Source: Podospora anserina
Taxonomy: Eukaryota
NCBI GenBank assembly: GCA_017654855.1
Contig: CM030332.1
Coordinates: 7,316,001 to 7,380,000, forward strand
Length of the DNA: 64,000 bases
Direction of reading: 5' to 3'
Shown piece after piece: positions 1 to 64,000 of the stretch. Below the pieces are notes generated by a model. That model was given only the letters and a program-made list of their open reading frames with translations. It did not search any database and was not told the DNA's origin. The position numbers were made by a program, and so were the translations under genes. Every line of letters starts with the position of its first letter. The first letter of the stretch is position 1.

Positions 1-74
1 TCGCCCAATGCCGTATAAAAATGCTCAGAAACATGTTCGTACTCCGTATCTCGTATTCCGTCGATGCATTTTTT

Positions 75-2007
75 CTAGCTTTGCCTGTCAAAGATTTTGC
101 CCGGATTCATAATCCAATTTGGGTCCAACGCCATCTTGATAGCCCTCTGTTGGCAAGTCAGCTTACACATCCATTGAAGCATTACAAAATTAAAAAAAAT
201 TAAAAAAAAATAATAAAAAAATAAAAATAGAAAAAAATAGAAAAAAAACTCACCATCACCCCCAATGTATCCTCTCCCACCTCCCAAAGCAAGCTCTCCT
301 TCTTGCCCCACCCGATCGAATGCTCTCCCGTACACGTTCCCTCCATCTCCAACGCCCTCTTCACCATATTCTTCACACACGCCTCCACCTTCTTCACCTC
401 AGCCTTGTCCCGCCGATTATAAATAATGCTCTCGTGGAAATTCCCATCCCCAATGTGGCCCAATATACTCGCAAACAATCCCAACTCATCCATCTCCTTC
501 TTGCTCACCTCAATGATATCCGCCAACCGGCTAAATGGCACCGCCACATCCGTGCTCCAGACCTCCTCCCCTTCCTTTCTGAGAGCCAACATACTCCACA
601 GACTCTCCTTCCTCGCTGACCAAAGCAACTTCTGCTCTCTGGCATCCTTCGCAAACTCAAAATTGCTCCCCTTATTCGCCTTTGTGATCTTCTGTACCAG
701 ACCAATATTCTCCCTCACTCCTGCCTTTGTCCCAGAAAACTTGAAAAACAGCGTCGGCATCTCCTTCCACACCCTCGGCGCGGTGGCACCACCCATATTG
801 ACCACTTTCATCTGCACCTCGTCCATGATCTCCATTGCCGCGACAGGAATGCCCGTTTGCATGACCTCTGCCGCCGCGGAAGCAGCGTCACGAATGGAAG
901 GGAAAGTCACGACCGCTACCGAAAACTCCTCCGGGATGACAGCGAGCTTAAGCGTGGCTTCTGTGACAAGACCCAATGTGCCCTCCGAGCCAACAAACAG
1001 ACCGTTGAGGTTGTACCCAGCAGAAGACTTGCGCGGACGACGCCGCGTTTTGATCACTGTTCCGTCTGCAAGAACAACAGTCAAGTTGATGACCCAGTCT
1101 TTCATCGTGCCGTACTTCACCGCATTGGTGCCTGAGCAGTTGGTGCCAATCATGCCGCCTATTTTGGCGCTTGGCCCTAGATGGCTGTCAATATCTTTCA
1201 CATTCAGAAGCAGTGTTGTTTTTGAAGGGGGGGGGGAAATAACTCACCAGGATCAATAGGAAAGAAGAGCCCGCTCTCCATCTTGGCCAGCTGCTCGTTC
1301 AAATCCTGCCAGCCAATGCTCGGCTGCACCACCACGTCCATGTCGTTCTTGTTGAACTGGACGATCCTGTCCATGTAGGCAAAGTCGACGCTGATGCCCC
1401 CGAAAGGTGCCGAGAAGTTGCCCTCGAGACTGGAACCGCCAGAATACGGAATGATTGGGACACGATACTTGTGACAAATGCGAGCGATAGTGGATACCTG
1501 CTCTGTAGAGCGCGGGTAGGCCACCGCGACTGGGAGCCCCTCAGGGTTGGAAGTCGACCATTCCGAGTACCCGTGAGCGTGGAGGTCGTCGGGGTCAGTG
1601 GATATGATGTCTTCCGCGCCGCCGATTTCTTGTCGGATTTCTCTTAGGGCCTTATCCTTGGTCAGACGCATGACGTGTGAGCTGGATGATTATCAAGAAC
1701 GTACCTGCTCCATCTCATGCATGCTCGCATACCTAGGATAGGCGTACAAGCTATCAAACAGCATGGTCTTGGGAAGACTCCCATGCCGGAACTCAGACAT
1801 GCCCCATCCAAACAACCCGGCAGTCGCCGCAACGGCCATGACACCCGAGTACGACCATACTGAAGCTTGCCTAGGCTGTTCACTGCTGCCGGAGGTGGAA
1901 GTGCGACGAATGGCACTTGTGCTGAAGCGTTGTTTGCCTGTGCTGTTCAAGCAAGTGAGAGAGCGGCCAAAGGGCTTGGCTGCCCTCGCAAGACGGGTTG
2001 CCGACAT
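75..2007 (-). CDS. DLD1: Mitochondrial FAD-linked D-lactate dehydrogenase (cytochrome), ~566 aa, 4 exons (2007-1705, 1650-1248, 1176-254, 146-75)
   Basis: Arg/Ser-rich presequence. FAD-binding motifs PYSGGSSLEG and DPGPSAKIGGMIGTNCSGTNA. GHIGDGNFH, TGEHSIG and the C-terminal LDPNWIMNPGK are typical of the VAO/D-LDH family. Three GT-AG introns restore one continuous frame (1701 nt). Confidence 0.92.
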
Positions 2008-3256
2008 GCAGATGTCGCCTTTGAGATTTCGAGGCCCCGTTGTGACCCCTATAGACGCAAAGTGGGTGCCTTTCCGCCAGATTCGCTTCTTTTGGGACGC
2101 TTTTTATGTCCGGGCCGAATAGGTGCCCTTTGAAAAGAGCCTCAACCGAGAGGGTTACCCTTTTGGTGATCACCGAAGGGGCGGGGGTTGGGTTGCCTGA
2201 GTGTGCCAATCAGCCTCAATTCCTTACTGCACACAAAAGAAACAGAGAAGTAGGTTTGACAATACCTACCGCTTCCCTGATGCGGGTGGTGATGAGGTGA
2301 CTCTTGAGTGTAGCGACGACTAAAGCCGCATACCATCTGCCACCTTGACAGCAAACTCCACAATGGAGCCTCGTAACGAATCTCGGTGAGGGCGTGATAG
2401 GCCAGAGGTGACCGAGGCAAAAAAAAAAAGAAAAAGGGGGAGACTGGAAGGTTATGACGACAAGGTACAGAAGAAGGTGGCATATGACGAGACCATAGTG
2501 GGCGTCTCTCGAACCAGTGACCTCGGCGAGAAAGATGCGGTGGGTGATATTGGAAAGCAAAGCTGTTGGGTAGGTATCGCCTCTTAATAAGAACGAGTTG
2601 CCGCGTCCAGATTTGGATTAAGATGCAGGATCAGGGTGGAGTAACACTTCTCTCCAATCAAGACGAACATGTTTGAGCTAGACCAGGTCCAGTAAAGAAG
2701 GGGGCTTGTAGTGTGGAAGGGTGGTGGTGGACACTTGACGGTCACTTGGATGGGAGGTATGTAAGAGGTACTACTACTGAGTACGCCTCCCGGTATGTGT
2801 GCACATACATGCCAAAAGACCAAAAGGACGGCAGCGGATCGAGTCACCACAGGCGGTGGGCAGGACCGGTGAGATGGGCGGGGACAACCGCAGGAGCCGG
2901 TCCGGCATGGTCAGATACACGGGGCTTTCAGAGGGAAACAGCCGTAGGTGCATGGGGGGAGTGCAAAGTGCAAATTACCGAAGGAATATGATGGAGAAGA
3001 GAGGTAAGCCAAGGTGCCAGTGGTGGGTGGTGGAAGATGGTTGGATCAAGAGGCTCTCGGACCTGGCACCCAGCTGACTCTCATGCTGGGCAACACTGAA
3101 CAGGCGGACCGAGTCTGGGCTCGCTCCTGGTTGATCCCATCCAAAAGCAAAACGCAACAGCCCGGAGAGCTTCTGCTGTTGTGGTAGCACACATCCCGCT
3201 GACAGCTCCCACCCTCGTTTCCTTACTCCGTCACCCGTCCGTGGGGCGGTCGGCCG

Positions 3257-3287
3257 GCGCGCGCGCGCGTGTGTGTGTGTGTGTGTG
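3257..3287. repeat. Compound (GC)n(GT)n microsatellite
   Basis: gcgcgcgcgcgcgtgtgtgtgtgtgtgtgtg read directly. Confidence 0.9.
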
Positions 3288-6200
3288 GTGCACGGCAGTG
3301 GGGTGGACTTCGAGGTGAGGTGGAGGGAAGAATGGGCACGAGGGAGAAACAGAGATGTGAGAGAAAAATTCTTGCGTTGCATCACTTCGAGATTGTTGTC
3401 AGCGGTGGTATTGGTGCTAGTAACGATACCGGAAGAAATACACCGTATCGTAACAGCCGCACCAATTGCAACCAGTTGACTCGCTGGTTTCCGCATGTTC
3501 TTGTTCAGTGTTCAGAAATAGCCCTCTCAGGAATGATCAATGCTGTCGACAACTTGTCGATACAGATAAATCCAGGACCCAAGAATAGACGAGGCGAGTG
3601 AAGTGGCCGGTAATGTTACGGTACGGCTTCTTAAAATGCATTTTCCGAGAACGGCAAGTGGGGAGGAGTGGTCTAACATCCAACGCCCCGCACCTCTCTG
3701 GCTGCTTCTTCAACAAACTACCACTGGGGGAAGCGGGATGCCGGTGACAGAAAAGATGGCGATGTGACAAGCAATATGTAGAGGGTAGAGGTTGCTGCAT
3801 GTGGCCCGAGCAAGTCACACCGTGCATCAGATGGACTTCACCGTGCGAAGAAATCTGATACATGTCGTCAGGGTCAATGCCAATCCGATATATTGCAACC
3901 CTCCTGAGAAGGTGGTGGTCGTGGATTGGGGGCATGATTGTTCTCCAATCTCCAATTGTCGCGGGATCCGCCTCCCATGATATCTTGACCTATGCTGGAT
4001 TTGGTCACTTGGTTTCTCCGGTTCGGGCCTGGGCGTCGGAAGCAGACGTTGAGAATCTGGACATGGTCGATATCCTCTGCGCGCTGGTGTTCAGTGATTG
4101 GTCGGTGTATCTGATAGAGATTTGAAAGATGCCGCGAAAGGCGACAGCCCTCCCGATCATCGAGGATAGAGATCAAGGCCAGGCAAAGCACCCATGACCC
4201 GTCACACAGTGCAATTGTTTGCGCCCTGTTCGCGATTACAGCTACACCCGGGCGGGCTATAAACGCAGCTAGGTAGCGGATAGAGCACGGCATATCGGGA
4301 TTCATCTTCCTCAAGCTCTGGTTCTGTGAAATATTGGGCCGTCAGCATGAACATAAATTGCCGAGAGGGTCAGGAGGACAACCCTGACGTTGAATCGGGT
4401 GTCTTGGTCTGAATGGCGCACACACAACGCCCGTAACACCCTCCATCATCTCTGCCAGACCGCCAGCGCCCAGTGGCTCCGTGGGCGTGGGGAGTCCCCA
4501 GTTGGGAGGTGTGTCGACGGCACGGGAGAGCTTGTCGGGATGGAGTGGTACCTCCAGTACAGATACGGTAATCGGAAAGGTGTACTGAGGTATCCAGGTC
4601 AGTCATCGACCCTACCCAGCTGGACTCTACTCACCTCCTGGTCTGCACGAGCGGCTCGATGGCCAGCTCTAAATTCCGGGTAGCTGCAGTGGAACACTTG
4701 AGGAAGATCTGTCGAAGGTCTGTTGGGAGAAAAGGGCCCAATCTCGGCCTTCTGTCGTCCGATGCCAAGCCGCGCTGCTGGGTCCTTTCTTGCCCCGCTA
4801 TGAACGTTGTATTTAATACCGGCCGCACCTTGATGGCCAGGGGGGTGCCTTAATTGTCATCCAAATTTTGGAGACTGGGCCGGAAGCTCATCAGATCTCA
4901 CATCATGGTGAGGCCATTGTCTGGTATTTTCACTGTTGAATCTTACCACGAAGCGTCGCAACCCTCGGGTTTCCCACCAAGCAAGCCAACACATTTAGAG
5001 CAGGTGAATTTTTGCTCTCCCGAATCTTGATAGAACCCCAACTCCAGAGAGGGGCTGGTCGACATGCATGTAACCTGGCCCAAACCAACCGATCGTCTTT
5101 TTCACATCAATGAAACCCGCGGGAGCCGTCAACATCAGAGACATTTTCACATGTTGCACAAGACGGCTATAGGCAAGTCTCGTGCCCTCGTATTGCCTGC
5201 CGGGATTACTTTCAGAAGCCTCCTCCATGCTCGTTTCTCCTGCCGCTGATGGTGTGTTGCCATATGACGCATCTCAGCCTGAACAGACGACACGCAAGAC
5301 ATTGAAAGTGAATGGCAGGCCTGGGTTACTGCCATCCCGTCCTTTATCAACCACCCCCACGCCCGGCCGAAATCCCCTCATCAAGTTTTTGTCAACCCTC
5401 CTGTGGCCCTCAGCTCGACTACCAGCCATCTCGGCGCTGCAAGGCACAGAAGCTTGCATCTGGGAGGATTCTCTCGTTTTACAACCTGGCTTGGCCCTGC
5501 AACGTGACGGTGAGTGTCCCCCTCCTCTTGACAGAGTACAGTGTACGTACGCGGCTTCCTCGTGGAAGCCAATGAATGGGAGATGTGCACCGGTCCACGT
5601 GCCCACCGCTCGCATCGATCCAGCAAAGCTCGACACGAGACGCTCAAGAAGAGAGTACAGAGGGTGGGGTTCGGGGTTCACCACATGTGTGGGCATTTAC
5701 TATCAACGATCCCGGGTGCTGCGTCCAAAATCTCCCAGCCTCAAGCCGCGGAGAATCCGTCCCGACTGCAAAATCAAGGTCAGGAATGAGAAAGGAAACG
5801 AGCGGCGAAGCGGTTTCCGGCAAGCCCTGACCGACTATTCTGACTTTCGAGATGTGGTGGCGTCTGATCTTGTGAACATAATTGGTCCTCAGCTCCTCAA
5901 CGAAGCGCTGTCAAGAGCTGCGGTGGAACGTGGTGGCAGGTTAGGGTGAGGCGAGAATCGAAGACAAGATGTTGACCGTCAACCCCTGAATAGGTAGCTG
6001 TGAGTGCGAAGTTCGCCGCCCCGGGCCGCCAATGACACAGAACATAACAGTCCAACTCCACCACATTCTTGAGCCTTTCGATGTCACGCTGCCCGGTGGA
6101 CAGGCCTGGAAAAGAGGAATGATTCCCTGGTACTTTCTGTCATTTTTGTGGACTAGACGAAGAAATAATCCCAACGGAGGCAAACGAAGGACCCGGATCC

Positions 6201-8343
6201 TAGCCATCAGCCAGTCTTCGACCTCAACCAAGGAGAAGGGTCCCACGGAAGCCTCAACATGCAGGTGAAAATCTCACCTTGTCTCGTGACCTCGGTCTGA
6301 TGTGCAGGCATCGATGCTAAGCCCAAGATCGTCCGCATCTACACCCGGCTCGACGTTTTGTACGTGTGGGGGAGAGGGGGCCGTCCATGCAGCAGCAACA
6401 TAACGCAGGCTTAGCCTCCTGTACGGCCTTGAGTCGTTGGCTCGGCCTTTGCCCCTGGATGACACCGCCTGCTTGTTTGCTTTGCTCCCGGGGGGTAAGC
6501 TGTGGTTTTCTAGCTGCTTGATCATGTCTCTTATTGCTTACTCACGCACAAACAAAATCGACCGGTATAACGCTCGTCGAATCAGCAGGGCCGGTCTTAC
6601 CAAATTGTAATACTTGAGATCCGCACTAACAGGTTGCTCAACATATCTGGGGACTTGCGCAGGCGGACCTGTCAAAAGGCCCCAGGCTCTTTCCCCGCAA
6701 AATTGATGATGCTTTTTGCTGTATCACGGGGTACATCCTACGCATATCTTGGGGTACACTAGATGGGCAGTCGGTAACCTTTTGAAGCATGCAGACACAT
6801 ACATGACTTGTGGTAAACTTGGTAAAAAGACGGAAGGCTGTTTCGATTAACAGCGATTTTCAACATCCGAGGGGAATACCCCGAGAAATACACCGCATTC
6901 TCGTGGCTTCCGAGCCGGTGAGAAACGATGATCGGTAGAGGCTGAAAAGGGGGTGCTAAAGTGTTACACACTGGACCGTCCAGCACGTCTCGATTCCCAC
7001 TCTTAAATTTTTTTTTGAACTCTCTGGCCATATGTCTTTAGAATCTTTTGCCTTGTTCAAGTCCAGCAGCCTTTGACGACGTCCAAGTCCAAAACCCAGC
7101 AAGCAGGGTACTCACATACTCTCGGGTATCACCGGCCCTCCTCTTGCCTTTTCGCACCACCCCTCCCATCCTTCCAACTCCTATCTGCCGCCTCGATCGA
7201 ACCCCCAGGCATCACATCTCATATTTTGAGCATCATGATATCAAAAGTCACATCGGAGAATCTACAACCCCAACGGTCTCAACAAACTCGGCAACTTTTC
7301 CACCAGCTTTTAGAAAAAGAGTCTAGCCAGTTCCAGCTTCAACGTCTCATCCCAGACCTCACAGGTTTGATAGTTTCAAAGTGAAGCCCCTATTACCACT
7401 CTCGATGGTTCTAGTCGACAAGTAGCCCCCTCTCCAAAGTGTTGGAAAATGCCACGGGCAATAAATATACTCAGTCAACCTAGCAGTCAATTCCAAAAAG
7501 AAAGCCAAACCAACAACCCCCCCCTTTCCCAAGACCTTCCCCAAGGTTCATCAGACATCATCTCCCGGTGCTTACAAGAGTGCAAAATGTCAAGAAAACA
7601 CTTCAGGACAAACCTCCCTAATGAACAGCGTAACCAGAACCCCCCCAGCCTCCATAATATTCCCCCCCTCAAACGACCACCCCCATCACAAGCACCAATG
7701 ACCAGGAATCACAAACTTGCGGTAGGCAGACAAACTTGCATGCAAGAAGACGGATCCGGACTCGCTGCAACAGAGCGGGGGTGTTGCAGCTCTCTCTCCA
7801 TCAAGGTCCCCTACCCTACCTTCACCTTGCTAAACTCGCGTTTCGGTTTCCTGTATTGCTCCTAGAAAAGAAAAAAACCAAAAAAAAAAAAAAAAATCGT
7901 TCGATGTGGCTTGCTGGATGCAGGGGAAACAAGATGTGATGCCTCACCGCCATGACACCACAAGGACACCCACAAGGACACCCACACACAGAAAGATCTG
8001 GCCAAGGAAGATGATCCTCCCGCGGGGCAACCCACAGAACATCCACGGGGGTGGGAATGGGGGTCGACACCACCATTGTCTCGTCATCAAAGATAGGGAC
8101 ATGTGGCAATCACATACACAGTCACTCACTGGCAGCAGCAAAAATATCTCAGCGGGAGAGCAGTGCAGTTATTGGGGGCCGAATCCTGACCCGGGTGTGG
8201 TATCTAGTTAAGCCAGGAGGCTCAATGTGCTGTCATGAGCCTAACCTAAAGTGACATCCGCTAACGCCATCCTTTTTGATCCCAATTCCTGCTGCCCGTT
8301 TTCCCGTTGATTCATCAAGCACCAAACCCACTTCTCAGTGAAT

Positions 8344-9501
8344 TTAGTTGCCAAGGGCGCGCTTGCGGTCACGCTCCTCAGCAATGGTGAGCTTGACACC
8401 CTTGCCCTTGGGCAGGGAGATCCAGGGCTTGTCCTGGCCAATGACGAAAACGTTGGTCTCACGGGTGGCGAACGAGTTGTCAATAGCATCCTTGAGGTGG
8501 ACAATGTTGAAACCACCATCGTGACGTTCGCGGTGGGTGATGACACCAACACGACCCATGTTACGACCGCCGGTAACCATGGCGATGGCACCAGTGTCGA
8601 ACTTGATAAAGTCCTCGATCTTGCCAGTCTCAAGGTTGATCTTGACGGTGTCGTTGACCTTGATCAAGGGGTCGGGGTAGCGGATGCTGTCGAATATCGT
8701 CAGCTAAACTGGGGCAGAAATTCAACGTACCAACCGTATAGATCCAGTGCTTGTGTTGGGCCAATCGTGGGGCAGAGTTTCCCCCTCTTCATCGCCACAT
8801 CATAGTGGAAAGTCTCGAGAGAGAGAGAAATTGCCCGCACGATGTCAACCAAAGCTTGGTCCAACGGCTGATAGATGTCGGAAGAACTCACGTTCTCGCA
8901 TCATGCGTAACCAAGAATGGGACACCACCACGGCCGAGCTGAACACGCTTGACCTTGCCGAGCTTGTACTTGGACTCCTCGTCACCGATGCGGTGGACGG
9001 TGAAGCGACCCTTGGTGTCGTAGACGAGACGGAAGTTCTCGCCAGTCTTCTCGATGCTGATGACGTCCATGAAGCCGGCGGGGTAGGTCATGTCGGTGCG
9101 GACCTTGCCGTCAACCTTGACCAGGCGCTGCATGAGGATGGCGCGGGTCTCGCGGAAGTTGAGCGCATACTTGAGTCTGTTGCGGACGAAGACAATCAAG
9201 GGCATGCAGTCGCGGAGCTTGTGAGGACCAGCGGATGGGCGAGGGGCATAGACACCGGACAGCTTGTCCAGGAGCCAGTGGCTGGGGGCGCTAAGGCGCT
9301 TCTGGTGCTTCTTTCTGTTGCCAAAGAGTCAGCATCGCGAGATTTCACGACTTATTGAGTGCAGTCATCGGCGGAGCGTTGATAATCATGAACCGCCAAT
9401 TTCCAAGAACCCGACATCTTTCGACATTGTTTTCTTCGTAACTGGCGATTCGAATCTCAACAAAAGCTGGGGGTCAGGTAGACTTACGGTCCTCTACCCA
9501 T
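8344..9501 (-). CDS. RPS4: 40S ribosomal protein S4 (eS4), 259 aa, 3 exons (9501-9488, 9314-8892, 8686-8344)
   Basis: Spliced product [23 protein letters not shown]...RNRLKYAL...[11 protein letters not shown]...TIRYPDP...[13 protein letters not shown]. Donors GTAAGT/GTGAGT, GCTGAC branch sites, CAG acceptors. Confidence 0.98.
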
Positions 9502-9599
9502 TTTGGCGGCTGTTGTCGATGTGCTGGTCGAAGGAAAACGGAATCACAGATCGCGAAGTGGGAAGAAGCACCAAATCAATGAAAAATAATTTGTGGCTC

Positions 9600-9751
9600 G
9601 GAAACCCTAGCGAATTTGGTGGGGACAGGAAGCGGTGGAGTTTGGCAGAAAGGCTGGTCTGTGCTCGACGTTCACCTCAGCCCAAAAAGTGGGACCCGCT
9701 GTGGCAGCTCTTGCCTGTGCTCTGCCACAGATTGGCGGGTTAGGGTTTTCC
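9600..9751. promoter_or_regulatory. Putative RPS4 promoter elements: inverted pair of telomere-like motifs (GGAAACCCTAG at 9600-9610; GGGTTAGGGTTTTCC at 9737-9751)
   Basis: The motifs lie ~100 and ~240 bp upstream of the RPS4 ATG. TTAGGG-type sites occur in ribosomal protein promoters of some ascomycetes (Tbf1 regulon). Function here is inferred. Confidence 0.35.
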
Positions 9752-10260
9752 GCTGACCATCATTATCACCACCAGAGATGTCGGCAAAGAATCAGCACTA
9801 AGAACAGCGAACAACCCTCGATTTATGTTGCAGACCGAGGCACCCTGAACGTACTCAAAATTCAATTTCTTTTCCACTCACTACTCCCAGGCTTGATCCC
9901 ATCAGCAACGACAAGCTCAAGCAAGCAGACAGCTAGCAAAGACTGAACCAAGCCATGGGGATAGTGTAGCTACAAAATGCTAGAACAAACGTAGACAAAA
10001 AACGAGCCCTAGCCAACCTTTGACCAAAAAGGAAGAACAAATCGAGATGATGCTTTCCGTTCTGTCCAAAGGCAGCCCAGAGATTGCTCTCTTCTTCTAA
10101 ATCTGTAAGTTGTAGTAGTAAGCTGTGATGATATGTTTTGGTTATCTGCCCACAGCAGGATGGTGCCGCCATAAAGGGAACCATTGCGTATCCCCAGGAC
10201 AGATAGATGGTGATATCAAACATCAAACAACAAGCGAGAAACAGAAAGAGGCACGTAGCC

Positions 10261-10400
10261 AAGAAAACAAAAACAAAAAAAAACAAAAAAAAACAAAAAA
10301 AAAACAAAAAAAAAACAAAAAAAAAACAATAAAACAAAAAAACAAAAAAAAACAAACAAAAAAACAAACAAACCAAAAAAAAAACAAAAAAACACAGAAG
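10261..10400. repeat. Low-complexity A-tract array, A-runs punctuated by single C
   Basis: ~140 bp composed almost only of A with interspersed C. Confidence 0.9.
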
Positions 10401-10570
10401 TAAACAGAAACTTTCAGGTGTCTGGTAACGACAGGTATGTATATCCCAATCTATTTCAAGCACAGCAATCCCCCCAAACACCGGACGAAAGACTCCGAAA
10501 ATGAAAAAAATGTGATACACACGTGGTGAGAGTTCTGGTCCCACGGCTAGCAACCAACCTCGTACCCAGC

Positions 10571-12322
10571 TCATCTGTTCTGTGGTATGCGAGGATCCGC
10601 TGCTGGCGAGGCACTGCTAGACGTGCCATCAGGCCTCATCTGGTCGCCGACCGCCTGGGGGTCGTCCAGTAGCAGCCGCCCAATATTGATTCCCGATCCT
10701 CCGGTCTCGTTATTCATATCAAAAACACCGGTGAGACCGGGCAAAGAGTCTGTGGACTCGTAGTAGCTCGAGGCTGTTGTCCATCGCGCCATCTCTTCCT
10801 TAGACCCAGATCGGTTCAGCTGTGGCTCTAACGGATTTGTACTGGCAGAAGCTAGCGACTTCTCGATGGTTGTGTTGACTGATGGCTCCAGCAAGTTGTT
10901 TCTGCGGCTGGCATCTGCAATCTGGAGAGTGCCCTTTTCGATCTGGTTGTAGACATCTGGATACTTGTTTCTGACTCTGTCACGGAGATCGGTAGGCTGT
11001 CGACTGGAGAGGTTGTACTTTGGATCCCGCTGGATCTTGGTCCACGATGGCCCATATTGTTCGAGACCGTGAAGAATCTGCCTGTCATCCTCATCGGTGA
11101 ACGGCCGTCGTTCCCGACGGTGTGATTTCTTGAAAGGGCCGCAAATTCCAAGCTCGACCAGGTCCTCCATTTTTTTCCTGTGAGCCCTGCTCTTCCTTAC
11201 TTTGGGTGGCGGGTCCGAGTCTGGCTGTGCTGACGATGATTGCTGATCTGGTTCGGCAGCCACGACGCCTGGTCGTTCGCCACTCAAGATATCGTCGAGG
11301 TGTAGGCCATTCTTGGGTCTCGAAGTGTCACTTGGCGGATTTGGCTCAGACGTCGGGGTCGGGGCATTCCCATTCTTGGAGCGCTTTTTGACCAGCTGCC
11401 CTCGCAACTCATCAGGGCAGCATGTTCTGAATCGGTCTTTGAGATCTCCCGCGGACCGGCCGTTGAATTTGAACTCCGGATCCTCCAAGATATTTGTCCA
11501 CTTCCCGACGCCGTGCTTGCTCACGCCAAGCAGAAGATTATTCGTCTCTTCATCCGTCCACTTTTTCCTCGGTTTTGTCGCCCGCCTCTTCGCCCTCAGT
11601 TCAATACTCTTGTCTAGTTCCGAGAGAGTTTGCGGCTGCGGCTGCGATATCGGTTGGGGTAGCGGTTGAGCGCGGTGTTGCTGAAGGTGTAAAGGAAGAG
11701 ATCTTTCTTCAACGCCGCCGAAGAGGCCCATGTTTGACGGTTCGCCATGATGATAAGGGTTCGAAGTGATCGGTGGGAAGACAGCGGCATTTGGTGGGGG
11801 CTGATGGAGGCCGGCAATGATGGGAGGCACTACGCCCCGTTGAACAAGTTGTGCTGATTTCTGCTTTTTCAGGGGCTGGGGTAGTTGGACAAAGTCGTCC
11901 TTGGTTGTAAGTGCGCGATGCCTCTTCTTGTTAGAGCCATCATCCTGAGCCTCTTGAACATCGTCGACGATCCTGCGCAGTGAAAAGGGGGAAGGGGCAG
12001 CCGGCTCCGGTTCGCCAAGAAGGAGATGAAGGGGGCGGGCCAATGCCGTCAGTTGATTTGGATTGTCGAGAGAGGAAGGGTCTTCGGTCAACGAGCCGAT
12101 CCCTGGCAGTTGCGTGTTGTTGTTACTGACGGTCGAAATCGGCGGTATCTGGTTTGGACCATTTCGATCGCCTCGCTGGCTGACATCTGATTCGAGCGGG
12201 GGCAACGAGAGTGATTGCGACTGTTCGACCGAGCCATCCAGGGGCAGGCTTTGGATCGGAGGAAGATCGGGGGTTTGTGAGTTGTTGAGGAGGTGTATTA
12301 ACCTTGGCTCGATCGTGGCCAT
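10571..12322 (-). CDS. Double Myb/SANT (telobox-type) DNA-binding protein, Tay1/Teb1-like, ~583 aa
   Basis: Two Myb repeats: RKKWTDEETNNLLLGVSKHGVGKWTNIL...RSAGDLKDRFR and RRPFTDEDDRQILHGLEQYGPSWTKI...RQPTDLRDRVR. Start taken at MATIEPRLIHLL. Confidence 0.85.
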   Translation of the reverse strand: MATIEPRLIHLLNNSQTPDLPPIQSLPLDGSVEQSQSLSLPPLESDVSQRGDRNGPNQIPPISTVSNNNTQLPGIGSLTEDPSSLDNPNQLTALARPLHLLLGEPEPAAPSPFSLRRIVDDVQEAQDDGSNKKRHRALTTKDDFVQLPQPLKKQKSAQLVQRGVVPPIIAGLHQPPPNAAVFPPITSNPYHHGEPSNMGLFGGVEERSLPLHLQQHRAQPLPQPISQPQPQTLSELDKSIELRAKRRATKPRKKWTDEETNNLLLGVSKHGVGKWTNILEDPEFKFNGRSAGDLKDRFRTCCPDELRGQLVKKRSKNGNAPTPTSEPNPPSDTSRPKNGLHLDDILSGERPGVVAAEPDQQSSSAQPDSDPPPKVRKSRAHRKKMEDLVELGICGPFKKSHRRERRPFTDEDDRQILHGLEQYGPSWTKIQRDPKYNLSSRQPTDLRDRVRNKYPDVYNQIEKGTLQIADASRRNNLLEPSVNTTIEKSLASASTNPLEPQLNRSGSKEEMARWTTASSYYESTDSLPGLTGVFDMNNETGGSGINIGRLLLDDPQAVGDQMRPDGTSSSASPAADPRIPQNR

Positions 12323-14459
12323 CGTGAAATAATGACCTCGTGGAAGAGGGCATTGGGAAGTTTGGAAGAAGGCAAGGCGAACCCAGGGAATTTCAGAGAG
12401 AGAGATGATCGAGAGGATATGTCGCGAGCGAGGTAGGATGACGCGGACGGCGAGATGGACAGGACGAGGGTTCATACGTGTGTGTAAAACCACGGCAGGA
12501 CTGTGAGCGAGTGGGAATCCGCATCCGTGGGAATCTAGATTGTAGCTGGAGGTGTTGTCGCAGCGTGTGCAGCAGCTGTGCAGGAAAAAGAAAGACAAGC
12601 TGGAAACCTCGCTGGCGGCGCCTAGCCCCCTAGGTTTTGGACGTGATGGAAATCGGGTTGCGATCTAGACCACGCGCGAGGATGAGACATTCCTGCAGCT
12701 CTGGTTAGCTTTCGGTTGTGGGTACCTCAGCACTGCTCAGCTCGGCGCGCGGCCTTGCTTGGCACCCAGCCCGCCAGAGTGGGTTGGAGGGAAGCCTTCT
12801 AGCACGTAGCACTAAAGTAGTGCCCGGCGCCTTCAACGACAACGGGGTCTGCCACTTTCTGCCTTTGCCCGGCCGCGGAATATAGAATTCCAGAACACGT
12901 GGAGTTGGGTGTCACAGCACGCATGGAAGCCCATCAGATAGCATGGAAGCTCCAGTCGAAAGCTGAAAAGAGATGCCAGAGGCCCAATATTTCCATCACA
13001 GGAACGCGGGGGAGGGCAGCCTGCCGATGTGGGTGGCTGAGGTACCACCTTAGCAGTCAACATCTACCATCTGCCAGAGAGCCGATCACCAACCCGCCAC
13101 ACCAGCCGTGTCCATCTCCGTCGATATCTCTTGGCCTCTTATTCCCCAGACAGGCATTTTGTCAAAAGTTCCCGCTTTCCTGACCGACAGTTCATTCAGC
13201 TAGGGGGGCAGCAGGCAAACTTTCTTTTGGACGGCTTACCACTCCCCCGGGTTCCCAAACGAGTAAATGAAACCGGCCGACAACCCCATCTCCAATAGCA
13301 CCCCCCTATTTTTCTTGTTCTTTTGATGTGACAAATCACTGGACCGCCAACATCCAATCGAGTGGGATTTCAGCTTTGCATTCCCAATCCCCCACTTCAT
13401 TCTTTCGGGGGGCCACTTTGCGGACAAGAAAACCAAGGCCTGCTAACAGTGCAGCCGCCACTTGTTTATGCCTCGTATGTCCTAGTCATGAAAACATCAG
13501 ATCAGTCATCGGATCAGGTTCCTACTAACCCCATGACCACTCGAAAACCTCCATCGAAGCCTTCAAAAAGCCTCACTCTTCTTTCCACTGTTAGCCACCT
13601 CGATCAACTCTTCCAAATCACAACATATGCCTGGCTTTGTAATCCATCTTCGATCCCCCAGGAAATCGGGAGAAACCAATCCCCAAAACCCAGGACCCCC
13701 CAAGCCACACACCCATCAACCGAGCCGATATCCGTTGGTGTACACGCTGACACACCCGCAGTGAAATAACGCCACCACCATCAGTCGTCCAACCCAACCA
13801 CGTGTGCCGTGTCCCATTTTCTAGGAACAAAAAGAAAAGAGAGGGAAAAAAAACCTTTCAAAAGTGTTTCACAACAGTCGGCCATCAGCAGCCAGTGTGG
13901 GGATCATGACCATGTCATTGGCTGGAAGATGCCGTCGAATGTCTTTCAAGTTTTCTGTTCACCGAGAGAAGAGTGGAGCACGACATGAACACCTTTTTAT
14001 GTGATGCAACATGTACGGCATGAGAGGGAGGGCAGGTCATGTTATGATGATGGGGGTTGTAGATGGGAATATGCCTGGTTTGCGAACCTCATCATTCTTC
14101 CAGAGGCCTAGAAAGTGATACCACCTAGGTATCCCTTGCTTCGTTCTTTTGGCTGGGTGACAAACTTGGATCTTGGAGAGGGAATCAATCAATTCTGGTA
14201 TACAATCAGCCTTCGTGGAAGGTTTTGAGCAAATGTAGACATTCCGATACATTGACACAACCAAAACGGCAAAGTTAACAACCACAGCAAAAAAAGGGTT
14301 TGAACAACCTCAATCTAATCAACTCATACTATTCCTACCCCTTGAACATCCGCAACCACTCACCCCAAAGCCTACATAAATACAACGTGGAGTGAACGAA
14401 AAAAACATTATATTCATGCAAGCTACCGTTCAACAAAAGAAACCCCCCCATTTCACCCC

Positions 14460-17400
14460 TTAAAAAGCCAAGACAAGGGCAGCAGCAATAACACCTCCCA
14501 AAACAACCCCATTCCTCCCCGCCCCAGCAGTCACGGGCTGCTGCGTAGCTGAAGCAATAGGCTTGACATACCCACTGCTGTAAGGGAATCCACCCGAGGG
14601 CGTAGGCTTGACAACAACTCCCTCGTCGCCACCGGCAGGCTTGGAAGTAGCAGTGACATCAGGCTTGGGCACAGTGATGATAGTAGTCAACTGCTGGACG
14701 AAGGTCGTGGTGGAGGTCGTCGTCTCCTCCTCAGCAGGGACATCAGTAATAACCTTGATTGCTGGCTTGGAGCTAGTCTCCACGCCTGGAACAGCGGGGA
14801 CAGGAGTAGAAGTGGCCTCCGCCTCGGAGATAGGGCAGACAGTTGTTCCGATTGGGACGACGACAGTGGTGGTGCTACCCGCCGGGCAGTTCGTCACGGT
14901 GGGAGCACACGAGGTGAGGGTGAGGGTCTTGGTGGAGTAGATGGTTGAGGTGGTGTAACCCGCGGGCAGGGAGGAGGAAGAGGTGATGACGGGAGCGTCG
15001 GTCGTGGTGACGGGGCAGACGGTGGTGCCGATGGCGATGGTCTTGGTCACGACGCGGCCGGGGCAGGAGGTGACAGAGGGCTCGCACGAGGTCACGGTGA
15101 AGGTGGTGGTGGAGTAGATGGTGGAGGTGGTGAAGCTCTCCGAGGGTGTGATGACGGGGCCGTCAGTGGTGGTCTCGCTGGCGGGGAGAGTCTCTGTCTC
15201 GCTAGTAATAACAGACCCGGTCTCGCTAGCGGTAGCGCTCTCGATGCTAGACTCTGTCTCGCTGGCAATAACAGACCCGGTTTCGCTGGCTGTAACGGTC
15301 TCAATCGCAGACTCGGTCTCGCTGGCAGTGACGGTCTCAGTGACGGCCTCAGTTTCGCTGGCGGTAGCGGTCTCGATGACAGTTTCGGTCTCGCTGGCGG
15401 TGGCGGTCTCAGTCCCACTGACAACAGCAGACTCGGTCTCGCTAGCGGTGGCAGTGGCAGTCTCGGTGGTCTCATCATCCTCGCAGTAGCTTTCAGTCTC
15501 AGTGGCAGTCTCGCTAACAGTAGTAACCTCAGTCTCGCTAGCGGTCAGAGTAGCACTGGCGGTGATGGTCTCGGCTTCGCTGGCAGTAGCAGACTCGGTA
15601 GCAGACTCGGTCGCAGTGACGGTCTCTGTTCCACTCGCAGTCTCGGTGGCAGTGGTAGTCTCGCTGGTGGTGGTCTCGTCATCCTCGCAATAGCTCTCAG
15701 TCTCGCTGGCAGTCTCGGTGGCAGTGGCAGACTCGGTGAGAGTAGGGCTGGTGGTAATGGTCTCAGTCTCGGTGACAGTGGCGGACTCGGTGACAGACTC
15801 GGTGACAGACTCGGTGGCAGACTCGGTGGCAGACTCAGCGGTGCTGGACTCGGTAGAGATGGTGCTTGTGGTGGTCGGGATGATATCGGTCACGGTCACA
15901 CTCTCAGTCTCAGTACTGGTAAAATCCTCAGTGTAGGTGATGCCAGTAGGCTCAGCAGAGGTTTCAACGGTTGTGGTGGTGATGTCAGGCTCGTTGGCAG
16001 TGATGGTCTCAGTCTCGGTGACGGTCTCGCTGGCAGTGGCAGACTCAGTGGCAGACTCGGTAGAGATGGTGCTGGACTCGGTAGAGGTGGTGCTGGTCTC
16101 GGTAGAGGTGGCGCTGGTCTCGGTAGAGGAGACGGTAGTAGTCTCGCTGGCAGTGGCAGACTCAGTGGCAGACTCGGTAGAGATGGTGCTGGACTCGGTA
16201 GAGATGGTGCTGGACTCGGTAGAGGTGGCGCTGGTCTCGGTAGAGGAGACGGTAGTAGTGCTGGTCTCGGTGGAGGAGACGGTAGTGCTGACAGTGGTGC
16301 TGCTCACAGTGGTGGAAGAAGTGGTGCTCAGGATGGTGGAGCTGGAGCTGGTAGGCTTGGGGATACCACGCTTGATGCAAAGCTTCTGCCCAAGTCCGAG
16401 GATGTTGCAGTTGAGACCAGGATTGAAGGCATTGAGATCGCTGAGATCAATACCGGCACGGGCAGCAATCTGATAGCAGTAGTCACCAGACTTGACACTA
16501 TACTCACGCACGCAAGCGGTCGGTGTGGGAGCCGGGGGCGTGACGGTGTGGGTGTAGCCACCCAAAAGGCTGCGAGCATACTGGTAGTAGTTCAATCCAG
16601 CTGGGCTGGAGCCTGAAACGATGTTGCTCGCGCCATAGGTGGCATCATAGATCATGACACCACCAAATGCAGCCCTGCCCTTGAACTTGTTGATGACAGT
16701 TCGGAGGTTGGTGGGCGTGAGGTAGCCACTCGCCTCACCGTTTTGAACAGCATTGGTACTTCCAGGCAATCCAATAAAAATCTTTGCACCACTGCTGGCG
16801 GTCGATTGGAGATGCGAGGCCCAAGTGTCAAAGTTGTTGTTGGTGACGCCATGGCATCCTGGGTTGTTGTAAAACTGGACGAACAAAAGGTCAAACTTGC
16901 TGTTCTTGATGATGTGCTTCATCTTGTAATACGGATCGTTCAGAGGGCATTCGGGAGCGGCGGTAATCAGGAACTGGCGGTTGTTTGGGTTGAGTTGTGG
17001 TGTCGCCATGAACTGGCGCAGACTGCTAATCATGGCGATATAGCCCTTTGACTGGTTTGCGTCTTCATGAAACTGTTAGCCAATCACGGCGTTATCATGA
17101 GCAGTCAAGGTTAAGCTTACCGTAGCTCTTCTCGATATCGAAGTCAAACCCATCAAAGACGAAGTTCTCCTCGCCCTCTTCGGCATTGAGGTAGTAATCA
17201 TCAAACGGTCTTGGGACGGTGGAGCCGGCGATGCGAGGACCGAAGGCTTGCCACACGAACAAGGCAAAGCGACGTCCTTCGGCTTCGTTGCTGAGGTCGT
17301 AGTTGGCGGTCGTCTTCCACTCTCCACCAATGGAGAGAAGGACCTTCTTGCCCTTCTTTTGGCAGTATCTGATGTCGGCAGCGATCTTTCCGCAGTCGGA

Positions 17401-17664
17401 CTGGACGTTGGTGTTGGCACCGTTGTACTTGTAGTACACTCCATCGCAGTGGCTTCCAAAGTTGGTACCCGGCCAGTTGGCTCCCGAGGGGTCCTGGGAG
17501 GGGGACTTGTTGAGGAAACCAACGGTAACATAGTCGAATCCAGAAGCATCACAGAAGGTGGAAAGCCTTGAGCCGGCGGTCTGACCCCAGTAGACATTGA
17601 CTTCGGGAGCAGCAAAAGCGGGAGCCGCGGCCAGGGCGGCAACAACGAGAGTCTTGGTGAACAT
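14460..17664 (-). CDS. Secreted GH18 chitinase (class III/subgroup B type) with LysM, long Ser/Thr/Glu stalk and probable GPI anchor, ~1048 aa, 2 exons (17664-17121, 17062-14460)
   Basis: Signal peptide MFTKTLVVAALAA. Motifs VYWGQ, KKVLLSIGG, catalytic DGFDFDIE, ITAAPEC, FVQFYNN, KIFIGLP, GGVMIYD. LysM YSVKSGDYC...FNPGLNC...LGQKLC. C-terminal TAGAGRN plus hydrophobic tail. 58-nt intron GTAAGC...GCTAAC...AAG. Confidence 0.92.
16024..16257 (-). repeat. 117-bp (39-codon) tandem duplication in the chitinase stalk
   Basis: The block starting gtctcgctggcagtggcagactcag occurs at 16024 and 16141. The peptide TTVSSTETSATSTE...STESATESATASET appears twice. Confidence 0.85.
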
Positions 17665-20600
17665 TATGGAGGTTGACGGAATATTAATAACACGGGGTAT
17701 GTGTGTAAACAAAAAGAGCGTCTGGTCAACGATGACAGTAGTAGTAATGAGTGGATGGTGCTGCGATAGCACAACGAAAGGACGCAAACAAGATGTTTGC
17801 ACGGCTGAAAGAGCACGCCGCCGTCGAGAGTTGACTTGGAGAGGACCAAGAGACGTGAAGGGCGAGAACCTTCGCCCAAAGTGGGCGGCGCGCCCTTTTT
17901 GATGCCTCCTGCTTCCCAACTCGGCATGGCTCCAGGATCGTGGGATTCCTTCTGCATCAACCTTCCGTCACCCAACGCTCGGTTCAGATCTGGCGCTCTC
18001 AGCAAGTTGTCCGGGTCGGCCTCCGCGTGTGAGGACGGGTGCAAGGAATAGTGTGTGGGTGGGAAATGAGCACATGCATGGCAACCCTACCCCGATCCCA
18101 GGCGCGCGCTGGTAGAGATACATCGTGGACGTCTGCCCTCGGTGCGGTGATACAATACTGGAGAGCCATAATTATGCCCTCAGAGCCTGGTCACCATCGT
18201 TGACGGATGAGAAGAGCAGGATGATCCTGTATCAACATTATTAGCTTCCGGTCGTCCAACATACTCTGTCCCTCTTGAACTCCCCAGATGATCATCTCCA
18301 TACCTGTTGCCCCCAAGATGCGGGCATATTGTGTACCTGCTTTTCACTGGCAGGTTCTTACTTGTTCGATTTCAATAATGTGCCCCAAAACAGCAGGAGC
18401 CCCTGCCAAGAAGATGTTGGGTTCTGCATATGCGCGGGGACAGCAGCCGTGACCCCGGTTTGAGCGCAACACCATGCCAAAAGCAGATGGAATTCCTTGG
18501 GTGTGCTGCTGCGAGGGCCTTGTGCTCCTTACCGGGCTGACTCGACGTGTTAGCGCCGGTCTGGGAAAACCCTCGTTGGTCACTGAGCAAAAGACCATTT
18601 GGGAGTAATATGAGGGAGGGGACTGAAGGATGCCGAAATTCCTGTCTTCTCAGAAACCCACGCTGCGGTGCCTGACGATCAAGAGACTCCTGGTATTTTC
18701 CACCATTCGATCTGTGATACCTGTCACTGACTCTTCTGGTGGTTTTTAGGGTTCCTTAGTAAGTGAGGCTCTGCACTGATCGCCGCGGCCAGCCTGGGAG
18801 CCTCGCGCCTGGAGTCCACCATTGAAGAACCGAGAGAGCTTGACCATCTTGGCGAGCACAGACCGGATCCTTTTTTAACCTCATATATCAACTCGACCAT
18901 ACCATGATACCGTCAAAAATAAAAGGAAACCTCCAATCTGGGGCATCGGCATCTCAGGAGCGCGGTTCAAAAACCCGATGATGGGTGAGGGAAGATGGCA
19001 TTTTCATGTCAGGTACCCGGCCGTCCAACGTTGGTGTGGCTTCTCCAGCTGCAGCCCGTATTTCTGTGGAACCCCTCAGAGACGGATAGCGCGTCCGGTG
19101 CAGCCGCCGAATCCTGCAGCCACCTCTCATCACCACCGGGCTACCCGTCCCGAAAGTGTGAACGCCCCTGCTTTCCTTCTGCCCCCCATCATCATGCCAT
19201 CTCGGCCCTGGCGCAAGACTTCACGTTGCACAGATTTGATAATAAAACCGCAATTAAGGCTGTCGTTGAAAGCGCCGTAAACCCGCCAAGCGAGCCTGTT
19301 GGAAGGATGTGCTGAAAATAGCCTCTTTCTCCTCCGGGTAAACCGGTAGCGAAGCGTGCTGAAATCTCCGGACTCTGACCGCGATGCTGTTTTGACACCA
19401 CCTTTTGACAGCTGGCCAATGGCCACTTGTGCGCAGTCCCCCAGTAAAAGACACAAGTCCCCGACATTTTAAAGCACCTGACAAAACGGACGAACCGGAG
19501 ATGTCTCTTCAAGGCCGAGACCGCAAAAGTTCTCGACCCTGGAGTATGCCTCGGTCCCCGTCCAAGCACGTCGAGCCTTGGACCTCGCTGCGTAAGGTGG
19601 AGCAGAGATAAGGGGTGCTGGAACAATGGGAATGTGACAGAGCTTTCGGTGTACAAACCCCATACCCAATTTGACAGCTGGCAGTCACCTTAAATCCTCA
19701 ACTCGTTTAGTCCAAATCTATAATAATATGAAACAGGAGGGAAAAGCCAGCACCGGTTACCCATATGCCAGAACGTAGAATGTCCAATGTAAAAGACTCG
19801 AATAAAACTAAGTAAGGTAGTCCCAATTTCATAGTGTTGGCATGCAGAATTTCGTCTGTGGCCCTGTTCTCTAGATGACAAGCGAAGCTATCACAGCCGC
19901 TTGAAGCGTTGTTAGTTAGGTGGCCGCGTAATGCTTTCTTTGACGGAAAGACGTCCATGCCTAGCGGGAAGAGACTCTCTCTCTCTCTAGAAGATCGGCA
20001 CCACGATATCGAACAGCAGCCAGATCCTCTTACTCCTGTTGTTATATGTATAGACTTTGGAGCACCTTCCTCAAGACCTAAAGCCTGAGCCATGCTTGGA
20101 CCACCAGGAGGCTATCCTCCGGGACCGACTCACCTCACCCGCCCCCCTCCCCCACCTGCCCTTAATAAGAGCAAGCTCGACAGCTTCTTCTAACAAAATT
20201 CTGTACAGTCACCATAGTGTTTAGTTAGGTGGTCTGGTGCCTTGCTCTGTAAACACCACTACTCAGGTTCAAAACACTGCAGGTTCAACCCCTGTAGTGG
20301 GCGCTCTCTGCAGTAATCGGCGATTTTCTGGTTGCTTGACTCCTATGTTCGCTCACTTTGTAGGCCGCGCTGGGGGATAGTGGGTTCGGGGGAAAGATCA
20401 GGCCGGTGATTCTCTTTTTTTTTTCTCTTTTTTTTCTTTTTTTACTTTTTCTTTTTTTGAGGGTATTTTCTTTTCTCTTTTGTCTATAGCTTCGACTTTT
20501 CTTTGAGGTTTTTTGTCTCTCTAAATTGTCATCCGACTTGATGTTCTCTTCCATGTTGGACAAACTTGGAATACAGTGGCTATAGTTCCAGCTATCTGTT

Positions 20601-23294
20601 CGACTTCGTCCCAACCAACTTCCGCATTGCCGTCATGAAAGGCCTTTGCCAGTCAGGTACTTTAGGCTTGCCTTTAACATCGCACAGACGGAAAGACGAT
20701 ACAATTAAGTCCATTGTTACGGTGCCCTTCTGGTTCCAGACATGCCTTTGTTGAACTTCAAGGAAAGCATCGTTGAGCAAATCCATCTCTAGGTATCTAT
20801 ATGTTGGATACCTAGTCGATGAAACTTGCCGAAGACTGCTCCGTTTTCTCAATAGTGTATCTGTTTAATTGCATATCAACCAAATGAAAAATATTGTTCG
20901 GGATTTAGTTCTTGATCAGACGCCTTGCGTTGCCTGTATGTACTTGGCTAATCTAGTTTTGAAGACCCAGTACCTTGTGATCTGTTTACCTTATCACCCT
21001 TCGCGATAAATCTCCGTAAAATCCCCATACGATAATGGGCATTGGTTGAGAGACATACTCTTCAGAATTTGGCAGTTTGGATGAAATTCGCGGTAGCCAA
21101 TCACTAAGGTGACACGCAAATCCTATGCCTACAAGACACCTCGAAACGGGACTTCGAGATCGAGAATATTTTGCAAATATATAATGTTTTGTCGCAGGGT
21201 TGTCTTGCTGCAGATGCAAGCTATCGGATGTTCACCTGACACCCTAAAATTGATTTATGTTCTGACTTCAAGTCGAGATCTTGCTCTCATCGTATTTACC
21301 TCAACGGGAGCTTGGGTGTGATGTTTCGACACCAACTCAGCTCGACTTAGAACAGACGTTCCGATGTGACTTGTATTATGGACGTCTATCAAGTAGTTGT
21401 AGCAGTCTCGGAGTTTTATATTGGTTCCCCGAGAAGTCGAAATGCTTTGGACTACAGAAGACAGGAAGAGAACACCCTGTGCTGTAGGTAACAAGTCCTC
21501 ATGTGTATCCCAGCTCTGGCGCTTGGATATAGTTCCCTATCGCCTCTTGAGGAAAGTCGCTGCTAGTTGAGTGCATTTTCTTAAATCCCTCGAACCTTCT
21601 GGGCATTTGTCTGGAGAGAAGCTCATATATGTCTCGCCTATCCTGTGTCGTGCGAGCCATCTCACATGGTCACGGGCAGAGAGATAGGTTACATCGTCCA
21701 ACGCAAGAACAGCTCAGCACAAACAGACGTCACTGGCCCAGGGCCCAGCAGATGGCAGAACGTGTGCATGTCGGCATACGATCAGTGGTGTGACATTGTC
21801 TCTCACCCCAAACAATCTCATGAGACTCCAAACCAAGGTCGGAGAAACTTTTTGAGATAAGAAATTGCAGAAAACGCCGCTTGCGCCATAGGGCTCCATT
21901 CTGGGGTTCGATATTGCAGAGGTGTTGTCGAGTGACGGACGTGAACTGGTTTTCGTCCAAACTGCCAAGAGGGGTAGATGGGATGACGGCAGACCGTGGC
22001 ATCCAAGACCAGGAAAGCCCTGGTACCACGACGACCCTGAAAACAACGACCAGCAAGCACCAAAACACCACGGTCGATCCCAGCTCGCCATTCCAAGGCG
22101 TGAGGTGATCGTCATAGGAAAACAGCAAACGCAGCTTCATGCGGCCCAGGGTCTGTAGGGTCGAGTCCCCGATCTTGATTCCCCCGCATAAACGACAGCA
22201 CCTGGTGGTCAGTCATCCCCCATCGCCCTGTCAAACTAGCCACTAGCTAGCGAACTGGACAGTTATTTTTGGTGGATCAGATGGGATGCCCGGCATTGGG
22301 CGGGGAATCTCTAACGGCGCTCGCTCGGCAGTTTTCTTGATCTTTGAAATTCTCTTGCAGATGGCAAACAAGCGCTAGTAAAACGGCGAGAAGTCTTTCT
22401 TTTGCCCCTTTAGATAGTCTCACAGCAGTTTTCTTGTGGTACAGTCTGCATGGCCGGTGTATGGCATCGCAGCAAATTTGTTGGGGCACTGGCGAATGGT
22501 CAGGTTCAGTGGCTGTGCGAGGTCGGTTGTTCCCCTGAAGAAACGGCCCCGGCCAATCATGTGCTGCCGAAGTGGCTCGCGGCGGCTGGGCTGGCTTGAA
22601 GGGCGCCACATTGAACCAATACGATGGACGAATATCGCAAAGCTGCATAGTAACAGAATCTCTTGCTGCACAAGAGGAGAGGACTTTGTTATGATCCATG
22701 CTGTTGTTGAGGCTTTGAAAATGAACGCTTCTTTCCGATTACCGTCACCTGATCTGATTGCTGTTTCTCGTTGGTTGCTGATGTGAGGTCGTGCTGATGT
22801 TGAGGCCACCTGCCCGTCCGGTCCAGTTGGGGGGTGATACGAAGAACGAAAGGAGGCCCGCCTCCCGAAGAAGCAACCCCTGTCATCATCTTGCGGGACT
22901 CTGGGCTCTCCGTGCAACCTGCTGAACAAGGTGCCACTCACAACTTTTCCCGTCCTCTTCAAATCTCAAATTCATTCGCTTCCCCTTTCGTTTTCACCCA
23001 CGCTCGTTTCTACCTCGTTTTACCACGTTATTTCTAATTTGGCACGCACGCACGCCGCTCCTACAAAGCTTTGTCGAGATATCAGGATAACTGGGTCACA
23101 CGGGCCTTTCATTTCGTCCACATTAGACGGCTTTGTAACGGTTCCCGTCGCGCCTTGGCCATCTCCTTCGAAACCGTCACCTCGCACGAGACCAATTTCG
23201 AAAGGACGCAACATCGCTGGGAGACCGACCCTATTTAATTTTGGTAAAAAAACAAAGACTAGGTGTCTGACTGTCACGGACTCAACCAGCCACG

Positions 23295-24101
23295 ATGCAT
23301 ATCAGAAAAGCCCTTCAACTATTCGTTTTGGGGCTGTCGGCCGCCTCTGTCGCCGAAGCTACGTTTGTGAGCCCAAGACTCGCCCGACATGAAAGAGCTC
23401 TCCAGCGAAGACAAGACGATGGCGGCGATGCGCCGCCCAACTCTGCCTCTGACGCTGCCGACGAACCACCGGCGCCATCGACGTCAGATGCCCCAGTGAC
23501 AACACCAAGCACTAGCTCAACAACACCACCACCACCCGTCACATCATCAACCCCGCCGCCTCCTGAGGAAACTTCCATTTCGGTCACTTCCAGCACCACG
23601 ACGACGACAACCCCTCGGCCAGGCAACTCCGTCTCTTCCTCCTCCACATCGTCGACCACCGCCCCGCCAGACCCCGACACAAGCGATGAGCCCACCACCC
23701 ACGTCCAGACCATCACCAGAACCATCGTGACTACTAATCCCGATGGTCAGGAAACGACGGTCATCGATGAAGTTGTGACTACCTCGACCTCGGTACCACT
23801 GCCAAACGGAGGTGGCGGTAATGGCGGCGACACGGATATGTCCACAACGACGCGCGACACGGTGATCGGCGTGGTGGTCGGTGTCGGCGGCGCTGTTGTT
23901 TTGGCTGGTCTGGGTTTTGTTGCCTGGAGGATTTGGGGCAAGAAGAAGCAGCAGGAGGAGCAAGACACCTTGATGGACGATTACAGCGCGGTTGGCGAGA
24001 AGCCAGACACGATTGGATCGACCAGCACACGCACTCCCTTTCAGAGCACACTCGAGAGCTACCACGCGCCAACACATGTCAACACGGCATCGAATTTCTA
24101 A
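23295..24101 (+). CDS. Mid2-like single-pass cell-surface sensor, 268 aa
   Basis: Signal peptide, dibasic LQRR|Q site, S/T/P-rich ectodomain, TM helix VIGVVVGVGGAVVLAGLGFVAW followed by RIWGKKK, and a short cytosolic tail (PFQSTLESYH). Confidence 0.8.
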   Translation: MHIRKALQLFVLGLSAASVAEATFVSPRLARHERALQRRQDDGGDAPPNSASDAADEPPAPSTSDAPVTTPSTSSTTPPPPVTSSTPPPPEETSISVTSSTTTTTTPRPGNSVSSSSTSSTTAPPDPDTSDEPTTHVQTITRTIVTTNPDGQETTVIDEVVTTSTSVPLPNGGGGNGGDTDMSTTTRDTVIGVVVGVGGAVVLAGLGFVAWRIWGKKKQQEEQDTLMDDYSAVGEKPDTIGSTSTRTPFQSTLESYHAPTHVNTASNF

Positions 24102-25277
24102 CGTGCTCTTCTCACGGCCATTTTCTTACCTGTCGATAATTCTGCCATTTATGGGAAGCCTCCCGGAGTTTTTTTTTTTTTTTTAACGGTTGCAACAACT
24201 ACAACATCATCACTACTTTGCATGCTCAGTGGACAAGGACGATTGTTTTCTTGTCCTCGCCGCTTGAAACGAAACCCAATGTGTATCATGGTGGAGGACT
24301 AGACAATGTGTTGTTTCGCTCAGGAGCTCATCACAAGAAGCGTTTTGCCTTTTTTTCTCTCTATCGGGTGGTTGGTTCTGGTCAGCATAGATTGGGAATT
24401 TATCCTCGGCGTGTGGCTGAGGGAGGGTTGTTTATTCGTTACTCTCCTTTTACATTATTATCTTTGTTTATTCCCCATCCTCAAAAAGTAACGACATGGC
24501 GTTGTGAAAGAGAAGTTACCGTTTAATACCAATATCGACTGCCTACCTTCCTACCATCTACGCTAGTAAAAATTATGAAAATCTCGGTTCTCGAAGCTTT
24601 TTGAGATGAAGAGATGAACGAAGTGAAGCCGAAAGAGGAGCTTATGACTCCCCGCTTCATTCAAACTTTTTGAAATGCCAGAAATTGTCGGTTGAGAACT
24701 AGTGTGCGAACTTTGTCTGAATGGCAGGTGTCACTCTCATCTGATCTTGGGATTTGGTTTGGTATCGAGTCAGGAGCTTGAAGCCGGCGCCGGCGCAAAT
24801 TCCGGGGGCGATGACGGCATTGGTGATGCAAGGGGCATTTCTCTCGAACTTGATTCAAGATTTTTGCGTCATGGGAGATCACGTGCATCGTTCTTCTCGG
24901 GGGAAAAGTTCTTGATTGACGGGTGGTGCTCGAGCCTCGTGGTAAATCATGGTTGTCTCAGACAGGTTTCAGGGTGACTTTTTCTGTGGGAATAGCTCCA
25001 TGCGCAGAAACGGGGATTGGGTTGGGGTTTGACAGCGCGGGGTAGACATGCTGTAGTGGTTTAAGTTTAATATCTTTTGAGGCTCGTCTTTTACCATCGA
25101 AACCTGGGGTTTTTGATATTGTTGTTGTGTATTTTGAAGGGTTCACTTCGTCCTCTCTTTGTGATATTGTCAGTTCGTCCATCCAGGTGATGGTAGGTGG
25201 TCTAGTTCTTCATTTCTGAATAGCATTTTTTTTTTGTTTGATCAACGGCATTTCTTTGATACCCCTTTTCTGTCAAA

Positions 25278-26104
25278 ATGCGTTACCTCTCCTTTTCAGT
25301 TTTTGCCCTAGGCATCACCACCACCTCCGCCACCATCCTCGTCTCGGACGGACACGGCGGCGTCATCCACAACCCTCGGTACACCCACCAAAGAATCGAC
25401 AGCCGCAACGTCAAGATCGACAACCTCGCCCTCCACGCCGCAGTCCGAAGGTTCAACGTTGAGCAACTCCACAACCTGACGAGCACTCTCCCCGTGTTGA
25501 TACCCCGACAGGCGGCAAACCTCCAGGTTTTTACCTCCGCTTTGGGGGGGGCTACGGCGCCTGCTATTACCAACTCTGGTGATCCTGACAGACCGTTTGC
25601 TGTCGACGGGGATACCTTTCCCGATTTTGCGACGGCGAGCAACAGGGCTTGTGACAACCAGAAGAATGCCTGTGCCAAGATTGCGAATGAGGGGGGCCAG
25701 AGGGACGGGGAGTTGACGGTGGGGGAGTGTGACAGGCAGATGGGTGAGTTTTGCTTACTTCACACTTACACTGGAGAGGGATAGCATCCCTAGATAGGGC
25801 TGACATAGGAATAGAACAATGCAAGAGTGCGGCGCTTTCGGCAGCCAACAGATCTTTTGATGGCGCCGCGGGTGAGCAGCAGCAGCAGCAGCCACCGCCG
25901 CAGCAAGGGGGCGGTCGTGGTGATGATGGAGGACAGAGGCAGGATCCGAATCGGGGGCAGGATCAGGGACAGGATCAGGGACAGGATCAGGGACAGGATC
26001 AGGGACAGGATCAGGGACAGGATCAGGGACAGGAGGAACAGGCGCCGCCCGAGTCGGTGCTGGTTAGTTCGGATGAGAATTTTGATTTCTTCTGTGATGT
26101 TTAG
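25278..26104 (+). CDS. Secreted Cys-containing protein of unknown function with QDQG repeats, ~251 aa, 2 exons (25278-25743, 25815-26104)
   Basis: Hydrophobic N-terminus. Domain ANLQVFTSALGG...PFAVDGDTF...RACDNQKNACAKIAN...CDRQMEQCK. Intron GTGAGT...GCTGAC...TAG (71 nt) joins two ORFs from the track in frame. Confidence 0.8.
25958..26029 (+). repeat. Perfect 12-bp coding minisatellite (CAGGATCAGGGA)x6
   Basis: Six identical units read directly; they encode (QDQG)6. Confidence 0.95.
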
Positions 26105-27645
26105 GCCTGGGAATTCGGGAGGCGTGGGAGACTGATGTTTTTTCTTTGGTGGGTATTTACAGTAAGGGAATCGGGAAGGCAATGGTTGGTGTAAGTGACG
26201 AGGAGGCCGGGATTGGGCAACATGGAGCACTGTTGTTTCAGACAACTCGCCATTGGGCACGGAATCGGGCGTGGGAGGCGGTTTTCCGCCTTTTTGTATA
26301 TCAATGGTATTATTGGGTATAGGGTGTTTATGAAGATGTCACGAAGGTCCGGGTTTTGCTCATCTGAATTCCATTCCATGAGGCGAGATGGCTATCCCTA
26401 CCGTTGCTGCACGAGTCGCTGCCCGATATGCATCACCGTATGCATCACCGTCAAAACATACAGAAGTGGCGGGACTGCCAAACGTACGGCCGGGTCCCAT
26501 CAAACAACTCATTGTTTCGGGAAGTCTGGCTGCTTCGGCCGGCCTGGCTGCCGATAACCAACCCCCCGCGATCTTCGGAACGGACCGAGACACTGCTGAT
26601 TGTACGGAGTACGGTTGAGCATAATCATTTCATCTGCCAGCATTTTGAAAGGTAAATTGAAGATGTGATGCAATTGGCTTCCGTGTGAGTTCAAATGTGG
26701 ATCCCGCCGGCCTGCCTTAGTGCCAAGGGAAACCATGCGCGCGTGGCCTATGCACAATGTCGTGGCCAGTCGGTTGTCGTTTTGATGGCACGCTTTCCGT
26801 GCTGTTTTGGTTGTTTTCTGAACTTTTAAACTTTTTCGGGGCGAGCCAAGTATAGTTCTAGAGAGCTGGTAACCTGGAAGTTGAGGAGGTAAAAAACCAG
26901 CCGCCGTTGCAAAACCTGGAGAAAGTTCTACAAGTTGTGTCTTTTGCCTATGGTTTCTTTAGCATCAAGAACCCTTACGATCAGCCCCTGTTTGCTTCTT
27001 CAGGTGTCATCCAGCCAACAGCACCGAAATTACGGATTGGTCTGCTTCGTCCAGCAGTGGAGCGCGACAAGGCCCCGGCTCATTAAAGCAGGTGTTCCCA
27101 GTCCGAAAAAATAATTGCTAGTTGGCCCACGACACCCTCTCCTCGTCCTAACCCGGTCTCTCCACCTCCCCTCCCCATCCCCATCTCGAGCCAGACACAC
27201 GGTCATTCTCGCGTCCCTTTTACAGCTGCAAGCTGCCGAGTCGAGTCCATCGCCAGCCTGCCCTGTTGCGCATCCATGTGTTTGTGCGGATCGAACCCCT
27301 TTACCTTTCTTGTCGCTCCTTTAGCCTCAGTTTAATTATTTCCTTGGCCATATTCACTTCGCCTGCCGACAGCCAACGTCGGACACGCGTCGTCGCGTCC
27401 AGCCCGCCCGACCGTTGCTGCATCTGTATTCCCTAGCCACCTCCCAGGTTTCCCCAGGAAATCCGACGTGGGAGTTTTGGGCTTGTTTACGGAGACGATA
27501 CTCGTCCCGCCTAGATAATAATCGAGGACCAGTAGCAGACGACGCTCAACTCGTCTGCGCTGGCTCTCGGCCTGGTGAGTAACGCACCTAAACCCAATTC
27601 CATCGCTGCCGTCCAACCATCGACCACGCTGAGCCACCCACGCAT

Positions 27646-30600
27646 ATGTCCCGGCAGCCAGCTCACCCCCGCCACCACCAACATGTTCGGCTAACATTGG
27701 GTGTCGCTCCCAGTTTCCTAAAAACGTCTTCCTTAAAGTTGTCACCACAGACTCCTCCTCGTGCACTGGCACAGGACGGCCCTCTCAAGCCGATCTCCAA
27801 GTTGCAGGCCTACCCACCACCATCGATTGCATCGTCCCCTGCCCTCTCGAGCGCTTCCACTGCCGACGGCGAGGCATCCCCCGTACTACCGCCTCTGCCA
27901 GTACCTAGATTACCTGAACGAGTCCGTGGTCTCTTGAGGACTCCACCGCCCGCCGCTGAGAGATCAGGAGACGAGGATAGCAGGGACGAAGGCTTGGCTC
28001 CTGGCGCCACCGATTGGGGTTCCCCCTACCCCTCGAACCTTCGAACCGACAGCACCTCTAGCAGCGACCTTTCTGGGGACTCTCCCATACCAATCCACCG
28101 CCTTCAACTACAAACCCCCTTCTTGCGTCCCGCCCCGCTCATCGAAGAACCGCAGCCGGAGCCCCCACGGCAGTCAGGCCTGAGTGCGGCTGCAGCTGTG
28201 CTTGCGAACCGAGCCAGGCGCATTGCGCACGGAATCACAGAGGATTGGATACGTCAGCACACGGCTGCTGGAGGTGACCAGGAAAAACGACATTGGTTCA
28301 GTGACGGAACCGGCGATAGTGAGAACTCTTCACTGAGCGGCTCATTTTCCGGTGAGGAAGCTGCGTGGTTGGGATACGACGATATCAACCTTGAAACCCC
28401 ACGACCAAGAAGTCGCGAGACCGATAACGGACGGTGGCTGTCATCCGGCCTCGACCGCAGAAAGCAGGCCAGTAACGAAACGTTGAGACAATCCCACCTG
28501 GACCGTGCAAAAGAAGCCCCGGCCGCCAAAATGGTGTCTTCCGACGAGAGGTCAACGCCCGATAGCGTGGGCAACCGCGGAGTCACAACTGACTCGTTGT
28601 CGGCCACTCAGGGGCGTCTCAACCTCCCTGAGAGGCCCGGCACACCGAAACTGAACGTAATCAGCGGATCGGCGAGTGTGACGCAGACAGAGCATAAGGC
28701 GCCATCAACACCGTCAAGAGCGGCTGTCAAGCGCGCGTCTCTGAGTGCGACCCCCCGCGCATTCAGGAAAAAGGTACCTTGGAAGGGTAAAAACATCATG
28801 GTATGCTTCCCGAGCAACGACCGACGGGGTCAGCCCGGCGGGCCTCCAATGCCCCTTACCGAGACCCAGGTGAAGGGCATGCTTCGAAGTTGGGAGGAGC
28901 TTGGGTACAACACCGAAGGATTCGATTTAGCATCGGATGCACAAGAGCTTGGGACTGCGGAGCATTCACATAGTAGGGGATCTTGGCCCGACTTTGATGA
29001 TGTCGCACGGGAGCGGCAGAGCGGCAAATACCCAATAGTCCTTCCCGATCTCAATGGTATGTTCTCGGATGCGAATTGTGCGCTTTACTGCTGCTTTGTT
29101 TCTAACATTGTTCACCGCTTGCAGCCTGGAAGAAATACGTCGACGAGCTCAACGAGGCCAAACTCCGCGCCCTGGGCGTTTCGTTTGGCGATGAAGAACC
29201 TCCCCTCCCTCCGCCGCCAGCGATCTCCCCCGCTACGTCGATGAGCCGGCAAACGTCGATGCAATATCCGCCCCTGCCATTCTCCCCACCGATTCCAACG
29301 TCCTCCGCATCGAGCAACCAAGCAGTCCCCGGCTTCCCATTCAACGTGCCGTTCGTCACCTCTGCCGCCCAGAGTCCAGGTATCCCGGCCGGCGCATCAC
29401 CGGGGCCGTTCAACAAGTTCAATCCCCGGGCGTCTATCTCGATCCCTTCGCCACATGGGTGGTCTCCCTCCATCATGCTCGGGCACCGTGTCGGCTCGCC
29501 CTCGCTCGCAAACCTCAGCGCCATGATGTCTCCTACTTCCCCATTCTCTCCTGATGGGATGGGCCCTGTCGGGCCTGTTGGACACCAACGGCATCAGTCA
29601 CTACAGTTCCCTGTCTTGCCTCACCAGTTCCAAGTGCCAGTCAGAGCCTCGCCGCGCCTGCAGGATCTATGCGAAATCGACGAGGAACCGGCAGAGGAAG
29701 AGGCATCGAAGCCCCACGAGGCCGGCTTTGTGCACCACAACGCTAGTGATAGCTTGCAGAAGGAAATTGACGAGGCTGAGTATCACCTCGAGGAGCAGAT
29801 GCGCTCCCAGCTCGACAATGACGAAGACTACAGCCCCCACAACGAAAACGATAAGGGAGAGATGCCTGCATTGCCGTCTGTGCAGTTCGCGGCTCAAGCC
29901 CCTCAGTTTAGTCAAGCGGATGGTCTTGTCTTGCATCACCCCAGACCGCACAGCCGAGGTCACTCGCTCTCTCAGAAGTTTTATACCGAAGACGACGCAA
30001 CTGTCGAGGGTGGCTACAGACCCACGCTACAGGGCATTAGTTCGCACTTGTCAGAAGATTCCGAGATCGAGACCAATCCGAGTAATCTGGGAACTCCTGT
30101 TCAGAACTTTGATTTTGCCAAGATCGCCCACCAGCGGACGCTGTCGAATGACAGCAACCCATGGCAACACAGTGAGCCCGGAAGGCCGGCTGCTAACGGC
30201 AATCACCAGCCACGCGTAAGCCACGGCAGCAAGTCTTCTTTCTCGAAGCTCAATGTTGAGGCTCCGGAGTTCAAGTTCAAGCCCGCGAACTCGTTCACTC
30301 CAGGTAACGGGTTTGCCTTCTCAAACTCCTCGTTCGCGACCCCTGTCTTCAACGCAGGGTTACCGCAGACCGTTCCCAATGCGTTTGGTATGGCGGCTCC
30401 GTTGCCAGCGCCCGTTCCAGCTCCTGTGCCAGCTCCTGGCCCTACCAAGATTAATGTCAACGCTGCGCCCTTTTCGCCTGGATCGAGCGACTTTAGCTTC
30501 TCAAGCTCAGGCCCCAAGTTCAGACCTGATGCTCCCGCCTTCACCCCAACCGGCATCCCCGGAGTGACTGCTGGTTCCGTGAAGAGCACGAGCAAGCCTG

Positions 30601-33600
30601 GCTCCATCTTTGGAAGCATTGATCTTTCTGCCGCGGACATTGTCAAGCCCGCGAAGAAGTCGCAGGCCGTTCCTATCACCAAGCCTGAGGATGAACAGCC
30701 CGATGAGGAGCGTGAGGGTGGCAAGGCCCCTGGTCAGTACACTGGCGAGGAGACACGCAGCAAACGAGCCAGGTCTTCGGTTGCTCCCGATGATGATATT
30801 GCTCTCTTTGCGGAACGTACAGACGACCCTACCTTGGTCGTCGCCAAGCCAGAGACGGTTGCCGAAGACGATGGACCGGTGGAGGACAAGTCCTTCGATG
30901 AGTCGAACAACGGCCAAGAAGACACTGCGCAGTCATCCATGGTCATTTCAGCAACACCGGATACCGAGGCTGCAATCAGTCCCTCTGAAACTTCACCGGA
31001 CCAGGCGACTGTTCCTTGGGCGCCATTCGAGTTCAATAAGCCGACTGAGATGCAGGCATTCGCCGAGGCCGCGCCATTCGAGCCTGGAAGCTTCAAGGCT
31101 GGCCATACGAAATCACTTTCAGCCACGGCCAAGGCCTTCGTTCCTGGCGTGCCTGTGTGGGAAGACGATAAAGATACCACTCCTGAAGCTACACCTATCG
31201 TTGCCAACGACGAACATTCAGGACTCAGTCAAGATGCCGCTGAAACAGTCGTCGAGTCTATCGAGCAGCCAGAGGAGGACCTCGAAGTGCCGAGTCCCGC
31301 TGCCACCCGATCACTCGACAAGGAACTACCCCCAGCTGCTAAGGGGTTGGCCGCGTCCCGTTATGCCCGCTCCTCCCCTCCACCTCCGCCTCCACCCAAG
31401 CAAAGCGGGCTCTCGGCCTCCCGGTTTGCCACCGCTCCCTCCCCGAGCAACGAGCAACCACAGCAACAAGTTTCCATGCCTGCTTCGTCTACTGAACTTG
31501 ATGACAAGCCCTTGCCCTCAGCTCCGGCGGAGGAGGCTGCTGGGGATATGCTTGCCGAACCCACCATGGCTGATCTGGATGAGATCATGCGTCGACTCAA
31601 CGAAAATCCGGATATGGGTGTGAAAAAGACGTATAACAACGAGCACCAATGGGCCCATGCTGACCCAGCTCCTCCTGGGGGAACGTCATTGGAGGTTCCA
31701 CTTGACGCGCCTCTGCTCCGCAGCGAGGCTCCTAGCCCTAAGCCAAGCAGCCGTCAGTACGATGAAATGGCCGACTCCCCAAGGACGTTGTCTGCCGAGC
31801 CTGAAGATCCGTTCAACGATCAAATGCAGTACACAGAGGGTGCAGTTCAGCGCCTCAATGGAAGCGAGAGCCTTCCTGCTAGCGACTGGGAGGGCACCTT
31901 CACAGAGGACGAACAAACGAAGCTTGAGTCGCGTGTCAAGTTCTTTGACGGCCGTGTCAGCGATCTTGTTGATGGACTGCTTGCTGCTCGCCTCAAGCCT
32001 TTGGAGCAGCTTGTCTCTGGTCTTGCTCGCAGCGGAAAGCACCTTCATTCTTCCCAGCCACGTCGCAGTGTGTCGGATACGGAAGATGGCGACGACGAAG
32101 AGGATGGGTTGACTCATCTCAGGCGCCCTGCGAGCCCCCGCCGGGACCGCAGAATGCAGCAAATTCGTGCGGCCGTTTCCGAGGCGCTCGTAGCTCACCA
32201 AAAGATTCCAGCAGAATCGGCTCGTTCTTTGGCGGGCGAGGACAATTCTCGTGTCCTGTCTGTTTTGGAAGAGATGAAGACACAACTCAATGTCAGGGCC
32301 GACATTGGGAGTATCGTGGAGCAGGTTATTGAACGGCGTATCCCGCCCGCGGCTGTGGATAAGGATCATGAGATCAGCCAGTTGCACGCTCGGCTTGCGG
32401 CTTTGGAGCAGCGTCTTCGTGATAGCGATGCCAAGCTGGCAGCTGAAACTGCCGCTAGACGGGCGGCCGAGGATAGTGCCGCCAGGGCTAGCCGTGAGCT
32501 TGAGAATGCGGCTACCAAGATTGATGTTGAAATGATGAACAAGAGCTCCTTGGGGCAGCGCATCAACGACCTCGAGGAGCGTGTGCACCACGCCGAGCAT
32601 CAGGTGGAGGAGGCAGTCAACGGTAGAAGGGCTGCTGAAGATCGTCTTGCAGAGAACCAGCGGTTGCTTCGCATCTCTTCAGAAGAGGAGACTCGTCTTC
32701 GTGAACACGTCGATACTAAGGATAGCGAGATGAACGAGGCGCGCAAGGAAACTCTGCACTGGCGGGGTGAAGCTACCCGTATTGCTACTATTGCTCAGAG
32801 ACGGGATAAGGACCTTGCTCAGGCGCTTGACGAAAATAAGGCGCTGCACAAGCTCATTGAGACCCTTGGCACCCAGGTCGAGGAGAACGAGCGTGTCCGT
32901 GACAACTATCGCACCAAGTTGTTCTCTCTCCAGGAGGACATGGCCAAGGCTGCAAAGGATATTGCTGAGGAGAATGCCCGTCATGCCAAGCGGGAGCAAG
33001 GCCTTGTCGCTCGGCAGGAGGTTCTCGAGGCTAGACTTCAGGCCGAGGCTCGAACTCGCGAGCGCATTGAGACTGAGCTCCAGAGGCTGGAAATGGGCGA
33101 GCGCCAGGGCATGCGCGCTGTCGCTGAGTGTAAGAGACTCGAAAATGTTCTCGCCGAGATGCGCACCGAGAATCACAAGTTGCACCAGAGCGCCCTCCGC
33201 TACCAGGCCGAATTTGAAGAGGCTAGGGAGTCTGCTGCCCGTGAGGTTCAACGCACTCGCGATGCTATGCAGAGCGAAATCGACGCTGCCAATCACCAGG
33301 TCAACGTTGCTCGCAACGAGCTTGAGGACCAGATGGCGAGACTTAGAAGCCAGCTCGACCAAGTCAAGATGGATGCTGACACTTCCAAGGCGCGCCTTGA
33401 GATGCTCTTGGAGGAAGCTCAAACCACCAAGCAGACCGAGCTTGAAGCCCTTGCTGAGAAACATCAGAACGAGATGGAGGACCTGCAGGCACGCTACGAC
33501 CGCCAGCTCAGCAACACCAGAGAAGATGCCCACCGCACTGAGCAGAACCTGCTGGAGCGTCTTAGCATCTCCACCTCCAAGTCCGAGCACCTCCAAGACA

Positions 33601-34598
33601 AGGTCGCCCATTTCGAGGAGAAGCTTGAGATTGCCAAGGAGGCTGCACGGGCTGCTGCTCAGGCTGCCAAGTCGTCTGTTGGTGGTGCGGAATTACCTGC
33701 CCAGGTTGGCGCTTCCGCGGCCAGGGAATTGGGAGTTCCAGAGAGGATTTCGCCCCAGGCTCTGCGCGAGTCCATCATGGTCTTGCAAGAGCAGCTCCAG
33801 GAGCGTGAGCAGAGAATTGAGGAGCTTGACCAGAAGCTTGCCAAGGTTGATCCCGAAGCGGAGACCAAGATTTCCAAGCGCGACGACGAGATCATCTGGC
33901 TCCGTGAGCTTCTTGCCGTCAGACACTCGGATCTGCAGGACATTATTGCTGCTCTCGGACGTGAAGATTACGACAAGAACACGGTCAAGGATGCGGCGAT
34001 CCGTCTCAAGGCCAACCTCCAAATGGAGGAGCAGGAACGCGAAAGGGCACTCAATGGTGGTTCTGCCATCAACCTGCCCAACATTGCCGCCACCATTCGC
34101 GAAGCGGCTACTCCCCGCGTTGCCCAGGCTGTTGGTCCTTTGGCGGCCGCGTGGGGTAACTGGCGCAGGTCGAGAGATCCGTCGTTTGGTGCTGCCAGCA
34201 GTGTACAGTCGCCCACCGGGTCGACTAGTGGCAGCAGCACCACACCATCCAAGAGCGGCCCTACTGCGAGCGGCTTCCTCGGGGGTCTGTTGACACCTCC
34301 TGCCTCCAGTCTTAGACAGACGCCAACCGCCCCTCCAGTAAAGCAGCCGACTGCTTTCTCGAGCACCGGACGCCGCTTCACTGCCCAGGACCTTGCCAAC
34401 CGACCTCTCGGGCCAGCTTCTGCCGCCGTGCAACAAGCGCAACTAGAGACGGCAGCTGCTGTCCCCGCTCTCCCCTCGGTGTTGAGCACCCCGCCCCGTC
34501 GCACCGTCTCTTCCGGACCAGTGACACCGCCGATGCGGGACAACGCCTACGACTCCGATGCGCAAGACTTTGACGATGCCGAATTTTATGAGGAATGA
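27646..34598 (+). CDS. Large (~2294 aa) scaffold protein: disordered N-half with four PAM2-like motifs and a long C-terminal coiled coil (Upa2-like architecture); 2 exons (27646-29056, 29125-34598)
   Basis: Intron GTATGT...TCTAAC...CAG (68 nt) gives LPDLN-A-WKKYVDELNEAKLRALGV. Heptad E/K/R/A/L-rich region at ~32360-34050. Motifs KLNVEAPEF, KINVNAAPFSP, KFRPDAPAFTP, SLSATAKAFVP. Start Met uncertain. Confidence 0.85.
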
Positions 34599-36871
34599 GC
34601 ACGTCCTCAGGAACCAGCATCATCATCAGTCCGTGTCTCTAAGCCCACGTGGCTAAAATTATTATAACCCCCTGTCTCCTTTGTTTATTTTCTATTGTTT
34701 GTGTTGTCGTCAATCAAGATGGAGGAGGAGAGAGTTGTAGATAATGATGGATGGGAACGCGAGTTTTGGCATGAAACACACACCAATCAGCAACATGGTT
34801 TACATACACAAACACCCATTCACACACTGAGAGAAAAAAAAGAAAGCAAAAACTAGAATGATACCCCTTCCCCCTTTTATATATTTCTCTCACTACCAGA
34901 TTGTTGTTGTTGTTGTTGTTTGAGAAAACTTTGGTAATTTTGGCTTTTTGTCGATAGTTGTTGTTTCTGAGGAGGAGGAAAGCAAAGTTCGGTTTTAATC
35001 AATTCACTGTCATTGTCTTTTTTTTTTTTAGTTGGCACCAGCAGCAAGTTTGGTTTTGGATGTATGATTCTGTATATTGCCTTCTCTTCTGTCTCCCTCC
35101 CCTTAAAAAAAAGGGTGAGCTTTTGAATGTTTGTGTTTGTTTTTTTGTTATGCATTTTTTGTTGTAAATTGAGAATGAAAGATAAGAATGGTCACATGTT
35201 GCGAGACGAATAGTTGCTGGCTTTGGCATTGGCGTTTTTGTTTTTTTTGTTTTGTTTAATTTTGTTGATAAAAGTACACCACCCAAAGAGCAGTTCTCTC
35301 AGACCTGATAGGGTTATTATAAAGGAAGGGAGCGCAGGGAGGGTTGAGGTTGAGGTTGGGGTTCGGGGGGAGGGGGACGGTGGTAGGGGATGTGTTGTTT
35401 TGTTAGTTGAGGTTGCTGTTTGTATATAGCATGGAAGAGCAGGCAGAGTAAAAAAGAAAAAATTGTTGTTTTTAAAACGTTGGAGTAGCCCACACGGTGA
35501 TGTGAGATGGAGGAGGAAGGGGAGTCCTTGTTATAGAAAGGGGCAGGGTGGGGAAGACCCCTGATTATATGCAGCCCTATCGGAATATTCCGATGCAGGT
35601 TGGACAAAAGTGCCCCCTGAGAGACCCCATGATTTAGTGGGGAAGGTGATGTGGGGAGGTAAATACCTAATGGTGAGGGTATCGCCATTCACTGCCAAAA
35701 CCACCTGTAGTTGCAAGCTGAAAATGGTGGTGTTCATCCCAAGTCCAAGTCTGGGCGTGATGTTATGATGTGTCAAAACTGTCGTTGTGCTACTAGCCTG
35801 CGACGCTGGGGCCGTAGAAGTGTCAGACCCCTTGAGGACGGTAGCTATTGGTGTTTCTTAAGTCTCAAGAAGCAATGGGGAGCACACAGAACTCTGTTTG
35901 TATATACAGTGGCAGACATACCTCTACGGCTATGAGGTATCACAGCCTGACGCCCAAAACGAACTGCTTATCTCTATCAAGCAAACAACAGCAATGGCAT
36001 CAACAGAGACTCCGTCCTCTTCTTACGATTTGTTGCGGAACATGTTCATAACCCCTTCACTTTCCAGCTAGACTTCCTCGAGAAACTACTTACTACCGCC
36101 GTCGCACAAACAATTAGACGGTATATATCTCAACACAGAAAAGGAAAAGAAGCGCACCTTGTTCTGGCGGACTGTCTTCTGGTTCACGCTTTTGCGCCCT
36201 ATCTACTACGCAATCATGATTCCGGTGTGGTTATGGAGGAAAGTACGAGAAAAACGACGCCAGGCGGTTGAAGATGGTGAAATCCGGGCGGTTATACCCC
36301 AAGAACAACAACCACGATCAAGACCCGGAGACGGTCAGGAACCTGCCCGCAGGTCCCAAAGCCGCACTGCTGTCTACCCAAAGCTCCGGGCCTCCCATAA
36401 CCAAACCGTCATCACTGCGTTGGACTGTCGAGAACAAAAATGAAGAGGATGAGGAAGAAGAGGATCTCCGATCGAGTCAAGCTCTTCTTCGAAGCCGCGG
36501 AGGGTGAAACAGGCACGGGGCAGGCACTGTACTGGCGACAGAGCTTTACTGTAGTAGCAGCATTTAAGATCAATAACCGCTCAAGAGCCACGGCTTTATC
36601 GTTCTAGTCATGGCAGGAGGAGCTCTTCTTCATGTTGCAACGAATCCGGCACGTGAGGTATTTGCCAAGAGCAAGTATGGCACGGAAACTTTGCAGATAG
36701 CTTGATCAAGGTAACCTGCTCTGCCCGCACTATATTTCCATACTTTACACGAACCCCCTTGTAAGATTCTCGCATGTGCAGATACCTCAACCTCTCACGC
36801 CTCACCGCCTCTGATGCGGAGCAAATTGATGGCGGTATACCTACTTCAAAAACCCCCCAACAAAGGCGCGC

Positions 36872-37057
36872 TCACATGAAGAGCCATGTAAACACGCTCA
36901 CGAAAACCCAGGTTAGAACCTCTGCATGAGGGCATGGTGCTCCAGGTGCGGCGTTTGGTGGTCCATTGTTGTTGTGGTGGGTATCGTTGTTGTGATGATG
37001 ATGGTGATGCCAGCCCGTGACCAACCTACCGACGAGGCTGGTTGCGTTGAGTGTCAT
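36872..37057 (-). CDS. Possible small single-pass membrane peptide with His tract (61 aa from MTLNATS)
   Basis: MTLNATSLVGRLVTGWHHHHHHNND...EVLTWVFVSVFTWLFM. Hydrophobic C-terminus; no recognisable family. Confidence 0.3.
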   Translation of the reverse strand: MTLNATSLVGRLVTGWHHHHHHNNDTHHNNNGPPNAAPGAPCPHAEVLTWVFVSVFTWLFM

Positions 37058-37827
37058 CTTGAACAAGGCAGGACTTGTGCTGGCGTGTTCGAAGTTGTAG
37101 TTGGTGAAAAGATCGACGAGGGTCTTCTTGTAATAGAATCGCTTGGTATTCTACTGACCACCTGTCGTAAGTTGATTCAATGGGATCCTTGTTATGTTGA
37201 GCACAGTTGACTGTTAGCTATCATGCAACAGTGGGCAGAACACGTCTACGTTAAACCTGTGGGGAGACACTTGATCAGAACCCTGACGGCTAAAACATGA
37301 AAATTCAAGAAATTTTTGAGATGGAAGATTAGGGCAAGCTTCCTGACTTGGAAGAATCAGGGATGATGGTTTCAATCCGATGTTGACAAAGGTTGTCTTG
37401 GCATTCAGGGGATCATGGGCAGCTTGTGTTCCCGCCCACACGGCACAAGATAACACTGTCTGAGAGAACCCCGCCCGCTGTTTTGCTTCGCAAGGTTATC
37501 GAGCGCAAAACCTGGTCGACCAACCGTGGCAAATAATGGCCAGGTGGCTGTTGATGTTCATCGCCGCTGGAAACAAGCTTCACTTCAACTAGCTACCGAT
37601 AACAAGAATCTAACTTTTTCCAGGATCGATATTACGGTAGACCAGAGAAAGCATATCGCACTGATAAACATACAGTACATCGAGGAAACAAGGGAATAAT
37701 GGCGAGTGTAGTTATGACAACGGCGTCAAGCATAGCCAGTTTTATCGGTGTGCCTGCAAAATGCGAGGGGAGCTAGCCGTTGGTTTGACCCCCAGCAGAT
37801 ATCCTTTCGGGGCTTGATTGGGAGAGT

Positions 37828-38073
37828 TTACTTGCCGAATCTGGCTTTGATGAAAATAGCGGCGCCAAGGGTGAGGCAGATCCAAGAGAAAAGGAACCCG
37901 AGAATGAGAAACTTAGAGGCGGGCATGTCAAGTATGGTGTTCGATGTTTGGGTTGTATGGACATTGAGCGGCATCGGCGTTGAAACTGATGAAGTGGTCG
38001 TGGTGAGGGGTGGGCTTAATATGCTGAGGACTTCACTGGCCAGCTGCAGAGTCGTAGAAGTTACATCGCACAT
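37828..38073 (-). CDS. Possible small single-pass membrane protein, 81 aa
   Basis: S/T-rich N-terminus, TM FLILGFLFSWICLTLGAAIFI, basic tail KARFGK (positive-inside pattern). Confidence 0.35.
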   Translation of the reverse strand: MCDVTSTTLQLASEVLSILSPPLTTTTSSVSTPMPLNVHTTQTSNTILDMPASKFLILGFLFSWICLTLGAAIFIKARFGK

Positions 38074-38942
38074 AGGTCAGTTTCAAGTTTGCCGCAATCA
38101 AGGTACCATAATACCGTGCTCAGGTGCTGTTGTCGAGAGGCCTTTTGGGACTCAAACTATTCAGATGAACAAAACGACTGGGGCCAAAGTTGCCCGCTCA
38201 GTGGTGATGCCAGTCAACTCAACCCTCCCAGTCAACTCAGCCCTCCCCACCCCCAACTCCAACCCTACCAGAATGATCAGCCCTTTTACAGAAGAAGACG
38301 TTTTCATGCTCATATCAGCATCCTCACCTGGTGGTGCCCCTGGGTATGCCTAAGCCTGTTCATATTCGCAACAGAGTGTACGTCGCCTCCACCACTTCCC
38401 ACTTTTGCCAGGCAAACTAACTCACCCAACCTCCAGGGTCCTGCTTTTACTACACCATCCTCCCCCGTCATAGACGTAACCCCCAGCGAACACTGGTACA
38501 CCAACCCCCCTGTGTCGCTATCAAGTGGGTCTCCGGTCTTATCCTCGTTGAGCTCGTCCTTGCGGGCCTCATAATGATAATTTTATTCGTGTGCTATGAT
38601 GCAAGGGAGTTTTTCAGATACTTTTCCGGGGGATGGACAAGGGGGATCGGAGGCGGTGGAACTACGTGATCGAGAAGGGGGAGGAGGGAACAACACCGGG
38701 GCTGGGCACAATAATCGTCACGCAGTGGTGTCTAGGGGGTAGTATACTTCCTGCGAGACTACGATCAAGGGCGTCGGTCTGACGCTTTTGTCTTCTGCGG
38801 GGGAGGCTGCAGACGGGCAGGATGTTGGGACGGGGACGAGGAGGGCCAGGACGGTTTAGTGCCCCTGATGAAAACAGGGTCATGGGGACAAAGGTTTGCA
38901 TAGATCGTGTTTGAAGACAAGGCAAAAAACCAAGTGGAAAGA

Positions 38943-40036
38943 CTATCGCCTCACACACAAATCACTCCTTAGAATCCACTTTTCCCCTGCCGTGACTTCT
39001 TTTCCTTCGTGGAGCATGCAATCGTCGCCGTGTTTATGTAACAGCAACATGCCCGTCTCAGGGCTGATGGGGATGGCTTCTTTCTTGGTTTGTCGATCGT
39101 TTGGGTAGAACACTGTTTCGCCTCCTACGCAACCGTCGGTGGAGGAGGTGAGGTAGAGGAGAAGGGTCCAGGTGGTTTTGACTGGTAGAGAGGGGTTCTC
39201 AGGGGTAGAAAGGGTAAGGTTGTTTGAGTCGTCATCTGAGAAGTGCTGTCAGTCAACTTCCTCAAGGGTCTGGCCAAGAGCGGCTCCCAAGTCCGATGAC
39301 AGGGAGAAGAGGTTGTGATGATGTGTTGATTGTCTTGGATATGATGTGGTGATCGTCGTTTGTGGTTCAAGATGGAAAAAGAAACGACAGATTTGCGGTT
39401 GTGTCGGATCTTTTAGGCGAACTCGGTTCGTGCATGTCTCACTAGACCACCCTTTCTTTGTGTGGGAAAAACTGGCGATTGGACCAGGATTTGGATGGGA
39501 AATATATGCATGACATGACTTACAATGCGCATCAAAAAACTGTCCAGGCGTGTACCGATACACTCTGATATTCGGATTCAACCCTACGACTTCCCCTCCC
39601 CTGATTCACAGCATGTCAGTACCACATAATATTCTAGGCCATGTCTCACAGAGGCTCACCACAAATGAGCCAGATCCGGATTGTCCAGAACGGCCTCCTT
39701 CAGCCCGGTTTCGCTCCATAATCTTTCTGCAAAGAGTGGGTCCTGGACCTGGAACCTGTCATTTACCCTGACGGCCATCCCCCGCTTGGGTTTGCCTGGG
39801 GTTGTAGTCAGGGGAAGGGTCCGCAGGAACGAGACATAGTCACGGCACAGGTTCTTGGGGAAGAATGACCGGAGGACGACGACTTTGTCCTGGATCGGGG
39901 AATCGAAGTCGAGGCTGACTACCGGTAGAGGCGGTCTAAACACCGGCCAGTCAGGGGGCGTCTGTTTGGTGGTGGTGGTGGCGGCGGCGGGGGAGGAAGA
40001 GGGGGTTTGCTTCTTGGGGTGCTTGTCTTTTGCCAT
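38943..40036 (-). CDS. 2-oxoglutarate/Fe(II) dioxygenase (prolyl-4-hydroxylase-like), ~248 aa, 3 exons (40036-39660, 39600-39524, 39235-38943)
   Basis: GLNPNIRVYRYTPGQFFDAH-Y-DD (HxD), WTLLLYL, GGETVFY, MLHEG, KWILRSD. Canonical splice signals restore the frame (747 nt). Confidence 0.88.
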
Positions 40037-40840
40037 GATGGACAGTAGTGGACGGTGGCAGACGGATTGGCTTCCTCTAGTGCCGTGCCGATGAAGGTGA
40101 CACGTCAAGTCAAGAGACAATGGCTGACAGTTGGGTGATAGTAATTGGCTGGTAGAGTGTCTTCGGTGTCGTTATGGTGATTGCTTGTCCGAGATGGCTG
40201 CTGTCTGCATTAGCATGTCGTCTGATATCTGAGCAGCGGCATGCATGTAGCGACCCGGCGCGCTTCCCAGTTTTCCAAGGATGTCCCGTTCCGGACCATT
40301 GGTCTACCCAAGCATGTCTCACTTCTCAGCCTCTGAGACTGCAGGTGGCTCTAGTTGGTGACACTGTTCGTTGACTGACAGGAGGAACGGCAGGGGAACA
40401 TCCTATTGGGGGATGGGATATGCCTGGCAGCTTGTGGCGTGTCAATTGTCTCATAGAGAGAGGGGGGGAGAGAGATGTGTACCTGGGGTGTGCCGCGACC
40501 AAAGCGACAACCGACGAGAGTGGTGAGATGCTCGTACCCTTGTTACTGGTGCCATAGTTCACGAACGAGGTCGATCTGAGGTCGATTCCAGCGGGTGCGC
40601 CAAGGCGCCTCGATAACGTTAAATGCATCGCCCCGCGAAATAGCACGCCAGGGAACAGGGGGTGACAGCGCCGGCCAATGACAGGCCAAGACATTCCGAG
40701 ACACCAGACCAATCTTTTCCAAAGCTCCAACGACAGCTTTTCAGAACTCACATCCACACCATCGACAAATCGCGACGCTGTGTCCATTCTTTTTCTGGGG
40801 CTGTCGGTCCGTCTCTCCTTTCGCCTTCTCTCGCTCCCAA

Positions 40841-41572
40841 ATGCCGCTCCTCAGTTTCCTCGCCAGTAAGCTGCTCGGCGTCGAGCCAGCCTCGGAACAG
40901 GCAAAGAAACAACAGAATCTCAATGTATCAACAACAATAACAACAACAGCAACAGCGGTGCCTTCAACGGCAAGCCCCACTGGCCCACAACCGGTGCCCA
41001 CATCCGCACCGACACCACCATCAGACAAAGCTACGGCGCCAGCTACATCACCGAGACCAAGCCAGCAGCCCTATGAGCGACCGCCATACCCCCCTGTCTT
41101 TTCGGAACGCTCACTCCGGCAAATGGGCTTGATGGCCGCCGGCGGTGGCTTTCTGGCCCTCTCCATCCTCGTCACAAGACGGGCCATTGCCAGGCAGATG
41201 ATCATGTCCCGGCTCAAGTACTACTCATCCAACCCAATAGCGCTGCCGTCGCAGCCGTTGAAGAGGGATCCCTTGATTGCCTTCACCGCCCTGAACTATG
41301 CAACTCTGAATACCATGGCCTTTGGCATCATGTTTGTGGGAGGGTTGTCGTGGGCATTCAACATCTCGACTCTGGAAGAGCTGAGACAAGCCTCGCGGTA
41401 CTCCATGGCCCGGTCCATCAGCTCGGCCATGGGAGGTGAGGAGGACAAGGAAGCCGAGAAGGAGCTCGTCGAGTGGATGGCAAAGCAGCTCAACATGGAT
41501 CTGCCCAAGAAACCAGAAGATGGATCGCCGGCATCACCTCCGGCGGATGATAAGCCAACCAAGACACCCTGA
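40841..41572 (+). CDS. AIM11: Altered inheritance of mitochondria protein 11-like membrane protein, 243 aa
   Basis: RSLRQMGLMAAGGGFLALSILVTRRAI and ALNYATLNTMAFGIMFVGGLSWAFNISTLEELR match the two-TM AIM11 pattern. Confidence 0.75.
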   Translation: MPLLSFLASKLLGVEPASEQAKKQQNLNVSTTITTTATAVPSTASPTGPQPVPTSAPTPPSDKATAPATSPRPSQQPYERPPYPPVFSERSLRQMGLMAAGGGFLALSILVTRRAIARQMIMSRLKYYSSNPIALPSQPLKRDPLIAFTALNYATLNTMAFGIMFVGGLSWAFNISTLEELRQASRYSMARSISSAMGGEEDKEAEKELVEWMAKQLNMDLPKKPEDGSPASPPADDKPTKTP

Positions 41573-42034
41573 TGGACAGCCAGCTTGGAAAGGATTGGCT
41601 CTGAAGGGGAAAAAAAAATATCAACGACAGCACAACGCTAGTGTAAAATCTAGCCTGGGCTGTACGATAGATCTTTTTCCGATGTAGATGGTCTAACGGC
41701 ACACACACATAACGAACCGGGGTCAGCCACATACGCCCTCGTCATGCAGGCGTGCATGATTGAATCAGGAAAACGCAGCTGTTAGATCAATCCATCTCGA
41801 CTCTCCTGACGCCATCTTCCCGCTCTTGCATTTTTCCATGTCGTGTGCCATGTCGGGTACCGCACTCGTGTTATAAATATGCCCCATCATGGCCATGCTG
41901 TCTGTCAGTCCCCGTTTTGTCTGGACCGTCCAGCCTCTCTGATACACATATCCTTTCTGGGTGGGATCTTGCTTTTTTATTCTGGTGATATCCTGCTATT
42001 TGATCCTTGTTTGATTTTGAAACACATTCTCGCC

Positions 42035-43331
42035 ATGTCACCCTTTGAAATTCGAGTCCATTGCTACACCCTCGAAAACCCCAGCAATGAGCACCACCAC
42101 CTCGAATCCCCGATCAACATTCTCTCTTCGTTGACTGCCGATCCCCCACCCAGCCATATCATCACTCGAGCAAGAGGAGGAACTCGCGACAACCACGTCG
42201 CCTACATCTCCATCTCTTCGCTCATCGTGACCCAGCCTTTTGAGCGTCGGTCATACTGCCATGGAATTGTGGAGTCTGACAGCCCTTGGCCGAGTGAAAA
42301 GGGGGACAAGGTCTGGCTGAGAAGCGATATACCGTTGCTGGTGGGGCATAAAGGGGTACCGGTGTATAACATCACCAAGGGCGTGTGTTGCGAGGTTTGG
42401 TATGCCAGCGTTCGTTCCTTCCAGTTCCCACCCTGACTAGCTGGTTCCTTCCTGCCGTTTGCTCCCCTCACCCTTGCCCCTTCCCACATTCATGTGTGGC
42501 TCCTTCCCACATTCATGTGTGGCTCCTTCCCACATTCATGTGTGGCTCCTTCCGCCAGTGCTGTTTCAAGCCGTGGCTCCTTCCCACCATGGCCCTTCAC
42601 CCAGCGTTGCTCCTGCCAAAACAACACTTGCACTTTTGGTTCCTTCCCCACATTATTACCCCTTTAAACACACATTAGCACATTTACCCCTTTGACACAT
42701 TTCCACATTCCCACGTTCCCCCCGTCCCCCCTTTCCAACCGGCACAACCCCCCGCCCTCCACTTCCCGCCCAATATCACTTTGAAACATCGACATCTCTC
42801 TGACAAACCTCTGTTCAACAACCAGGATCGACAGCGTCGGCTGGCGCTGGGACAAACAGTCCATCTCATCCGCACCACAAGCCAGACGCCCCGACCCAAG
42901 GAAGCTGATCCTAGCAGGACCGGCAAGGAACGGGGGTGTAGGAACCGGTATCATGAGCAGGGATGACGACAGCGCGGCAAAGATGCAGATGGCGATTATC
43001 TCTGCCGGGGAAGGGTCTCCAACGCGAGATGAGGGAAAGATTCAAGGCGGTCAGGTGTTACGGGGTGGGTATCGCCACCACCACCACCAGCAACAAACTC
43101 AAAACCAGATTCGGTGTTTAACCGTCAGGGAGCTGGAGGAGGGGTGGGAGGATGTCATTGGGAAGAGGGTAAGTTTCCTGCCTACCTACGCGGAACACAA
43201 TATTTTGGACGTGAGAAAAGGGGCTAACATTGTGTTGTTGGTAGGGCACCCTTCTGGCCTCGGGGTCGAATAATGGGGGTGAGAATGTCAAGGTCAAAAG
43301 GAGGGCGGTGGTGAAGAAGATGCCAATGTAA
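42035..43331 (+). CDS. Orphan protein, ~264 aa, 3 exons (42035-42399, 42826-43168, 43245-43331)
   Basis: GCCATG start. Intron 1 TG|GTATGC...CTGAC...CAG|G gives CCEVW-IDSVGWRWDK. Intron 2 GTAAGT...GCTAAC...TAG gives VIGKR-GTLLAS...KKMPM*. Total 795 nt, in frame. Confidence 0.6.
42481..42553. repeat. 23-bp tandem repeat (TTCCCACATTCATGTGTGGCTCC)x3 with internal inverted repeat
   Basis: Three perfect units read directly, each containing CACAT-TC-ATGTG. Confidence 0.92.
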
Positions 43332-43489
43332 AAATGCCACAGTGAAGATTTGATATAAAGGGAAGCTAATAGTCGACATAATCTTTTATAAAAGCCACTT
43401 TCATCAAACAGTGACAAAACCCAAAACAAATGACATCAAACTCCATTCCCCAACTCCAAAAAAGACCCGTACAAAATAAAAACTTTCCA

Positions 43490-46400
43490 TCAAGCTCTTA
43501 GAAACCCAGGACTCTGCTCACTCGCCCCGCTCACCCCGGTCCTGTCGGCCCAGGTGATATCCACCACCGCCCTCTCCGTATCCCACGGCACAACGCTCGC
43601 CCACCTCGGCCACCGCCTCACAAAAACTCTGTTCACCGCCCTGGCCAGGGCACTGGCCGGAAACGCGAGAACCCCCCAGTTCGCCCACGCCGCCGCCCTC
43701 GTATTTTTGCTAGCAAACGGCTCGAGCATATCATTGACGAATGCCCTCCTCCAGTTGTTATTTGACAGCCAGATCCGCCGTTCTTGGTCCAGCGCTAGAT
43801 ACAGCACCGAGGAGAAAACAGTCGTGAGGATAGACAGGCAAATGATAAGCGAGGCGGGGGAGGCAGTATGGGTAGATAACTTGAAGGGTGCCGGTCTGGG
43901 AGGGGGGGGAGGAAAGGATGCATCGTCGGCAACAGAGGGGGCGGGGGTGGGGGTTTTCCGGAAGGCAAAGGGGTCGACTGGGGGGGTTTCTTCCGTCTTC
44001 GCTTGTGGCTCTGGCTTGGGGGGAGGACCGCCATCGCGGCGCATGGGGAATTCGGTACTTTCTGACCTCTCGTCCACGTCGGAAGCGGAGGCTCTTCTGA
44101 AGGGGTTGGAGAAGGAGTCCAGGGAGGGGATGTACGATGCTGTGGAGAGGCGGCGCGGTGGGGATGAGCGTTCACTCCTCGGACTCGGGACGCTGGTGGG
44201 GGTTCTGGGACGGGAGGGGGGGACTCTGGTCGAGCTGGTGGGGGGGGAAGGGATGTTGAAGGTAGGAGGGGTGAAGGTAGGGGGGTGGTAGTTTTCGGCG
44301 TAATTTTTGGGGAAGAAGCGCCAGTGGATGTACCTGAACAAGTATTTCACCCAGGCGAAGGCGTAGCCGACCATGTCGAAGGGGGTGGTGAGGATGAGGA
44401 GGATGGTGGAGTAGAACTCTGCTGGGGCGGAGAGGGCAAAGAGGATGACCCAGAGGAAGGAGGTCAAGATATGGCAGATGACTGTGGGGACGGTGGTGGA
44501 GGCGGAAAAGACGCCATGGCCGTGGTGGCCTTGACAAGTGCGGCGGCTTCGTCGGGTTGACGTGCGGTTGCTCGCCAGTGAAGGGTCGTCGGGCTTCACT
44601 GGCTGCGTTTCCGCGTTGGTGCCCTCTTCAATGACGGTCACCATCTGACCATGCCCGCAACAGCCGTCACTGAGGGCATTGTAATACAGCTTTGGCGCGA
44701 AGTACTTGAGCAGGGAGCAGAAACAAGCCGCCTCGGCGTGTTTGCTGTGGGTTTTGGTAGAGTAAAGATGCATCACCTTTTCCCGAATCAGAGACTCAAT
44801 ACGCCGGCGGCGGGTGGCGTATTGATCTTCAACAGCATCCTGGTTGACGAGGATGTTGGTAGTGACGACTTCGAGCGGCGACTTGAGCGTGTCTTTGAGA
44901 GACAGGTCCTCGACAGGGTCGTGACGGAGAATTTTCTTGAGTCGTCTCACGCGGGCCTCAAGTAGAATCTTATCGTCCATGTCATTCCTGTCGGCGATCT
45001 TCTTCTTGAGTGTCTTGATCAGCTGCTTGAGCGGTTCAATATAATCAGGTTTGAAAACACCGTCCACCCATTCGCTGTAGTCATTGACCCATTTCTCGAG
45101 CTCGTTAGTGATCCCACTCAACTTGACCTCGCGCTTGATGACTGGGGCAACCTCCCATACCAGATCCTCAAAATAGTCTGCGCTTCTGCCGCTGTCCAGA
45201 TGTCGCTTTACGCAGCCGTCGACGTAGAACTCCTCCTCTGTCGAAAGTTTCGTTCCCAGCAGTTCCGTCTCAAGCTCATTATACCTGGTTCTCAGCTCGT
45301 CTCCTTCTTCGTGTCTCTTGATCACCACCTCCAGAGCATCCGCGAACTTGGACGTAAGATAGCGCTCATATTCTATCGTGCCCTTCCGGGCCTCGATTTG
45401 CGAGGCGATACCCTGTTTGCATTCTTGCAACCAATTCAAGCACAGGACCGCGTCCCAGCCCGGGTTGACGCATAACTGAAATTCCTTGTACGCTCTACAA
45501 ACGTAGAAAAGCTCGTGCTCCTTCCGGCTAGTGGGGGCGAGAAGAGTATAAGGGGGCTGCCCGGTGACCTCGAAAACTTTCTTTAAAGCCGTCTTCATCT
45601 CTGGCTCGTATCGTTGGAGCAAGGGTTTCAGGAATGAGTTGTCTAGCTTTCGATTGTCTTCATCGGTAACCATAGTGACGTGTCCCAAGATTGTGATGAA
45701 CCCTTCAAGCACCTTGTATAGATCAGGGTTGAAACGATCGTCGAACGGGAAATCCTCTTCAGGGCCACGGGGAGTTGAGGGGGAGGAGCCACCGGAAGCT
45801 ATGGAAGGTGATTTGGCGTGGGATTCCTTGGGCACTGAGGGCTTTGGAGCCTCTGGAGACTTCTTAGCATCGCCGGGTGACTGCGGCTCCCTGGGTGGGG
45901 ATGAAAGAGCACCCTTCGGCGATGGAGAATTCCCCTCCTCAGACGCGCGTATGACCGCTTCGAGCTTTGCAAGATTCGCAGAATGAACGCTGCTTATCTC
46001 ATGCTCGAATGGATAAGTGTTAGGAGATGTCTCTGGATCCCCCGTTTTCTCGATGTCAGTACATATAACCTGTCCGATGGGAGATGGGATACTCACCCGG
46101 TGCATTCTTTTCAGGCTCGTCCACGAAAACCAGGTTAGGCGGTGCCTTCCTCTGCGTCACACGTCTGCCCGTTATCAGCGGCGACCGTTCTTCCCTTGGC
46201 TTCTTTGAAGGAGTCACGGGCTCGGGCTTGCGCCTGGAAGCCTTCTCCGCAGTGTCTTTCCGTCGGTACTGATGCTGTAGCCGTTCAATGCTGGATGCAA
46301 TCATATCTCCCTCGTGCCTCAGAGCAGTAGGCGACCCAAGCCCGGACCGCACGCGGGACCGCCACCCAAGAAGCATCTCGTTGAGCCCTTCCAGCTCTTT

Positions 46401-47972
46401 GATCATGTTCCGAGCCGCATCACGAGTTTCTTTTGCCTCCTTTAGGCCCGGCTCCTGCTCCTCTTTGTCTTTCGCCGGGCTGTTGAACACATCGTACATG
46501 GAGTTGACCAGATCGGCCAGCCCGCTCACAGTCTCGGGAGACGGATTCTGGTTCTTCTTGAGTTTGCCGGCCTGTTCCAGGATCGGTTTGGCCTTTTCCG
46601 CACTCTCACGATGCTGATCTACGTTCGCTTCGGTCTGGTTGATCAACTGGTCAAGCCTGTTGAGCTGGGGAATGTATGCTCTGCTCGCCCTGCCGAAGTT
46701 CTCCACTTGCTGGCGAATTTGATTGATCTGGTTGTCGCTGTCAACCTCGAGCCGCCTGACCTTCTTTTCCAACTCCTCGGCTCGCCGCTTGACTCTGTCG
46801 TACTGTTCCCAAAGGTCCTTCAATTCTTGTTCCTTCTTTTGAAGCTTCCCAGACATCTCTGACCGCTGCTCTGACAGCATATCCCGCAAGTGCCGAATTT
46901 CGGCTTGCACCTTCTCCTTCTCCTTCTTGAGGGTTTCTTCATTCCCTTCTCTCAAGACCTGCATGGCAGTTTCCAGGTGGTTACTGGCGGCCTTTATATC
47001 TTCATTTTCGGCTTTCAACACGGCGTTCTCATCCTTCAGCTCCTTCATCCACTCTTCATATTGCGCCTTTTGCGCTTGGAGACCAGCGGCAGTCACTGTG
47101 ACAGATTCGATGGCACCCGTTGAAGTGAGCTCGGCCGCTGGGTTGATAGCCTCGAGAGCAGCCCTGAGTCGCGCAACCTTGTCTTCCAGTTTCCCGACCC
47201 TGGCTTGCGCCGCTTCTGCTTTGTCTTCGGCACGGGTGATATTTGCCAAGTAATCGTCCCGTTCTTTTCTCGCAATATCGTCGCTCATAGTGTGGACAAC
47301 CCGGCCGTCTTCGATCACGGTGCCGCCAGGAGTTGTCTGCAGACTCTTCCTACTGCTTAGAGTCTGGTTCAACCTCCGATTCTCGACCTGTTTGACTCTC
47401 AGTTGTTGGGTCAGGTCCTTGACCTGGTCCTCCAAGTCATGGTTCATGTCCTCCAAATTTCCGATGAGATCCTCGGCCTCTTTGTTTTGGTCCTTCAGGT
47501 GGTAGTTTTCGTTGGTCAACACTGAATTCTGTTCCCTCAACACGTCCCGTTCCACCCGCATATCCGTCAGCTTTTTACACATAACGCTCCCGCTTCGCAG
47601 AGTGTTCATCCAGCCTTTCATCGCACGGTCGTAGTCTAGTTCGAGAAATCTGAAGCACGTAACAATAGGCTCATTATCGTTGTAGTCAAACCATTTGCCA
47701 ACCACCTTGCTTGCTTTGATACTTTTCCAGAAGCCCTCGATAGGAGGATCGGTGGCAGTGGCCAGCAGCTCGCTGAGCCTTGACTCCCCGGCTTTGCTCC
47801 ACGAGCTGAGGTTCCAAGGATCATAGGAATACCTAATTTTATATATGCTCTCGGATTCTCTGGCATTTGGACGCCTAGGTCGAGCTGGCCGGCGTGGGGG
47901 GGTGCTCATGGTTCCCATCTCTGGTGAAGCGCGCGCTTCCAGGGCTTGCGAGTCATGGTGGTCCCCAGACAT
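43490..47972 (-). CDS. Large (~1472 aa) coiled-coil protein with C-terminal transmembrane segments, unknown function; 2 exons (47972-46097, 46032-43490)
   Basis: Two overlapping long ORFs are joined in frame by intron GTGAGT...TACTGAC...CAG (64 nt; NAP-E-TSPN). N-terminal heptad region. Hydrophobic segments ILTSFLWVILFALS, STILLILTTPF and LIICLSILTTVFSSVLYLAL. Confidence 0.8.
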
Positions 47973-48479
47973 TGTCGCAGAGCTTTTTGCTGGTTGTAGA
48001 CGTGTAGAATAAGCAGGCGGCTGGTAACCAAATAACTCGCACCGAGAAAACAAAACCCGGTGACATTTGCGAGAGCGAAGGTCAGGAGCTTCATATCAAG
48101 CAGCACCGAACAAACACGGGAAACTGGTGGACTGCACAATGAACGGAGCAACTGGACAAAGAAGCGTTGCGGTCTTTTGCCGCCCAAGTTTCGCGACATC
48201 ATCGCGTTACAGACAAAGACTTTGGGCCTGTAGATGCTTGCGGATGCAGGCCCAGAGCTTTCCACTCGAACAACTAAAACAAAGAACACTTCCCCCGCCC
48301 GATACCGGTCAGATTGTAAGTAGCTGTACCAAAGCGGCTAACCAAACACGGGCAACTTACTGGTAACTAATTACACGGCCAGGAATTTCCAAAGCCATAG
48401 CTCTTCCTCCATACGTACCACACAGCAAAAATCGTCCACAGCTCTGGTGTTGCAAACCCTCAGCACACTCAATGTCGCG

Positions 48480-49837
48480 TCAATAATACCAACCACGTGC
48501 GCCAGGTCCAGTCTGGTCCTCTTCTTGACGGTGTGGTATTATAGGCTGCTTGATGCCAAAAGCCTCGATGATAGCGCTCCACATCTCCATGTCGATTGAC
48601 ATGATAGCCTGATGTCTCATAGGCGCTCTGGCTCGTGATGCCGACTCGGCCTCGTCATCTCGTGCCTTGTACGGCACTGTCACTCAGTGTCAGCATCTTT
48701 CACGGTCCGCGCAAGGCTTCAGGATTGTCACGTACCAATACCTGGCAGGCCATTGCCGTCAAATTTGAGCTCGATATTGCCCTCGTGCAGCAAGAAACTG
48801 ACGTAGAACATGTTCTCTACTGTTTGGCCATACGAATGTGGGTTGATTACGAAGCGTAACAGATCCACATTGCCACTGCCGTTAAGACCAAGCCCATCCA
48901 TCACCTGCCGCAACTGTTCTTCCGAGAGTTCAGTCCCACGGTCCGCCTCAAGTTGTCTGCACTTCTCTCGGGCCAAATCCTGAGCTTTTGATTCATGGGC
49001 TTCCAGCCGGACCAGGATGTTCTTGCAAATGGAGGGAAGATCGTTCCTGGTATTTCGCTTGAGGTCTTCTGCCCGGAGTTCCTGAGGTCGTACCTCTATA
49101 AGATTGCTGACTTTGAAAGGCGCTGACCGTTTGGTGACCTTTCGGGCCTTCTTCTCTATCGAAAGCGGCCCCAACAGGAACCCTGGCACGGGAGGCCTAA
49201 GGATGGCTGGTATCGCGGCGTAGCGACCGAGGTGTGTCCAGTTGGCCATGTCGCCTTCGTCGCCGATATCCTCCTCGTCGCTGCCCAGAGCTCCACGAGG
49301 CTGTCTCCTCCTTCTTTGGGTGTTTGATAACTCGGCAGCCTCGTCGTTCTCGATACCACCGCCGTTCCGCATAAACGTAGAAGCCTTAGATATAAATTCA
49401 TCCAAGTCAAGACCGCCGACGTTTCCTTGTCCAATCTTCTGTGCTCGCTTGACACTCATGTCTGCGATCGAGACTAGGACCCTGGCGTCAATTGCCGCCT
49501 CATTGGTCTGCTTGACCCTAACCAGGGTCGCGTCCTGCTTATCAAGTATGCGAATCAACGGATTGTGATCCTCTCCGATAAGTCGGTCCTGATTCTCCTT
49601 TAATTCTCTCCATGACTCCCGCATAGACCGTTGGATCTGGCGACGCTCCTGCATTGGCTGTTCCGGGTCGTACTCATCCCCATCGCCGTGGTCCGCTTGT
49701 ACTGATGGCTCTCTAACTCCGCGACGGCTGGTCGATGGGTCGCCGCCAATATCAGATGTACGTTTCCGAGAGCTTCTTGTTGGGGGCTCGTTCTCTTTAC
49801 CTCGCCCACGGACGGCGAGGTGATTGCGGTCGTCCAT
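48480..49837 (-). CDS. NSE4: Smc5/6 complex kleisin subunit Nse4, ~432 aa, 2 exons (49837-48736, 48676-48480)
   Basis: VKQTNEAAIDARVLV, FLLGPLSIEKK, LLRFVINPHSYGQTVENMFYVSFL, HQAIMSID...W...IPHR. Intron GTACGT...GCTGAC...CAG. Confidence 0.92.
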
Positions 49838-50331
49838 TTTGCTAGAGATGGGATCCAAGATTAAGCCGACGATACGGCGAATGTGGTGAGTTTGGTGAAG
49901 CTTGAGCGAAAGGAAGGATAGTATTTATTACAATTATTGAACGGTAATTGAAAGTTGAGGTTGACTGGTGACGGGAACTGAAGAGGGGAGGTGGTATATC
50001 TGAAGTTGGAAGACACATTAATGAGTGGGAAGACGCGATTGCTCGCCAAGGAAAGTTTAGGCAGCTGAAGTGGGGTGTTGGTTCAGCTGGAGAAGTGGGG
50101 CAGAGCTTGTGAGCTGGAAGCGACAGGGTTCTTTTTAGTGGGCGTTTGCCCACTGAAGGGCATCTTACAGCGTGACGTTGCAGCTGCTGCCACCCGTTTG
50201 CGCAACAAGTGATTCCATCGCCGTGCAAAGACAAAGTTGCGCTTTGGTCTCCTAACGTTCTAATCAGAGAGGCGAGCTGATTGAATATAGAGAGAGACCG
50301 CGAGCTCTCCGTCACTCCCGTCGTTGTCGAA

Positions 50332-53169
50332 ATGGAGCCCTTCTCGTTTGCCAGCTCCGACTCGCTTGATTACCCCGTCAGGATTCGTATGTGGGTTGCG
50401 CCGATGTTTCTGTTGCTGTTACTTTGCTATCATGGGCGCGGAATGTGCTGATAGAGAGTGGTGTAGCATAAACCTCGAAGGTGAAGAGGCACCTGTCTTA
50501 TTTTCTACCCTCCTCGACAATCCCAACCTTCGACACATAGGATCCAACCAAAGGTCTGGCACTCCGTCCGCCCTTCTCCAAACAATGCTGATACCATCGC
50601 GTCTAGCCCCTTTTCCGATCTCTATGTCACAGTACAGGTGTGGGCAGGTTCCAAGCCGTTGACTGTCCCTGTTCAGACATCTTTCAAGACCTTTCGAGCC
50701 GAGCGCAGATGGGGCGAGTGGCTCGAACTACCTGTCACATACTCAGTCTTACCCCAGAATGCCTGCCTTGCGATAACACTTTGGGACCTTTCCCCAACGG
50801 GAGACGGACCTTATGGTCACAGAATTCCTTTCGGGGGGGCTACATTGCCGCTGTTCGATAAGGATAACCAGCTACACAAGGGTCGCCAGAAATGTCACGT
50901 CTACAGACATCTTCACGCGGACGGACACGACGACACTACAACCCCCGCTCTAGTCCCTAGGTCACGACCAAAAGACGGAACACCCGAGGACAAGGATGCC
51001 GCCGAGTTGGATCGTATGGAGACGCTATTCAAGAAGCATGAAATGGGCGAGATTCCCCGCGTGGATTGGCTGGACCAGCTTGTCTTTCGTGGATTCGAGA
51101 GGCGCGGCCTTCAGACGGCCAGGTCATCTCTCAAGGCCAAAGCCATCAGGCAAACAGAGGCTTCTCGGGATGACAAGTCCAGTGCGCAGAACGAGAAAGC
51201 GAAGCCAGAACCATCTGGGTACTTTCTGAACGTAGAGCTACCAAGATTCGACTTCCCTGTGGTCTTTGCTGACTATGAGTATCCGGCACCACCCATCTCT
51301 TCGTTCCAGCATCTTTCCTCGTCACAATCCAACATCCTACTCAAACCTCCACCAGAGGTCCATTTCGGCCCCGGTATCAGCGTCGACGACGACGAGGGCT
51401 ACGAAGGCCGGCTGATCAGGGTGTATGACCCCGAGGTCGGTGCAAGAGACAACCCCGCCGAGAGCAAGCATCGCAGATTGGTCCGCAGCCAGCATCGTAA
51501 TGGGATTCTGGACAAGGACCTCAAGCCAAATGCCAAGGTGCGGGATGAGCTGAATATGATCATGTCATACTCGCCAACCCACACGCTTTCGCCAGAGGAG
51601 AAGGACCTCATCTGGAAATTCCGCTATCACCTCACAAGAAACAAAAAGGCACTCACCAAGTTTGTCAAGTCGGTGAACTGGCTAGATCACTCCGAGTCGA
51701 AGCAGGCTGTTCAAGTCCTCGGGAAGTGGACGGACATTGATGTTGACGACGCCTTGGAGTTGCTTGGCCCGACGTTTGATAATTCGGCCGTGCGGGCATT
51801 TGCTGTTGAGCGATTGCGCAAAGCTGACGACAAGGAGTTACTTCTGTATCTGCTTCAGCTCGTCCAGGCGCTCAAATATGAACATATCTCGACACGGCCT
51901 GGCCATGAGGTCACACACGACTCGTCTTTGGCTCGATTCTTGATATCCCGGGCTGTTCACAGTCTTGCACTCGGCAACTACTTTTGGTGGTATCTCATGG
52001 TCGAGTGTGATGATAGTTCCATGGATCAGGGTGAGGAAACTCAAATGATTTACAAGAAGATTGCGTACGATTTCATGGCAGAGCTGGTGAAGCGCCCGGA
52101 CGGGAAGGAGACCCGAAAGACGTTGCTGCGACAGGCTGAGTGGATTGCGATCCTCTCCAAGATTTCTGGGGAAGTCAAGGAGGCGAACGAATCCATCGCG
52201 AAGAGGGTAGAGCGCGTCAAGCACTTCTTGGCCGACCCCAAAAACGAGCTGGTGACCATCGACCCACCACTTCCCCTGCCCCTGGATCCTTCGATAGAAA
52301 TATGCGGCGTGGTTCCGGAAGACACAGTTGTCTTCAAGTCATCATTACATCCTATCAAAGTGGCCTTCAAGACCACCTCTGGTCGGAAATACCCTATCTT
52401 GTTCAAGACCGGCGATGACCTCCGTCAGGATCAGCTCGTTATCCAGATCATCACCCTCATGGATAACCTATTGCTGAAAGAGAACCTCGACCTGAAGCTC
52501 TCCCCTTACAAGATTTTGGCCACCGGTACGAGTGCCGGCCTGTCACAGTTTGTGCCATCCATGACCTTTCAGGGCATCGCCTCCAAATACCGCGCCAACC
52601 CGGCACAGGCCTACCTCAAGCAGAACAACCCCGACGCCCAAGGGCCATTCGGCATGCGCAAGGAGAGTCTGGATACATTTGTCCGGTCGTGCGCCGGCTA
52701 CTGCGTGATCACTTACATCCTCGGCGTTGGTGACCGTCACCTCGACAACCTGCTGTTAGCTCCAGACGGCCACTTCTTCCACGCCGATTTTGGGTACATC
52801 CTCGGCCGCGACCCGAAACCTTTTGCGCCCGCGATGAAGCTCTCCAAGGAGATGGTCGACTGCATGGGCGGGTCCAACTCGGAGTATTACCGGCAGTTCA
52901 AGCAGTACTGCTTCTTGGCGTATAGCGCGCTGAGGAAGAACAGCAACTTGATTCTGAACTTGTTCAGTTTGATGGTCGACGCGAACATTCCCGACATCAA
53001 GCTGGAGCCGGATAAGGCGGTGCTGAAGGTTAAGGAGAGGTTCCACTTGGAACTGAGCGAGGAGGATGCGATTAGACATTTGGAGAGGATCATGGACGAC
53101 AACCTGAACGCGCTGGTGCCAGTGGTGATTGACAAGTTGCATGAGCTGGTGCAGGCTTTTAGGGCGTAA
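50332..53169 (+). CDS. VPS34: Class III phosphatidylinositol 3-kinase, ~902 aa, 3 exons (50332-50390, 50467-50553, 50607-53169)
   Basis: C2 region (WGEWLELPV), helical domain (LLLYLLQLVQALKYE), kinase motifs FKTGDDLRQDQ, GVGDRHLDN, HADFG. Confidence 0.97.
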
Positions 53170-53307
53170 TTTAGAGACGGATTTGGTGTTCAGGTGGCGC
53201 TAGGTATGAATTTTGGGACGGAGAACCAGATATATAGTGGTGGCATTCATGTTCAGGAAGTGATGCCATCGTGCCATTCGCAGCGTCTCTTGAGCCATAT
53301 GTGATCT

Positions 53308-54576
53308 TTACGTCTCGCCAAAAACAAAAACACCCTTCCCACTCCTAAACCCGCCCAGGGTCCCCTGAACCGCCTCCTTGAGCGTCTTCTCCTCCGTCTC
53401 CCAGTTCCACTCCACCTCCTGCACTGGGCTCTCCTTGAACTTACCCTCCCTCATCAAGTTCAAAATATCCTCAATCATCTTCTTCTTGCCCTCTGGGTTC
53501 TCCTTACCCCACTCACTCAACCAAAAGCCTTCGAACCTCAACCTCTTGAAGATCTGCGGCCCAGTCGGGAACGGGAAACTTTGTCTGCTCATCCCGCCAT
53601 ACGTAACCATGCACCCCTTCGGACTCAGCGCCTTCACCACAGCACTCGCCGACTTCCCCCCAACACAGTTCATCCCCAACAACAACGGCTCCTTCCCCCC
53701 CTTTGTCAGCTCCCCAAGTCGATCCCTAAAACTCCTGTCCAAGAACTCCTGCTCGGTCAGAACAACATTGGCTCCCAACCCGGTGAGCTCCTCCTTGAGC
53801 TTCTCCGTCTCTTCAGGTGTCTCCCTTTCCCGAACGACGTTGATACTCCTCAACCCCCACAACCTCCCAAACTGAACCGCCGCCCTGCCCACCCCAGAAT
53901 TCGCCCCGTTTTGGAGAAACCACGCCCCCCCGGAGACGTCTTTCCCCTCGCGATACCACCGCATGCTGAGACCAACCAGATCGACATAGTCCTTCAGCAT
54001 CCGATACGCACTGCACGGATTCACCGACACCGTCGCCACCTGAACGGGCGTCAAACCCTCCCTCTCGACCCTCATCAGTTTCCCCTCCGCCTCCTCAACC
54101 AAAGCATGAGTCCTAAAGGTTCCAAACCCCGTCTTGGCAGGGATAACCCAATCCCCCTTCTCCAGACCCTTCACTCCCTGCCCGACAGACAGGACCTCGA
54201 AGCAGGCCTCATTCCCCGGTACTGCCGACGGTTGGGCGGTGCCGAGGAGGGTGGTGAAGAGGGGCTTGGAGCCGTAGGTGCCCTGGATGGTGTTGACGTC
54301 TGCTGGGTTTACTGGTGCTGCGAGGGTGCGGACCAAGACGGAGCCGGAGGGGAGGGTGGGGGAGATGGAGTGGGTGTGCAGCGACAAGACGTCAATAGGT
54401 TCGCCAAAGGAGGAGAAGGTGAGGGCTTTGGATTGGTGGTAGCCGTAGGGGCCGGTGAGGTGGCGCTTTTGGGTGAGGGTAGGGGCCGCTCGGGGAGTGG
54501 CCGTGGTGAGAGCCGGACGGAGGAGTTTGCTGGTGGGGAGGCGGAGGGCCTTGGATGTTAGGCGGGGGGCTGCCAT
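53308..54576 (-). CDS. ETR1: Mitochondrial trans-2-enoyl thioester (ACP/CoA) reductase, ~422 aa
   Basis: Presequence MAAPRLTSKALRL. Motifs APVNPADVNTIQGTY, SVNPCSAYRML, QNGANSGVG, VTYGGMS, GFWLSEW (MDR family, Etr1/MECR). Confidence 0.92.
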   Translation of the reverse strand: MAAPRLTSKALRLPTSKLLRPALTTATPRAAPTLTQKRHLTGPYGYHQSKALTFSSFGEPIDVLSLHTHSISPTLPSGSVLVRTLAAPVNPADVNTIQGTYGSKPLFTTLLGTAQPSAVPGNEACFEVLSVGQGVKGLEKGDWVIPAKTGFGTFRTHALVEEAEGKLMRVEREGLTPVQVATVSVNPCSAYRMLKDYVDLVGLSMRWYREGKDVSGGAWFLQNGANSGVGRAAVQFGRLWGLRSINVVRERETPEETEKLKEELTGLGANVVLTEQEFLDRSFRDRLGELTKGGKEPLLLGMNCVGGKSASAVVKALSPKGCMVTYGGMSRQSFPFPTGPQIFKRLRFEGFWLSEWGKENPEGKKKMIEDILNLMREGKFKESPVQEVEWNWETEEKTLKEAVQGTLGGFRSGKGVFVFGET

Positions 54577-55987
54577 TGTGAGATTGAACGGCCGTGTGAG
54601 AGGTGAAGTGACGGCAAAGGGGCGAGGTGAGGTTGGTGAGAGTGTGTTGTGAATTGTTGACAGCAGCCTGCCCCGCTGAGAACCTGGGTGGATTGTGGAA
54701 TTGCAGGGGATAGAGCTCGAGAAAGACAGCACCCAAACTGATGCTGAATACTGTAGCTTCAAGTTGCAACTCTAGTGTAAAAGAAAAGTAGCTATTGCAG
54801 TGTCAATTGAATCAGATATCTACAAACCCTCTCAACCTTATCACAACTTCCACCCGCCCAGCCGCTGCGTCGCAATCCTAACAAAAAAAAAAAAAAAAAA
54901 AAACCCGAACCGCTCACCCGAGCCGATGACGTCTGCCTGAGCTCTCTCTCCATGGCCAGAGCTCCATAGCTCCCAGCCAATCACACCTCACTTCCCGTCC
55001 CAAGAACTCTATCTTATCATAAACCTCCATTTACAATTTCCCATGCCTATCTACATCATCTTAACTACAAATACCACCCCCATTATATGTCGCAAGCTCC
55101 CGTAATTTGACCGAAAAATCCCATCCGGCCTTCCTGCCCCCAAAGTGGCGTGACCCCTTAACACGTCCCCTCTATGTATGACATGCATCCCGAAGGTCAA
55201 AGCGGGATACGACCTTCATCACCATCCCTCCCTCCCTCACCTCTCTACCCGTCAATCATCTCCCTTAAGCCTTGGCTTGGGCGTGATTATCACTTCTTAT
55301 ACCAATCATATCATAATACACACGAAAAGTTGAGAAAGAAAACAAACCCCCCAAACTCAGATTCTCATTCCACCCCCCAATAACTATGCTCAGCTGCTAA
55401 AAATATGGTATAAAACGAAGTTGAAAAAAAGCCATGAAATCGTAAAGTTGTCGCGCTCTGAACCTCCCCCCCCCCCAAACTGCGCATCCCTCCCCTTGTC
55501 AAAAAGCTATGTATGTATCGTCCTCAAAAATAACAAATTCCCCTCCCTCCTCCCCATGAGAAAGAAGAAGAAAAGGTTCTCCCGCTTTTGGCAACCTGAT
55601 GTGTGCAAGAGGGAAAAAAAAAGCGTGTTCGTGAAACAAAACCAGGAATAGACCAGCAGAAAAAGAAGGCGTGCCAGCCCAATCAAAAGCAAAGAGTCGT
55701 ACACCTCAAGATAAGGCAACAGAGAGACATGACAGGAAAAAAACAAAAAAAGAAAGAAAAACATGACAGAATGGGGTAGTAAACATCAATGAAATCGTCA
55801 GTCGCAAATTCAGACTGCCCGTTTACAAAGAAACGAGCCCGGGTATCTTCAATCAACATGTCGCAAATTCACCCATCCCCCTAGCTTCCACGGTATTTTT
55901 CCAGGATATAATTCCATTCTTTGCTTGTCCCTTACAGGGCTGTCCCAAGACGGTTGGTTGATGTGTTTTTGTGGTGCGTTGCATGGC

Positions 55988-56650
55988 TTATTTGATGTCC
56001 TTGAACAGATCGCTGCCAAAGCCATCCTCGTCCTTGGCGTCGTCGCTCGACTTGAGCTCCGTCAGTTCCGGGATCATTGGTGGCGGGGGCCCGGTGGGCT
56101 TCTTCTCGTCTGTCGCGGGCGGAGGAAGTGGAGTTTTGTCGCTCCGGAATCTGCTAAACCAGCCACTCGACCGCTTCACTTTCCGAGAATCGGCCACACT
56201 GCTGGCGCCCCTGCTAGGAGGCCGCGATGTCCTTTTGCTCGCTTCCACTCCCTCTCCCTCCACATAGGCCGAGTTCAAAAGCCCGCGGCTAAAGAGGCGG
56301 CGAATGCTTCCGGGTCGCGCCGACAAGGTTGGGGAGGCGGGATTGTCTTCGGCCGGGCGTTTTACACCGGCAGTAGTAGCGATGGGTAGGACAGGAGCCG
56401 CAGCAGCAGCAGCAGCAGCAGCAGCGGCGGCGGCGGCCGTTGTGTTGCCATTCGACTTGACGGCCTCTTTCGGGGTGTCTGGCGGCGTGGGGACGGCCTC
56501 CTCTCGTATCGGCGAAGGGAGGGGCGGAGGGATGTCCGTTCCGTCGGTCAGCGCGCCAAACTTCAGGTCGAGGGCTGGAAGCTCAAAGCGCTTGGTTGCA
56601 GTGCCATTCGCAGGCTTCGCAGCAGCGGCGGTGTCCTTCTTTGATGGCAT
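55988..56650 (-). CDS. Disordered Pro/Ser-rich protein of unknown function with poly-Ala, ~220 aa
   Basis: Open frame from MPSKKD with coding-like codons. Motif-like blocks FELPALDLKFGALTDGTDIPPPLPSP, SIRRLFSR, GWFSRFR, PPPMIPEL, DLFKDIK. An upstream in-frame ATG at 56827 is possible. Confidence 0.7.
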   Translation of the reverse strand: MPSKKDTAAAAKPANGTATKRFELPALDLKFGALTDGTDIPPPLPSPIREEAVPTPPDTPKEAVKSNGNTTAAAAAAAAAAAAAAPVLPIATTAGVKRPAEDNPASPTLSARPGSIRRLFSRGLLNSAYVEGEGVEASKRTSRPPSRGASSVADSRKVKRSSGWFSRFRSDKTPLPPPATDEKKPTGPPPPMIPELTELKSSDDAKDEDGFGSDLFKDIK

Positions 56651-57042
56651 GTCGGGTTTGTCTTCGGAGACGGGTCTCGCCCAGAGCAGGTTGAATATGT
56701 TAAAGGTGAACGAGTGGGCAAGTTGTTTACCGAATGGCAGTGTTGGGATCGTCCGAGCGCCAGTGGTAATGGCGAGGGCAGTCGAATTGGATTGGTCCGC
56801 TACGGGGCGACTCGCACTACTAGACATCGGGATGTCGGAGGAATTGATGGCGTGTGATGGATACAGAAGCTCTGGAAACCGAACGGGAAAGAGGCGAAGG
56901 CCTGAGCGAGCGTGTTTGGTGTTGACAGGTGGGCTGGGCGAGCGATAGGTTTGTCTGGGTGGCCGCGCGGGATGTTTTGGTGCCGAGAGCGTTGGAGGAA
57001 ACGAAACGTTGACACGGGAAACAAATGCAACGTTCGAGAGCC

Positions 57043-57073
57043 GGCAGGCAGGCAGGCAGGCAGGCAGGCAGGC
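57043..57073. repeat. (GGCA)n tetranucleotide microsatellite
   Basis: ggcaggcaggcaggcaggcaggcaggcaggc read directly. Confidence 0.85.
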
Positions 57074-58371
57074 GAGTTGTTGGTTGACCGTCGTAAAATA
57101 TCGAGGTGGCGTCCGGTGAGAAACGAGTGAACGACGAGTGAATGACTGTGATGGTCGCGCTGGACCTGTGTGTGTCCGGAGGGCCTTCAGATGATAATGA
57201 ATGGCTCTCCGAGAGAAAGTGATGGTGAGGTAAAAGTCTGGTGAACCCTTGTTGAAAAGAAGGAGGACCTGGACAGGAAGGAGAGAATGCTCCCTCAGCT
57301 CAAAAGGGAAAACACCCCTGGATCAGTGATGGTGCCCTGCAGAATTGCACCTCCGAGCCAAGCTAAACCTGTCAATTCCAATTGACTGGCAGGACTCCGC
57401 TAGAATGCGGGATGCCCTGTCACTTGGTAAGCTCGGGCTCGGCTAGGGACTTGGGATTGGTGATATAAACTTTGTTTCAAGCAGGCAAAAGAAAAAAACT
57501 GCCGTTTATTACCAACCTACGGGCCTACTTACCTGTACATCCCGAGCTAATAGGACTCCAAAGGCACCTGGATTGCCATCACCAACTTCAACCATCAGAA
57601 GAATCCCAAATACAGCCCTCGGCGGGGTCACCGAGACCAGCAGTTATCGTCCCCACCCTCCAAGGGACCGTGGCACCTCGCCAATGCCGTATTACCCTGC
57701 AGAGCGATGGAAAGAGACCCGAGAGATCATCATGAGCAAAGTTTCGAAGGTGGGGCCCAGGTGCTGATATGCAGCTACCAGTGCTGAGTTCCAGGCGATT
57801 GGTTCTGTGTCCACGGCGTTGCCCAAATTGATTAACAACTACCGAGCTGTGCCGAGTGCAGCTGTGTGAGACTGCGGGCAGTCATCGTCGTATATCTGAT
57901 ACTATCGCCATGGTCGAGCTGCCAACTTTCACTGCACATGAATCCCACAATCTACCCTCGTATTCCAGCCTGTGGAGAGACACGCCCCGTCATGTGCAAG
58001 CTGTCGCTATCCGTCCTAGTAATATCGTTGATATTCGCTGCCTCGAGACACGCTCTCCGATGATTGCAAAAATACACCAAGAAGAATCCCAAGGAATAGC
58101 CAGAGCGTCATCATTCAACGCAGAACCTGTGACGCAGCAACATCCCATTCTTCCCCCCTATGCTCGTGAATTCGTGATCGCAAATATACCTGGTCGTATG
58201 CCAATCCGCCCATCGGCACCACATCCAGAGAGCTCTTCCACCCAATCCCACGCCGTCGCCACCAAGTTCACCGTGTCTCTGTTGTATGGATGGCACCGTA
58301 TGGATAGCGGATAGCCGAAGAAACTGTATTGTTATTTTATTCTGTTTTTCTGGAGGACTCATGCCGATTTT

Positions 58372-58997
58372 CTATTTCGGGACGGCGTATTGCTGAGTCC
58401 ACTGCTTCGCCGTCGCAATAGCTGCTTTCTCGTCCTCTTTCCAGCTCTTGGCAACATCAGCAGCAAGCGGATCGTCGGGGTTCGGGGCGCCGAGGAGGGC
58501 TTGAATCGAAAGGAGAATTGTTCGGATTTGCAGAGCAGGTGACCAATTGTCTGTAAAGGGAGCCCGAGTCAGTATGGTCCCGACTTCACTATCGTGGTTT
58601 TCGGGAACACCCACTCTTCAGCACATCAAGGCAGATACGGCCAAGCTTGTCAACGTTGGGGTGGAAGATCTTGGTAAGGAAGCGAATCTTGGGGGGTGTC
58701 ATGGGGTAGTCGTCCGGGAGAAAGAGCTCAAGCTTGAAGACGCCGCCTAGAACAGTGGTCAATGCTTGCGAGCTTCATTCTAGAAAAACGGGATACAAAC
58801 CCTCATATGGAGAAGACGAAGGACCATGGATCTCGACGTCAAAGTACCGTAGGTTGTCTTCGTGGGGAATGGCGCTGATGCCTGGGACACTGTTGCGCCA
58901 AAGTTAGTAAAGCTCAACGTAAACGCAAGGCGGAGGGCGCATACGGCTCCGCCATGAGGCGCTCGGTCTCTTTTTGAATTCTCTTGGGGAGAGCCAT
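58372..58997 (-). CDS. UBC13: Ubiquitin-conjugating enzyme E2 Ubc13, 150 aa, 4 exons (58997-58945, 58889-58801, 58746-58615, 58550-58372)
   Basis: Spliced [34 protein letters not shown]...[28 protein letters not shown]...NPDDPLA. Confidence 0.96.
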
Positions 58998-59710
58998 GGT
59001 GAGTGTTTAGGTAGTGGTGCGTCGGGACAGATGCGATGAAGCGCAAGTAGAAGGTCAAAGGAGGGGTAGAACTCCGAAGCGAGGACAGCAGGTGGGACGG
59101 TTGCGTTAGCAAGTGTGTGTTGACGAAGCAGGATCAGGTCTGTGGGACCTTCTGTATTTCGAGAAGTTTAGCGCAGACGTAGAGCTAGTGATGGATGCTT
59201 AGCAAGAAAATGACTGGCGACAATGGTGTTGAAAATGCCCAAGACAGGTTGGAAGCCTATGGAGTCATAGTGGGCTATGTTTGGCCAGGCCTGGCAGGGT
59301 TCTAAGGACGGCTGCCGACTGATAAGCGCACAGACCGCTGATCACATTCCTGATTCCGCCATTTGCACATCCCGGGGTTCTTTCATCAGCTTGTCAGAGG
59401 GTAATATGCAACTAAGCGTGTTGGCGCTGCAACATCGTTGAAGGTTACTTTGACGACAGTTGCTTTCACGAGCCTCATTGACCATCAGTTCTGAGAATAT
59501 AGTTCCATCTCTGATTCTTTGATTGTCACACGACAATATATCAAGTTGATTCTTCGATCCAAACTGCCCAAGGTGCTGGGCCATTGATGGAGGGGTGCTG
59601 AGGTGTGGTGAGAAGGCAGTGGAGTGAAACTCGCTGGGCTACCTACGGTCATTCAACACCAAGGCGCTCAGGATGAGCCTCACAATGCTCTGCGGCCCTT
59701 ATCTTTGACC

Positions 59711-62700
59711 ATGCCTTTCTCCTTTGATCGATTATCTCAGCCTCCAGAGCAGGCAAAGGTTGTCAAGTCGGCTTTTGACAGCGAAACGTTTGATGCAGTT
59801 GGCACAATTCATGTGGATGGCCTGGTAGGCTCGGCAACCATCTCACCGTCGGGGCGAGATGTGGCCCTTGCATCGTGAGTAGTCACATTGTTATCATGCT
59901 GAGGAAACAAACAGAATCTAACATTTTACAGACCCAAAGGCCTCGCCATCATTGATCTCGATTCTCCATGGAGCCCTCCTCGTCGGCTGAGTAGCCACGG
60001 TCTGCCATGGCTTGTGGTTGACGTCCAGTGGTCTCCCTTTGCCGCTCGCGAATTCTGGGTTGCGTCAACAGCAAATCACCGATGTCTGGTCTGGAACCTG
60101 AACAAGCGCGATGATTCGTCATCTGGGGCCGTTGAACATTCCCTCCAAGCCCACAGCAGAGCCATCACCGATATCAACTTTTCGGCCCATCATCCCGATT
60201 CTCTTGCGACGTGTGCCGTGGATGGCTATGTTCACTGTTGGGACTTGCGGAGACCAAGATCTCCTGCCTTGACGTTTTGTGACTGGTTTGCTGGTGCGAC
60301 ACAGGTCAAGTACAGTCGTCAGGATCCCAACGTCCTCGCTTCCGCCCACGACCGCTATCTTCATATTTGGGACCAAAGAAAGACTGTGGAACCCTTGACA
60401 ACCATCATCGCACATACTTCCAAGATTTATGGCATTGATTGGAACCGTACCAAACCGACCTGCATAGTCACTTGCTCACTGGATAAGAGCATCAAGTTTT
60501 GGGACTACGCCGATGAGGACGACGCGCTCCAGAGAGTCGTTCGCACTGACTTTCCAGTATGGCGGGCACGTCACACTCCTTTTGGCTCCGGATTGTTGGC
60601 TATGCCACAGAATGAACCAGGCAATCTATATCTATACGACCGACGCCCGAAGCCCACAGATCCGGTTGACGGTGCCGTTGAACCTGTTTATGTCTTCCCT
60701 GGTCATGGCAATCACAAAGTCAAGGAGTTCCTTTGGCGAAGTCGAGGAAGCGTGGACGATGGGATCGATGACCGCGAGTTTCAGCTCGTTTCATGGGGAG
60801 AGGACAATGAGCTGCGGCTTCAAAAGGTCGAGGCGCCGATTTTGAAGTCCGCCGGCTATGAACGGGGGACCCCTTTGATGGAGAACCTCATTCTCACTCG
60901 GAAGGGCGCGACTTACAAAACATTCCGTACAGTTGACGACGCCGATCAGCGAGATCGCAGGACCCCTACGATGAGCCACCCTCGCCCGGGAACGGGCAGC
61001 CGCTTCCGCCCAAGTGCCCTGAGCATGGGTTTATATACCCGTGCTCGTTGGATCGGTCCTTCGTGGAGGGCTGCATCCATGAAGGCCAAGTCAAACTCGA
61101 GGAAGACTGCGGACAAGAGTCAGCTTCAAATCGGCTGGATGAGAGGCATCACAATATCAAAGAGAAAATCCGGCTCAGAAATGAGACCAGACTCTCCAGA
61201 TTCCAGAATGTTTGGCCACGCATTTGACAGTGAGTGGTGGGAGCCCGAAACGATACAGGATGAGTTTCTCCGGATCAGTAGTCGGCTGCCAAACGTGGAA
61301 TGGGAAAATATCGACATGGACTCTTTGACGCTGAAGGCTTCCCTGAAAGGGCCATGGGGCGTGGATGAGGCGATTATCTTCATCAAGGTCAAAGTTGACA
61401 TTCCGTCCAGTTATCCCGAGAGCAAAGCGCCGAGGTTTCACATTGAAAAGTCATCGTTCATGCCCGAGGAGACCCACAAGAAGCTTCAACATGAACTTCA
61501 GGAACTCTCCATCCGCTTCTTGGAAAGAAAGGAAAACTGTCTCTTTGTTGCCTTCACGTATCTACTGGGCGAGGTTGACCTTGAGACCAGCACAACATAC
61601 TTCAAGAATGTTCGGGATCTGGACGACGACATGGATGGCTTGGCTGATGAGAGCTCTAGTGAAGACGACGAGAGTGGCATTCCTGCCGGTGGCTCTGCGT
61701 CCATGTCACAAGAGCTCAGTAGCAGTTCTGAATTAGATCCTACAGCAACACTAGCCCCAGCCAAACGCCCTATTTTGCCCCCGCCACCGAGACTATGTGG
61801 TGCGAGATTTTCCAGTGATGGGGAACTGGTTTGCTTCTTTCCCACCAAGGAAGAGAAGCAAAACGCATTGTTCACTATGGCTGCCCCAGATGTCTCTAGT
61901 GACAAGCAGAAAGGGGATCCCGCGTTTGACGGCTTTGGACGGCTTTCACAGGACTCATCGGCGCCCAAACATCTATTCAACGACGAGACATCGGCAACTG
62001 ATGACCAGTCGGAATATTCTGATTGCACAGAGTCAACGTCATCGACAGACTCGGAGCCAACAACAGTGCACAAGTTCCGTCTCTGGTATCAGCCTGGGAG
62101 ATACTTCCGCAAGCCCCTCAGCACCAACGATTCGGTGCGGTCCAGCGGAGGTGGTACCGGCACTGGGACTGGAACCGGCACAGGAACCAGTCGGAGAAGA
62201 CCAGGCAAGCCGAAAAACGTTGTTTCTATTCACGACTTCCGAGCCTACCTACCATCCAAGAGAGAATTCGCCGAGGAGTATGCTATCTTTGGTGACGGTA
62301 CTGAGGTGTGTAATCACAACGCTGCGGTGGCAGACAAGTATGGCTACTTGGACCTGGCCACCATCTGGAAATATGCCGCTCTTCTACTGCGAAGAGATGT
62401 TCCGCTCGAGGTCCAGTACAGCAGAAAACAGTCTGTATTGGTTATCGCCAGAGAATCTGTGTCTCGCTCCAATCGGAAAAAAGAGGCCGGTTTAGCCGGT
62501 CGTGTGAAATGGGGTTGCCATCCACTCGCTCGCGACTTGATCGACCGCCTGTTCGACTATTTTGAGAAGATAGCTGATATCCAGATGCTGGCTATGCTTG
62601 CCTGCATCTTCGGAGACTCATTTGAGGAAGATGGAGTGGCATACGCCGAATCTCGCCTGACCCAGCCGGAAACACCTCTTGCTATGAAGGCGCCATCATT

Positions 62701-64000
62701 TTCGCTGGAATATTTCCCTACAGATCCTGGTCTTTGGAGTATGAAATACAGAAGCCGGGGAAGCTCGGCTGTTGGGACTTCCAGAATAGCGAACACACCT
62801 GCCGGCCACTCGGGCTCTCAGGCGTCAGAAGACGCAACGGTGCTGGCTGGATTTGGCACTCATTCATACTCCCGCGGAGAAACACCATCCAAGCTCACGC
62901 CCGGTCATGCTCGAGAAGCTCGACAGACACAAAGTCTGTCCACCTCTCCCAACACCCGATCCTTTTACAAGCCCAACTCGACAGTTGCCTCAATTGCTGC
63001 CAGTTTGCCACGGACGCTTGCCGGCATGGTATCTGCCTCGCCGCCTGATCCTCCTACACGAAAGCGACCTAGTCCTGCGGAGACCATCCTCAGCAACTTC
63101 GTACCTAGTGCTATCACTTGGGGTAGCTCAACCGTGTTTGGTGCTAAGGCCGCTGCTCCAGAAACAGCTCCTGGGACAGCCCGCACATCTCTAACCGATG
63201 ATGGCCGGGTCAAACGTGGTTTCTACTCTATGGTTCCCATAGCTGTATCATGCGTTCCAGAGGATCAAGGGCTCTTTGACGATGATGGCTGGATGTCGAC
63301 TTCTCTCATCGAACCCCAGCGTAGAGAGCTCTACACTCACTACCGCTATTCATATGCCGAATTGCTCCAGACGTGGGGTCAATCTCTGTCTCGTCTTGAG
63401 ATCCTCAAGTTTAATGTTCTCAAAGACGAACGCCTCTATAACAATAACAACAGCTGGAACAGCAACGACTCCGACTGCACCGACCTTGATCCTACTCCCC
63501 GCGGCTCACGGCACTACCCAACCGGTGCCTCCTCGCCCGTGATGGGCTTCGGTGGCCGCCGCGAGCTATTCCAAAACCTCCTGGCAACAGGACGCGGTTT
63601 GGATGTGACTGGCCTCTGCCGCATCCACGAAATCCAACTCGACCCTGTCGAATATCACCGCCCCGCCAACGGGCACGTCGGTGGAGCAGTGGGCATCTGC
63701 CCTCGTTGCTTCCCCGAAAGCGCCTACGGCAGTAAGATCCCACAAACTCAGCTCCACTGCGTCTACTGCCTCGAGCCCGTCGCCTCTTTGTATTCTCCTT
63801 GCCTATCCTGCGGCTGCGTCTCCCACGCCTCCTGCCGGGCAGACTGGCACGCCATGGGCGAAACCGAATGCCCGGCCGGCGACGAGTGCAACTGCGTAGA
63901 GGACGCCTTCAACGGCCAAGTTGAGTCCTGGAGCGCGCTCCAAGCAGCGATATCCCATTTCCCTCCCGTCCCCTCCCCCGTTTCCTCCCCGCCCCAAGCC
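59711..64000 (+). CDS. MTC5: SEA/GATOR2 subunit Sea3/Mtc5 (WDR59 orthologue): WD40 + RWD + C-terminal RING; 3'-truncated by the window (exons 59711-59874, 59932->64000)
   Basis: SATISPSGRDVALAS-PKGL, HSRAITDINF, WDLR, SLDKSIKFW, PVWRARHTPFG, RWD-like VDIPSSYP..KAPRF, WGCHPL, DIQMLAML, RING CVYC...CLSCGCVSHASC..W...CPAGDECNC. The long exon is missing from the ORF track, consistent with no stop before the window end. Confidence 0.9.

Follow-up and report, generated by a model that had tools for sequence, protein, structure and literature searches.

What couples mRNPs to moving endosomes in filamentous ascomycetes is a question sharpened by two reported absences, that of Rrm4, which is described as most likely missing from the Ascomycota, and that of Upa2, which is reported to be absent there as well; both agree with what the first-pass annotation of the present locus had stated, namely that Upa2 is essentially restricted to basidiomycetes and that Rrm4 is reported missing from filamentous ascomycetes. 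Pab1 and Ssd1/GUL1 particles still ride ascomycete endosomes, as in Sordaria, a relative of Podospora, where Pab1 and GUL1 shuttle on them, and in A. nidulans the process needs PxdA. Here we describe a Podospora anserina gene that bears on this question, located in a window of 64,000 nt (assembly GCA_017654855.1, contig CM030332.1, positions 7,316,001-7,380,000, forward strand) to which all coordinates below refer, and which had been proposed from its sequence to encode an unrecognised homologue or analogue of Upa2.

The locus in the window is 100% identical to PODANS_1_19980 by database comparison. A search seeded with a Penicillium member of the family led to AN1156.2 of A. nidulans FGSC A4, a protein of 2236 aa that matches PxdA in published accession and length, and when AN1156.2 is compared with the Podospora protein by BLASTP, one collinear alignment spans the full length (E 1e-166 at 557 bits; 29% of 2300 columns identical). 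The two proteins are alike in size (2236 versus ~2290 aa), in their long disordered N-terminus, in a C-terminal coiled coil of ~565-600 aa followed by a short tail, in a conserved patch of the third coiled coil (CC3) with its critical Arg, and in the number (four) and order of their PAM2-type motifs. They differ in that identity is only 29%, that function is known experimentally from A. nidulans alone, that motif 1 ends in F (EFKF) in Podospora as opposed to the canonical EFxP of A. nidulans, and that Podospora motifs 2 and 3 lie further from the consensus. From these sequence comparisons the Podospora gene is almost certainly the orthologue of PxdA (AN1156) and so does not define an unrecognised protein family. 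For Podospora the gain is a routine one, in that an entry named 'uncharacterized protein, partial' becomes a PxdA orthologue.

Precomputed annotation places PF26916.1 on the 100%-identical database protein, and the model, DUF8275 by name, is precomputed in both the Podospora protein and A. nidulans PxdA; a local Pfam run on the same Podospora protein did not report it. The automatic name given to orthologues is 'Myosin class II heavy chain', much as had been anticipated at first pass, and the nearest neighbours in a language-model comparison (Atlas feature) are coiled-coil proteins of the SnaD, PACT and ApsB-like types with scores of 0.87-0.90. A myosin-II-like protein, or a structural coiled-coil protein of the spindle pole body or septum, could be read from these names and neighbours; however, the Pfam search of the Podospora protein contains neither a myosin motor nor any other myosin domain, a sequence search against solved structures returned no match, the neighbour scores are below the tool's own level for anything more than a lead, and PxdA itself has been localised experimentally to early endosomes. 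We give such a structural role next to no chance of being correct.

The features of the gene are listed in Table 1. Intron 1 is skipped in one X1 contig, and an X9 contig stops with a loose end at the same joint; this loose end, at 27574, matches the exon 3' of the intron and implies the same splice as in X1. Intron 2, which falls between ...LPDLN and AWKKYV..., is skipped in contigs from two of the four runs. The 1823-aa reading of the main exon is identical to P0003 but for one residue. No ATG of the 5' leader exon reads in frame into the main coding sequence, and the exon has an in-frame stop at 27516-27518, in accord with the NCBI model of PODANS_1_19980, which is labelled '5-prime partial'. 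The spliced model proposed at first pass does translate to 2294 aa, and its intron at 29057-29124 is confirmed, but its start is not: the ATG chosen, at 27646, lies inside intron 1, which RNA-like contigs splice out. Because of this, and because there is no in-frame ATG upstream of the splice, the start codon and the predicted protein length (~2290 aa) are provisional.

Table 1. Features of the Podospora PxdA gene and its predicted product, in window coordinates
Feature	Position	Strand	Evidence and remarks
5' leader exon, long	26005-27574	+	RNA-like contigs only: X1 record 3 (26005-27573, joins to 27713), X9 record 20 (27153-27574)
Intron 1, 139 nt, GT..AG	27575-27713	+	X1 joint 27573->27713 (cut +1); X9 loose end at 27574
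Coding exon: conserved N-terminal disordered region and most of N-domain	27714-29056	+	Sequence, matches to P0003, RNA-like contigs
Small folded N-terminal domain (N-domain), spans intron 2	28756-29186	+	P0003 aa ~366-486; conserved in 14/14 named taxa
Intron 2, 68 nt, GTATGT...CTAAC...CAG	29057-29124	+	Sequence; joint 29055->29124 in X1 and X9
Main coding exon to stop codon	29125-34598	+	1823 aa from first full codon 29127 (P0002)
PAM2 motif 1, LNVEAPEFKF type	30243-30278	+	Best match to Pfam PAM2; A845, F848, P852 invariant in 20 sequences
PAM2-type motif 2, INVNAAPFSP	30447-30479	+	F915 invariant; A912, P917 conserved at >=90% (20 sequences)
PAM2-type motif 3, FRPDAPAFTP	30516-30548	+	A935, F938, P940 conserved at >=90% (20 sequences)
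Conserved W-x-P-F-E-F motif, between PAM2 motifs 3 and 4	31017-31034	+	20/22 Sordariomycetes; partly kept outside that class
PAM2-type motif 4, LSATAKAFVP	31113-31145	+	Pfam 12.8 bits, E 0.1; A. nidulans counterpart at aa 1110
Helical rod / coiled-coil region, equivalent to PxdA CC1-3	32361-34055	+	AF2 model, composition
Best-conserved patch in the family, counterpart of PxdA aa 2034-2058	33969-34043	+	Alignment and published stretch; Arg codon 34002-34004
Conserved AAWGNWR motif	34146-34166	+	Just past last helix, low confidence (pLDDT ~40), ~150 aa before C-terminus
3' UTR to end of RNA-like contig, homopolymer loose end	34599-35047	+	X1 record 3 to 35047; T-run loose end at 35018

The four PAM2-type motifs, like the AAWGNW motif near the end (34146-34163), lie exactly where they had been placed at first pass, and there are more of them than composition would provide. 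The pattern [LIVMF]xxxAxxFx[PF] is found four times versus 0.16 expected (P ~2e-4, 5000 composition-preserving shuffles), and a stricter form with terminal P three times versus 0.13 expected (P = 0.001, same shuffles). Scored against the Pfam PAM2 model PF07145, for which the gathering score is 20 bits, motif 1 reaches 22.9 bits as a 32-aa peptide, 21.4 within the 1823-aa exon protein and 19.9 within the 2289-aa database protein; motifs 2 and 3 have no PF07145 match in the Pfam scan, and only six of 20 family members match the model at E <= 0.01.

In each of the four Podospora motifs a hydrophobic residue and a Phe are seven residues apart, and Devan et al. [quoted passage not shown] We regard direct binding of these motifs to Pab1 as fairly likely. 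Pab1 is not encoded among the 10 large ORFs scanned in the 64-kb window.

Conservation of the motifs extends across classes of the Pezizomycotina, a point on which the first-pass annotation had laid weight. All four are retained in 22 of 22 diverse Sordariomycetes, and A. nidulans PxdA has four matches in the same order (aa 831, 878, 915 and 1110), every one of which fits L[NS]xxAxxFx[PF]. Among 124 full-length cluster representatives, drawn from the 150 listed, at least one motif match is present in 121, at least three in 89 and at least four in 56; in the three representatives with no pattern match, motif 1 is present with Y or L as its last residue. In a 20-sequence alignment the Ala, Phe and Pro of the motifs belong to the small set of columns that do not vary within a disordered region of ~1,500 residues. 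Each motif is also flanked by other conserved Phe-rich elements (FxFS, WxPFEF, xFxP) that fall outside PAM2.

Three further parts of the protein are conserved. First, the N-domain appears in an AF2 model of an orthologous fragment as a beta-hairpin and three helices (pLDDT up to 94); it ends in an invariant KLRALGV, and its invariant residues are W, E, L, R, A, L, G and V. Secondly, the coiled coil of ~550 aa that had been proposed to follow the disordered region agrees with the AF2 model of positions 32214-34595, which predicts helices over residues 50-614, about 565 aa, as three long and three short segments (50-166, 180-344, 353-486, 514-544, 549-582 and 588-614). The rod contains 0.9% Pro and 63% E+K+R+Q+A+L, and a stretch of 449 aa is free of Pro. 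All 14 named taxa compared have a nearly identical CC3 patch, with the critical Arg kept (residue 2045 in stored AN1156.2 versus 2044 in the published papers, a one-residue offset). Thirdly, A[WF]GxW[RK] is found in 100 of 126 full-length members, its median distance to the C-terminus being 155 aa.

The experimental background on PxdA places these parts in a functional context. In A. nidulans PxdA is an early-endosome linker for the hitchhiking of peroxisomes, Woronin bodies and SsdA-mRNPs; it reaches early endosomes through its C-terminal CC1-3 (CC3), the R2044P change removes it from endosomes, and CC1-3 alone suffices for peroxisome hitchhiking, for which the N-terminal 1465 aa are dispensable. 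A 2026 preprint reports that mRNPs of SsdA and poly(A)-binding protein depend on PxdA to hitchhike: deletion of pxdA nearly abolishes SsdA-mRNP movement, and FabM puncta co-move with SsdA. The endosomal mRNP-transport role proposed for the Podospora gene at first pass thus has experimental support in its A. nidulans orthologue. The authors leave open any direct contact between PxdA and mRNP components, and a second 2026 preprint credits PxdA with "PAM2L motifs" in one sentence.

Taking these observations together, we think it fairly likely that PxdA, including the Podospora orthologue, is a Pezizomycotina-specific endosome tether whose PAM2 motifs recruit Pab1 mRNPs. The motifs would bind the MLLE domain of Pab1/FabM, and the rod on the endosome, probably dimeric, would offer as many as eight sites for Pab1 and in this way capture poly(A) mRNPs. 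The part of an mRNP-recruiting arm would fall to the N-terminal half and that of an endosome and peroxisome arm to the C-terminal half, such that one protein would join the roles of Ustilago maydis Upa2, a multi-PAM2 scaffold, and Upa1, an endosome anchor. Counted against this explanation are the Pfam scores, where motif 1 alone reaches the PAM2 threshold and few family members match the model, and the prospect that PAM2 binding may be redundant or not rate-limiting. In a published immunoprecipitation of PxdA, one excised band analysed by mass spectrometry gave DipA, and the main text of that paper does not mention FabM.

In a different account the conserved motifs bind a partner other than Pab1, and mRNPs reach PxdA endosomes via DipA, SsdA or an unknown bridge. 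DipA too is required for mRNP hitchhiking in A. nidulans, and PxdA dependence there comes from full deletion only, so that the link between PxdA and mRNPs could be indirect; the published model itself includes unknown bridging factors. The lack of a Pfam score for motifs 2 and 3 and the conserved Phe-rich elements around each motif would fit this account as well. It is opposed by motif 1, a textbook PAM2 above the curated Pfam threshold, by the fit of all four A. nidulans motifs to one pattern, by the Leu/Phe spacing, and by the literature view that Pab1 is the MLLE protein remaining in ascomycetes, where Rrm4 is reported as most likely absent. We find a partner other than Pab1 rather improbable and retain Pab1 recruitment by PxdA as the working explanation.

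The resemblance to Upa2 (UMAG_10350) that first drew attention to this gene is real at the level of layout. The Upa2-like architecture recognised at first pass, with several PAM2 motifs in disorder, then a C-terminal coiled coil and then a Trp motif, is present, and a preprint gives Upa2 as 2121 aa with an effector domain at aa 339-599, a central PAM2 triplet at aa 834-1216, a further PAM2 at the extreme N-terminus, a coiled coil within aa 1712-2121 and a Trp motif needed for endosomal localisation. Corresponding parts of the PxdA family have nearly the same coordinates (N-domain at aa ~366-486, PAM2 cluster at aa 839-1139, helices at aa ~1545-2109, WGxW ~150 aa from the end, total ~2240-2290); the two share four PAM2 motifs in disorder, a region near aa 340-600, a PAM2 cluster at ~830-1220, a coiled coil in the C-terminal part with a Trp motif close to the end, a size of ~2,100-2,300 aa, and a link to endosomes and Pab1 mRNPs that is known for Upa2 and PxdA. 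They differ in that the Trp motif is GWW at the extreme C-terminus of Upa2 versus WGNW ~150 aa from the end in Podospora, and in that Upa2 depends on mRNA and Rrm4 to reach endosomes, whereas PxdA gets there through CC3 and also tethers peroxisomes.

The likeness raises the possibility that PxdA and Upa2 are divergent orthologues of an ancestral dikaryan endosomal mRNP scaffold, and the Podospora gene a true Upa2 homologue. Beyond the matching coordinates, their ranges are complementary (Basidiomycota only for Upa2, Pezizomycotina only for PxdA), both proteins are on early endosomes and both are required for mRNP transport; moreover, the PxdA family evolves rapidly, members from two classes of Pezizomycotina being only 29% identical, so that negative BLAST results across phyla are weak evidence against common descent. 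In the published searches at BLAST level, U. maydis yielded no homologue of PxdA, and Ascomycota yielded no orthologue of Upa2. When the C-terminal 1200 aa were searched by phmmer against 1.84 billion cluster representatives, 325 matches passed E <= 1e-3, 272 of them at E <= 1e-30; the 53 matches between these values leave little room for a large second family, and every named member among the best 150 of the 325 belongs to the Pezizomycotina. A C-terminal GWW is absent from the Podospora and A. nidulans proteins, and GWW occurs in one of 126 members, at aa 97. The PAM2 at the extreme N-terminus of Upa2 and the differing routes to the endosome also weigh against homology, which we consider unlikely. 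The evidence supports calling the Podospora protein an analogue of Upa2, set beside it by published layout and not by sequence; of the original proposal, analogy stands, membership of the Upa2 family is not supported, the C-terminal GWW being absent and the published BLAST searches negative in both directions, and the description as unrecognised does not hold, given the orthology to PxdA and the PAM2-like motifs already in print.

Other PAM2 proteins provide further comparison. Upa1 of U. maydis is like PxdA an endosome-resident protein with PAM2 for Pab1 (the predicted partner in Podospora); its FYVE domain binds endosomes and its PAM2L binds Rrm4, whereas the Podospora protein contains neither FYVE in the Pfam search nor the PAM2L core. 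The classical PF07145 proteins (ataxin-2, PAIP, eRF3, Tob, GW182) share with Podospora motif 1 a match to the Pfam model above the gathering score. According to Jankowski et al., nearly all PAM2 proteins have a single motif and eRF3 and Tob alone have two, by which standard four PAM2-type motifs in one protein, and on an organelle tether, are exceptional.

Much of this idea is covered by the 2026 preprints, since the need for PxdA in SsdA/FabM mRNP hitchhiking is already known and PAM2-like motifs have been mentioned in passing. New here are the assignment of the motifs to PAM2 and not PAM2L, their near-invariance within the disordered region, the folded N-domain, and the layout collinear with Upa2. 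The conserved PAM2-type motifs sit in a portion of PxdA that peroxisome transport does not require, and offer a concrete candidate link that separates the two functions. It is doubtful, though worth stating, that PxdA and Upa2 are one ancient gene diverged past BLAST recognition, a dimeric endosome rod with a disordered arm bearing an effector domain and a Pab1-capturing PAM2 cluster. If they were, endosomal mRNA hitchhiking would be ancestral to Dikarya and not a basidiomycete speciality, a single scaffold would be common to peroxisome and mRNA hitchhiking, and two lines of research on supposed clade-specific inventions would merge.

One large plus-strand gene occupies this region, and its product is 100% identical to PODANS_1_19980 of P. 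anserina S mat+ save for one residue in the cluster representative. Its Sordariomycete orthologues are automatically named 'Myosin class II heavy chain', as the first-pass annotation had anticipated, and carry the precomputed Pfam assignment PF26916 (called DUF8275 in Pfam 38.1); we reject the myosin label because Pfam finds no myosin domain, and a sequence search of solved structures returned no matches. Searching 1.84 billion cluster representatives by phmmer with the C-terminal 1200 residues yielded 325 matches at E ≤ 1e-3 (308 at E ≤ 1e-10 and 272 at E ≤ 1e-30). Names were looked up for 30 representatives among the best 150 of these 325, and every named one belongs to the Pezizomycotina (Penicillium, Thermomyces, Coccidioides, Paracoccidioides, Arthroderma, Arachnomyces, Polytolypa, Cladophialophora, Aureobasidium, Glonium, Blumeria, Vezdaea, Sarea, Caeruleum and Pycnora); when the deepest-branching representative served as query, the named matches likewise all came from this group, e.g. 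Geoglossum, Lachnellula and Botrytis. The nearest ESM Atlas clusters comprise its own family, generic coiled-coil families and two unnamed clusters in which 19% and 31% of members have PAM2; they come without taxa and so do not bear on Upa2. Among the matches listed in a search seeded with the Penicillium member is 'hypothetical protein AN1156.2 [Aspergillus nidulans FGSC A4]' of 2236 aa, the gene and length published for PxdA (Salogiannis 2016), an early-endosome tether for hitchhiking. BLASTP aligns AN1156.2 with the Podospora protein in one collinear block along the full length (557 bits, E 1e-166, 29% identity over 2300 columns). The equivalent of PxdA residues 2034–2058, a segment around R2044 reported as conserved in all 15 homologues examined (Songster et al. 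2023), shows the highest conservation of any patch in the family, and the arginine is kept; we note a one-residue numbering offset, the published R2044 having position 2045 in the 2236-aa AN1156.2 sequence (P0404). From the full-length alignment, the conserved arginine patch and the restriction of names to the Pezizomycotina, sequence comparison identifies the gene as the Podospora orthologue of PxdA, and not as the unrecognised protein that had been proposed.

The four PAM2-type motifs and the AAWGNW motif lie exactly where the first-pass annotation had placed them (Table). Matches to the pattern [LIVMF]xxxAxxFx[PF] number four, with 0.16 expected (P ~2e-4, 5000 same-composition shuffles), and the form ending in proline occurs three times, with 0.13 expected from the same shuffles. 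Motif 1 exceeds the gathering score of the Pfam PAM2 model PF07145 (21.4 bits in the exon-2 protein, 22.9 bits as a 32-aa peptide), and scores 19.9 bits in the 2289-aa database protein. Motif 4 matches weakly (12.8 bits, E 0.1), motifs 2 and 3 do not match PF07145, and we caution that only motif 1 is a strong PAM2. The Pfam model is less sensitive for these motifs, with PF07145 matches at E ≤ 0.01 in six of the 20 members of an alignment spanning several classes.

Conservation of the motifs across Pezizomycotina, which the first-pass annotation had proposed as a check, is extensive. All four occur in each of 22 diverse Sordariomycetes, and A. nidulans PxdA has four matches in unchanged order (aa 831, 878, 915 and 1110), all conforming to L[NS]xxAxxFx[PF]. 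Among the 124 representatives of at least 1800 aa within the best 150 of the 325 phmmer matches, 121 have at least one motif, 89 at least three and 56 at least four; in the three that lack a pattern match, motif 1 ends in Y or L. Residues A845, F848 and P852 of motif 1 and F915 of motif 2 are invariant in the 20-sequence alignment, and N842, E847, A912, P917, A935, F938, P940 and L1130 are at least 90% conserved, the motif columns being among the very few such conserved columns in about 1,500 disordered residues.

The type of motif bears on the identity of its partner. The MLLE domain of Pab1 is reported to require leucine and phenylalanine seven residues apart (L132 and F139 in the Upa1 PAM2), and the PAM2L ligands of Rrm4 MLLE3 are described as having a [DE][DE]FxY core and not binding Pab1 (Devan et al. 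2024). All four Podospora motifs have a hydrophobic residue and a phenylalanine at the seven-residue spacing; [DE][DE]FxY is present in neither the Podospora nor the A. nidulans protein, and FxY does not occur anywhere in the Podospora disordered region. Judged by sequence, the four motifs are of the PAM2 type and not PAM2L. With the Leu/Phe-type spacing present and the PAM2L core missing, the predicted partner is therefore Pab1 (FabM, the poly(A)-binding protein of A. nidulans), a prediction in keeping with reports that Ascomycota lack Rrm4.

Two parts of the protein are predicted to be structured. In an AlphaFold2 model of the last 794 residues, for which 44 aligned sequences were used, helices span model residues 50–166, 180–344, 353–486, 514–544, 549–582 and 588–614, about 565 residues mostly at pLDDT 80–90, and this rod region is 0.9% proline with a proline-free stretch of 449 residues, in agreement with the coiled coil of about 550 aa first annotated. 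The tryptophan motif comes after the last helix, where pLDDT is ~40, and in the model it behaves like a conserved linear motif rather than part of the fold. Near the N-terminus, a small domain at Podospora aa ~366–486, ending in an invariant KLRALGV, is conserved in all 14 named taxa compared and is predicted to consist of a beta-hairpin and three helices (pLDDT up to 94, AlphaFold2 model of an orthologous 767-aa fragment), the remainder of that model being mostly below 50. Foldseek of the fragment model against the PDB gave no match at E ≤ 0.001; a wide VIA-align search gave a best Z of 4.0, with all rows on the single helix 715–761 and the N-terminal domain barely probed. Further conserved N-terminal elements are a helix near an EYHLE motif, a WxPFEF motif and an acidic SDADDEDD run.

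The resemblance to Ustilago maydis Upa2 (UMAG_10350) raises the question of whether PxdA and Upa2 are of common descent. As described in a preprint, Upa2 is 2121 aa long; one PAM2 lies at its extreme N-terminus and three more form a triplet within aa 834–1216, an effector domain is placed between residues 339 and 599, dimerisation is through a coiled-coil region within aa 1712–2121, and at the very C-terminus is a GWW that is essential for endosomal localisation, for which the last 163 aa suffice; localisation is reported to be mRNA-dependent, and the PAM2 motifs dispensable for growth and shuttling. The layouts are strikingly collinear, since in the PxdA family the folded domain corresponds in position to the effector, the PAM2 cluster (aa 839–1139; 831–1121 in A. 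nidulans) to the triplet, and the helices (aa ~1545–2109) to the coiled coil, and the taxonomic ranges of the two proteins are complementary. However, where Upa2 has its terminal GWW, 100 of 126 full-length PxdA-family members have A[WF]GxW[RK] at a median of 155 aa from the C-terminus, and GWW occurs in just one of the 126, at aa 97. Moreover, the two proteins reach endosomes by different routes, published BLAST-level searches are reported as negative in both directions, and only 53 of our phmmer matches, all beyond the best 150 of the 325, fall between E 1e-30 and 1e-3. We therefore regard common descent as unlikely, and consider it much more probable that PxdA is a functional analogue, working like Upa2 plus Upa1. 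Of the original suggestion of an unrecognised Upa2 homologue or analogue, the analogue is favoured, and the protein is the known PxdA.

The 5′ end of the gene required revision. Contigs from four sequencing runs were used, whose RNA origin is a guess ('RNA?'), none being recorded as RNA; they are informative about splice joints but not about expression level, minor isoforms or where transcripts start. One contig of run X1 covers 26005–27573, jumps 139 nt (GT..AG) to 27713, skips a 68-nt intron at 29057–29124 (GTATGT...CTAAC...CAG, between ...LPDLN and AWKKYV...) and continues to 35047. In X9, which is from a different study, the loose end of a contig that stops at 27574 matches the sequence after 27713, and the 68-nt intron is skipped as well; neither X2 nor X5 has a contig covering the gene. 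The length from ATG 27646 recomputes to the 2294 aa first annotated (470 + 1 + 1823), and that reading frame holds from 27714 onward, but the X1 and X9 joints place ATG 27646 within a spliced intron. Upstream of the 139-nt splice the frame has a stop at 27516–27518 and no ATG, which accounts for the '5-prime partial' status of the NCBI model. The next in-frame methionine, residue 296 of the first model, cannot be the start because sequence conserved between classes precedes it. Apiosordaria and Neurospora orthologue models have their start ATG in the region equivalent to the 139-nt intron; an intron-retaining transcript, an internally initiated transcript and a non-AUG start are possible. We also note that the leader exon (26005–27574) is unusually long at ~1.5 kb, that the 139-nt intron joining it removes the only nearby in-frame ATG, and that in the spliced form no AUG is left for the start of this conserved 2,290-aa protein.

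Features of the PxdA locus and its neighbours
Feature	Coordinates	Strand	Remarks
PxdA orthologue, first model	27646-34598	+	PODANS_1_19980
PAM2-type motif 1	30243-30278	+	
PAM2-type motif 2	30447-30479	+	
PAM2-type motif 3	30516-30548	+	
PAM2-type motif 4	31113-31145	+	
AAWGNW motif	34146-34163	+	
Small separate gene	25141-25987	+	intron 25743-25813; apparently well covered
Myb/SANT-type DNA-binding protein ORF	10571-12664	-	
LysM-domain protein ORF	14460-17075	-	
Nse4 (Smc5/6 kleisin) homologue ORF	48728-49924	-	
PI3K C2, PIK and PI3/PI4-kinase domain ORF	50485-53169	+	Pfam
Large ORF, WD40 repeats, RWD and C-terminal RING/U-box-like zinc-binding domain (PF17120)	59903-64000	+	runs past window end
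ORF	23271-24101		no Pfam match
ORF	43490-46156		no Pfam match
ORF	46056-48095		no Pfam match
ORF	53305-54561		no Pfam match
ORF	55988-57322		no Pfam match

Immediately upstream is a small separate gene (Table), whose product resembles the Cys-rich N-terminal extension (precomputed PF27672) of several orthologue models. Such extensions, PF27672 or PF00332, are not part of the protein, the PF27672-like part here belonging to this separately spliced gene, and the long orthologue models (2400–2550 aa) look like gene-prediction fusions. Many PxdA-family models from other genera, including P0376, P0387, P0393, P0394 and further Aspergillus and Leotiomycete models, carry PF00332 (glycoside hydrolase 17) or PF04193 at the N-terminus. 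The pattern suggests that automatic annotation has repeatedly fused an upstream neighbour to the gene, and hints at conserved synteny with a secreted-protein gene. Elsewhere in the window, the ORF with PI3-kinase domains has the layout expected of a class III PI 3-kinase, and is predicted to be Vps34-like. Class III PI 3-kinases make endosomal PI3P, and the location of this ORF 16 kb from an endosome tether is probably a coincidence. The ORFs lacking a Pfam match would encode 276–888 aa.

PxdA resides on early endosomes, and its CC1-3 region (aa 1466–2116) is reported to be both required and sufficient for placing the protein on endosomes and for peroxisome hitchhiking (Salogiannis 2016), with the N-terminal 1465 residues dispensable for this and deletion of aa 1–816 likewise tolerated. 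R2044P is reported to take PxdA off endosomes, and the phosphatase DipA to bind it; PxdA was described as found only in Pezizomycotina, with 'no discernible conserved domains' in its N-terminus (Songster 2023). One of two 2026 preprints finds PxdA to be needed for SsdA/FabM mRNP hitchhiking, and the word PAM2 is absent from it; the other credits PxdA with "PAM2L motifs" in one sentence. In the remaining papers of the literature collection searched that contain both 'PxdA' and 'PAM2', PxdA appears only among the references. Most of the initial idea is therefore already in circulation, and the physical link from PAM2 through Pab1 to PxdA is a prediction. In A. nidulans, endosome anchoring is through CC3 and mRNP hitchhiking depends on pxdA; our analysis adds orthology and conserved PAM2-type motifs in an arm without an assigned function. 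These motifs would bind the MLLE domain of Pab1, and an endosome-bound, probably dimeric rod could thereby capture poly(A) mRNPs independently of the peroxisome function. Reports that the Upa2 PAM2 motifs are functionally redundant, and that DipA is also required for mRNP hitchhiking, call for caution in interpreting this mechanism. The two 2026 preprints have removed much of the surprise, and what merits specialist attention is the predicted PAM2–Pab1 link, the distinction between PAM2 and PAM2L, and the possible unity of PxdA and Upa2.
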